NCBI RefSeq assembly: GCF_037042905.1
Contig: NC_087250.1
Coordinates: 7,814,001 to 7,878,000, forward strand
DNA from: Lytechinus pictus
Lineage: Eukaryota
Direction: 5' to 3'
Length of the DNA stretch: 64,000 bases
A program made the translations under genes and the position numbers. The notes below the pieces were generated by a model that did no database searches, was not told the DNA's origin, and worked only from the letters and a program-made list of their open reading frames with translations. Positions 1-64,000 of the stretch are shown in pieces (position 1 is the stretch's first letter; each line of letters starts with the position of its first letter).

Positions 1-91
1 TGCCTATACTGCTGACTGCTGCTGCTACTACTACTACTACTACTTCTACTACTACTACGCACTACTGCTACTACTTCTACTACTACTACTT

Positions 92-128
<37 letters not shown>

Positions 129-142
129 TTCTACTTCTACTT

Positions 143-224
<82 letters not shown>

Positions 225-421
225 GCACTACTGCTACTACTTCTACTACTACTACTACTACTACTTCTACTACTACTACTACTACTTCTACTTCTACTAC
301 TACTTCTACTACTACTACGCACTACTGCTACTACTTCTACTACTACTACTACTACTACTACGCACTACTGCTACTACTTCTACTACTACTACTTCTACTA
401 CTACTACTACTACTTCTACTT

Positions 422-464
<43 letters not shown>

Positions 465-478
465 TTCTACTTCTACTT

Positions 479-518
<40 letters not shown>

Positions 519-602
519 TACTACTACTACTACTACTACTACGCACTACTGCTACTACTTCTACTACTACTACTTCTACTACTACTACTACTACTTCTAC
601 TT

Positions 603-639
<37 letters not shown>

Positions 640-860
640 TTCTACTTCTACTACTACTACTACTACTTCTACTACTACTACTACTACTACTACGCACTAC
701 TGCTACTACTTCTACTACTACTACTTCTACTACTACTACTACTACTTCTACTTCTACTACTACTACTACTACTACTACCACTACTACCACTACTACTATA
801 CTATTCCCATACTACTACTACTATATTACCACCATTGCTGCTGCTACTACTACTACTGGG
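1..860. repeat. (CTA)n microsatellite with CTT and CGCACTACTG variants
   Basis: Direct reading; explains the poly-Ser/poly-Val ORFs. Confidence 0.97.
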
Positions 861-952
861 CAATTCCATAAATTATGTACGTACTACTACTTCTAGTATT
901 TCTATTTTATCTTATTAAATAATGTTCAATATGATCATATTTGTTTTTGCAG

Positions 953-1221
953 AAAATGAGGGCTACCGTGCCGGTCTCACGCGGAGCAAATCCAACCGCC
1001 TCGATTCTTCCAAATTTTCAAAGTTTGAATCCTCTCCGAACTCCTCGGGCAGTGAGTCCTCGTCAGGGAGCAAACGGCACACGTTCACCGGCGCGGGCCG
1101 CCTCAACATGTCCCGATTCTCGCAGTTTGAGAAGGGGTCAGATAGTTCCGACGGCGGATCGCAACCGATCAAGAGAAACGCCGGAACTCGATCCAGGAGT
1201 CTCAAGTTCGGTTCCGGAAGT
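953..1221 (+). CDS. Internal coding exon of the LIM-domain locus, Ser/Arg-rich (ENEGYRAGLTRSKS...RSRSLKFGSGS)
   Basis: Acceptor ttgtttttgcag|, donor |gtaagt. GC-rich open frame; starts phase 1 and ends phase 0, matching the phase-0 LIM exon at 22991. Confidence 0.8.
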
Positions 1222-1787
1222 GTAAGTACTCAATTTAATCTGTTGATTACTGAATTCTTTAATTCCCGTAGGCTTTCTATAGGGGTTGCCCAATTCTGGT
1301 AAACAATGGGTTAATCAATATATTGCCACTTGGGTCTCCACCTGCTTTTCTACTCCCTCTTCCTCTACTATCCTTTTTCAGTGGCTTAATGAGCCAACAA
1401 CTTTGAGGGGCCAGATATGGTGTTTCGGGCAAAATTTAAAACAAGTTGCAAGTGAGCAAAGCAAGGGAGTAAAAATTTCGACATTTTCTATAAGTATAAC
1501 ATTTTGATTTCTTTCACTAATATGTATATATATATATAATCCACATACAAATAGTGCAAAACACTATGTTAAGAGTGCTCGACTATATAGGAGCAATAAA
1601 CAAGTAGAAATTAGTGTAACTTCATGCACTACAGATCTGTTTCATAGGAACAGCAAGACTGCTGCTCCCACTCTTAAGGTACAAAGTGAATTGATTTAGT
1701 GTAGGTTATACAAGTTCATTTATGGGAAGTTCATGAAAGACTGTGACTCGTTTGTTTATGTATATATATATACATATACATTAAGAG

Positions 1788-2190
1788 TTAAAGGTAAATT
1801 CTAGTTTTGGTAACGATATCAAACTGAGTTCGTACAGAATCCAATGAAATGACCACCAAAGTGTCTGTTTGTATAAATAAAACGCATGTGCCAAAGGATT
1901 CTGGAAGAAATTGTGTAATTGCTGAGAAATCAGCAAATAAGCACAGGATTCGGGTAGAGCGTCGGGCCCGACGCTCAAAGCAATAATTATACACTGTCCC
2001 ACGTGCGCTTATCTGTGTTGGGGAAGTTCAGTCTGAACATTTTTCAGCGTAGATTTCAAGATTTCACAAAGTTCAGTTTATGAAACTGTACCAGATCTAG
2101 ATCCTCGATGATATACTGACAATTAAGCCTGGTTTTACAGACTTTCTCATGAAATCAGTGTTTACTGCAACTACTGGAATTTCTCTTTAA
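1788..2190 (+). mobile_element. TTAA-flanked MITE family A (Kolobok/T2-like)
   Basis: TTAA-AGGTAAAT...ATTTCTCT-TTAA with short imperfect TIRs. Near-identical inverted copy at 7719-8121. Confidence 0.85.
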
Positions 2191-2722
2191 CTCTACTAAT
2201 AAACTCATGATCATTCTTTTTTCAAGTGTCAAATATTCACAACAAAACATAAAAAAGAGATTTTCCAAATAACACAAAAATAAATAGTTAACCTCGACGA
2301 ATTGAAGCCATTAACAAATATTGGTATTGGTATTAGATCAGATGGGTGTTCCCATGCAGAATTAAACCATATCAGAAGCAGACCAACTGCTTCTAGACCA
2401 TGTGAATATTAATCGGTTAATTGCTTGGTGGGCTTCCACTTGATCTACAATTATAACCTCTCAAGTCTAATTAACAGTTTCCCGAACTTCTTGGAGTGTG
2501 AGAAACTGATCTACTTCTAATGGCTAGTTTGGTTTCATATCTATGATTTGACAAAATGGAGAAAGCCTTAAGGCCTAAAGATCTAGAATTTATACCAAGT
2601 ACAGACTTTTTAAAAGTCCCCAATCCTCAAAATTGGAATGTAAAATGGACGCTTTATTTATCTATTTTATTTTGTATTGCCTGGACTTCTGCTTGATCTA
2701 CATGTATAACCTCTTAGTGTAA

Positions 2723-3126
2723 TTAAAGATAAATACCAGTTGTGGTAACGATCTCATAATGAATTCAAACACAGTCCAATAAAATTACCATCCAAGTGTT
2801 TGTATAAATATGTAGATAAAAAATATTTGCCAATTGGCTCTGGAAGAAAATGTGTAATTGCTGCGAGAAATGAGCAAAATAAGCACAGAATTCCAGAAAA
2901 TGTCTGGTATTTTTCCAAACAATTAATCCACTGTCCCACATATGCCTTTTGTATTGGTTATCGTTATAATTATCGGTTTTCAGCTAAGATTTCATAATTT
3001 CACAAAGATGAGTTGATTTCAATGTACCAGATCTAGATCTATGATAATATGATGGTCATTAACCTTGATCTTATAGGCTCTCTCATGAAATAATTATTTG
3101 CTGCAATTACTTTCTTCTACCTTCAA
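2723..3126 (+). mobile_element. MITE family A, diverged copy
   Basis: Similar to 1788-2190; right TSD decayed to TCAA; interrupts a local duplication. Confidence 0.75.
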
Positions 3127-3940
3127 CGGTTTCCCAAACTCCTTGGAGTATGAAAAACTGTTCTACTTATTATTCTTTTATTCTAATGGCCAGTTTGGTT
3201 TCTTATCTAGTCAAGCTACCCCACTCGAGCCTATTATTATGATTAATTTTTCACTTGATAATAAAAGTCCCTGATTTACATTAAACCAAGTATGAGCCCA
3301 AGTGGAAATTAGTAGCACACAGATGGGAGGGGGGGGGGGGGGGGCTTTGGGGGCGCTTGCCCCTCAAACAGATTTACATGACCAAAAAAAAGAAAAGAAG
3401 GGGAAATGTGAGAAGAAGAAAGAGAGGAGGGTGGAATATGACTATTTTCTGAATATCGTGTCAAAATCGTTCACAAAATTGGATTTTTGTAATAAAAATG
3501 TCAACATTTTGGTTGATTGTGTCACTGGTCGAAATGAGACTTCAGATCTAATGCCAAGAATGGACAAAATGAAACTTGGACCAACATTTGGTCAATTGGA
3601 GATCGCCGGAATGCCTAAAGATCTAGAAAGTAGACCAAGAAGCAACTTTTCAAAAGTCCTCAATCCTCAGAATTGGAATGTAAATTATGCAACCTATTTC
3701 TTTTTCATCACAACCCCCTCAAATTTTTTTTTTTTTTTTTTGGTGGGTGGTATATCCTAATATTTCAACAAAGTAAGAATTCTTACTAACTTCACCTACC
3801 AGCAGATGAGCGTAAACAAGAAACTTTCATGGCCTACTGGTAGGGCTATTAATATGAAACATGATGTAAATAAAACCAGGATGTTGTGTAATTTTAGGAA
3901 GACATCAGTAGTCTGCAATAACAGACTCGAATTTGACACT

Positions 3941-4347
3941 TTAAAGATAAATGCCAGTTGTGGTGACGATTTCAAAATGAGTTCGTACAGAATCCAATGA
4001 AATGACCACCAAAGTGTCTGTTTGTATAAAATAAAAAACATGTGCCAAAGGATTCTGGAAGAAAATGTATAATTGCTGAGAATTTAGCAAATAATTTAGC
4101 ACGGGATTCGGGTCAAGCGTCGGGCCGACATTCAAAGCAATAATAATACACTGTCCCACGTGCGCTTATCTGTGTTGGTGATCTTCAGTGTGAAAATTTT
4201 TCAGCTTAGATTTCAAGATTTCTCAAAGTTTCGTATATGTAACTGTACCAGATCTAGATCCTCGATGATATAGTGACAATTAAGCCTGGTTTTACTGACT
4301 TTCTCGTGAAATCAGTGTTTACTGCAACTACTTTCATTTATCTTTAA
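3941..4347 (+). mobile_element. MITE family A
   Basis: TTAA-AGATAAATG...CATTTATCT-TTAA; internal similarity to the other copies. Confidence 0.85.
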
Positions 4348-5451
4348 GAAGTAATACTTCTGCCCAGGAAAATTATCAAAAACTATTTTGAGCTCTCGCA
4401 AAGTCTTGGGCAAATGAATACTGGGTTGTCTGTAGTGGCAGGAAATCCTTGTAATGTATTAGCTCATAGACCCTACACCAATCAAAATTCCACTTTGATA
4501 TTGCTGTGACTATAGCTGTACGTAGTGGGGGAGGGGGTTGCAGGGGGTTACAGTTGCCCCCAAAAAAATTGTTTGAAAACTAAAATTTTTTACTGAAAAT
4601 TTTCATAAAATTCTCCAAAAGTATACACCAAATCCTTCAAATTTACTTAACAAAATGCAACATCACCCAAATGACTAGCTGCGTTGCTTTGCTCCCTCGC
4701 TTTTGAAGGTTTTCAACAGATTTTACACTTGCTGCCCCCCCCCCTCCCCTCCCCCGAGAAAATTTCTATGTACAGCCACGGCTGTGACTGAATGAATTTG
4801 GTCCATAATCAGGATGTGAACCAACTAGGACAAGTTTACAGAGATTTATTGTTAACTTCGTGCCAGAGACACATTTTCATGTAATTGTATATATCTTATT
4901 TTTCTATACAAATGTAATGATTTGTTTTCTATTTAGTGTTGGCAGAGCAGGTTCTGCAAAACAACAATACTTCTTGTATTGTCGTAAATATGAAAAAGAA
5001 AATCTACTTTCTTATACATATCGATTAAGTAAAACACAAATTATCTGATTTATATAAGCATTTTGCTCAGCCAAGCATTTAAAATGCCAACTTCCAAGTA
5101 ATTTACTTTGTCAATCAGTACTAGTGCTCTATTATTGAATACCAGCCCATGGTATTTAGTTATTTATAATTCCAATCATGAGGGTATTTAAGCACCCATT
5201 CATCAGTTTGTTGTGATGTGATATAGTTAATTTATTCCATGGCTAATAGTTTGGTGTCATTTGTGGGAGCTAATCGAAAAGGAAATATTATTACTTGAGA
5301 TATCCTGCCTGACTGCCCCTCGATCTAGGCCTGTGCTGATAATGGAAGAGTCTGAATACCAGTCTATGATTCAGACCAAGATTTGCATTATTCATATATT
5401 TTTTGTCCTTTGGAAGAAAATATACAATTGCTATATGGATAAATGTGTGTG

Positions 5452-5700
5452 ACTACAGAGTACTGAAGTGATGGCGTCAGTTGCCATGGTGTCGTGGCGG
5501 CCTGGTTCTCAACAAATGAACCCGCCAAATGAAAACGTGTGTTTCTCATAGGAGAAAACTGCTGCTATCAGAATTTGATCGCTTGCAACCTATTTTTCAG
5601 ACGAGCCAGTGTGTACAGACGATTGTCAGCTGCGACTCTGTTTTGAACCAGCCCGCCATGACACCATGGCTACTGACGTCACACCTCGGTACTCTATAGT
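5452..5700. mobile_element. Palindromic MITE with ~60-bp TIRs
   Basis: ACTACAGAGTACTGAAGTGATGGCGTCAGTTGCCATGGTGTCGTGGCGG is mirrored by CCGCCATGACACCATGGCTACTGACGTCACACCTCGGTACTCTATAGT. Confidence 0.75.
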
Positions 5701-6702
5701 GCAAAAATATTTTACACCAAATCATAACATTGTGGAAATAGTTCGGTTGTGGAAACCAGCTTGTAATTGAGGATTTTTTCCTACATTGTATGAAAACGGG
5801 GTCTGAATCGTGAGACTAGGAACCAGGAAGTGGCAGGCAGTGAAAGTAAGAGGTTCACAATGCTCCCCTGTGTAGGGCAGTCCAGCTGTCATCCATACAC
5901 ACACACACATAATATACTACACCAGCACACACACACACATGCCTGGAACCTACATCTTAATTACATGGTAGTATAACCCATATCTCTTGTGACTAGTCTG
6001 ACTTACCAGACAGTTTTTTCATTCTAAGCACCCTTGATTCAACAGCAAATACTCATATCTGCCTGGTTTATAATCAATAACTACATATTTTGCAGCATAT
6101 CAAAATTAAGTCTGCATGTTCTCCAGATTGTTGATAGATTTGGGCGTTTCATCGAGAGTTGTGTCCAAATTTGTGAATTTTCAGAAACAGATCAGTATTT
6201 TTTTGCCTTGGGCATAGACTACATGTGAGAAATCTCTTCCTTTTGTTATATGAGCTGGAGTTGAGTGTGTAGCGTTGCATTGCTCTAGCAGACTACATCT
6301 GCACAACATCACGATTCATCGCTGCATTTGGCCAAATCAGCAGCTCCATCGTCATACAGACATCCAACAGCGCACAGACCACTGGACACTGTTCATCTAA
6401 CCTTACTCCATCCTCGACTGCATCTGATCTGGACGATCATCCTGTTAAACACGTGACAGACGACTTACAACTTGGACACATGACCGACGACGTCCCGCAA
6501 CAAACGCCCCACGTACACCCCCTGACCTGTGTACGTTTCTACCTCGGATTCGAAGCCCCGACTTAAGCTCCGTTTGACGGAATCGATAAATACACATCCA
6601 ACCGACTCCACTTTGAACAGTACTCTACTACTACTAGCAACTAGCAACTAGTTTACCTTGCCTTTTCGCTTGCATTCGCCGTAAACGAACAGAAAAGCAA
6701 CG

Positions 6703-6735
6703 ATGTCGACGGAGACCGAGAAGAAGCTGCGATTC
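6703..6735 (+). CDS. Coding part of a probable alternative first exon (MSTETEKKLRF), preceded by ~450 nt of 5'UTR-like sequence
   Basis: ATG in aacgATGt context; 11 codons then |gtgagt donor in phase 0, compatible with exon 22991. Upstream 6260-6700 is non-repetitive and CpG-richer. Confidence 0.6.
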
Positions 6736-7445
6736 GTGAGTAGGACAGCTCCTGCAGGGAGTATATCAGATGATTCTGTGATCTCTTTATTTCATTATAA
6801 GGCCTTAGATTGTTTGTCAATTGTTGGTGTTATACTATCATTCAGTGGAGAACAGTGCCTTGACTTTTGAGCACTGCAGAGTTGATACGTGCGCCCTATA
6901 TATGTTGCATTTTTTTTTTTCATTGCATGAATTTTGAAATTGGTTTGCCTCGTTTAATTTTCTCTGTTTTATCAAACGGAGAACGAGATCAGACTGCTTG
7001 ATCTGGATACACAACCTTGATATTTTTCATATGTTGGCAAGACCCGCCCATCACATCTGTTTTTCTTATTTTGCTTCTATAGTGATCTTGACAACTTCTT
7101 TCTCTGGGGGGGGGGGGGTGGTTATGGGGGGAGGCACTTTTATAATAAGAGGACACCATGCTCATTCGTAAACTTGCAAAATTGCGTCCATTTTGAAAAT
7201 CAATAGAGCAAGCAAAGTGTAATAACAGACCCTAAATTAAATGATCATACTTTGATCCCAGAATACTTAGTTTTATGTCATGTTTCCCCATCATCATAAA
7301 TACTGCCTCAAATATTTGATTTTCATGATAGCGTGAGATTGAGGTGGATGGATAGAAGACACTTATCCACCGATTTTGGCCATTTTTATACCCATTTCGC
7401 GCTATGCACGTGATATCTTTTTACGGGATCGGTTCCGGAAATCAG

Positions 7446-7670
7446 GGGCCCGTCTTGCAAAGAGTCACGATTGATGTAATCAACCTCAACTGGAAATCCA
7501 TTGATGTCATAATTTAATAATAAGCACACTGAATTTTCAAGAAATCAATGAATGTATAAATTTATGGCACATCTCGAAAATGTTTCGAGCAAACATGCAT
7601 TTCAGGTGTTGATGTTGCTGGCTTTCCATAGTTGATTGGATCTATCGCAAGTCATTGTAAGGCAGGGTTC
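7446..7670. mobile_element. MITE family D (GGGCCCGTCTTAC termini), degraded
   Basis: Similar to the copies at 21414, 49570 and 53938. Confidence 0.6.
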
Positions 7671-7718
7671 AGGGGTGTAGGCCTGTTATTTACCACATGA
7701 AATGGTCACCAGAAGTTC

Positions 7719-8121
7719 TTAAAGAGAAATTCCAGTAGTTGCAGTAAACACTGATTTCATGAGAAAGTCTGTAAAACCAGGCTTAATTGTCAGTATATCA
7801 TCGAGGATCTAGATCTGGTACAGTTACATAAACTGAACTTTGTGAAATCTTGAAATCTACGCTGAATAATGTTCAGACTGAACTTCCCCAACACAGATAA
7901 GCGCACGTGGGACAGTGTATAATTATTGCTTTGAGCGTCGGGCCCGACGCTCTACCCGAATCCTGTGCTTATTTGCTGATTTCTCAGCAATTGCACAATT
8001 TCTTCCAGAACCCTTTGGCACATGCGTTTTATTTATACAAACAGACACTTTGGTGGTCATTTCATTGGATTCTGTACGAACTCATTTTGATATCGTTACC
8101 AAAACTAGCATTTACCTTTAA
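7719..8121 (-). mobile_element. MITE family A, inverted, nested in an older family E element
   Basis: Reverse complement of 1788-2190 with TTAA on both sides; its flanks join to match 54455-54528. Confidence 0.85.
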
Positions 8122-9669
8122 AGTCGCTCGTAATTAACTTACGAATATTAAGCTTTTATGAAACATCCACCTGAGGTCCCTCCCCCACAATGAAAAAAAC
8201 ATGTACCAACGCTTTTCACTTTATTCTAACTATTGGAGAGTTGCAAGTAACTTCCAATCGATCGCAAGTCAATTTTTAGGTCCTTGAATCAATCGTAAGT
8301 CTTGAAATTGATTGCAAACTTGTCATTGAGCGATGGCTCTGCTTCTTGTAAGCCTTTAAATATAATTCAGTTTGCTTCAGTTGAAATTAATTGTATCCCT
8401 TGTAAATTTACAACTTTAATTTGCAATTGACTGCAATGTTTTATTGAAACACCCCCTTAAGATTCGCTTTACAAAAGAAAGAAAGGGATGGTAGAATCGG
8501 GGACGTGCCTTCATGGTTGAGTAGTCCATTTTTCACGAAGAGACTTCCTAGTAGGTTTACATGTATTTTAATGTATTTATACAGGAAATCCCTTACAAGG
8601 CAAAACAATTGTGATTTTAGCCCTTGAAGTATTTTTAGGGCCTCATTTTAGTGCAATCTTGATACATGCCTGTGTAGCTAGGCAGTGGTTAAGCCTAGGG
8701 TGATTTGTTGTACAGGCCTGTATAAACTATAAGTAAATAACTACGCAACAATTCTTTATCTCTTCTCTCCTTGATCTTGTATAGTGTTCAGGGCTAATTA
8801 AGGATTAGGACTACAGATAACTGTGTAAGAAAAAGTCAGGAATTGATTGAAAAAAAAGGGGAATTCATAATTTTGTTCATCAAAATTACCTGTATTTTTC
8901 GATGAGAAATATGGGACCTTATATGGTCGTTGGCAGCGAAACTTCCCTCTTCCTTGTCTAACGAGAAATTGGATACATGGGACTGTGCAGAAATATGAAC
9001 TGAAAAAGGTTTATTTGTTATTTCCTTCCTTTTATGAACTATAACTGTTATCAATATACAAATTAAGTGGTCAACAGATATTAACGCTGAGTATACTTGA
9101 TACTTCCGGGCCTCTGTGGATTATATTAGAGATAAAGGCATATTAATATTACAAGAGGTAGCCCCTTTTCATTCACTGAAACTTGGCGTGATCTTCACAT
9201 TGGCAACCATGCAGTGTCTTGTCCCCTTATTTGTCCTGCTATGTTCAGCCTACCATCTGCTGTACTTTTATGTAGGTTCTAGCTGGTTATTTTATTGATG
9301 TATTGTAACAGCTGACACTGATTTCCATTGATTTTTCTATATATATTCTCCCCTCTTCATACAGAACTAAATTGACCAATGGAGTTAAAGGGACTCATTT
9401 GTGTATCAGTGATTTTGGTGTCTTACTTTTGGATTGATAAGAGCATTGTTGAATGAGATTCTTCGGAACTCCAATCCTCTTTTGTGTACCATACGGTTTA
9501 TTTTTATTTTATTTTGCAATGGGTGTAGCTGTGCAGGGGAACAAGTTGAATTTAAAGCCTATGAATTCTCTAGTCTATAGCCTATTTCCTGACCATTATT
9601 CACATGTATCTGAATCTCTTTCCTACATATAGTACTAATAAATATATATATATCACCCCAATCTCTGTA

Positions 9670-9945
9670 ATCCCCTTTCCTCACCCCCTCTCCCTTCCCT
9701 CCCCCTCCCTTCCCCCTCTCCCTCTTCCTTTCCCACCACTCGTCCCCTTGCTATTCCATCCCGCCCCCTTTCCCTGTTTCCCTTCCTCCCCCCTCCCCTC
9801 CCTTCCCCTAACCCCTCCCTTCCTGTCCCCTCCCCCTCCCCTCCTGTCCTCTCCCCCCTCCCCTCCTGTCCCATTCCCGTCCTGTCCCCTCCCCTCCCCT
9901 CCCATCCCCTTTCCCCTCCTCTCTCTTCCACTCCCCCTCCCCTTT
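9670..9945. repeat. C/T-rich low-complexity tract
   Basis: Direct reading. Confidence 0.9.
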
Positions 9946-10471
9946 GGTATAAAACATCGAGAATAGGCTAAAAACTTTCAGGAAACAATCTTTTTTGTTG
10001 CCTATCGATATTCAATCACCAAATTTGTAAAGACTGGTGTTCAAAGGGCATTTTTCAGGCAAAATAAAACATTACCAACAGAGTGCATGAGATATATCTT
10101 TAGAGGTAATTTTTTTTTTTTTTTTTTTTTTTTATAAAGGATCAACAGATTAAAATAATTCCATGATCACTACACTCTGGTAATATTAGAATGTCAGCTG
10201 ATTATTATTATTTATATACCACCTTTTTCACAGAATGGCCCAAATCGCTTACATGTATACTCAGTTTAATTCACATACCCGGTACTCAACCCTTACCAGT
10301 GCTTTATGTACAGGCTTTATGTGCTGTAAAAAGATAATTATTAACACATTGCAATGTCTGCATTATGCTTTAGAATACCAACGGTTCTGTGTAACTTCTG
10401 TGTCATGCATTGTTTGTATGAGTGAGCAATGGGCCATCAGTTACCTCAGGTATTCTATCTTACGATCAATC

Positions 10472-11036
10472 TAGGCTGCGTTCATACGACTTAATAAGCT
10501 GGAATCACAAACATGAATCATGATTCAAAACACAAACATAAAATCATAAAAACGGTTACTGCAGAATCTGGGTTTGATCTACCCCCTCTCTAACACCATA
10601 TCTCCTTCACTTCACGCCTAGCCAGTGCGCATCTAAGTGCGCAAATTGACCGTGAAATTACAGGTCAACCTCAGATACGCAACATTGATTTTCAATACAT
10701 ACAGTTAACGTGTACGGCTACTGTATGAAGCAAAAGCAAAGAATACCTCTGGGTGTGCACATTATGTCATGAACGTGGAAGTTGGCTGATCAACAACATC
10801 ACATCATAGAATCATAATTCAAAATAAATCACAGTTACGTTTATACGACCATTTTCAAACGTGATTCTGCAGAAACGTCTTTCCAAATTACCCCTTTTCT
10901 GTGCTTCTTGTTAGTGATTTGAAACACATTTACATTTACTCTTGCCTAAACGCAACCATGATTCTGCAGAAACGTCTTTCTAAACGCGTTTCAAACCATG
11001 ATTCTAGGGTTAATAAGTGGCGCTTGAATGCACCCC
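10472..11036. mobile_element. Harbinger-like MITE (GGCTGCGTTCA...TGAATGCACCC)
   Basis: Imperfect TIRs and internal repeats. Confidence 0.5.
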
Positions 11037-11315
11037 TTGCTTGTAGCATGATTCATTGGGGTATATGAATCGCTGTCTGCTCCCATCATTCATGCATCTA
11101 AATTTAGGCTTACAAGAATTCTCCTGAGAGCTCTACATGCCAAGCAATTAGACTCGTCTAAATCCCTTTTGTATTACTTGGAAAGCGGAGTAGATCCGGA
11201 TTAAAACGAGGCAATTCAATCATGGACTAAATACATTGTGAATGTCATGAATGATTTTCATACATGAAAGTCATGAACGTCCATGAAACCAGGAGACTGC
11301 ATCAGTCATCCCCCC

Positions 11316-11590
11316 TTAAAGGACACGTCCACCCCCAACAAAAGCTTATTTGAATAGAAAGAGAAAAATCAAACAAGCATAACACTGAAAATTTCATCAA
11401 AATCGGATGTAAAATAAGATAGTTACTACATTTTCATTAAGTTTCGCTTAATTTCTCTAAACAGTTATATGCACATCCTGTTCGGTATGCAAATGAGCGG
11501 ACAGATGACATCAACCACTCACTATTTCTTTTGTATTTTATTATATGAAATATGAAATATTTTGATTTTCTCGACATTGTCACCTGGAAT
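11316..11590 (-). mobile_element. TTAA MITE family C, partial
   Basis: TTAAAGGACACGTCCACCCC end; matches the right end of 43095-43714 in reverse. Confidence 0.7.
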
Positions 11591-11991
11591 TCCATTATAC
11601 ATATATACTAACATTTTGAGGCAAGAAATGCCAAAAATTCATTATTATTCCACCATTTTGAATCAGATTTTTTGATGAATACCTGTCTATGTTTTGCATG
11701 TGTAAAGTCTGTGTTCGTTGCATATCTTCTTTTACTATAATTGCACAGATACGCGGTGGATGCAGACAAAGGGGGACTGCGCAGACTTGGGGGAACTTGC
11801 CATACAACTTAAAAAGGGTTGTGTTCTTGGTTGAACAATGTATTCACATGGTATCCATAATTGAGGTGGAAAAGTATAAAAATTGCAAAATATTAGAAAT
11901 ATTAATACCCATATCATCTGTGGTGAGGGAAGGGAAGTGGGGGGGGGGGTACTGCTATTACAAGGCGAATATCATCCACATTTACAAAAGC

Positions 11992-12287
11992 AAGTAAATA
12001 AGGGGGTGTTTTTTCATGGCCCAGCAGTAAGCTCGCATATATAGTGAAAAGCAGGGCTCGACATCAGCAGTGGCCCGAGGCAACCAAAAATGAGAGTCGG
12101 GTCACAAAAATTCTGTAAAAACCAACTCTTGGTGGCCCGTTTGGGCTATACCAAAGTCTTGATAAATTCTGTGTTCTATTGTTTTAGGGCCACTAAATTT
12201 GCTTTACGGGTCCACCAAAAATATGAAATTGATGATTTTGGTGGATCGATCGGGCCACCAAGAAAAAATGTTGGTGTGAAGCCTTGG
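11992..12287. mobile_element. hAT-like non-autonomous element (CAGGGCTC...GAAGCCTTG), core from ~12052
   Basis: CAGGG-type terminus with repeated GGCCC/GGGCCAC subterminal motifs; boundaries uncertain. Confidence 0.35.
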
Positions 12288-13273
12288 TGAAAAGGGTATG
12301 AAAATTGTCGAAATCTGAAAAATTTTGCTGCCATCTCTTTTTTTGAAATGGACTTGCTGTTGCACCAAGAAAAAGGGGGAGAAGAAGCATGTGTTGCAAT
12401 AATGAAAGCTGTAATGAGTAACACATGTGTTCTGCTCATGCTGTCAGGAATCCCACCGTGACGGCTTGTTATGAAACATAACACCCCCATCCGAGACATG
12501 TTGTGATCCATGTCTGTGAATGTAGACAGCTGCTCCTATGCAAGTGACAGGGTGCATTCCACTTTTTATAGGGGTGGGTGGGGTCAGTAGGAGGGGACGG
12601 GTGATGCTTGATATTGGGACTAAAGTGCATCTTCATGAATGAAATCTCGTAAGATGGTATGTTTTTACCCTCATTCGGATTACACAACAAATCACACCTA
12701 AAATTCCTCAAATAGAAGGCTTTCAGGGACCACCATTTCTTAAGTCACCGCAAGAACCTGCCTTCAAAAACATTTAGAATATTGCTTTTTACAAACGGCA
12801 GAATGATTTATTGCTTATACCTACCAGCATAATTTCTTATTGCACAACAAACATGCCCTTGAAACAACATAGCCCCCATATTTCAGCAATCGCCAATAAG
12901 TGGAAAAAGAAATAGCCCCTGAAATATTAAAATTATTTCCTTTCCTGGCAGACACATTGGGCAAAGACATGTCCTAACTTTTAATTTTTTTTGGCAATCG
13001 AGGTTCTTCATTACCATACCGTAAAAGACCCTTTTCAACCGAGACCATTTAAGAAATATAGGGCCTATAGGCCTTTTATCTATCTATTTTCAGGAGAAGT
13101 GGAAAAAATTTCTTTCAATGATTTTTTTTTTACCAGAGCAAATCAATTTCAAATTCAAAAGGTTTCTGTATTCATGTCTTTGTATCTTTCTTAATAAATT
13201 TGCAGAGTCTATGTCTTTGAGAGTACAATGTTTTCAGTCCGGAAGCGTCTGTGTCTTTGAGATTACTTTATTC

Positions 13274-13442
13274 TAGTTTGCAAGCGCAGACTCAAATTTA
13301 ATCAAACCGTCTGGAGTGAAGACTACACACTCTGTGTTACTTAAGAGACAGTTGCAGCACGAAGTGAATCTAGTCTCACTAATTCAGACTGCATTGTGCA
13401 CGATGCAAACCGCGAAACCAAAGGGTCTGTGCCTGCAGACTA
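13274..13442. mobile_element. Short TAGTCTGCA...TGCAGACTA TIR element (related pieces at 14839-14993, 20005-20063, 51682/52590)
   Basis: TAGTTTGCAAGCGCAGAC / GGTCTGTGCCTGCAGACTA inverted ends, with multiple copies. Confidence 0.6.
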
Positions 13443-13613
13443 ACTATCTTCTTAGTCTGTATCGTTTATCCATTGACATTAATGTATTACATCCTGAAAC
13501 CTGATAGTCTCGTGACATGGATACACACATACAACACTCGTCAAACTAGGACCACATTCTCATCACACCCCTTTCACATGAGTGATGCAGGAGTCATTGG
13601 GGGTTAGGGAATT

Positions 13614-14000
13614 TAAAGGGAGCAAACAATTATTTTGTGAGAAAGACTTTTAAATCAATGTTCATTGTCAAAATATTATCATACATCTAGATCTGGTACA
13701 TTAATGTAGACTTAACATTGCAAAATCATGAAATTTTCGCTCAAAATCGATTATTCTGACGATCACTTACACAGAAATGCATATGTGGGACAGTCTAATG
13801 ATATTGCTTCCAAAAATACCCGACATTTTGATGGAATTCCGTGCTTATTTTGCTCGTTTCTCAGCAATAAAGCATTTTCTTCCAGAGCTATTTGGCACAT
13901 ATTTTTAAATAATTATATACATACAAACATTTGGGTGGTCATTTCATTGGATTCTGTTCAAACTCATTTTGAGATCGTTACCACAACTGGTATCTTTATA
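13614..14000 (-). mobile_element. MITE family A, old inverted copy
   Basis: Contains TCTAGATCTGGTACA and GGTGGTCATTTCATTGGATTCTG, shared with family A. Confidence 0.65.
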
Positions 14001-15244
14001 GGGCAAATCCGTGAAATAGGTGCAACTCGTTCGCGAACTACCTTGTCAGTAGTGAATGACCATTATTATGACAAGAAAAAAAAGTGCTTGAGGAGCCCGG
14101 CTGGCTCCCTAAAAAAAGGAAAGGTTTATTAGCCCTGCACTCCAGTGAAAAGTTGATTGAAAGAGAAAAATCAAATTGAATGGGAAATAAGGAAGTTATG
14201 ACATATTAAACTTTTTATTTTTTTTCCACAATAGTTATTTGACTGACCAACATGAGCATAATTATGCAAATGAGAAAGTCGATGTTGCATACTCTTTCTT
14301 TTGTATTTTGTTGTTTGAATTTATACAATATTACATTTTTATCATATTGAGAATATCCAAACTTTTCTTCAGAATCACAATAGGTTAAACTATGGCATTT
14401 CCACATGTTCAGGGCGGAATCAAATTTTCCTATAAATACAAGAGAAATGGTGAGTGGGTGACAAAATTGGAATTATTGGTACATACTGTGTTGTGAAATT
14501 GAGCGAAAATTTACATTTGACATCTGATTTTGATGAAACTTTCACTGTCAATCTCATTTGCCTTTTCTCTATCAATTCAAAGATTCAAATGAACTTTTTG
14601 TTGTGGTGGACCTCTCCTTTAATTAGGGAGGTTTAGATCGTGTTGATGCGAACACACGGTAGCTGACATTCATTCATGTATCACTGTAAAGTTCATCTAA
14701 AAGCTCCCCGTCATATTCATTAATTACCTCCTCCGTTCCTGCATGGGATGTGCCAATAAGACATTAATTAGGAACAAGGCCAAGACTAAGCTCTAATGTT
14801 ATTTTTGTTGTCTGATGTCTAGTTAGGGTATATACATGTAGTCTGCGGGGCAAACCCTTCACTCGAGCAAAGGGTCTGAATTGCAGCCTACTCATGCCTT
14901 GTGCACTGAAGGCCCTCTCGCTCAGGTGCTAGTCTTTGCGTGGAGGCACACTCGTTGATCAAAGTTCCAATCAGGGTCTGTGCCTGCAGACTACATGGAG
15001 TTACTACACCCCTTCAAAACATACCTTTTTAGCTGGTTACTTTTATTATCTAAAAACTAAGTATACACCGAAAATTATTTAGATTTATCTATTGTTTCCC
15101 TTATTGATATCAACTGAATTTATATCTAAGGTAATGTGAACAGGGAAAGCAAAGTGGACTATTGTTATGTGATAGAAATTTTGACAAATTCGAGTCATGT
15201 TGACCTGCAATGTGGATGGGGTAGAATACTGCAAGTGCAAAAGT

Positions 15245-17140
15245 GAGAGGGGAATAGCATCAGGGATGTGGAATAGTGCGAGGGGAATAGCATGAGGTGA
15301 TGTGGAATAGTACAAGGGGAATAGCATCAGGGATGTGGAATAGTACAAGGGGAATAGCATCAGGGATGTGGAATAGTGCAAGGGGAATAGCATCAGGGAT
15401 GTGGAATAGTGCAAGGGGAATAGCATCAGGGATGTGGAATAGTACAAGGGAATAGCATCAGGGATGTGGAATAGTACAAGGGGTAGAGCATGAGGGATGT
15501 GGAATAAGTACAAGGGAAATAGCATCAGGGATGTGGAATAGTACAAGGGAAATAGCATCAGGGATGTGGAATAGTACAAGGGGAATAGCATCAGGGATGT
15601 GGAATAGTACAAGGGGTAGAGCATGAGGGATGTGGAATAAGTACAAGGGAAATAGCATCAGGGATGTGGAATAGTACAAGGGGAATAGCATCAGGGATGT
15701 GGAATAAGTACAAGGGAAATAGCATCAGGGATGTGGAACAGTACAAGGGGAATAGCATCAGGGATGTGGAATAGTACAAGGGGAATAGCATCAGGAATGT
15801 GGAATAGTACAAGGGGAATAGCATCAGGGATGTGGAATAGTACAAGGGGTATAGTATCAGGGATGTGGAATAGTACAAGGGGAATAGCATGAGGGATGTG
15901 GAATAGTACAAGGGGAATAGCATCAGGGATGTGGAATATTACAAGGGGTAGAGCATGAGGGATGTGGAATAGTACAAGGGAATAGCATCAGGGATGTGGA
16001 ATAGTACAAGGGAAATAGCATCAGGGATGTGGAATAGTACAAGGGGAATAGCATCAGGAATGTGGAATAGTACAAGGGGAATAGCATCAGGGATGTGGAA
16101 TAGTACAAGGGAAATAGCATCAGGGATGTGGAATAGTACAAGGGGAATAGCATCAGGAATGTGGAATAGTACAAGGGGAATAGCATCAGGGATGTGGAAT
16201 AGTACAAGGGAAATAGCATCAGGGATGTGGAATAGTACAAGGGGAATAGCATCAGGAATGTGGAATAGTACAAGGGGAATAGCATCAGGGATGTGGAATA
16301 GTACAAGGGGTAGAGCATGAGGGATGTGGAATAGTACAAGGGAAATAGTATCAGGGATGTGGAATAGTACAAGGGGAATAGCATCAGGGATGTGGAATAG
16401 TACAAGGGAATAGCATCAGGGATGTGGAATAGTACAAGGGGAATAGCATCAGGGATGTGGAATAGTACAAGGGGAATAGCATCAGGGATGTGGAATAGTA
16501 CAAGGGAAATAGCATGAGGGATGTGGAATAGTATAAGGGAAATAGCATGAGGGATGTGGAATAGTACAAGGGGAATAGCATGAGGGATGTGGAATAGTAC
16601 AAGGGGAATAGCATCAGGGATGTGGAATAGTACAAGGGGTAGAGCATGAGGGATGTGGAATAGTACAAGGGAATAGCATCAGGGATGTGGAATAGTACAA
16701 GGGAAATAGCATCAGGGATGTGGAATAGTACAAGGGGAATAGCATCAGGAATGTGGAATAGTACAAGGGGAATAGCATCAGGGATGTGGAATAGTACAAG
16801 GGAAATAGCATCAGGGATGTGGAATAGTACAAGGGGAATAGCATCAGGAATGTGGAATAGTACAAGGGGAATAGCATCAGGGATGTGGAATAGTACAAGG
16901 GGAATAGCATCAGGGATGTGGAATAGTACAAGGGAAATAGCATCAGGGATGTGGAATATTACAAGGGGAATAGCATCAGGGATATGGAATAGTACAAGGG
17001 GAATAGCATCAGGGATGTGGAATAGTACAAGGGAAATGGCATCAGGAATGTGGAATAGTACAAGGGGAATAGCATCAGGGATGTGGAATAGTACAAGGGG
17101 AATAGCATCAGAGATGTGGAATAGTGTAAGGGATATAGCA
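15245..17140. repeat. 33-bp minisatellite (GGGGAATAGCATCAGGGATGTGGAATAGTACAA), about 57 copies
   Basis: Direct reading; produces the MWNSTRGIASG and LMLFPLYYSTS pseudo-ORFs. Confidence 0.97.
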
Positions 17141-17614
17141 CCAGTGTTGTGAAATAGTAGCTCTTCACATGGAAATGATACATTGTGGCATGAAATATCA
17201 TATCCATCTCTTTTTTTAATATGCCTTTAGCTTTTCATTACATGTTCAGTTTTGTTCAGTTTTAGTTACATGTACTTCCGCAGTTAAGTTCAATCTCACT
17301 GGGCTACTTCCGTCTGGTGTACAACAACGGAGGGTCCTAGACTATATAAGCCAAGATAAAGATGGTGTGTGGCTATGCCAAATATTTTTCATTGACCTTA
17401 GAAGAATTAGGTCATAACTCTTGTACCCAGCATGACTATCGGTTAACTACTCAAGCATACACTGTACACTATTTGATGAATAATATTACTGTTTGCTTCT
17501 GTGTTTCCCTAGAAAGAGTAGATGTTCATTGAAAAGAGTTTCCACATTTTGATGTTTGGTTCCATAGTTTCTGATGCAGAGTCATAAAAATCAAGCTGAG
17601 TCTGTTTGTAGTTC

Positions 17615-18231
17615 TTAAAGGCATGGTCCAGGCTTGAGATATTTTATATCTAAATAAATAGAGTGAAATTCACAGAGCAAAATGCTGAAAATTTCATCAA
17701 AATCGGATAACAAATAACGAAGTTATTGAATTTCAAAGAATTACATTATTCCGGTGAAACAGTTATAGGCATGTCTTTATGAATATTCATTAGGTGGGCT
17801 GATGATGTCATATCCCCACTTGTTCTTTTGTATTTTATTACATGAAATTAGGTTTATTCAAAATTTTTCTACCAAGAACTAAAACAATTGGATTGACAAA
17901 CTGATTAAGTGCATTAGTTATTTATTGCCGCAACTTATTTCATCATAACAGAGACACATCATTAACAAATGTATGAAAAAATGAAACATTTATGATTTCA
18001 TGTAATAACATAAGAAAAAAGAAAGTGGGGATGTGACATCATCAGCCCACCTAATGATAATCGTCACGATGTGCATATTTGTAACTGTTTTCACACAATA
18101 TTTTCAAACTTTAAAATTCAATAACTTTGTTATTTGTTATCCGATTTTGATGAAATTTTCAGCATTTTGCTATGTGAATTTTACTCCATTTATCCAGATA
18201 TAAATATTTGCAGCCCAGACCATCCCTTTAA
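17615..18231. mobile_element. TTAA MITE family B (long TIRs, ~600 bp)
   Basis: TTAA-AGGCATGGTCC...AGACCATCCCT-TTAA; copies at 40285, 51714 and 59998. Confidence 0.88.
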
Positions 18232-18249
18232 ATCCCTTTTTCTACTGCT

Positions 18250-19690
18250 TCATAGTAAGAGCTTTAGCAGCTCTGAAGAGGCCAATGGGTAGTAGTTTGG
18301 GTTGGAGTATATAGGCCTATATATATATATATCCATGGTCGATGGGCAGGAAGTCATGCAGGAAAATAACATGTTGTTAGGAACCAGGCTTGCATTCAGA
18401 CAGTTCTCAAAGTGGAAAGGAAGACCCTCGTGCCTCTGGGGAATGAGGAAGTCTGAACAGTATGCCCTCCTGTCCTGTTAATTGGAGGTTTTAGGAGACA
18501 AACTTTGGTGGAGGGAGCTACCTTTGGTGCAGAATTGATCGGGTGCAGCTGCTCTGTATGGCTTGGATATACGGATCTGCAAGGTGATGTCAATGCATTT
18601 AATGTGCGGTTGTTTGCGATGTACGTAAAAAATACGTTTATGCACGTCTGTTTTCTTGTTTCTGCTATCATTTTCATAGCGCTAACGTTCGCTGCTGTGC
18701 GTTGCTTTTGATAAAGTGAACGAACAACATCGCAACGGGTAGGAGCAGCGTACAATTGATTTCCGCTGTCCATCAGTGAGAGCGTGTTTTACGACCGACT
18801 TGATGGGCGTCAGCTGCCGGCGCTCTGTTTATAAAAGGATTAGCGGTGACAGTCTTTGTCCATTCGTAATAGGTCCATGTTCATAGTAAGAGCTTTACCA
18901 GTTCCGAAGAGGTCAGGGGGTAAGCAGTTTGGGTAGGAGCATATAGGCCTATTATATATATGTATATCCATGGTCGGTGGGCAGGAAGTCATGCAGGAAA
19001 ATAACATGTTGTTAGGAATTGTTAGGATTCCCTCGCCCCCTCTCTTCTCCTTTATCTCGATTGATATGATCCAGGAGAAGAGGCAATATTTGGTGGAGAA
19101 TTGTTGGTGCTCAACTGATCTGCATGGCTTGGATGTATTTTTCACCCTCTCCTAGGGATTAGGAGTCAAAATTTGGTGGCGGGAGCTAACTTTGGTGGAG
19201 AATCGATCGGGTGCCGTTCTTCTGCATCGAATGGAACACTCTCCCCCCTTACCTCCAAATTTGAGGATTTAGGAGACAAAAATGGTGGAGGGAGCCACTT
19301 TGGGTGGAGAATTGATGATGGGACGCAGCTGTAATGTGTTGCTTGATAGAAACCCCCCCCTCTCTCCTTTCGATTGAAGGATACAAAATTTAGTGGAGAG
19401 AGCTGGTTTTGGTGGAGAATCGATGGGGTACAGCTGTTTTGCATGTCTTGGAATCGCTCTCGGCTTTTTCCTCTCGATTGGAGGATTTAGGAGACAAAAT
19501 TTAGTGGAGGGAGCCCCATTCGGTGGAGAATCGATGGGACGCAGCTATATAATATGTTGCTTGATATCATTCTTCCCCCTCTCCTTTCAATTGAAATAAT
19601 CAGCAGACAAAATTTGGAGGAGGGAGCTACTTTTGGTGTAGAATTGATGGGGCACAGCTGTTCTGTGTGTCTTGGAATCACTCTCCGGCC
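18250..19690. repeat. Local duplications: ~135-bp direct repeat (18251/18882) and a degenerate ~90-100-bp tandem array (GGAGACAAAATTTGGTGGAGGGAGCT...)
   Basis: Direct comparison of the segments. Confidence 0.75.
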
Positions 19691-20649
19691 TGCAGGGTCA
19701 GATCGGGGTGGACGGGTCAGTCATATGAATATACTAGAGACTGATGTTTATCCTCATTTATGTTGACAAATTAAGGGAAATGATCCATTTCCTGATGCGC
19801 TAAGAGACTGACACCTCGTTGACTGGCCATTAAAACATTGATGACTTCATCACCAGAAGGTTATATGGTTATCTACTACAGTATAATGTTTTAAAGGGCA
19901 AGTTCACCCTAATTTGCCGTGCAAATCGTTCACTCGATGAAAGTTGTCTGGATATGTAGCCTACAGTCCCTGTCAGTGACTTGTGTACAGGTTGTATTTG
20001 TGCTAGTCTTGTGTGAAGACCCACTTACTGAAAGTTTCAATTGGGGTCTGTGTCTGCAGACTAGGTTTACCCTTTATTAAGGTGGTTTATAGGATAAAAA
20101 AAAACCTGAAACCAGCTTGAAACGTAGCCTATATAATCTAAGAGAAACAGATGAATGAAAATTTGAGGAAAAAAATTGAATATATGTAGATATTGTAATA
20201 CATGCAAGTATCACAAAATATGCTATTGACAAGAACTATAGTTTATCTAGAATGAGCTAAAATAAATATTTTGGGGATAATTTCAACTTAAAGGTTTGTT
20301 TATGTGACATCACACATTCATGCTTAATCGCAATTTCAATGTGAATCTCTCCATAGCATTGATTTAGAATTCTGCGCTAAGTTATACTGCCTGGAAGAGT
20401 TCATTAATGGAGTTTTCTTGACAGCAGTTAATAGTATCTTAATACATTTTTTTAGTATAGGACTGTCAATAGCAAAAAGCTATATTATACAATTTTCGTG
20501 CTAAGACTTCCTTGTATTCTATATGCTGGTATTACAGTGTATATGAACAAGATACCGGTGTTGAGAAAAATACATCTCCGTGCCTGCTATATAGTCCCGG
20601 CCTCACTTGTAAATGTTTTTTGACCCACTTCTGTGTATCGCGTTTCAAG

Positions 20650-20933
20650 TGTGATGACAGTCGGATGGAATATGAGATGTGAACGTGGGCTGTGATACCA
20701 GGAGAAAGTACTTCATGGATACAAAGATGCGTTAACACTTGAAATAAATCTTGGTTTCGAAGGATTGAATGATCATATTCATATTAAGTAACAATATTTT
20801 GGCAGATACAAGGGAAGGTGATGACAGTTGCTATGGAATATGAGACGTGAACGTGGGTTAAGATACTAAATGGATACAAAGAGGTGTTCACACTTGCAAA
20901 ATAGTCTCTGGTTTTCAAAGGATTAAATTATCA
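20650..20933. repeat. Diverged tandem duplication, period ~168 bp
   Basis: GTGATGACAGT...GGAATATGAGA(T/C)GTGAACGTGGG...ATGGATACAAAGA occurs twice. Confidence 0.75.
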
Positions 20934-21413
20934 ACAAACGAGATATTTGATATTTAACCGAAGTAACAAGAGAATAAATACTGTCAGATCTGCGATGTTC
21001 TATAACCTTTTTTCTAAACAAATGATTATGTCAATAAATGTTGACATGAGGGGTTTAAAGAAACAAAAATCAGATTTTTAAGGAAGTGCTGTTAAGTGTT
21101 ATCAGTCTCAAATTACTAAGAGACCAGATCATCTCAGAAAATATTTTTGACCACAGTTCCTCAATCCATTTCAATTACGTTTTCACCTAGAAAAATACCA
21201 CTAACTGTATAATGAATTTGATTCTATAACATTATTCTTTAACCATTAATACTTAAGACTGAGGTCCTTAAGCAAGTCATGACCCCACTAAACAAACATG
21301 GTTGATAATGACAACTTTTAAAGGGGAAAGTGATAAGTCTTACAGTACACATAAAATTTAATTATTTCAGAAATAATAAAACCATGCAACAAAAAAACAA
21401 GCAATAACTGCAG

Positions 21414-21683
21414 GGCCCCATCTTACGAAGAGTTGCGATTGATGCGATCAATCACAACTATGGACGGCCAGCAACATCAACATCTATTATGCATGTTTAT
21501 TAAAAATATTTTCTAATTATGATGTATATTCATGCATTCTTTGTTGTCATGAAAATTCAGTGTGCTTCTCTTTGTTTACAAAGGACATTGTGCAAATTTC
21601 CTGTAGAAAAAATTATGACACTGATGGATTTCCATAGAGTTACGATTGATTGGATCAATTGTAACTCTTTGTAAGACGGGCCC
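21414..21683. mobile_element. MITE family D, Harbinger-like, CAG target duplication
   Basis: cag-GGCCCCATCTTAC...GTAAGACGGGCCC-cag. Confidence 0.8.
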
Positions 21684-21818
21684 CAGATATCTGGGCCACA
21701 TAACATAGATGTACAGCTATTGATGGTGTGGCTGGTTTTGTTTGATCTGCGACAATAATCAATTCAATCAACGCAATCGTAGGGCCAGCACTATGATTAA
21801 TTTCCGAGTTTTATTTTA

Positions 21819-22229
21819 AGCCCGGCGACGCACACTAAGCGATTCGTTGCGATCCAAATTTCAAAGTAATTGTAGCAACACTTGATATGAACATTCCAAC
21901 CAGTTAAATCTTAGCAATCAGAGCTCAGAATAGTGGTAGGACTACCGAACTTGAAATTCAGTCCAGTTCGAGCCTCCCTGTAGAATCAAAGCGAAGTCTA
22001 ATCAAAATCGTAATGACATCAACACCAGCTGCAACTTGAAGCCGATTTTGAGTTTACTCCGACCACAAGGGCTTGCCGCAAAGCAAAATTAGTATTTTAT
22101 TATTCCTAGCAATATGCCAAACTTCAAATGAAACAGTTTTACTTCTTGGAACTTTCACATTTAATACAAAATGCGATTTACTAAAAAAGAAAATTGCGTC
22201 ACATCGGATTGCATAGTGTGCACTGGGCT
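21819..22229. mobile_element. Harbinger-like MITE (AGCCC termini, TWA flanks)
   Basis: tta-AGCCCGG...CTGGGCT-taa; termini related to 45595-45984. Confidence 0.65.
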
Positions 22230-22312
22230 TAACATAGCCCTGTCCTCTATGGAAACACCCCATTCCAACTACTAACAGTTTAACAATATATATTTTTCTT
22301 TCTGTGCTTCTA

Positions 22313-22726
22313 TTAAAGGTATACATTCCCGGGATTAAAGAGGGCGCTATAGGACAGTTTTGTTGCGTGCTGTACTCGCCTCCGTCTTCATAACGAAGAT
22401 CAACGAAATTTGCTTGCAGCTGTCAGTCATCAGTCAGTCGCGTAGGTCCTTGTGCGTATGCTGCGTTGCTTTCTGCTACGTCGATGCTGGCCCGAACGTC
22501 TGCTGACGTCGCTTCACAGGAGGAGGCGGATCCAACCTGCCTGTATCTTCAAACAGCGACCGAAGCATACGCGAACGTCCAATCGTCAGAGTTTGGGCAT
22601 TCGGAACATGGCATCTGTGAAAGCGTCAAATAACGTTGGTGACATAGAGCATCTGGCTGGCTGGCGTGCAGCGCGTACGTATGTCCAATAGCAACCTCTT
22701 GAAATCCCCGGAATGTCTACCTTTAA
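22313..22726. mobile_element. TTAA MITE with ~40-bp TIRs and a GC-rich core
   Basis: TTAA-AGGTATACATTCCCGGGATT...AATCCCCGGAATGTCTACCT-TTAA. Confidence 0.85.
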
Positions 22727-22990
22727 TCTATTTTATGAAAATTATAATGTATTGTCGCTATCTTTGAACAGGGAATTTACCACTTCCCTGCTTTGAAGGA
22801 ATGGGCAGTTTGTGCTGCAAAATTAGTTAAGCTCAAGATTTTTACCTTGTTCATGATCTATTATCATTAAATACTATTGAGATATTTTGATAGTTCACAA
22901 TGATTGTAATATTTCCATTTGCTACAATTACAACTTGATCTTTAACAAACATATTTCGTTTTTGTTTATTCTGTCTGCTGCCCTCTACAG

Positions 22991-23115
22991 GCCGTTACCT
23001 CTGAAATGTGCATTGTGTGCAATCGACGTGTGTACCCCATGGAAAAGATCACAGCTGATAATGTTATTTACCATAAGACCTGTTTCAGATGTGCAGAGTG
23101 TAAGGCGTGCCTCAG
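22991..23115 (+). CDS. LIM domain exon 1 (AVTSEMCIVCNRRVYPMEKITADNVIYHKTCFRCAECKACL), LIMD2/LIMA1/XIRP2-like
   Basis: Acceptor ctctacag|, donor ag|gtatgt. Shows C-x2-C-x17-H-x2-C-x2-C-x2-C and the 'VYPME' signature of this LIM subfamily. Not in the ORF track. Confidence 0.95.
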
Positions 23116-24479
23116 GTATGTGTTTGGTGTTTATAGTCAATGTCATATGTAAGGTGTTAACTACTAACCATGCTTAGTCTCTGTACTATTCAGTTAGGTG
23201 TTAGGTTAAGTGTGTACTTAGTGTCATATTATACACTGGCTGTAGCTGAACCACTCAATATGTATTAAGTGTTTATAATTAATTTCTTATGTAAGGTGCT
23301 AACAGGCAAAGAATAGGGTCGACCGGTCTGCATTTTTGTTGTTTTTATGGAGATCGTGGGTTGTTCAGGCACAAGAGTCTCTACATATAGAGTTACATTA
23401 TGGCTAAGGTTGTAACTACACCATTTGCCAATTCTTATGAACTTTATTTGTTATAAAAAAAAAAAAAATCAAATTTAGGAAAGTATATGAAAATTGGGGT
23501 CTGCCATCACATTTTTTCCTCCAAAATTTGATAAATGAACACAAGTCGGTAGGTTTCAATAGTGTCAAACTAAAATAAAATTTAAATGCCTTATGTTCAG
23601 TTCACGGGACCTTTACACATCTGCAATGGTGTAACACTTTCCTCCTGATCCGACCTTAAAGAAGAAAAATAAATTGGAAAATAAATTGTCTTATTACTGC
23701 ACTCTTTTGACAAGCTTATACCAGATCCTCTACTCAATGTAAGAGGGTCAAATGAGATTACCCACCGAGCCATACTGATAAGTGACCCCCATATGTGGTA
23801 ATCATTTGGGAGCGTGAAGTATGTTTCACGCTCCACCGAAAGTTCATCGGGTTTGACGTATAGGCTGGCATATCACACCCTCACACTTGGACTAAATTTG
23901 GAACAGTCGTGTGTGAAAGAGAGTAATAATGTGTTACCCACTCTAAATTGGCAATAAAATGAAAATAATATCACTATTTAAAAATGCAAATTGGCAATGT
24001 TCCATCAAAGTGTTACTTTTATCATTCATTTTGGCTTGTGCTATATCCATATTTCATTTTTTCAAAGTATGAAAATGAGTAGAAAATGAATGATTGTTGC
24101 CACTTTGAGGTTGCCAATTTGTGGAGCAAAAGAAGATTAATTTGACCTTGTGAAACCTGGGTCCTGTCTTCAATAGGTTAGTGATTGATCGTAGGCTTGA
24201 TTTTTCACGATTAATCGTACATTGTCATCAATGCAGTCAATGGTAAAAAGAGTTTCAACGTTGATTGCTCAGCTTTGTGTTGCGAGTCCTTGGGCTAAGG
24301 ATCGGTAGGAGATAATATGGGGGTGATGGGCTTATTAAAATATCATTTCGAACAAATAAAAGGAAATGAAGATGGAATGTGCTGTAAGAAAGAAAATAAG
24401 GGTCAGGAGAGGATGATGAGACTAGATTCGGAAGGGGGATTTTATTAGTTGGATGATAATAACTGCTTCTCATAAAACG

Positions 24480-24760
24480 TGGAGCGTTTTGGCCCCGTGG
24501 ATTAGTCTTCGGACTTTGAAACAGAGGGTCGTGGGTTCGAATCCCAGCCATGGCGTAATTTCCTTCAGCAAGAAACTGGTCCACAATGTGCTGCACTCAA
24601 CCCAGGTGAGGTAAATGGGTACCGGTAGGAAGTAATTCCCTAAAAAGCTGTGTGCGCTATGAACGCCTAGCTTAGCCGGGTAATATAGGAGCGCCTTGAG
24701 CACCTAACAAGGTGGATATGTGCGCAAAATAAATACCCTATATTATTATTATTATTATAT
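24480..24760 (+). mobile_element. tRNA-derived SINE with L2-like 3' tail and (TAT)n end
   Basis: A-box-like TGGCCCCGTGG, B-box GGTTCGAATCC, conserved body CACTCAACCCAGGTGAGGTAAATGGGTACC. Second copy at 55786. Confidence 0.88.
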
Positions 24761-25089
24761 ATTTCTTATAGAAATGTAATATTTTTCGTAGTTTACAAAG
24801 TGAATTAGAACATGTAGTAGGTCCATGATTAGAAGAACATTTTACCAGAACACTATAGTTCTGAAAAAAGAAATCATCTCAGTTCATTGGTGAAAAATAG
24901 ATCATGCCTATTTAATTGTGTTCATAAAGTTTGCTTAGGTTGACAAAATATTGAACACAAAAATAAACTAAAGTAGAAATAAATGAAAATGTGTATGAAT
25001 TAATCAAAATCGATTCCCATTTAAGAGAATATATGAAATGAATGTAACTATCTGTTATTAATTGCATTTGATATTTAATGTATTTTTTT

Positions 25090-26789
<1,700 letters not shown>

Positions 26790-29700
26790 TAGAAATGCCG
26801 TTTCCTAACCCTGGAAATGTCTTCATGCATATAACACCCCCTTCGAGATAAGATCGGTTTACTGAACCATCCGAATTTATGAGAGAATTTTTAATCGGCG
26901 ATCTGGCTAGCAATACGTTGCGAGTGTTTAACGCATTTGTGATGAAAGAAAATTGATGAACATGTTTTTGTTTTAATGAAAAAAACCTTATAACAAGAAT
27001 TTGAGTGGTCAGTAAACCAATCTTTATATACTTTAAAGCAGAATTTTACTAGTTCATCACTTCCAGTTATAAGGGCAGTCTCCTGTCCTGGCTTCTATAA
27101 TAAAACTTTAATTTCTAAAAATCAAGCTCTGTAACCAGTTTGCGGCTATATTGACGTTAAAGTAGTCCAGAAATATCTAATAATATCTATCTTAACCTGA
27201 CGTTACCATCTCAGTTTCTGATCATTGTCAGTCTTTACAATTTTGAGGAAATTTTAATGAAATGTAAAGCAGTTCCTTTGCTGTACAATATCGGTGCAAG
27301 AAGACTGGTAGTGATGTGCTAGGCCATGTTTTTTTTTGTACTTACGGCCTTTTAACGATTACACTCCCATTTGCTGTCTGCATGCAAAGTAACTATCACC
27401 AATCAATTACCGCTCACCAATTACATTATTAATTGCAAAATAGATTATATAATAAGTGAAAGCTAAAAAGATTGGTAAATGTATCTTTGAATCTTTAAGG
27501 AATTTACTTTGGATCTTTGAATTGTTGATTCATGTAGAGTATATTACCACTCACAGAGTATACTCATACATTGGATACAGACAAGGATTTTATTATTTTT
27601 TTTTTAGTCTATGCATGAAAACGTATTCAATTCCATTCTTTGGAGAGGAGGCATGTAGTGTGTTTTATTCATTTGAGAAAAAAAATAGAGACAAATCAAG
27701 TGTTATTTTAGTTTGTAAATACTGAAATCCATTCGAATTAGCTATCTTAATGAAAATGCAATGCATTTCTTGCCTTTTGTGCCATAATACTGATGCAAGA
27801 AAATTTTTATATAACAGAAAACACTAAATAGGCATTTTAACTATTTATGTCGTATGGGAGAAGCATATTGTGTGCTTCAGTAAACAAAATTGTTTTCCAA
27901 AATAGGGGACTCGTCTAATCCCTTTATTAATATAACTCGCCAATGTAGTCCACTTTTAGATGTTTTTTTAGAATTTTTCTTATTAAGAACTCTACCTTAT
28001 TTTGATATTTGCGTGATAGTTGAACCCTTTCTGTGCAACTTGCTTAATTGAAAGAGCGCCCTCTTTAGTTTTAGTCAAGGCATGTCTCAGGCTTTCAACC
28101 ATTAGTTTTCTCCATTCCTGTTTCTCATTTGGTGGTGGTAAAACTAAATCACTAAATCAAAAGAGATAAAAATATAAATTCTTGGTGTTTTCATTTATTA
28201 TCATAGTTTGCTTTGGTAAATAAATCAGCAATTTCCACAACAATTGAATTTATTTCAAGGTGCTTGCATAGCTCAAATCAAATCATATGCCATATGCAGT
28301 AGTTTAGCTCTGCATTACATATCAACTGCTTAATTGTGTTCATAATATATTCCATATTTATACCGTATTGTCTCAAACATATTAAGCACGTAAATGTAGC
28401 TGTTATTGTCGCATGCATTAAAATCATATCATGACCCAGATCACTCATTTATATTATATTATACTCATTATTCAATTTTCGTCATTTTGTATGATTTTTG
28501 TTTATTATGCCCCTTTTCATTATGTGAAAGGTATTGGGACATTGGGAAATGTATTTGTTACCGTGTATCCACTTGCGGTGTATTATTTATCGTTAGAAAT
28601 CTAGAAATGAATGGACATGTAGAATTCCTTTATCCTTTGATTCTTCATCAAGACTGTTCCAAGTGCCTTTAATGCCATTTTGCTTCCCAAATTGAGCTAT
28701 GGTTTTGGAAATGTGGTGTTGCATGTGGCTCCTTGTTTGTGGGAGAGCGAGAGAGACGCTTTGTTCATTATTGTTGGAATGTGCTTTAAGTCCTACTGCA
28801 TCCCATGTTTTGGTGTGCGTGTTGATTACATGGCTTTGCATGTGGCTCTTCCTGCTGAGGATAGTATGTTCCAGATTTTGCCTTTATGGAGTTGTACCCT
28901 TCTGTCACTGAGAATAAGGATGGCATGTATTGACATGGAGTGGTGGTAGAAGGGAATATGTGCTGGGTTGTGTTATTTTATACAATGAAACGCGAATGGT
29001 GTTTGAATCTGAGTTTAGATCTTTTACAAGTATCTCAACTCACGGCCTGCATAAGGTCATGTACTTATTGTCAGAAGTAGGACATTTTTCTATTTTTTAA
29101 ACAGTTTTTCATTTATTTAGCATTTACTTACCAGCACTTCAAATAAAAACCACACGTACAGATGAGTCCATTTTAAAACACAGTGACTAGTCTTCTCCTG
29201 AGGATTTCCTTTATATCTTATTTTCTTCTGTTTGTTTCAAACCCCCTACTGAGACACTGCAAGATTTTCACCCACAAACATGATTGGTGAAAGAATGGTT
29301 GGAATCTTGCAGTGGTTGAGGTGGTAAAGCTCGCACCCTCTCTCTCTGAACTCTAAACACTGAAGGGGAACATACATGTACTTTTGGGGCAGAATTTATT
29401 TGTGCCATGGTTACAATTCCCACATTTTCTTTTACTTCAGTGTTTATGATTTTTAAATATTTTTTCTTCAGAACACTCTAACAAATAAAACACCTCATGA
29501 TGATATCTGACTCACTTTACATTTCACTGATGTACAATGCCATACATTTTTTTATAGTTTTCATCACAATTTTTGTTTTATTTCAAAACATTAATTTTAT
29601 CAATTTCCCATTATCGACACATCATGAATCCAGTGGTGAATTTCTTGGTGGTATATTCACGTATTATTTTTTTTCAGCTGATTTAAATTGTATTCTTTTA

Positions 29701-30675
29701 TAACTTTCCACAAACCAGCCGCTCTGAATCATTTTTTCTCACTAATTAGGCTTACCATCAGTCACATAACCTTTGAATCTGGATAAAAAAGTGTATTTGA
29801 ACATACACTTCTAATATGGACACTCTTTAATTTAGATCAGCTTAAATCAATTCTTTAATTCAGCATATTTTTGCAATACTACCTTCAGTCAAATTTCACT
29901 ATTTTTCGCATGGAACACTTGCTAATTTGAGAGTGCAGGCATGGGATTTAGTGCAGTTACAACATTCTTTTCATTATTTCCTTTGATTACTGTAAGTAAA
30001 TTGAGTAACAATTTTTTTTCATCGATTGTTAAGTCGAGACTTTTTTAAGATGTTACCGTTTTCTTATCTCCTATTGACTTTTTATTATATAGAAAATGAT
30101 TAATTGACATGATTTACCTTTTTCATTTTCACTCCAGTTTATTTTTTTTAATAGCAGTTACTTATAAAATGATTGAATTGAATGATTAAATTGGATAAAT
30201 TGAATATAGAACAAAAAATTCTTGTCCTTGTTAAAACATTTTACCATTAAAGGTATTGAAACAGTCATGAAACTATAACATTGGGTAATTTCAATTTGTG
30301 TTCCAAGATAAAGTTGTGATTTCAGATTCTAAGTAAATGAAGCCTTTTGAACGTGCTAAATATTTTTCCATCCAAAATGAGAAAATGTTATGAATTTGTT
30401 TTTTTCTCTTTTAAATTCAACCATGGAATAATTATTTTACCCATTATTGAATCATATTTACCTAGATATTAGTGCGCCCTCTATTTCAGACCAAGAGAAC
30501 AACTAATGTTACTTGTTGATGACTTTTGAACCCAATCATACATATGCCTGGGTTAAATTTTGCTTTGATGATTGCTTCATGATAAATGTATCATCAAACT
30601 AAAAGCAGTCGACAATAAGGCTTACCTATTCCTCTTTGTGGAATAATCTGTCAAATTATCTGTGTTTCATTTCAG

Positions 30676-30683
30676 ATGAGTAA
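30676..30683 (+). CDS. Probable terminal coding bit (D-E-stop) of a short isoform
   Basis: tgtttcatttcag|AT GAG TAA; phase 1 is compatible with 26748. Confidence 0.5.
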
Positions 30684-33600
30684 AGGGGATAGCACGTAAC
30701 CTTGTCTGCCCATCTCATCATAGAGTCTGTACTTTCTTCTTCTTACTGCTACCTTTATAACGGGTTGTGGGCAGGGTCTCCAGAGAAATTGTGTAAAAGA
30801 GTAGAGGGGATAGTACAAAGCCTTGCCTGCCCATCATGCCATAGACTCTGTACTACTACGAACTGCTACCTTTGTAGCAAGGGGTTAGGGGTGGGATCTT
30901 CCAAGGGGATTTTACGATGGCTGATGGCGCATCCCATATATTGTTTTAATGTCTGACGTGAGCCCCACACTACTCCAAGAGTTCTGACTATGATGAGTGA
31001 TATCTCATTGTCATTTCGTCATCGAATCTTGGCAACAAGGGCAATATTTTCTTATATCTCCCACCTGAGAGGTTGGGATATAAGAGCTGACACTATTAGA
31101 TCTAGTTTGATTACAGTAAGCCTTTGGATCTAGTCAAAACATCGATTTGGAAACCTCATCAATCTGCAAACAAAAATGAAATTTCTACATTGATCATCTT
31201 TTGTATGCTGGGACCATACTTTTGCAACCATCACCGAGGGAGTATCGCCTTGGTCAATAGATTATTTTGCAAGAAGGAAAGATATATTTTTTGCTTGACT
31301 TCACATCGAAGATTATTTTGCTGGTGATATTATATAGTAGACATGATGATTATTTTGCAAGCTGTTTATATATGACATTGCTTTTGGGTGATTATGAATG
31401 TTGAAAGAATGTCGTAGAAAGAAAGAATGAGAAAAACATGATTTTGCTACTGGAAATGAATTTAAGAAGCTATTGAATGGGAGCAAGAAAGTGAGAAGGA
31501 GTGAGAAAGAGAGTGAGTGAGTGAGGATGGTGTAGTGTGAAGATGTTTTTCAATGCAATAAGCGTGAAATACAACAAGGGGAGATGCAAAATTGTAATGT
31601 ACTTTCTTATTAACTCATAAGAATCTTTTAATTCTTTTTAAATCTTTAAAATAAGTGTTTTTAGAATCTGTGTCTCTTGCTATTATCATAGCCTATTGTG
31701 CGTACTCTCTGCCTTCATCTCATCATCTGTTTTATGTCCTACATTGTTAGTCTTCCGGCCGAGGCTCTGGAAACACAAAACTTGGCAATTGATCGCAGGG
31801 CTTATTTTTTTTATTGTTTCCATTGATCATTGCATGGAATCAATCATAAAAAAATCAATCTTATCAATTTCTCACATACATGTATGTGTTTCAGCCCTCT
31901 TCGGCTCTGTTACAACTAACACATAGCTTAGCTATTGATCATTGGTTGAGTTAACTGACAGATCAGTCGTAAAAATCAGCCCCACATCAATCGCCAAGCT
32001 CTGTGAAAAGGGGCCCTGGTCTCTCTCTCTCTGTAAACAAATGGTGTCGGGACACTCTTAGCTTCGCACTCGCTTCAATATACAGAATTACAGCTCACCC
32101 GTACTTCGGAAAGGGTTACATTTTCACCGGCATTGTGCAAGTTGCTGTAGATATAATATTTTTTTAAACATATTTTAGTGAGTTATGGTTCAACTAATTT
32201 TTATGTAAGTAAAATTCAAAGATCGGGGACCTGTAACACGAAGCGTAGCAATCATCGTGGAGTGTTCTTTTTTACGATTGATTGCATTAACTACAATGTA
32301 CAATTAATTGTGAAAATGCACCGTACGAATAATCGCTAACCTTTGTTTTACCGAACCCTGTTTTTAAAGCAGAATGCAGCAGTACATATTTGTATTTTAC
32401 TTTTTTTTTCGCTGCTATAACAAAAGGGAATGTGGTATATTATATGTTCTTGAGACTGAGTTATAAACTTTTTATGTAGAATGCAATCTCCGTGCACAAC
32501 GTCGGCATATTTTGTATTATTTATTTTGGGAGAAATCCCACAGCTTTTATACAACAGGGTCCAAAATGAAAAGACATTTATGCTTGTATAAGTACCTGTA
32601 CTTTCCATCCACTTATATATATTTGTAGGTTTTAAAAAATGAACAATTAAGGAAAATCATTGAAATTTGCTTTATCGTAGGATATCCTTATGTAAGTCTT
32701 ATTAGAAAATTGACATTTCCATTTTAGATGTGGACAAAGGGAGAAGGAAATGTTCATAATAAATTGAAGAATATATTTGTATAATTAAGTTTATAAAAAT
32801 ATTAATTAGTTAAGCTATTAAATGTTTCTAATTGGTTTTGGGGGTGTTTGTATTAGACAAAATTTGATTTGTACATAGCAATAATAGGAATATGCTGTCA
32901 GATAATTTATCCTTGATTTATAAGTAGCAACAGTATTATTATCTGCTACATCGGCTCAACAATCGAAAAGTAATTCCACTCTGAGTTATCAGCATTATCC
33001 ATTATCTTGCCCATATAATGTCTAATGTCTATGCATTTCATACACTCTACCGCTCATTGGTAGCATAACACTGTAAACACTTAAAGTGTTAAGATTAACG
33101 CCAGACAGTTTGTGAGAGGAATGCACCCAGCACAAAAATACACCATTGAGTTTGAATGTGACACTGAATAGTGTTCATGTAACAAATGGAATGTGTTATA
33201 ATAACTCCTATGGGTGTTGAACTAGCACCATGATTTTAACATTGGTGTAAAGTGTTTGGTGCTTTCCTCTCACAACACTGATCGGTCAAGTGTAAACACC
33301 ATAGCTTTTTTATACTGTGGTTGCAACATCACATTAAAAATGCCTCTATTTCTATGGAAAGTGTTAAAGAAAATCCTCAAGATTGAAGGGTCAATATTTT
33401 CTTATATTGCCCGGTTATATTAACTGTTTTCCACAAAGAGGGCAATAGCAATGTGCTCTTAACTGCAGGTACTTTGTTCTGTGCGAATAGGTCACCGAAG
33501 CATGGCTTGATATTTGAATCCTGCCCTGTACAATACAAATACCCTTTAAGAGGACATTGTGCTACGATTGCCACTCTCCACCCGGGTGTTAAATGGAGTT

Positions 33601-34480
33601 CTGGTTGGAGGAAAGTCATTGGAAGACAGAGGATATAATTCTATATTACAGCTCCACATGGCAATGGTGTAATATTTTGAATGATTGTTCTTGAGATGTA
33701 CATTGAGTTTCTCCCAGCCAGGCATTTTGACAACCAATATTAAAACGATCACACGGTATTTTTGCTCACTTTCAAATTATATCGACTGTGCATCTCATGC
33801 ATATTATACTGTGGAGCATTTCATATTGATTTGTTTTTACAAAGTACACAAATTAATAGAAACAGTAAGGAGTGTTGCCAATTTGAGGATGGAAGATTAC
33901 TAGTGAAATCTGCATATCTCTATGGGTTCGTATTATTGTGTTTCTGTTCTGTAACCTAAGATAAATGCACAAAGACTCTTTGGTACGTTTAGAGCAATAA
34001 TATCTCAATTTTCTTCCATGATGTAATCAACACATTTATTTGTTATTTAAGTTTCATTCTAAATATTTTGCCAGTGCTCTGTCTTTTATATTATTGGCTT
34101 CATGCAATATACTTCACCAATTAAGCAATTTTGTGACTTTAAGCTATTTCTGAAAATTAAAATGTGGCCTTTTCAAAGAAGAATTGGAACCAATTATTAC
34201 TATATGAACAACAAGTTTGAATATTGAGCTTTGCAAAAATGTATTGCATCAATAATTAAGAATTTAACATAAATTAAAATGGTGGTATATGACCACCAAT
34301 TATAGCATAATGAAATGGATTTTTATACACATTTTCAAACTTGATGAAGAGCTTAGCACTCAAGACACTTCAGTAATGTTTTGTTATGTTTCTCATTCTC
34401 ACATGTAATGTCCGATGTATACTTATATGTAATCTAAGGGGTTTTGTTGTTTAATAAAATGATTATTGGAGTTTTTCATT
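30684..34480 (+). other. Putative long 3'UTR with polyadenylation signal AATAAA at 34453
   Basis: Follows the stop; AT-rich; AATAAA is followed by U/GU-rich sequence. Confidence 0.4.
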
Positions 34481-35344
34481 AACAGCTTTGTAGTTGTATC
34501 TGTTCTTTTAATCTGAAGCATACGAAAGCAAATCGGTGGTTAATATCCAAAAAAGTGGTTCCTTTTGAATAAGCCAGTTCGGACTTCCATTACGCACATG
34601 GTCAGAAAAAAGTCATTTGTACTAAAGTGGCATGGCGGTTTAATATTTAATGGGATGAGCACCAACTTTGATGTCTTGATTATTCATATATTCTTCTGAA
34701 TTGTGTTTTTCATTACATCCACATAAAACAATGCGTCCACTAGCGACTGGTATTTCACAGTTGGCCAAGTCATTGTTATAGCAATATGCTAATGCATTCA
34801 TGCTAATGCATTCAAAGTAGAAATGCAACAAAGACCTTCATTATTCATAGAGCGTTCATTGGTGTGCTTTTCCAGTCACCTGGTCTCTGCAATTTCTGCA
34901 TCCTGCTATGTAAGGCAAGCTTACGTAATATCTTGCTTTGATATATGCCTATCATAATGAAAGAAATGAAAGGTCATTTGACCAAAATTGCCCATGCTGT
35001 CACTCCGAACTGGTTTATTCACAGCAAAAACAAAAAAAGTGAGCATTTCATATGCAAGTTATATGCAATACAACAGGGATCACTCAACTATTATTCTCTG
35101 AATGTGATCACAGATTTTCCAACCTGAATGTGTTTACCCCAGTTTCGAAATACACTCCTATTTGGAATATTTGATTTTTTTTTTGGGGTTATAATTTTAT
35201 ACCTTGAAATAAATTCCCATAAAACAAGAAAGGTTCAAACGTGTATGGTTTATTTAGAAGAAAAGTTGAGTGGTCCCTGCTTGGTCTTGTTTCATATCTG
35301 TTGCTCCATTTTTTATTATGATGTCATGTTTATCTTTCTCCCTT

Positions 35345-36444
35345 TCCCCTATACCAGTTGGTCTTATATACCAATTTGTCTTTTTTACAGGTTGATCTGA
35401 AACTAGTTGGGTCTTACACCAATTGGTCTTTTGCCGTTTTGGCTTATACCAGTTGGTCTTAAACCGGTTTGGCTTATACCAGTTGATCTTATAAGAATTG
35501 GTCTTATACCAATTGGTTTTATTCCATTTGGTCTTATACCAATTGGTCTTTTGCCGGTTTGGCTTATACCAGTTGGTCTTATATTAATTGGTCTTATACC
35601 AATTGGTTTTGTACCAGTTGGTCTTATACCAGTTGGTCTTAAACCAGTTTGGCTTATACCAGCTGATCTTATACTAATTGATCTTATACCAATTGGTTTT
35701 ATACCAGTTGGTCTCATACCAGTGGGTCTTAAAGCAATTGGTCTTTTACCAATTTGTCTTATACCACTTAGTCTAATACACACTAGTTTGCCTATACCAG
35801 TTGGTCTTAAACCAGTTCTTATACCAGCCAATCTTATACTAGTTGGTCTTGTACTAGTTGGCCTGATACCAGTTGGTCTTATAGCAATTGGCCTTTTACC
35901 AATTGGTATTATACCAGTCAATTTTATACTAGTCTGTCTTATACCATTTGGTCCTACACCAAATGGTCTCTTTACATTTTATTCTATTCCAGTTCATGGA
36001 GGAATTGGTTGTTAAAGAATTGGATTAGACCTTGAGGAATGAGACCAAACATGCACTAGGCCAATTGAGATAAGACCATGTAGGATGAGACCAAACATGC
36101 AATAGACCAGTTGAAATAGGACCATGTATCACGAGACCAGACCAAATGTAGACCAATTGAGATGAAAACAAGTGACATGATACTAAGCATGCATTAGAAT
36201 AAGAAAGATGAGACCTACTCGGCATAGACTAGTTGGGATGAGACCAAATGGCATTAGACCAATCCAGTCGCCCTTTTCATAAAGGACTTGCAACTGTTGT
36301 AACTTTGCCATAATTGGCAACTACCATGGTAACAGGGCTCTGCAGCCAATCATTATCAAGGTTTCCATAGTAGCTGGCAAAGTTACAACAGTTGCAAGTC
36401 CTTAATGAAACAGGCCCCACGTTGGACCAAGTGGCAATTTACCC
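35345..36444. repeat. 15-bp tandem array (ATACCAGTTGGTCTT) with an inverted degenerate arm; expanded relative of the 44456 element, with a small nested palindromic MITE at ~36268-36418
   Basis: Direct reading; ends GGCAATTTACCC like 44811. Confidence 0.8.
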
Positions 36445-36869
36445 ATAACTTATTTACAATTCTAGCTTGCCATCTTAGATTGAAAGTGCTTAGAAAATGG
36501 TTCTATTGTTAGTCTCTGTGCAGTGCGAGTTTCACAGATATTATATCAAATAACCTTTAAGCTAGACCTTGGGTTCAATGCCAAGCAAGAAATCTTTTCT
36601 AGAAAAAGGAAAATTAATACTTAATTCTCTTTATACATTCTTAACATTTTCAAGCCGCAATGGTTGACATCATTCTCTCACTTACTTGAATGTAATTCAC
36701 TAACATCCGTCTTCTGCTGTCTCTGTTTGATAGTCAGCTAGGTAATTGCCATTCAAAAAATTTCAATATCAGGTAACAAGTTTTCTTTTCATGTTCTGTT
36801 TTCTAACATTAACAAGCTAGATTTGATATAGCATTGTAATGATAATTAATTATTTAGAGATAGCTTTGA

Positions 36870-36929
36870 TTGTTTAGTTGATTGATTGGTTGGTTGATTG
36901 ATGGATTGGTTGATTTGTTGTTTAATTAG

Positions 36930-36960
<31 letters not shown>

Positions 36961-37058
36961 GATAGATTGATGAATTGATTGATAGATTGATGAATAGATT
37001 GATTGATTGATAAATTGAATGATAGATTGATTGATAGATTGATTGATTGAATTGATTA
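36870..37058. repeat. (GATT)n microsatellite
   Basis: Direct reading. Confidence 0.92.
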
Positions 37059-37113
37059 ACAAATGGAATTTCTTAACCCATAGAGGTAGAGTGTCTCCAG
37101 CAAAATACCCCAA

Positions 37114-37612
37114 AAGGCGTATTCAGACCCCCTCGATGACCAGAGTACCCGTTAATTCACGAGTCCTTGTTTAGGCCTTAAAATAACCAATAATTATTTT
37201 CCACGTTCATACCGATCCGAGGAAGACCCTTTATGGTAAGTTCTCAAAGTTACGAGCATGGGCAGTATGATCAGATAAGCAGGCAATTAGGCACGAGATT
37301 CAAAGTCGCAAGCTCAGCAGCCACCCACGGCGCCTGCGCCCATCTATGAACCCTGGACAAAGAACGTTCCCATAATTTGTTTTCACACTGCCAAAAAAAT
37401 ACCTCTGAACTTAGAAAAATCCGCGCAACATTTCTCGTAATTTTGACCTAGTACCTACTATTTAGCGGGTATTTTCTTTCGGGGATATTATGTATAATTT
37501 GCTTTCACCCTGCCAAAATTACCGGGTAATTTTTGATCGGGTTAGATCAGGGCAGATTTCCCAATCAGAAAATACCTGGAACTGATGAACTTGAGGCAGT
37601 CTGAAAGCACCT
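37114..37612 (-). mobile_element. Inverted, diverged copy of the 41926-42402 MITE
   Basis: Shares GTACCTACTATTTAGCGGGTATTTT and the terminal motifs. Confidence 0.75.
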
Positions 37613-38069
37613 ACTCAGTTCCTCTTTAACCTGAATGTTAGCAATTACATTCTAGAGAGAGAGAGAAAAATGTATTTAAAAAAAATGATTCCCAGTGCCA
37701 GCATTTGATGCCATATCTGAATAAAGAATGCATCGCATTGGAAATAATAGTTAGAACAATTACTTAAATAATGATGAAAGAATGCAAATTGGCAATTTTT
37801 TTTCAAATTATTCTTCAATCATTAACTTTGACTCAGGTTTATCCATATAATTTTTTCATGACATGAAAATGAGTAGAATATTTATGAATTTTGCCAAACT
37901 GAGTAGCTTGTGAACGCTTTTGTGGGCAAGGTATAAGTGATCAATATGAGTTTTAAGGGGTTTTTCATGATAGTAGGAAATATTTTATAATAAAAAATTA
38001 AACAGCAAAAGATTATACTCTTCAGATGTGATGAAAAACATTTCAAATTTGACAAAAGTGTTTTTTTTT

Positions 38070-38245
38070 TAATTATTATTATTTTGTTTGGCGTCACCTG
38101 TGCCTGGGAGGCGAAAAGCGAACTGAATCACTATGACCCGCAGGTCTCTCCTCCTGATATAACTGATTGGGGGGGAATGCAGGTGGACCACTACACCGGG
38201 GTTTCCCCCTACTCTTATACGAATAGTGCAGTGGGTTCTTAACGT
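38070..38245 (-). mobile_element. SINE 3' half with a Deu/Nin-like core, 5' truncated
   Basis: Reverse strand reads ACGTTAAGAACCCACTGCACTATTCGTATAAGAGTAGGGG... and ends in (AAT)n. Confidence 0.55.
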
Positions 38246-38949
38246 TTAAAGTATGGGAAAACCATCGGTGTGTATGAAAACCATCCCATATCTGAATATC
38301 TGTTGGCAGAAATGTACTAATTCTAAACTAAGCAGCTTAAAATAAGTATGTATACAACATTTGATCTTCATGAAGCAATGTATTCGAAAGCCAGTTAAAA
38401 AACGTAGAAGAAGAAAATTAAAAGAAAGAATGAAAATCAATTCAAACAAAAATTGAAGAAAAATAAATAAATGACTTTGGGATGAAGTGTAACTAACCAA
38501 CAGATGATGATTTTTTTTAGTATGAAACTTCTCTATGAAGGACTGTTTGAAGAGTTAAATGATTGAAAATAATAAAATCTTTAAAAAAAAAAAAATCCTC
38601 TACTTAAGCCAGTGGCTGCAAAAACCGTGTACAAAAACATAAGAAATGATTTGATTGTGATTTTTTTTGTCAGCAAAACTTTCTAAAATGTTCTGCGGTC
38701 CCTGTCAAATGATAGTTTCTTGGATGTAATAGAATTCTTCAGGAATTTTTCAATGACCAAAGTTGTTCTTAAAATTGTTCTGAGCCAATCAGATGTATGG
38801 ATTTCAGTAGTTTTTAACAAAAAACTACTTGGTTTCATGAAATGCTCCCCTGGAAGCATTTGCTTGTGCCTGAATGATGATGGTAATGTCGCCCTCTCTT
38901 GTTCACTGCCCATAGAGTTTCAACCATTTGGAGTAGGCAGAATTTGACT

Positions 38950-39330
38950 GGTTTATTTTCAGTTGGTCTTATGCCAATTCGTCAAATTACCAATTTGTCT
39001 ACTGTCTATCATTTGATCTACCATCAATTCGTCCACTATCTACATGTTCTGAATGCCATTTCGTCCAATCACCATTTGGTCTAATAACGAGTTGGTCCAA
39101 TAGCTGTTTAGATTTAGTCTAATTGGACTTAGTGATCAAAATGAAATGGATATTTGACCAAATGGTTATGAGATGAAATGGTCATAGATGAACTGGTGAT
39201 TAGACAAAGTGATGATTGGACCAAACGGTTGTTAGAGAAAATGTTGATAGACAAAATTGCATGAGACTAAATTAAGATAGACCATGTGGTGAGTTGACGA
39301 GTTGGCAGTAGACAAATCAGCAAATTGATA
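38950..39330 (+). mobile_element. Copy of the 44456-44811 element
   Basis: GGTTTATTT...GCCAATTCGTC...GAACTGGTGATTAGAC shared. Confidence 0.75.
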
Positions 39331-39470
39331 AAGTCAGGTATTAACTACAATGGAAACAAATGGATGACTACTTGTTAACTACATTGTATATCATGAAATC
39401 AACAATATATTATAAACTCATTGATCGATCAGTTTTAGCCAAATCAAATAGCACGTATCGGAGGGGGAGG

Positions 39471-40012
39471 CCGGGGGGGGGGGGGGGCACTCAGTATATA
39501 ATGCATAGTGGGTATGTGCCGCGGAGGGGACCCACATTTTTACACTCAAATTTCCGTTCCAAGGCATTGCATTTTTGTCTTATCGAGAAAAAGAACAAAG
39601 AAAGCCGCTCCAAAGCATAGCATTTTCTTATCGAGAAAAAAGAAGAAAGAAATCCGCTCCAAAGCTTCGCATATTTTCCGTTACGCCGTTCCGGTCGCAT
39701 TGATCTGCGACAATGAGCCGCAATTTTGGTGAAAAGCGGCCGCAGAGTGCTGTCCGACCATCGCCTCTGTGCTAGCGCACCCGGCGCCCTTGCCGCCGCT
39801 GCTGCATGCACGTTCCATAGGGATGCATACGCACTCACATGCAGGCGACCCGTTCCAAGGACCCCAGTTTTCACAAACATTTGTAGTTCCGAAGCCCGTC
39901 CTGAGGACCCTCCTTTTTACAATAAGCCCGCTCCTAGGCCCCCTTTTTTGTCTCGCCAGCGGCACATACCTACTACTTTTTTGGTCGAGTACCCCCCCCC
40001 CCCCCCCCCCCG
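39471..40012. mobile_element. Non-autonomous element with CCGGG-polyG / polyC-CCGGG ends
   Basis: GGGGCACTC...GGGTATGTGCCGC is mirrored by GCGGCACATACC...GAGTACCCCC. Confidence 0.75.
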
Positions 40013-40284
40013 GGGGGGGAGGCTTATATCTTTTTTTAGGAATATGGGAAATATTTCTATTCTATTTATACATTCATGCTAAACTGGCAATCTACAAAAA
40101 TAATTTAGCGATGAATGGGGACCCATTTGCAAATATCAGTCCATATGACATAAAGGGTTAATGGTCCATTTTGATTGCCCGTAGACGCGCAGGATGTCTA
40201 CCTTCTACTGAGAGTGCCCCGCCCGCCCCTTCCGATGTAAAATAAGGCCTAAGATAGCCCTATTGGTAAATTCACTGACCCTGT

Positions 40285-40892
40285 TTAAAGGGATGGTCTG
40301 GGCTGAAAATATTTATATGTAAATAAATAGAGTAAAATTCACAGAGAAAAATGCTGAAAATTTCATCGAAATCGGATAACAAATGACAAAGTTATTGAAT
40401 TTTAAAATTTATCAATATTTTGTGAAAACAGTTATATGCACATTGTCATGAATATTCATTAGGTGAGTTGATGATGTCACATTCCCACTTTCCGTTTTCT
40501 TATGTTATTACATGAACTCACAAATGTTTCATTTTTTCATACATGTGTTAATGATGTGTCTCCATTATGATGAAATAAGTTGCGGCAATAAATAACTAAT
40601 GCACTTAATCAGTTGTCAATCCCATTATTTTAGTTCTTGGTAGAAAATTTTTGAATAAACCTAATTTCATATAATAAAATACAAAAGAACATGATGACAT
40701 CATCAGCCCACTTACTGAATATTCATGAAGACGTGCTTAAAACTGTTTCACCGGAATAATGAACATCTTTTAAAAAATCCAATATCTTTGTTATTTGTTA
40801 TCCGATTTTGATCAGATTTTCAGCATTTTGCTCTGCGAATTTTACCTTATTTATTGAGATATAAATATTTCCAGCCTGGACCATCCCTTTAA
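40285..40892. mobile_element. TTAA MITE family B
   Basis: TTAA-AGGGATGGTC...GGACCATCCCT-TTAA. Confidence 0.9.
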
Positions 40893-41057
40893 ATACATCT
40901 CCAAGAGGGTTACATCCTTAAATTTTTATTGATAGCTGACATATGAATGGGGTGATTGACATTCCTTTCATATCATCTTGGTATAGGGTAGAGAGAAAGA
41001 TTAAATGTTGTGCCCCCCCCCTTGATCCACAATCCCTTCAGTCTAGAGCACACATGA

Positions 41058-41460
41058 AGGGCCGTCTTCACCAGCCCGAGTTTTCAAATTAGCGCGCTAT
41101 TTCTGATCAGGCAAATTAGCCGGATCTGATCAATCTCGAGATTATTTATAATGGAGATGCAATTATCGTGCTAGTTCGTAGGATTAATCTCGAGATTGCA
41201 ATCCGAAGTCAACTTGGGATTATTTGAAAAATAGCACACAAATTTACAAATTATCCCACTAATTCGCAAGTGCAGAAGCACTCAGGAATATTTTATTCAC
41301 GGCGTCAGACCATAATGCATCGATGTCTCGCTCAAGCAGGAATCGTCTCTTCTTGCGATGGTGGAGACAGGATTTCTTGAATCTCGAGATTAATCGCAAA
41401 GAGGGCCCATCGGACTAAAATCTCGAGATTGAGCAAACTCGGGCTGGTGCAGCACCGCCT
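41058..41460. mobile_element. MITE (CACCAGCCCGAGTTT / AAACTCGGGCTGGTG TIRs)
   Basis: Inverted ends and repeated AATCTCGAGATT palindromes. Confidence 0.7.
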
Positions 41461-41925
41461 CTGTAATTACACCCCCATTTCACTCATGAGTTAAATCATT
41501 GCTCATCAAAAAAATCATAAAAAATCAATCCCTCCATAGATTTCGTTTTAATTCTTTGACATTAATCACAATGAATAGTGCAACAAAACCAGATATGTTA
41601 ATCGGGTATTCGTCCAGCTCAAACAAATTTTAATTATAATTTCGGTCAGTTCTAGGTGAGAAAAAAGAAACTGCATTGCGGTTAATATTTAATTGAAATT
41701 AAATACAAAAATGCAGTCTAGCTCCCCCCAAAAGCCCTAATTATGAAAGAATATGAACATAGCAATGTCTTTTAATTTTATACTTTGATATACATACATT
41801 TTGTCTGTGTTTGATGAATATTATTATTTTGATCAATTAAGTCATGTGATCTTTATGCCTGTCCAGAATGCATTGGGCGCGGATAAATTATTCATGTGTG
41901 CCCTCTGGTGAAGACACTCCTCATA

Positions 41926-42402
41926 AGGTGGTTTCAGACCGCCTCGAAGTTCGTCAGTTCCAGGTATTCTCTGATCGTGAAAATTTACCCCGATCAGAAA
42001 ATACAAGGTATTTTGGTAATGTGAAAGCAAACTACGCGTAATTTCCCCGAAACAAAATACCCGCTAAATAGTAGGTACTTGGCGAAATTACGAGAACTTT
42101 CGTGGGGATTTTTCCAAGGTCGCAGGTATTTTGGCAATGTGAAAGCAATTTACGGGAACTTTTAGCCAAGCGTGTCGTTGGGCGCGGGCGCCGTGGGTGG
42201 CTGCTGGGCTAGTGGTTTTGAATCTCGCGCCTTGCCTGCTTATTAGACCATACTGCGCATGCTCCTAACTTCGGGAATTTAACCCGAAGGGTATGTTTCG
42301 TGGCGGTGTGAATGCAGGAATAATTAATGGGTATTTTTTAGCCTAAAAATGTTCTCGTAATTTAACGGGGATTCTTGTGATCGAGGCGGTTTGAAACCGC
42401 CT
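41926..42402 (+). mobile_element. Harbinger-like MITE with ATA target duplication
   Basis: ata-AGGTGGTTTCAGACCGCCTCGA...TCGAGGCGGTTTGAAACCGCCT-ata. Confidence 0.82.
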
Positions 42403-42606
42403 ATAGTCAAGCCCCTAGTTCCCCTCAGACGATACTCCATAACTTACATTCTTTTACCAATTATGATGCAATTACTATCATTGTTGTAGTCTCCTTGTCC
42501 AGGCACTTCCTTCATTTTTCATTTCAATCAGAGTCAATATGGATCTTTGTGCTGTATAGTCCATCACAGATATTGGCAGTGACAGTTCTTAGTTCTTCAA
42601 AAAAAA

Positions 42607-43007
42607 TTTAAGATAAATGCCAGTTGTGGTAACGATCTCAAAATGACTTTTTACAGAATCCAATATAATGACCACCCAAGTGTCTGTTTGTATGAATAAA
42701 AAATATGTGTCAGGATTCTGGAAGAAATTGTGTAATTGCTGAGAAATAAGCAAAATAAGCGCAGATTCGGGCACTTCCGTCGGGTCTTTATTTCAGCAAT
42801 GCTAATATACACTGTCCCATGTGTGCCTATCTGTGTTGGCGATCTTCAGTGTGATCGTTTTTCAGCTTAGATTTTATGATTTCACAAAGTTCAGTTTATG
42901 TAACTACCAGATCTAGATCCACAATGATGAAGTAATACTTAACCTTGGTTTTACAGACTTTCTCACGAAATCAGTGTTTTACTGCAACTACTTTCATTTA
43001 GCTTTAA
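42607..43007 (+). mobile_element. MITE family A
   Basis: Similar to 3941-4347; ends CATTTAGCT-TTAA. Confidence 0.82.
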
Positions 43008-43094
43008 AGTTAAGGATTCTTAAAAAGGTGGTCCTTTATGAATCGACATCGATAGTATAAAAAATGTTTTTATTAGTATCATTTCATTTTTAAA

Positions 43095-43714
43095 TTAAAG
43101 GTCAAGTCCAACCCAGAAAAATATTGATTTGAATAAATAGAGAAAAATCAAACCAGCAAAACACTGAGTATTTCATCAAAATCGGATGTAAAATAAGAAA
43201 GATGACTTTTTGAAGTTTTGCTTAATATTTTTCACAAAACAGTGATATGCATAACTCAGTGACATGCAAATGAGACAGGCAATGATGTCCATCGCTCACT
43301 AGTTCTTTTGGGTTTTTTTACTGTTTGAATTATACATTCATTTTTTTACAGATTTGACAATAAGGACCAACTTGACTGAACCATATAGTATTAAACAATG
43401 CTAATTTCACATGTTCAGGGAGGGATTAATCATTGTTTCACTTGTTAATGTGAAGAAAATAGAATATTTCATATTTCATATAATAAAATACAAAAGAAGT
43501 AGTGAGTGGATGATGTCATCGGTTTCCTCATTTGCATACCGACCAGGATGTGCATATAACTGTTTTGTGTTATTATAACTGTTTTGTAAAAATTTAAATT
43601 GTCATAACTTTCTTATTTTACATCCGATTGGGATGAAATATTCAGTGTTATGCTTGTTGGATTTTTCTCCTTTTATTCAAATCAACTTTTTGTTGGGGTA
43701 GACTTGTCCTTTAA
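43095..43714 (+). mobile_element. TTAA MITE family C (~620 bp)
   Basis: TTAA-AGGTCAAGTC...GACTTGTCCT-TTAA with long TIRs. Confidence 0.88.
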
Positions 43715-44455
43715 GAACAAAGAGAACAGACATCTGTTTCATCTTTGTTCTGCATGACCCCTGAGTATGTCAATGTTTATGTAATCCTAATTTCATGAAA
43801 TCCTGATATCTAAACCTGTACCTGAAAAGCAAGTACAATGACTGAATGCCAATATAGAACCATAATTTATGAGTAAACTTGTTTTATGGATTTATTATTG
43901 CTTGGAAAAATAGAGTCATCCAACGACGACGGAATGCCATGGTTATTGTGCTCATTTCTCAGCAATGAGGCCTACGCATTTCCGACCAGGACCAGATTCA
44001 TTTGACACATACAAACACTCGGGTGGTTATTTCATTGGATTTTGTTTAACCTTATTTTAAGAGTGTTACCACAATTGGCATTTACGTTTGATCATTCTTT
44101 TATGATGACTTTTACATATGTGTTTTAAAGGTTTACTCTCTGCTGCTAGTGTGAATGACCCTGTATGGAGTCGTTAGGGACATGCACACGAGAGAGAGTA
44201 GAACCCTTTTTTGCTGATCTGTATGTGATTGAGGAAATGCATCGTTATACGCTTGTTTAGGTGCTATCCCACCAGGCTGAAACAACTTGTTTATATTTTT
44301 TATACAAACTTGTTTAAATCTTTCAACAATATTTGTGAGACTGATAGGCTTAAACACCGTGCTTAAAATTTTAAACATCATTTGTATAATTGTGTTTAAA
44401 ACGCTGTCAAAGAAAGTGTTATATTACGATTTATAATTATTTGCTATGTCAGAAT

Positions 44456-44811
44456 GGTTTATTTCCTATTGGTCTAATGCCAATTCGTCTAATTACCAAC
44501 TCGTCTACTATAATTTAGTCTAATCGCCATTTCGTCTAATAACCAGTTGGTCCAAGAGCCATTTAGTCCATAATCCATTTTGTCTAATTGGATAAGTGTT
44601 AATTAAGCGAAATGACTGAAAAGAAAATGGGTATTAGACCAACTGGTTAGTATACCAAATGGTCATAGATGAACTGGTGATTAGACGAAGTGATTATTGG
44701 ACCAAATAGTTGTTAGACGAAATGTTGATGGGCGGAATGGCTATAGACTAAATGAAGGTAGACCATGTGATGAGTGGACGAGTTGGCAATAGACGAATTG
44801 GCAGTTTACCC
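44456..44811 (+). mobile_element. Non-autonomous element with 8-bp TSD (GTCAGAAT) and GG...CC termini
   Basis: GTCAGAAT at 44448-44455 and 44812-44819; body built from ~15-bp units in two opposed arms. Confidence 0.8.
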
Positions 44812-45594
44812 GTCAGAATACCGCTAAAAACAATCATCTGAAAGACACCAATCACTGATTTGATGGATGGTTTGGTATCATTAGCCCTGTATGAATAGGT
44901 CAAGGATGTTCCCTGCTGTGTGGGCTAGGTCAAGGGGCGCATTCACACTCTTCATATTTATCTGTGATACGATTATGATAAATCACTTGCAAGTGCATTC
45001 TGAAGCTATCTGACTTCTCACTTATCTGTAGAGTGCCCTTCGAAGGGGTGTTACCAAAACTTGACCCCCCCCCCCCAGTTTTTCATGACACCCTCTGACC
45101 CCACTTTCTAGTACCCCATTTTCCCATTCACTGGAGCATTCTCATTCTGTGATTGGTCTATCTAAAATGAATATTCATCACTGATGGTTTGATTTATTTT
45201 CTATTTTTATCCAAATCACTTCTTCATTTCAAACCGGCCAATCACAGAGTGATATTGCTGCCACAAGTGAATGAGAAATGTCTATTACAGTTGGCCACTA
45301 TGACTTAGATGTAAAATGTTTCCAAAGAATTGGTTTTATACCAGCTTGGTGTTGATGCAAGGGAAAGCTGCTTTGCTGAGTTCCTTGAACAGAAACAGAA
45401 TCATGGGGTGACAGAAAAAGTTGGGTTATGGCATGGAAACACCCACTTTCTTTTTTTTTTCTGGATGTTTTATTGGTCGTGCAACCTTTTGATAGCACCC
45501 CCCCCCCCCCTTAGTGCAAACAAAACATTGCAAATACCTGAAATAGGCCCAACCTCGGTGTAAGCCATGGTGGGATATCGATGGAGTCGGGTTA

Positions 45595-45984
45595 AGCCCA
45601 GCGCGCACTGTGCAACGCGATAGCACTGAGATCCCATTCCAACAAGTTGCCAGTCGAATCGCAGTGCAGTTGCATTGCAGGCCAGCGCACCCATAGGGCA
45701 GTTCTGCAGCGTGCTACATCTCCTGGTGCCCCTTCTCTTGTGTGTTTTCTGCGCTGCAGCAGCGCAGAAAATTGGCCATGACGTCATCGTCTCGGACCAA
45801 TCTGATTGGCTGATATTAGCAAAATCGCAGAAAGATTTGACATGTCAAATGTCTGAAATTTGGTCTGCGATCCTATTGCAACAAAGCGGGTCGCAGTTGC
45901 AGCGCGTTGTAGGTTGGCGCGCACTCTGTGATTTTGTTGCAATCGAATCTTGATGCGATCGCGTCGCATAGTGTTCGCTGGGCT
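45595..45984. mobile_element. Harbinger-like MITE, TTA TSD
   Basis: tta-AGCCCAGCG...CGCTGGGCT-tta. Confidence 0.82.
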
Positions 45985-46437
45985 TTAGGAGTTGAGTGGG
46001 CATTGAACTAGAATAAACCTTCATTCTGTTAAACAAGTCCTATTAATCAAACAACCAGTTATCGATGAGTACCAATTCTTAACTTTTACATATGGGATGA
46101 CGGGGGGGGGGGGGGGGATTTCATGAAGGGATTTCTCATTGATTTTCACAGACTAATCTGCCCTCTGCCAATCAGATGCAAGGATTTCAGTGGCTTGTAA
46201 CAGCTGTTAGTGACTGATTTGTTTCATGAAATGCACCTTGGTTATGATGAATTGATGGACAGATGTTTATAGTAGATGCTCTAAAGTGAAGTGTTTACTG
46301 GTACCAGCTTGTCTTTGTATCACTATCCCATCTCATCTGAATCAAATGTAGAATGTATTGTCATAGACAAAAGGCTTAAACTTCCAAAGGCATGCATAAA
46401 ATAAACAGTGCTTTAATAATAAACATTAGATCTATAC

Positions 46438-46660
46438 CGATGATGATGATAAGGAGGAGTAGGATAATGATGATGAGGATGACAGTGATGATGATGATGA
46501 TGATGATGATAACAGTGATGATTAAAGATGATGACAGTGGTGATTATGATGATAATGATGATGATGGTGATGATAATGATGATGATGGTGATGATAATGA
46601 TGATGATGGTGATGGTGATGATGATGATAATGATAACAATGGTAATAATAATAATATTGA
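46438..46660. repeat. (GAT)n microsatellite
   Basis: Direct reading. Confidence 0.93.
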
Positions 46661-47859
46661 TACAGGCTTGAGATCGTTTCTAAAAAAAGAAATTTAAAAG
46701 GATCCCTTTTTTTTCAAGAAATACTCTTTAGTTTTTCTCTGTAAGAATAATTTTTTAAAGAAGATTAGCATCTCTGGGATTGTATGAAGTATGAACAGGG
46801 TATTCTGTGAAACCGGCCCCTAGTGTGGTATCCTCATCGACATTGCATGATTACCAACACAGTCGCTCCCTCCTGCTTCTCAGTCGTCTGTCAATTTGGT
46901 AGGCACTCGTGTGGCTGCCCTCGTGTGGCAGCGCCGGTACAACCACGCAACGGCAGCAGCCTCCCATACATGTACATCCTCATTCAGCTTGGTCGTATGG
47001 GCCATCCGTTAAAGGGGGAAGCAATTATTTTAAATATCGACCATTCTGAATTTGGTGAGGAAAGAATGTGAATTTTAGACCATTTTGAGATGGTTTTGAT
47101 ATGATTTTCCTACTTTTCATGGGCACTTACTGTATACTCCTTTGGGAAGTACCGTTTCCTATATTTTGTGTCAAATTCATTTCTATTTTCTAATTACATG
47201 GGTTGGAGGTCTGTTTTGGGTTTTTTTTTTAAAGAATGTGAGCTCCATAACAAGTTATTAAGTGAATCCCCTTTGGAACCGCAAGCGAGAAAATACCGCC
47301 ACTGGGCAAAATGGACTTCATTTAAATTAATTGTCATCAAATGATAAAAGAAAATACTGAAAAATTGACTTAAATTTTCAACCAATGCTATGGAAATGCA
47401 AAGACAAATGAAAGTGAAATGTCTGAACAAATGAGTGGAAAGTTTGAAGTGAAATAGGAAAATATGCAATTTTGATTTTGAATGACAATGTGAACACTTC
47501 CTTGGAGACATCTAGAATTATTTTGTCCCCATCAAACTTGGCAAGGTTTTCATTTTCTCAACATCCAACCCTTATGAATGGTTCTCACCACCGCCACCAA
47601 ACCGGGGAGATCTGTCAATTCCATCCCCATGCAATTCACATGTAATGGCAAAAACACACAGAAAAGGCAATGCAGAATTCACCCACCCAATACAGATTCA
47701 CCCCCCCCCCCCCCTCCTCTTCCCCTGGAGTAAGGGGGAGGGGTGGATGTAGTGAAGGGTCGTTGGATCATGTCCTCCAACACACACACCCAACGCTCTT
47801 CCTCTCTCTCCATTTCTTTCCCTCTCTCTCTCCATACAATCTCCACAGCCTCGCTTAGA

Positions 47860-48531
47860 TCTAAACACAGGCAGGTTGGTCGGAGTTGAATAACTCAAAT
47901 TCACATTCGTTTTGGGAGCTGGTAAAGTCATATGAGTCACTTCATTCGGCAGATCAGAGTCACCTCGCGTCGTGCCGGTTTGGAGGCATTCATCGACTTC
48001 ATCCCTGTATGCAGAAGCACCGCGGCATCTCCATTTGTGACAGCAAATACCAAACAAATTTCTATAAAGAGGTTTCGGTCTGGTAACTCTCAACTCTTTA
48101 GATTAGACGAGGAATTAAACCTCCGTGTATCCATTTGTATTGTCACCGGTAGCTGTTTATGTGGAATCTTCCTTCATGATAAAAATGCTCAACAAATTCC
48201 TTGGGAGATTTTGTCTGATAACTCGCAACTTTCTATGACCAGGAATCAAATATCATTCAGAGTGTCGTCTGTCCTGTAAACTATTTTGTCTCGTGTTGCT
48301 ATTGAGGAAATTGGAGAAGCACTGTGAGACCTGTTAGAATTTCTCTGTCTCTCTCTGTCAGGAGATATTTTTCGTCTTGTTCTCATGGAATGCCATCTTC
48401 AATTGGAGCAAGTTTTATTCATAACATGCTGCAAGTATTTCTCTAGACATTAGGAACCTTGAATGGATTTAATAGCGATTCACTTGACGTGGAATAGTGA
48501 CTTTGAAAAGGTGACATCTTATTTGAAATTG
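47860..48531 (+). promoter_or_regulatory. Candidate internal promoter / non-coding first exon
   Basis: Unique sequence after C/T- and G-rich tracts, ending in a ttg|gtaagg donor; only short uORFs. Weak support. Confidence 0.3.
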
Positions 48532-48601
48532 GTAAGGATCCACGGCACTAGATTTGTGTACACATAGGAGTATAATATCTGTACCTTGAAAAAAGGGGGT
48601 A

Positions 48602-48840
48602 CACAGCAAAAACTGTGGTGTTAACCGGTGTACATAGAGGACCACACCAGTTGTTTTACACCGGTGTTAAATTGGTGGTGTTAGTTTTACAACTATAGGT
48701 GTTATTACAACACATATGGTTGTTACATTTGCACTCTTTGGTGTTATGTTCAATCTCTAGGGTGTTATTTTAACACTTCAGGGTGTGGTCCTCTATTAAC
48801 ACCAATCGGTGTCAGTATTAACACCACAGTTTTTACAGTG
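48602..48840. mobile_element. CMC/EnSpm-like MITE (CAC termini, TA flanks); related old copy at ~33069-33320
   Basis: ta-CACAGCAAAAACTGTGGTGTTAA...TAACACCACAGTTTTTACAGTG-ta. Confidence 0.8.
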
Positions 48841-49569
48841 TAGTTTTTCTTAATAAGACAAGAAACGCATATCTGCCTGTGGTGTGGGTTTAATTTGATG
48901 GGTGTCAGAATTCAGTAGGCTTACAAAAGGATAGGGATTATTGTGAAAAGTGGCCAAGGGGGAAATGTAGGTTCCAATTGCACTTGTTTTACCATGGCGA
49001 TATTAATTTCTCCATGGCTTTTCCATGTTTTGTCTCAATTTTTATGCGATCTTAGGCACCTTCATTGTGTAGTAAAATGTAGGAAATTTGAAAGAAAATA
49101 TATGAATACTGTTTTGTTATGACAAATAATAAGCATTTATTTAGTGGTGGTTTAGTAGAGGCCTCCCCCCCCCCCTTTTCTTTCTCACCTTTGTAATCTT
49201 AATTTATTAAGACATCTTTTCATTATCTCTCTAATCAAAGAACTGATGGTTTAAAATGCAAGTATATGTATGTAGGCCTACACAAATATATATGTTGTCA
49301 TTGCTGGCTTTCCATAGTTGTGGTTGATCGGATCGATCGCAACTCTTTGTAAGACGGGACCCAGATCTTGATGTATTAAGACATCATTTCGCCGTCTATC
49401 ATATCATCATCTCATCTCTCTCTAATCCAAGGACTGATGCTATCAGGTGTCACATGATCATTCCTCAACTATCGTTTCTCTCTCATCCGTGTAATGATGG
49501 AATCACCTGTATGTCATTCATCAATAGTTCCCATAAGCCTATGCACTATTCCTTTAAAGGGGACTTCAG

Positions 49570-49838
49570 GGCCCCGTCTTACAAAGAGTTGTGATTGGTC
49601 CAATCAATCGTAACTATGGAAAGCCAGCAAAGCCAACATATATAATGCATGTTTTTTTTATTTATTCTAGATATGAATGCATATCCATAAATTCCTTGAT
49701 TTCTTGACAATTTGGTGTGCTCTCCTTTGTTTACAAAGGACATTTGGCAAATTTCTTGTAGAAAAAATTATGACACTGATGGATTTCCATAGAGTTATGA
49801 TCGATTGGATCAATCATAACTCTTTGTAAGACGGGGCC
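49570..49838. mobile_element. MITE family D inserted just inside the end of a TTAAAGGGG element
   Basis: GGCCCCGTCTTACAAAGAGTT...AACTCTTTGTAAGACGGGGCC. Confidence 0.82.
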
Positions 49839-50829
49839 CATTTTACCCTGACAAAAGCTTCTTGTAAAAATAGCAGAAAAAAATAGGATTGACGGAAATC
49901 CATCAAAGATTTGAAAAGTTCTTAGAATTTTAATTTTTGATTTGTCACATCAAATGCGAGCAGCTTCTCATGTATTTGATTAAAAAAACAATGAAATTAC
50001 AAAACGGTTTTTACTGTACCCCCAGTATATTAAACAGACAAATTATTTGACACCTGCTCTTGAAAGAAGAACATTTTGTAGTCATCAGGAGCCATTAAAA
50101 AATTGAAATTTAAGCATTTTATTTGCAACAAGGGCTAAATTACCCTAAATTTGTACAGAGTAAAATGTTATAACAAGAGCTCTAGCAAATATGGTATTAG
50201 CAAAAGGGGGATACAAGGAGAGAATGGTTCACAAAATAATTTGGAATGTCAGAACGAAGAATAGGGAGAGATTAAAAAGGAGACTTTTAAAAGTTGTAAT
50301 GAAACTTCATTATAATTTACTTTTTGACAAAAAAATGTGCAGTCACCAGTACAAGCTCAGGGTCTGATGTCATAAAGACTTGTTATCATAACAAATGAAC
50401 AGTTTCTATAACTATCAGCCAATCAGTTTGAAGGATTACAGGAGCTTTTAACTTTTATTGCGAATTTTTCACATTCTAAGTTTTATTAATTGGGGGGGGG
50501 CAGAACACAATACTTGACACTGTCTGACACCGTCACACGGGTGTAAATACCGAGAAATGACCTTTGACCTATTCCAGAGTCGATGTCGCAGAGTGTCGAA
50601 CATGAATAGCCACCGTCATGCCCTGTAAGCGTATCAACGCTTTAAAACTTGAATTGAAGGTAAATAAAACAAGTAAAACATAATAAATTCAAATAGAAAC
50701 AAAGTGTGAATTTTAACTGTACAACATTAAGAGGTATGTAAATATCAATCATATACAACAAATCTATAATTGAAATAGCAAGATGATAACAGATAATTGG
50801 TCATTGCAACAGTGTACTTGTTTTGTTGA

Positions 50830-50945
50830 TTGAAAAGATACGTTTTTAGTCGGATTTCTTAATACATCAACTATGGGAGAATTCTGAATGTGGGCAGGGA
50901 GAATATTCCATGGAGCAGGGGCACACACAGAGAGAGCACGAAAGC
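50830..50945 (-). pseudogene. L2/CR1-type LINE ORF2 C-terminal relic
   Basis: Reads RALSVCAPAPWNILPAHIQNS then, frameshifted, LKTYLF. Matches the known 'RAFS..AP.LWN.LP..I......LKT.LF' tail. Confidence 0.7.
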
Positions 50946-51713
50946 ATTTTATGATTAGATGGAAGAGAGAGGGATAAGATGAGAGAGAGAGAGGAGAATA
51001 TAGGATAGATGTTGAGTCATGATGTCTCACTCGAGTTCATCAATTTCTTAGGAAGGGGGGGTGGGGGTCTCAATGTGAATCATACCATTATCTTCATTAA
51101 TATTCAACTGATGAATATGAAAATAATGAGGTAGACAATATAAGTCTTAAGTTTACTTTATTTGATTTCATATTAGTGCATGTTTGACTACCCTTATGCT
51201 TGTGGACGATGATGGTTTTTAGTCCCTACCAATTTGCAATTTTCTTGAAGACCATGTTGGGGGGCTTGAGGGAATGCTTTCATGACTAAGAAAAAATAGA
51301 AAAGGAAAGAGAGAGAAGGGTGAAATATATTGTTTTCTGAATATTATGTCAAAATCTATCACAAAATTTGATTTTTGAAGAAAATAATGTTGGATTTTTT
51401 TGCCCGCTATGTTGTTGTTGATTGGTTAATATATGTGCCAAAAGAATATATGCTTCTCTCCCAAATTTATCAATTTTGCCGGATACGCCATTTATGGCCC
51501 TGTCAAATTTTGGCTCATTATGCCACTGTGTACGAAATACTGGTAGCCAGTTCCAAGAACCTTACGGAGAGCTTATTCATTCCAACACGCCCACAACATC
51601 AATGATAGGAATTCTTAGATCAAAATAAACCCGACTGACAGCAATTTATTAACGATCATCTCATTGTCTCCAAGTAGTGTATTAGTCTGCAAGCGCAGAC
51701 TCTTATTTGACAC

Positions 51714-52297
51714 TTAAAGGGATAGTCCGGGCTGAAAATATATCTTAATACATAGAGTAGAATTCACTGAGCAAAATGCCTAAAATTTCATCAAAATCGG
51801 ATAACAAATAATACAGTTATTGAAGTTTAAAGTTTAGCAATATTTTGTGAAAACAGTCGTCATGAATATTCATTAGGTGGGCTGATGATGTCACAGCTCC
51901 ACTTTCCGTTTTCTTATTATTACATAACATCATAATTTTTTCATTATTTCATACTTGTGTGAATAATATGTCTCCCTTATAATGAAATAAGTTGCATCAA
52001 TAAATATCTAATGCACTAAATCAGTTGTCAATTCAAATTTTCTAGTTCTTGGAGGAAAAAATTTGAATAAACCTAATTTCATATAATAAAATACAAAAGA
52101 ACAAGTGGGGATGTGACATCATCAGCCCACCTAATGAATATTCATGATGACTGTTTTCACAAAATATTGCTTAACTTTAAAATTCAATAACTTTGTTATT
52201 TGTTATCCGATTTTGATGAAATTTTTGGCATTTTGCTCAGTGAATTTTACTCTATTTATTAAGCTATAACTACTTTCAGCCCGGACCATCCCTTTAA
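51714..52297. mobile_element. TTAA MITE family B, strongly palindromic
   Basis: TTAA-AGGGATAGTCCGGGCTGAAA...TTTCAGCCCGGACCATCCCT-TTAA. Confidence 0.9.
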
Positions 52298-52310
52298 AAC
52301 CAATTGTACC

Positions 52311-52351
52311 ACTCCTGAAGACGGACAGTCAACCTGCCCGAAACGTCCAGT
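52311..52351 (+). ncRNA. Minimal type I hammerhead ribozyme-like motif (Penelope-associated type), probably degenerate
   Basis: actc-CTGAAGA-c-GGACAG-tcaac-CTGCCC-GAAA-CGTC-cagt. Confidence 0.6.
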
Positions 52352-52576
52352 AACCTCTCTTCACTTCATCCGGCTACTACTCAAACTATCACTACTCAAG
52401 CCATATTCAGCTCATCTCATCTGGTTTACAGTCCTTTTCAGGACTTCACTCACTTTCAAGAAAAAAATACTTCTAATTTCCTCTTTTCATCCTTTCTCAT
52501 CTTTGCATTTAAATCTTTCTGCCTGTATTTCCTTCCCTTCTTTATATTACACATGGTGAACCGTAAACCTTTTCCA
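52312..52576 (+). mobile_element. 265-bp insertion flanked by an 11-bp direct repeat; candidate Penelope pLTR / retrozyme-like relic
   Basis: CAATTGTACCA at 52301-52311 and 52577-52587; the host element resumes afterwards. Confidence 0.65.
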
Positions 52577-53882
52577 CAATTGTACCATGTCTTCAGTGAA
52601 GACTAGACACCAAAGGCTCTGTCCATGTCAAATAAAAGCCAGCCACAGGACATAGTGATTCTAGTCTCACTACTTCAGACTTTGCTTTATGCACTGTGCG
52701 AAAATATCAGAATATTGCAGGTCAAGCAAAGAAAAGCCCTTGAAATTAACGAAATTGCCCCCGAATTTCAGCAATCGCCCCGATGTAGCAAAAAAAGAGC
52801 CCCTAATTTTTTGATTGGATCAATCGTAACTCTTTGTAAGACCGGGCCCTGAGATGTTCGGGGCAGGGGGGGTAGTTGGAAGGAAAAAAAAACACTTAGA
52901 CCAGTCTCTGAAGAAAGACAAAGAACTGTCTCTGACTCATTTTTACGGTGATGAAAGAAAGGTTTTCAAATCAGATACATTCTATCTACGATCACGTGCA
53001 TCACATAAACGCATGCAAGCAAGCAGATGGCTTCATAATTCATACCCGCCTAATCATATGGCCCCATTCAGACTGGAACATTATGCTGTATAATCAGGCA
53101 TGACATCATTTTAAAAAGTTAACGCATTTGTTGCATGCAACATCATTTCCTCTTGTGAAACAAAGAAATCCTAAATAGATATGAAAACATGGATATATGA
53201 AAACATGGATAGTGAGTATGTTCTATTTCAAACAATTACTGTCAAACGTTTGCTTGAATTTTATACAAACTAGTTGTAAGAAAAATTTCTTAGATAGTAG
53301 TACTTTGTGTTGTTTTATAACGTAGACTTTGCTTTGCATAATTTGACCTTTGATGAACGCCAAACTCAAAGCATTATTTCAGACCAGAATATGCAAGACA
53401 TGTGTTGATAACATCTAATTTGAATTTCGCCTAAGTCAAATGGATTTCTGCGGCCCCAAAACATTTGATAAAGGAAGGGTCACCTTTCGTTAAAAAAAAT
53501 CATGTGGATTGGTTTCGGTGCAGAGCTATTGTTGAAAATACACAAGGGTAAGATGTTTATGGACACTATTTGATTTTCCCCGCAAAATGTATAAGAAAAA
53601 ATTGCCATTGCAGTTTCAAAAATGTGTTGTGGTTGGGTTTCAATCAAAAATGGAATATGGATTTTTTTTTAATGGTATGAATGAAATGTACACCAGTAGA
53701 TAGCCTTATGCAATGTACTGTCTGAGCAGGCCGTGTGCTGTCTGATGGTACAGCAGTATTATGCTGAGAGCACAAAGACTTCCCCTGAGGCCATTGTGCT
53801 TCATCCGCATCATCTTCATCTGGGCGTGTGCTCTGAAGGTGGGTCTTCATCAGAACAAAGTGGTTGCGCCAGCTTAAGTACC

Positions 53883-54528
53883 GGGTGGGTGTTTCATAAA
53901 GCTGTTCGTAAGTTTAAGGGCGACTTTAAGAATGACAGGGCCCGTCTTACAAAGAGTTACGATTGATCCAATCAGTCGTAACTCTATGGAAATCCAGCGG
54001 TGTCATGATTTTTTAATGATAATAATACATGAGATTTGTATAGCGCACTTTCCATCTTGATTAGATGCTCAAGTCGCTTCAGAGCAGAACAACAAAAAAC
54101 GTTTACACATAATACATGTCTGAACAATAAGTCAATGTCTATCAAAAACACTCATATACAGGTATGCTTTCAGGTTGCCCTTGTCACTGAAGTCTGGGTT
54201 TATACAGGAAATTTGCAAAATTTCCTTTGTAAACAAAGGAGGACACACCAAATTGTCAAGAAATCAATGAATTTATGGATATGCATTCATATCTAGAATT
54301 TTTTTTGAACAAACATGCATTTTATATGTTGACTTTGCTGGCTTTCCATAGTTGCGATCGATCAGATTAATCGCAACTCTTTGGAAGATGGGCCCCTGGT
54401 GAACCTTTCTTGCGTGCTTAATAATCACCAATGAACATATAATTGTGAACATCATTTACCACAAGAAAGGATCACCAGTCGTTCTTACAGTCGCTCTGAA
54501 CTTACAAACAGTTTTATGAAACACCCCC
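53883..54528. mobile_element. Family E MITE (GGGTGTTTCATAAA TIRs) containing family D (53938-54395), which contains an L2 3' relic (~54015-54197, minus strand)
   Basis: Inverted ends; host halves rejoin on removal of the insert; relic reads KGNLKAYL plus a GTGCGCTATACAAAT tail. Confidence 0.75.
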
Positions 54529-54790
54529 GTTCTCTTTGATGTTATCCAGAAGACGCTAAATCAGTAATGTTCGCACTCTTCTGTGGAAAGCGCAGAACAG
54601 GCCGCTGAATGAGGTGTTAGAATCCTCTGAAGGTAGCCTATAATCTATGTTTTGTCTTTCCCGTTATGAGTCTGATGCGGCAAGAATATTGTCATTGCTG
54701 ATACGCTAAAAGTGAGCGATACATCTGATGCTGCAAGACTTCAAAAGTATTAAGTAAGACAAGAAGATATAGATATATATACATATAATA

Positions 54791-55022
54791 CACTCTGAAT
54801 TCCAAGGATTTAAAATAAATCCAGATCAGCTGTGAATAGTGACCAGCCGAATATTAGATTTAGATTTAAACCATGTTGATTTAGATATAAATCTAACAGA
54901 TTTGAATTTAAATCTTTTGAGATTTAAAAGTTAATCTTTAAGATTTAAAATAAATTCAAAATTCGGCTGGTCACTATTCACAGCCGATCTGGATTTATTT
55001 TAGATCCTTGGAGTTTAGAGTG
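54791..55022. mobile_element. Near-perfect palindromic MITE (CACTCT termini)
   Basis: ~60-bp TIRs: AAATCCAGATCAGCTGTGAATAGTGACCAGCCGAAT / ATTCGGCTGGTCACTATTCACAGCCGATCTGGATTT. Confidence 0.85.
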
Positions 55023-55785
55023 TGCAACAGAAAATAGGCTCAATTTTCTCTGATTGGGTTAATTCATCGGACCAGCAGCAGCAGGCTAAACGCTAATTTT
55101 CTCCTGGTGAAGACTCCTCTTATGATGAAAGCACCCATTCTCCATCCGCTCAGCCTTGATGCCTGGCGCTCACATCAAACACGTGAAAGGCTATTGTTAT
55201 ATTTTCATGCTCAGCCAAGAATCTTCTGATAGCATCACTGCCTTTGTCCGCGTACTGTATCGAGGTCAGATGAAGTCGTGTCGGGAGAAAACTGCGCAGT
55301 CATCTCCTTCATTACTGTCATATACTCTAGCATCAGTATTACCTAAGTCTCCTTTAGTTCAACATCACTCGCCAGTCATGTGCTGATCAAAAATGTTTTG
55401 GTCGCCATTTAGTTAAAAGTTTGCTCATAGTGATACATCCAAGTGGCATACTTCATTCTTCGCTCGTTATTTTTGAAGAGGTGGAATTGGATATCATTGT
55501 AGTGAGTTTGCTTTGACTCTCGGTATCATGTCATGTCAGTGCAAGAACGCCCTTAACAAACACATGTTCGCGCACCCCATTGGTGCAGAAACACCCTCAC
55601 GCAATGTGCTTACAGTTTATGCGTGCTGTCAAGAGTGATTTTGAGCGCATCGTGGTGTTAAAAGCGTTCTTGCACCGACACAACTATCTGTTGTCAGTGT
55701 GATGCATGTATTGGTGAATGTTGAGATGTTGTTCAAAATTTGAAAGGAAGCCAAGCAAACTGATTCAAATCTAACATCCCTAATT

Positions 55786-56095
55786 TGGAGTGTAATGTGG
55801 CCCAGTGGACTAGTCTTCAGACTTTGAAACAGTAGGTCATGGGTTCGAATCCCAGCCATGGCGTAATTCCTTCAGAGCAAGAAATTTATCCCCATTGTGT
55901 TGCACTCAACCCAGGTGAGGTAAATGGGTACCTGCTGGAAAGTAAAACCTTGAAATGCGTGTATGCTGTAAGTGATCACTGCCACCAAGCTAAAGCCGGG
56001 GTAATACTTATAATAACCAAGTCCTTTGGAAGCGCATAGAGACATTATAATGTGATATGCGCTATACAAGAACTGTTTATTTTTTTTAATTGTTA
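55786..56095 (+). mobile_element. tRNA-derived SINE, same family as 24480
   Basis: TGGCCCAGTGG, GGTTCGAATCCCAGCCATGGCGTAATT and a shared body. Confidence 0.85.
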
Positions 56096-56354
56096 TCATC
56101 CCTTTTCGTACTTCCATGTCCTGTCTGTCATCAATGCCCTGTAACATAAAGCCCAGCGATGGATCCAGGGGCTAATTTCCACGATTGATTCCATTGTGTT
56201 TTGTGTATGATCAATCGTAAAAATCAGCCCGTGATTAATCGCTAAGATTTTTGTAATGGGGGCCCGAGCATGTAACATCTCTATGTAGCAAATCAAGGTA
56301 ATTTTCTTTCAGATTGTACTAATAAACCATCTTTCTCTTCTTTTTCTTCCGCAG

Positions 56355-56394
56355 ATTTTGGCGAGAACATAGATTCCATCAACAACGACAGAAG
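56355..56394 (+). CDS. 40-nt exon (DFGENIDSINNDR)
   Basis: Strong acceptor ctttttcttccgcag|, donor aag|gtatgc. Phase 1 in and phase 2 out link exon 26748 to exon 59240 with no stop. Confidence 0.7.
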
Positions 56395-57664
56395 GTATGC
56401 ATGATATCACTTCCACCCCTTTCATGAATAATTTTTATACATATTTTTAAATTATATTATGGTTGAAGGCACACCTTATGTCTATTCCATGATCCGATTA
56501 TGGAACAAATCACATTATTCTCATTTTCTGATAATGGAAAGTATCTTTTTTATTTGAGGTTCAAAATAACTAAGTATACTATTATCACAATTTTAGATGA
56601 TTACAATTCTTTGTTTTGGAGTCAAGGCCAAATTTATTTCAAATCGCAGCCAGTCGTACGATTGCTATGCCATCATTATAAATAGATACTTTTTATTCTA
56701 ATAAGGATGATAGAATGGTCACAGGTTTGGACATAGGTATTTGTTCGGTGATGTAGAACATTACGCAGTATGATATTTCATGAATTCCATGGTTCAATAT
56801 TAGCCTCAAATTTTACTTTTATTCTAAAATCGGGTCACAGACCAATCGTAAGGTGTGCGTTGGCCTTTACATTAAACCAAATTTCAGACTTCAGGCCATG
56901 GAGTTTTGAGTTTGAAATCAATTTTCAAATATCTGTAAAACTATGTGTAAAGGGAAGATAAAACACACTGTAGTAGGAGTATTTCATGAATAGTTCTGAC
57001 AGTGATTTTGACTACTAATTTACTCTTAGCCAATCAGATGCAAGGATTTCAGTAGCTTATAACAATATATGGTGAAGATCACTGACTATTCATTTCATAA
57101 AAAGCTCCTCCATTCTTTCATGGATAAAGATGAACTCATCCCCCTATCATTTGTTCTTGAAAAAAAAAAGGAATAAAATGGAAAGCAATTTGGGGGCGTG
57201 AACTCAAGCATGCTATATAAACACCAAGTAATGGATGCCACGTCGGATGCAATTATATATGCCCTTTTTATCAGGGAGTAAACTCAATTCTTTGTTTATA
57301 CATCAACAGGATTATGTCATTTGGTATTAGAATCCTATGCAATATGATGAATATAATGATATCCTTCTGCGCGGGGCACCGGAGGGGAGGGGAGAGGGGG
57401 GGCACTGTCAGTACAAGGTGGACACCATCGTTGTCAAGAGAAGCACTCAAAAAGGCTTGTTTTTCACAGCCAGGCGATATATGTGGTACATTGAAAAGAG
57501 TACAAACTGTACTTTCAACAGCCCAGTGCACATACATAGTACTGTACATGTAGGGTGTGGAATAGGATATTCTGCATTTGGATGATTGTAATTGTATCAT
57601 TTTTAACTTGTAAACTGAATGTAATTCAGCCTATGGGCTGCTATGATCAGTGCATAATACCATA

Positions 57665-58285
<621 letters not shown>

Positions 58286-58978
58286 GTATTTCCTACTATC
58301 ATAGAAATGGAATATATAAGGCATTGTTTAGCATGGAAATTGGAAAACCATAAAAAAGCTTATAAAGGATACTCTGTTATGGCTCGGTGATCAAAGGATG
58401 ATTACTTGTCTAGGGACCATTCTGAAAGTCCAAGAACGAATATGGTGTCTGCTTTCTAATGACAGTGGCCCCCGGGGGCTATGCTATAAGGTGCATGGTC
58501 GATTGTGCGCTTTGCATTCATGCGCAAAATATTAATCACCCTATACATGTAGATGAATGATTAGCACCTGCAGGGCTAAATTGTTGTTCTTCGGCTTAAT
58601 ATCATATCAACTGGGGGTGTATCCTGGATTTAAGTGAGGAGAGGGCCCTATTTTTAAAAAAATGAGGGGAAAAAATGGAGAACAAAAAACACATGCAAGG
58701 TTATCAAGACTTGGAGGGAGCAGCTTCTTATCAAACATTTGTTAACTAGCAAAAAAATATCTAAAGTAGAAAAAATAAAATACAACTAAAATAGTGTGGG
58801 AGCATGGAGGGGGGGGGTGGGTCTGTGCCTGACACCAACTTGAAGAATGTAATTTTTGTCTTGAGTCAATAGGCGTATAATTCCTTTATGGTAACATTTT
58901 CTACCATCATGTTTGATTATGTTAGTCCCAAAATTATGATTTGGTGTGGAAAGGATCCACCAATCTTATAATATGAAA

Positions 58979-59195
58979 GGAGGCGCGATAGCTCAGTCGG
59001 TAGAGCGGGGATTCGTATTCCGGTGACCCGGGTTCGATTCCCACTTGGTGCGCTAGTGCCCTTTGGTAAGGCATTTATCCTCAGTACCAGGTCCTTCAGA
59101 GAGGACCTTAAGCCGTCGGTCCTCTGGTTGCTTGCTTACAAGCATTCATGCTTTCTTAGCAATCAGGTAAGAAATCACCACCAATCACCACCATA
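58979..59195 (+). mobile_element. tRNA-derived SINE, second family
   Basis: A-box TAGCTCAGTCGG and B-box GGTTCGATTCC, followed by a non-tRNA body (GTGCCCTTTGGTAAGGCATTT...) and a CACCAC tail. Confidence 0.8.
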
Positions 59196-59239
59196 TAATG
59201 TTTCTGATTATTTGTTTTGTTATTATGATTAATTTTCAG

Positions 59240-59958
59240 TATGGAAGGAAGTACTATAGAATCACCCAGACTAGTAGAAGCACCGATCTCTGCCTCGATG
59301 AACCAATCAGAAGAGAGCGCCCCGCCCAGTTTGATCCGTTCCTCAGACACACCCGAAGAATCAATGCAAGTAGAAGGAGGAACGAGCTCGGTCAAGTCAA
59401 GATTTGAAAGCGGAGACTTCCAAAATTCCACCCCTGCCAGCATAGCCACCAAGTCCATCAATATATACGACGCGCCTGCGGAGAAGGGCGTTGCAGAGAA
59501 CACTCCCGTGCGGAAGGAGGACATTTTCCATGCGGACGAAGCGCAGGAGGAGGTGAAGACCTCATCGGACGGGATCGGGAAGTTCAAGAGTATGTTTGAG
59601 GTGGGTGGAGTGACAAATCTAGAGGCCAAGACCAGTCGCGACCCTGTCAACGTCGGATCCCTCGCCGAGTATGAAAACACCACCGAGGGTCACGTAGCGG
59701 AGAGCACGCCGGTCATCAGAGACGATGTCATCAGGAGCTCGGATACATCGGAGGACCCTGGCATTAAGAGAGGCCTCTCGAAATCACTCAGGAATCGCTT
59801 CGAGACGGAGAGGATTTCAAACATTGAGGAGAAGCCAAGGGAAAAGATCGAGATCAGTAGGCCGGAAGAAAGGAGGGTTTATCAGCCTCCGCAGAAGCCG
59901 AAGCGTGAGGATGTCGTCAATGCAGAGTCTACGGCTGAGGATCCTGGGATCAAGTCAG
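59240..59958 (+). CDS. Large coding exon; acidic Ser/Glu-rich repeats (MEGSTIESPRL...EDPGIKS)
   Basis: Acceptor aattttcag|, donor cag|gttcgt; 239-codon GC-rich open frame; phase 1 out. Confidence 0.9.
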
Positions 59959-59997
59959 GTTCGTTCGAGCTTCTCTTGATTCATTTTACTCCTGCAC

Positions 59998-60300
59998 TCA
60001 AAGGGTTAAATTGGTACTCCGGGCTGAAAGTAAATTATGCATCTATAAAAGTAAATAGAGTAAAATGCTGAAAATTTCATCAAAACCTGATACCAAATAA
60101 AAATTATTGAATTTTAAACTTAAGCAATATTTTGTGTAAACAATTGTATGCACATCCTCATGAATATTCATTAGGTGGGCTGATGATGTCATATCCCCAC
60201 TTTCCTTTTACTTATGTTATTAAATGAAATCATTATTTTATTTTTTCGTACATGTGTGAATGATATGTCTCCCTTGTAATAATAATGAGTAGCAGCAATG
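59998..60300. mobile_element. MITE family B, partial
   Basis: CCGGGCTGAAA...AATGCTGAAAATTTCATCAAAA...GGTGGGCTGATGATGTCA. Confidence 0.7.
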
Positions 60301-60732
60301 AAAAGATGGAGGAGCTGGATGTAGTGGTTCTGACTCTCGCCTTGTAAATTAATTCATGAATTCATCATAAATTTAGACTCATGTTGTATCGTTTCATTTT
60401 CTTAAAGTATGAAAATGAATAGCAAATTAGTGATGGTAACCAATTTGAGGAGTTGCCAATTTGAGAAGCAAAGGAAGATTTAAACACACTCTTTATTGTC
60501 AACCCGATGAAACAAAATTAGTTTAAAAACTTTTGTTGAATTTTGATTGGTGTTATACCTATTCTTTATTTTTTCAAAGTATACAAAATTGAAAATGCAT
60601 ATAAAAATTATGATTGTTGCCAATTTGATGAATAAAAAAATATTAATTTTGAATCTAAGAAAGCTGTGTATCTCTATGGGTTAAAGCCTGTGTGAAAATA
60701 AATGTTTGAATGTTATGTGTATTCCCATATAG

Positions 60733-61049
60733 GACAAGCAAGGTCGCTCCGAAGTCTCTTCGAAAAGGGCAACGTCAGCAACGTGCCGGAGAAACCTCGA
60801 GCTGCTTTAGATCGTAGTCCTCGCTCTCTTGAAGACTACAAGATAGAGGATCAGGTCTCTGAGAGCACACCAACGAGAAAAGAGGACGTGGTCAGCTCGT
60901 CGACGACGTTGGACGAGCCGATGAAGTCCGCGGAGAGCACGCGGTCGCTGAAAAAGAGATGGGAGACCGGACAGGTCGAGAGGGTCCCGGAGAAGCCAAA
61001 GCCGTCACTAGAGAGGACGCCGCAGTCATTAGATAGTTACAGTATGACG
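60733..61049 (+). CDS. Coding exon (GQARSLRSLFEKG...SLDSYSMT)
   Basis: Acceptor cccatatag|, donor |gtaagt; phase 1 in, phase 0 out; same repeat motif. Confidence 0.9.
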
Positions 61050-61658
61050 GTAAGTCCAATAGACCAGGGGGGTGTTTCACAAAGATTTCAGTATGACTTA
61101 GAGTCGCACTTAATGGCTAGTTGCTTGCGGTGTAAAAGGCATAACCACATTGGTCAGATCGTGCAAAGAGGACCCGCACTACTGAGCATTGATCAATAAG
61201 ATTGTGCGTTGCGTTTCAGATCGCATCAGCATTTAAGTGCGATTTAAGTCCTACTTGTCCTTGTTGCATAAGAGTTACTATTATGGTAACTACCATGGTA
61301 ACGCTCATCAACAGCCAATCAAAATCAAGGATTCCAGACAAGTTACCACAATGGTAAGTTTTATGCAACGGGGCCCGGTCCTTGTTGCTAAGAGTTACTA
61401 CAATTGTAACTTTGCCATCGAACGTTGCACATGGAATCCTTGATTTTGATTGGCTATTGAGCATCGTCGCCATGGTAGTTGGGTAAATTTACCGTGAAAG
61501 TAACTATGGGACCCTGTTTTGTTGTTAGCTCATGAATACCCACAGATGTTTTAAGAACATGATGAATTCTTTTGGAGCACTTCTACTTAGGTGCTCACAA
61601 TGTAGAGTTACTTTATGATTCACTTGCTATCCTCTTCTGATAGAGAATACTTCCAGGC

Positions 61659-62327
61659 AGGGCGCTACATAAGCACTTTCCCGATTGCCCTGGGCAAGTA
61701 AAAGTTAGAGTCAGGCAAGTGTTTTGAAGTAAAGACCAAAACTACGTGCCCGAATTGGGCAAGCAAAATTCTCACAGTAGAATGACCAAAATTAGGGTTG
61801 ATATGATATGATATTGACCCTAATTTTGGTCACTTTGGAAAAAGAAATGCAAAAACAAGGTAGATCCGTTCATGTCAAAAGAGAGAAAAGGGTCAATGGT
61901 TTATAAAACCGCAAAATGCAAAATGCAAAATGCAAAAACAAGGTAGATCAGTTCATGTCAAAAGAGAGAAAAGGGTCAATGGTTTATAAAATGCAATAAC
62001 AAGGTAGATCAGTTCATGTCAAAAGAGAGAAAAGGGTCAATGGTTTATAAAAATGCAAAAACAAGGTAGATCAGTTCATGTCAAAAGAGAGAAAAGGGTC
62101 AATGGTTTATAAAATGCAATAACAAGGTAGATCAGTTCATGTCAAAAGAGAGAAAAGGGTCAATGGTTTATAAAACCGCAAAACTTTCTTTTGAAGAGGT
62201 AAAACATTTTTTTTCAAAGATTCGGGCAAGTGAAATAGATTTTGGGGCAAGTACATGTATATTCCAACTATTTAAAAATTTACTTGCCCGACAGGCAAGT
62301 GCTTCTAAAAAGTTATTGAGCACCCAG
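61659..62327. mobile_element. hAT-like element (CAGGGCG terminus, GGGCAAGT subterminal repeats) with an internal ~60-bp tandem array, about 5.5 copies (61846-62184)
   Basis: AAATGCAAAAACAAGGTAGATCAGTTCATGTCAAAAGAGAGAAAAGGGTCAATGGTTTATA repeated. Confidence 0.65.
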
Positions 62328-63301
62328 GATACACCATGGGTGAACAATAGACTGATTCTGTAGGACATTCAAATATTTGATGCACCTTTCAACTATTAAA
62401 ATCTTGAGGACTATTCACTTCACTTGTTTTGTTTAATCAGTGAGGCTCAGTGATTTGAATCCAGTTTGCATAAATTGAAAGCTGCTATGTCAGGCAACCC
62501 TATCTACCCATGCTCAGATATCAATGTCGCTTTTCGTTGTCATTCAGATTTTTCAGGTTGGAACATTCATTATAAAACGCTCCAAGACATTAAATGTGGA
62601 ATTCGATTGCAAATTGCTCGTTTAGTGCGGAAGTCTCGCTCAGTATGACAACACCATATAGACCTTTGCATTATTGCAATTACACAAGGTTCAGTAGCCC
62701 ATATTCCAGGATCCCACAGTCACGGAATATCCTGGAAAAATGTGTGGTCATGGAAAGTCGGGGAATAAGAAAAATTTGTGAAAAGTCATGGAATTGCATT
62801 AACCTCTTTGCTATGGCAGCTTTCCAGTTTGTCATGTCTCGTAACTTTCATACTCTGTGATCATACTCTGCTATTATAATTGGTGTTCATGATTTCCATT
62901 TTTCCCAGTTTTGTGATATCCCAGATTCTACATAACTCCCGGGACATCACGGGAAGTCATGGAAAGCAGCAATTTATTCATGGAAAAGTCATTGAATTCT
63001 GTGTTCAAATTTATGTGGGAACCTCGATATTGAGAAGTCTGGTTTAACTTAGATGATGGTCAAAGTCTGTGCTATAATTATGGGAAAGCAAAAATATAAA
63101 GAGTTTATTTGCATTGTTTCTTATATTGATTTTGCTGTTTACCCATGCTTAATAATAATGAAGAAAACAATTTTAGTTATTACATAAAAACCCAAGTCAG
63201 AACAATGGCCTATGTGTTTCTAAGGGAGATCTAGAGATTGATAGAGATGTCAACAAGTGGACTAAGATGGTGTATCTTTATCTCTTCTGTTTTATATTTA
63301 G

Positions 63302-63386
63302 ATGGTGATTTCGGAGAACACACCTGAAGAAAGAACTGATATTGTCAAGTCATCGGCAAGCAGCGATGACTATCTGACGTCGAAAG
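63302..63386 (+). CDS. Coding exon (MVISENTPEERTDIVKSSASSDDYLTSK); gene continues beyond the window
   Basis: Acceptor tttatatttag|, donor aag|gtatgc; phase 0 in; a further copy of the repeat motif. Not in the ORF track. Confidence 0.85.
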
Positions 63387-63553
63387 GTATGCAATATGGA
63401 TTCTACATAGAGTAGTATACAGAGAATACACATCTAGGGCATTAGTAAGAATTATATGCATGAGGTACGTTTGGAACTGTTCTAACATGCCCAAGGCATA
63501 GCTGAGGGTATTTGGACTTTATCATAGGTAACAAGTGAAGGCAATTATTCTCT

Positions 63554-64000
63554 TTAAAGGTCAAGTCCACCCAAGAAAAATGTTGATTTGAATAAATAGA
63601 GAAAAATCAAACCAGCAAAACGCTGAAAATTTCATCAAAATCGGATGTAAAATAAGAAAGTTATGACACTTTAAAGTTTTGCTTATTTTTCCCAAAACAG
63701 TGATATGCACAACTCAAATGAGACATTCGATGATGTCCCTCACTCACTATTTCTTTTGTTTTTTATTGTTTGAATTATACAATATATCATTTTTTATAGA
63801 TTTGAGAATAAGGACCAACTTGACTGAATCATATAATATTTAACAATGCTCATTCCACATGTTCGGGGAGGAATTGATCGTTGTTTCACTTGACAATGAT
63901 GAGAAAAATAGAATATTCCCTATTTCGTATAATAAAATACAAAAGAAATAGTGAGGGGATGACGTCATCAGTTTCCTCATTTGCATACTAACCAGGATGT
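63554..64000 (+). mobile_element. TTAA MITE family C, runs off the window
   Basis: TTAA-AGGTCAAGTCCACCC; collinear with 43095. Confidence 0.88.

Follow-up and report, generated by a model that had tools for sequence, protein, structure and literature searches.

A probable dead-on-arrival tail copy of a Penelope-like element, with a minimal hammerhead motif and a histone-type stem-loop, in a sea urchin intron

Main finding

A 265-bp insert in the 64-kb stretch of DNA analysed here (hereafter the window) is very probably a dead-on-arrival copy of the tail of a Penelope-like retroelement (PLE). It is of a known kind, a PLE tail copy with the known minimal hammerhead, and its features are listed in Table 1. 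Comparisons at the sequence level establish its family membership and architecture, the link of the family to reverse transcriptase (RT) and GIY-YIG coding sequence, and the conservation and covariation of its motifs. An earlier note had interpreted the insert as a retrozyme-like, Penelope-type multi-copy piece lying sense in an intron, with a broken hammerhead stem that would explain why the host tolerates it; the Penelope-type, multi-copy and sense parts of this interpretation are supported, the retrozyme-like part and the tolerance idea are not. A histone-type module in the same tail appears to us a more useful lead than the hammerhead insert.

Table 1. Coordinates of the insert, its motifs and the surrounding host gene in the window
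Feature	Position	Strand	Details
Left target-site duplication	52301..52311	.	CAATTGTACCA, 11 bp; final A doubles as first base of stem I
Insert, 265 bp	52312..52576	+	3'-terminal module of a PLE; lacks the optional ~40-bp tail and has no inverted partner
Right target-site duplication	52577..52587	.	CAATTGTACCA, exact 11-bp repeat
Minimal type I hammerhead motif, 41 nt	52311..52351	+	Letters, pattern and family alignment
Stem I	5' strand 52311-14, 3' strand 52348-51	+	ACTC/CAGT
Hammerhead core and bulge	52315-21, 52322	+	CUGAAGA, then bulged C
Stem II and loop	52323-28 / 52334-39, loop 52329-33	+	GGACAG/CTGCCC, loop TCAAC
Second core, palindrome and C17	52340-43, 52343-46, 52347	+	GAAA, palindromic ACGU, C17
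Predicted hammerhead cut	between 52347 and 52348	+	
Histone-like hairpin	52430..52445	+	AGTCCT-TTTC-AGGACT, 6-bp stem and 4-nt loop; Rfam Histone3 (RF00032) 19 bits, E=0.015, whole model
Downstream element-like motif	52457..52467	+	CAAGAAAAAAA, decayed match to CAAGAAAGA, 11 nt past the hairpin
Terminal motif	52550..52569	+	CACATGGTGAACCGTAAACC; common to the short family and autonomous PLEs (alignment); tail-less copies stop 7-12 nt past it
Putative host LIM-domain gene exon	26607-26789	+	Homology
Putative host LIM-domain gene exon	about 59277-59987	+	Homology
Further putative host LIM-domain gene exons	23000-23149, 60717-61082	+	Homology
Host gene region (context)	26607..59987	+	~32-kb intron between the two exons contains the insert

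Insertion site and host gene

The exact 11-bp direct repeat that had been noticed around a non-coding insert is present, and its sequence occurs exactly twice in the window (shuffle mean 0.04; two matches in 0 of 100 shuffles). The boundary between the element and the target-site duplication (TSD) is ambiguous by 1-2 bases, because the A of ACTC (52311) also closes the left repeat. A reading of the right repeat as a remnant of the PLE tail was considered, since the tail of the autonomous lineage contains GATTGTAC and two other copies lie at ATTGTAC sites. It was not adopted as the principal reading: the left and right repeats agree in all 11 bases although the element has drifted, and repeats of the same length class bracket other copies. 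A target preference for tail-like sites is possible.

The best matches of the host gene, which was placed on the window by tblastn, are starfish LIM-domain proteins (36-39% identity). This homology points to a LIM-domain gene on the + strand, in whose intron the insert would lie in sense, as originally proposed. A paralogous unfilled site was sought genome-wide with the 5' flank of the insert and none was obtained, because this flank belongs to a different short repeat of high copy number. That repeat stops about 3 nt before the TSD.

A multi-copy family linked to coding Penelope-like elements

The insert had been expected to be multi-copy, and the ~811-Mb echinoderm genome indeed contains hundreds of copies. 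A search with the insert gave 875 first-look candidates; the best 40 were scored (91-100% identical, 91-95% for full-length matches) and 30 copies were aligned, so that the family statistics given below derive from a biased sample. The insert differs from the column majority of the 30 copies at 10 of its 265 bases, and the median copy likewise at 10, a substitution load that would be about that expected from neutral decay.

Several features of the copies are those of PLE insertions. For example, an inverted 5'-truncated copy lies at most 150 nt upstream in 13 of the 30 copies, and an extension of ~38-42 bp beyond the usual 3' end is present in 10 of the 30 direct copies; the window copy has neither. 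In composites of a direct and an inverted copy the tail extension occurs at one end only, the inverted piece extends to reference positions 301-310 and the direct copy stops at +1 to +5, and the TSD encloses the entire composite (12 bp in L030 and 13 bp in L023, for instance). Exact TSD-type repeats of 10-13 bp were found at 13 of 30 loci (the window and 12 of the 29 others), against 22 of 870 mismatched flank pairs, in a scoring that left out nine long copies with 5' ends beyond the flank used. This combination of 5' truncation, inverted copy, tail and TSD fits the EN+ PLEs described in PMC11167929 and in parts of PMC8557442. Where copies reach the hammerhead, their 5' ends cluster within about -2 to +8 (~10 nt) of the 5' edge of the motif (21/30). 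This clustering, at an edge that lies ~36 nt 5' of the predicted cut, is more than plain random truncation accounts for.

The family is also tied to coding sequence. An adjoining RT and GIY-YIG frame, the check suggested for a Penelope-type origin, was found upstream of longer family copies and in a sister family: nine of the 30 copies extend upstream, and the sister copies L044, L047, L050 and L053 reach sequence coding for GIY-YIG and RT. L058, a related PLE that is autonomous, has an open frame of 794 codons (3482-5866) that scores 45.1 bits for RVT_1 (cutoff 29.6) and 22.2 bits for GIY-YIG, slightly below the cutoff of 22.6. The hammerhead of L058, ~220 nt past the stop codon, is identical over 41 nt to that of the family while the remaining untranslated region (UTR) is ~69% alike, and L058 has its own 12-bp TSD and a 23-nt inverted piece. 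The RT/GIY-YIG link of the longer copies, together with the insertion signature, bears out the assignment of the insert to a Penelope-type retroelement.

The hammerhead motif

The letters at the start of the insert are those the earlier note gave, with CUGAAGA followed by a 6-bp hairpin and GAAACGUC; written out by element they read CTCC / CTGAAGA / C / GGACAG / TCAAC / CTGCCC / GAAACGTC / CAGT. The pattern CTGANGA-N(8-35)-GAAACGTC has a single match in the window (52315-52347) and none in 100 shuffles. The motif is of the minimal form without helix III. Its two stems are imperfect in the way the note had described, the hairpin pairing at five of six positions with one A.C mismatch and the flanks being one substitution short of a perfect stem I (three of four pairs). 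The expected restoration of GUC|GAGU pairing with ACUC was seen in the consensus: of the 30 copies, 21 have G at 52348, seven have A and two have C, and the family majority has all four helix I pairs, against three of four in the window copy. This C for G is the only difference between the window and the family majority inside the 41-nt motif. The CUGANGA and GAAA cores are intact in at least 20 of 30 copies, column by column.

Across the genome the pattern CTGANGA-N(14-28)-GAAACGTC has 772 matches, compared with 26 for the reversed control. Seventeen distinct motifs from at least six families were selected by visual inspection among the first 100 of the 772 matches for an analysis of covariation, in which pairs were counted by position in a script, MAFFT having set stem II of family A out of register. 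Pairs 1-4 of stem II hold in 15-17 of the 17 motifs, with three to four pair types at positions 2-4; pairs 1-2 of stem I hold in 14-15 of 17, and the bulged base after A9 and the G10.1-C11.1 pair are retained. Compensatory stem changes are found in lineages other than the one with the identical hammerhead.

The minimum-energy fold of the intact copy L016 consists of stem I and stem II (-8.8 kcal/mol). The window copy folds differently (-6.1 kcal/mol), the CUG of the core being paired with CAG. No match to the Rfam hammerhead models was obtained in the window at gathering thresholds, nor in 52201-52700 at E<=10. The window hammerhead is most likely inert, because the C that replaces G at 52348 breaks the base pair beside the predicted cut site. 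By analogy with published motifs, the family hammerhead is of the kind that would require a second copy or the protein of the element to cut, and minimal hammerheads of such kind are reported to be inactive as monomers (PMC4209133). The suggestion that the broken stem I explains tolerance by the host is not supported, the change being one of ten ordinary differences, a load close to that of neutral decay. What the hammerhead insert adds is an echinoderm example of a well-described class, in which the motif stays constant within one genome while the surrounding untranslated region drifts.

A histone-type module behind the hammerhead

The insert has at 52430-52467 a decayed copy of a second module, made of a hairpin and CAAGAAAGA. 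The shape of the hairpin and its UUUC loop are those of the histone 3' stem-loop, and the RF00032 scores (19 bits in the window, 16.2 bits in L102) do not reach the gathering score of 34. The hairpin at 52430-52445 is identical in the autonomous L058, and covarying versions are present in two other PLE lineages. The family majority at 52465, in the downstream motif, is G.

In this genome, histone genes have 10-11 nt between the stem-loop and CAAGAAAGA (908 places). We take CAAGAAAGA to be the U7-binding element, the data themselves giving just its constant position past histone stem-loops. The spacing is 10 nt in PLE lineages B and D, and 11 nt in the short A family, where the motif takes the form CAAGAAA(A)GA; the spacer of the autonomous A lineage is just 5 nt, outside the histone spacing. 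Roughly 1,100 non-histone copies of the module compare with the 908 canonical histone-type copies. The PLE module differs from the histone signal in having A-U as the first stem pair in two PLE lineages and a 5' flank that is not A-rich in lineage B, and also in lying inside the element instead of at the 3' end. The Rfam U7 snRNA family had no match in this genome, and none in the control genomes either; a U7-type motif pattern was not enriched (29 matches, 29 in the reversed control). Three of the matches to this pattern join TCTTTCTTG to AATTTATCTAG.

Judged by titles and abstract openings, no literature was found that ties PLEs or retrotransposons to the histone stem-loop or its downstream element, the nearest item, by its abstract, concerning U7 and human LTR12. 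The histone-type stem-loop with CAAGAAAGA in the PLE tail, which appears in three lineages with covariation, is apparently unreported, as we found no report of it. We tentatively propose, with somewhat less than even confidence, that sea urchin PLEs may bear a working histone pre-mRNA 3' end signal directly behind the hammerhead, with a stem-loop that would be recognised by the stem-loop binding protein, followed by CAAGAAAGA at histone spacing. If this is true, part of the PLE RNA would be cut and treated as histone mRNA and not polyadenylated, it would be stable and translated alongside histone messages (in S phase, eggs and cleavage-stage embryos), and unprocessed read-through RNA would be the copying template. 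A sense intronic copy could also end host transcripts early, which would be a likelier cost to the host than the hammerhead.

To our knowledge, animals have no pathway other than the histone one for forming mRNA 3' ends without polyadenylation. A working module would mean that a retroelement borrows this pathway, and would offer a testable answer to how PLEs form RNA ends and time their expression. Moreover, hundreds of dispersed decoy sites would compete for the histone processing machinery.

RNA reads

RNA reads of the family span the predicted cut site in four runs. Those lying over the insert come from other copies, because they have the family letters at all 10 diagnostic places; at 52348 the family G is seen, for instance, in 141 of the 143 first-mate-on-plus reads of run X21. 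The unique flanks of the insert have a read depth of zero. No pile-up of read starts or ends was reported at the hammerhead cut in the four runs; random-primed libraries seldom capture such ends. The three rRNA-depleted runs (X21-X23) show a strand bias of 3-6 to 1 among family reads, and the dominant family RNA would be antisense to the ribozyme strand, provided that these libraries are of the common dUTP kind. Around one fifth of the family reads in the same runs are without one A at 52460. In all four runs the read depth drops to 0.3-0.5 from bin 52392-52432 to bin 52474-52514, and no pile-up of ends was reported with this drop.

Origin of the insert

From published PLE biochemistry we infer how the insert arose. 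The PLE reverse transcriptase/GIY-YIG endonuclease would have made staggered nicks in the intron DNA, giving the 11-bp duplication, and cDNA synthesis would have begun close to the RNA 3' end, at the inner one of two start sites, leaving no tail. Synthesis would then have halted, or exhausted its template, at the 5' boundary of the hammerhead. The copy has the minimal type I hammerhead, the histone-like hairpin with its CAAGAAA motif, and the terminal motif, in this order. Lacking coding capacity, it is unable to move on its own.

A refinement of this explanation, possible although on balance rather doubtful, is that the ~265-305-bp unit is a non-autonomous element. A short RNA starting at or just before the hammerhead, for example from a pseudo-LTR promoter, would retain the 3' signals read by the PLE protein and be copied in trans. 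The shared 5' starts described above argue for it, as do the 875 first-look candidates for the tail against 78 for the 696 nt directly upstream; in addition, a preprint, in the part considered here, derives animal hammerhead short repeats from PLE pseudo-LTRs (10.64898/2026.07.22.740005). However, the candidate counts are rough first-look figures, the 5' ends are spread over ~10 nt and often joined to an inverted piece as in truncated PLE insertions, and the stable stem II hairpin could stall reverse transcriptase at this place.

That the insert is instead a non-LTR retrozyme, a tandem repeat with transcripts that self-cleave, circularise and return to DNA, is very unlikely. Its size of ~300 nt, type I hammerhead and long target duplication recall those in the part of PMC7229834 considered. 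The tandem arrays implied by the retrozyme-like label of the earlier note were nevertheless absent among the 57 matches (from the best 40 of the 875 candidates), which contain only single copies and inverted pairs. Unlike canonical retrozyme hammerheads, the motif is the minimal PLE one, without helix III and without a closed loop 1; the copy ends are fixed and not permuted, and no back-joint falls within 52312-52576 among the RNA joints listed (121 more being outside the listing).

Exaptation of the insert as an intronic ribozyme or RNA element regulating the host LIM-domain gene is still less credible: the sense orientation in an intron would suit it, but the insert shows the same degree of decay as its relatives, with a broken stem I and a degenerate CAAGAAAGA-like motif, and the RNA reads point to other copies. 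Finally, a chance match to a short hammerhead core within an unrelated repeat has a negligible probability, since, even with ~14 fixed core bases and no score from the Rfam models, the genomic matches far exceed the reversed ones, stems change in a compensatory manner between families, the motif is identical in lineages with diverged flanks and its position after the RT/GIY-YIG frames is constant.

Comparison with known systems

Titles and abstract openings yielded no related report of hammerhead ribozymes in sea urchin retrotransposons, and the main text of PMC4209133 makes no mention of echinoderms. The animal non-LTR retrozymes treated in part of PMC7229834 share with the present family a short non-coding unit of ~300 nt and a type I hammerhead. 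They differ from it in that here no tandem arrays were seen, the hammerhead is minimal and the RNA joints listed give no evidence of circular RNA. Vertebrate short hammerhead repeats are said in part of the preprint 10.64898/2026.07.22.740005 to be excluded from introns, whereas the window copy is intronic.

With EN+ PLEs (Craig et al. 2021, PMC8557442, in part; Frangieh et al. 2024, PMC11167929) the family shares heavy 5' truncation, an abutting inverted copy, an optional tail of 30-40 bp that is often at one end only and fits two RT start sites, a TSD of roughly 10-13 bp, a hammerhead close to the 3' end, and RNA-seq in which no reads end at the hammerhead cut. The window copy, lacking both tail and inverted partner, represents the simplest form, and the clustering of 5' ends at the hammerhead edge is not described for EN+ PLEs in PMC11167929 or in the parts of PMC8557442 considered.

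The minimal hammerheads of PLEs (Cervera and De la Pena 2014, PMC4209133) have a helix II of 6-8 bp, a helix I of 4-5 bp, palindromic positions 15.2-16.2 and H17 after U16.1. The present motif shares with them the CUGANGA and GAAA cores, the extra base between A9 and 10.1, the G10.1-C11.1 pair, a helix II that is long (6 bp) and a helix I that is short (4 bp), the absence of helix III and the palindromic ACGU. Here too, the copies are mainly single and dispersed, with some close inverted pairs, and several covarying families occur in one genome. The difference lies behind the hammerhead, where the present elements have a histone-like hairpin and a CAAGAAAGA motif.

The insert and its surroundings

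The 265-bp insert is a copy of the tail of a Penelope-like element (PLE), flanked by a target-site duplication, carrying the minimal hammerhead of its family with a broken helix I and lying in the sense orientation in an intron, much as the earlier note had named it. By the features examined it is not a retrozyme, the other reading offered there. A hammerhead-bearing PLE tail copy is an already known kind, and the lead of interest is a histone-type hairpin with a downstream motif, common to several PLE lineages of this genome. The sequence across the insert reads caattgtacca / CTCCTGAAGACGGACAGTCAACCTGCCCGAAACGTCCAGT ... CCTTTTCCA / caattgtacca; the 11-mer occurs twice in the 64 kb, and two matches were found in none of 100 shuffles. 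The hammerhead-core pattern has a single match in the window (52315-52347) and none in 100 shuffles. Rfam hammerhead models gave the motif no score, in the window at gathering thresholds or in 52201-52700 at E<=10. Two stop-free frames of 95-98 codons cross the insert (52263-52606, + strand) and are taken as chance in view of the C/T-rich composition here and the indels among family copies.

Features of the insert, its host gene and the histone-type module (window coordinates, + strand, unless a locus is named)
Feature	Location	Letters	Remark
LIM-domain exons	23000-23149, 26607-26789, ~59277-59987, 60717-61082		
Insert	52312-52576		265 bp
Duplication	52301-52311, 52577-52587		11 bp
Hammerhead motif	52311-52351		41 nt
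Helix I, 5' strand		ACUC	
Positions 3-9		CUGAAGA	
Extra base		C	after CUGAAGA
Helix II		GGACAG / CUGCCC	one A.C mismatch
Positions 12-14		GAA	
15.1, 15.2, 16.2, 16.1		ACGU	palindromic, without helix III
C17	cut between 52347 and 52348	C	predicted cut directly 3'
Helix I, 3' strand		CAGU	
Module, window copy	52430-52467	AGTCCT-TTTC-AGGACT, CAAGAAAAAAA	11-nt spacer
Module, autonomous lineage A	L058 ~6217-6250	same hairpin as window, exact CAAGAAAGA	5-nt spacer
Module, lineage B		GGTCCT-TTTC-AGGACC, CAAGAAAGA	10-nt spacer
Module, lineage D		AGTTCT-TTTC-AGAGCT, CAAGAAAGA	10-nt spacer
Module, further loci	L098/L099 43-90; L102/L103 39-85		

Starfish LIM-domain proteins (36-39% identity) mark four exons of a putative LIM-domain host gene, whose positions on the + strand place the insert sense in an intron of ~32 kb. 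A trinucleotide repeat of ~0.8 kb (57603-58390), which reads as long open stretches of V, S, L, T or Y whatever the frame, precedes the large exon at ~59277 by ~0.9 kb. On its 5' side the insert is flanked by a distinct short repeat (~52140-52297) with 3264 first-look candidates and copies 95-98% alike; it ends in ...CCCGGACCATCCCTTTAA, ~3 nt short of the duplication, and it was 3 nt past this end that the Penelope tail inserted. Each locus gives two matches to the repeat, suggestive of terminal inverted repeats and a TTAA-type target, as in a MITE-like DNA transposon.

The family, helix I and coding relatives

The insert has 875 first-look candidates in the 811-Mb assembly; the best 40, which were scored, match it over nearly the full length at 91-95% identity. 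The family alignment comprises 30 copies cut out as loci, with the column majority ACTC-CTGAAGA-C-GGACAG-TCAAC-CTGCCC-GAAACGTC-GAGT. Immediately 3' of the cut, 21 of the 30 have G, seven have A (a CpG-type change) and two, the window copy among them, have C; the majority G restores the 4-bp helix I, a repair that the earlier note had predicted. The minimum-energy fold of an intact copy (L016) has helices I and II (-8.8 kcal/mol), whereas in the window copy the core CUG pairs with its own CAG (-6.1 kcal/mol). From this majority the window copy departs at 10 of 265 positions, against a median of 10 over all copies, and one difference falls inside the 41-nt motif (chance expectation 1.5). Tolerance of the insert by its host can be accounted for without the broken stem I.

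Sequence extends upstream of the hammerhead in nine of the 30 copies; for the 696 nt preceding it there are 78 first-look candidates. Several such copies (L044, L047, L048, L050 and L053) run further into coding sequence with the GIY-YIG motif, and the extension of L044 covers most of a reverse transcriptase. A sister lineage, ~80% identical in the endonuclease-coding end, retains open frames: L058 carries a 794-codon frame (3482-5866) with RVT_1 at 45.1 bits (cutoff 29.6) and GIY-YIG at 22.2 bits (cutoff 22.6). Longer family copies and L058 thus adjoin the two coding domains for which a check had been proposed. The L058 copy is also 5'-truncated, with a 12-bp repeat on both sides and a 23-nt inverted piece at its start. 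The genome holds many PLE frames, in at least three identity classes relative to L058 (95-100%, ~55% and ~40%); seven frames ~2.8 kb apart on contig C10 (~11884864-11903405), four on one strand then three on the other, are a tandem/inverted array of a lineage ~55% identical to L058.

RNA reads

Three rRNA-depleted runs (X21-X23) and one cDNA run were mapped to 51900-53100 at 90% likeness. Depth is zero in all four over the unique flanks (52720-52801 and 52884-53100), so the insert's own locus is unseen as RNA at that sampling. The insert is covered by tens to ~180 reads, which show the family letter at all 10 window-versus-family differences (for example 141 of 143 at 52348 in X21) and thus derive from other copies. 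Family reads span the predicted cut site, and no site with many molecules beginning or ending was reported in this region in the four runs. First mates on the plus strand exceed those on the minus strand ~3-6 to 1 in X21-X23 (52351-52596), whereas the cDNA run is balanced, which argues for real strand-biased RNA and against DNA carry-over; the main family RNA would be antisense to the ribozyme if the libraries are of the common dUTP kind. Separately, ~40 bases at 52811-52852 reach a depth of ~1,900-3,500 in all four runs, with thousands of reads continuing into unlike sequence on both sides, which marks this stretch as part of a transcribed repeat of very high abundance; a tRNA search of it was negative.

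A histone-type stem-loop module

The Rfam histone 3' stem-loop model gives a full-length sub-threshold match at 52425-52469 (19 bits versus 34, E=0.015); the family majority at 52465 is G. Histone genes of the same genome, including tandem arrays on contig C57, have GGCYCT-TTTC-AGRGCC, 10-11 nt and CAAGAAAGA at 908 places versus none in the control; this 9-mer we take to be the U7-binding downstream element. Three PLE lineages have in their 3' modules a 6-bp stem, a UUUC loop and CAAGAAAGA at histone spacing; lineage C has no such module. Between lineages the stems vary by compensatory changes, and loop, spacing and 9-mer are constant but for the spacer of autonomous lineage A; lineage D also has a histone-like AAC ahead of its stem, and AACA or ACCA behind. 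For the composite 'GAAACGTC, 6-30 nt, TTTCAG, 13-16 nt, CAAGAAAGA' there are 304 matches versus 0 in the control, and for the looser 'CTTTTCAG, 8-16 nt, CAAGAAAGA' 2032 versus 1, of which ~1,100 remain beyond the histone-type places; the first 100 listed are nearly all of PLE kinds. Rfam accepts no PLE version (16 bits for D, nothing for B at E<=1).

Two observations speak against a strictly histone-like function: the 5-nt spacer in the open-frame lineage, and genomic copies that reach past the module, which rules out the processed RNA as their template. RNA depth drops to 0.3-0.5 across the module in the four runs, with no pile-up of ends reported. The titles and abstract openings surveyed included none that described this module in a retrotransposon, PLEs among them. 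At three places (C8:31431456, C8:35706257 and C15:14530213) TCTTTCTTG, the complement of CAAGAAAGA, lies 0-4 nt upstream of AATTTATCTAG; the three may be U7 snRNA genes, which an Rfam U7 search of the genome did not recover.

Comparison with known Penelope-like elements

In 13 of the 30 copies a second copy of the element, inverted and 5'-truncated, lies within 150 nt upstream, mostly abutting the 5' end. An exact 10-13-bp direct repeat flanks 13 of 30 loci versus 22 of 870 mismatched flank pairs, enclosing the entire composite where an inverted piece is present (for example L030, L023, L017 and L022). Two kinds of 3' end occur, ~0-5 nt and ~36-43 nt beyond the end of the window copy; the longer form is seen in 10 of 30 direct copies, and in composites the extension is on the inverted piece and absent from the direct copy. 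The family shares these features with endonuclease-positive PLEs, for which both the inverted, 5'-truncated partner and a tail of 30-40 bp, frequently confined to one end, have been described (PMC8557442); two internal reverse-transcription start sites would explain the optional tail (PMC11167929). The window copy, without partner or tail, is the plainest form of PLE insertion. ATTGTAC is common to the window target (CAATTGTACCA; 52301-52311), the targets of two family loci (L008 and L004; ..GATTGTACATT..) and the autonomous-lineage tail (L058 ~6361-6375), and may reflect an endonuclease preference for targets resembling the tail, of which Drosophila Penelope is a reported example (PMC11167929).

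The genome-wide hammerhead-core matches also include clusters of 2-3 motifs in ~120 nt, at C1:38997406-38997526 and at several further loci, either spaced 10-60 nt on opposite strands or repeated 48 nt apart on a single strand. These are junctions between head-to-head truncated copies, and only such places could be the source of a second motif for a dimer. Single PLE minimal hammerheads show undetectable cleavage and dimers cleave weakly (PMC4209133); one PLE hammerhead cleaves only with the element's protein, with RNA-seq ends absent at its cut site (PMC11167929).

Conservation inside a single young family is uninformative, and constraint has to be judged by comparing lineages. In L058 the 41 nt recur unchanged ~220 nt 3' of its stop codon, while its 3' region otherwise shares ~69% identity with the short family. 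Across the genome, 772 sites match the core pattern versus 26 for a reversed control. From the first 100 listed, 18 different-looking matches were chosen by eye, an illustration and not a census, and pairs were counted by position in 17 distinct motifs. Helix II pairs 1-4 are held in 17, 16, 15 and 17 of these, and positions 2-4 show three or four pair types; in helix I, pairs 1 and 2 are held in 14 and 15, pairs 3 and 4 in only nine and six. The extra base that follows A9 is retained, as is G10.1-C11.1. All these between-lineage features agree with what has been published on the minimal hammerheads of PLEs (PMC4209133).
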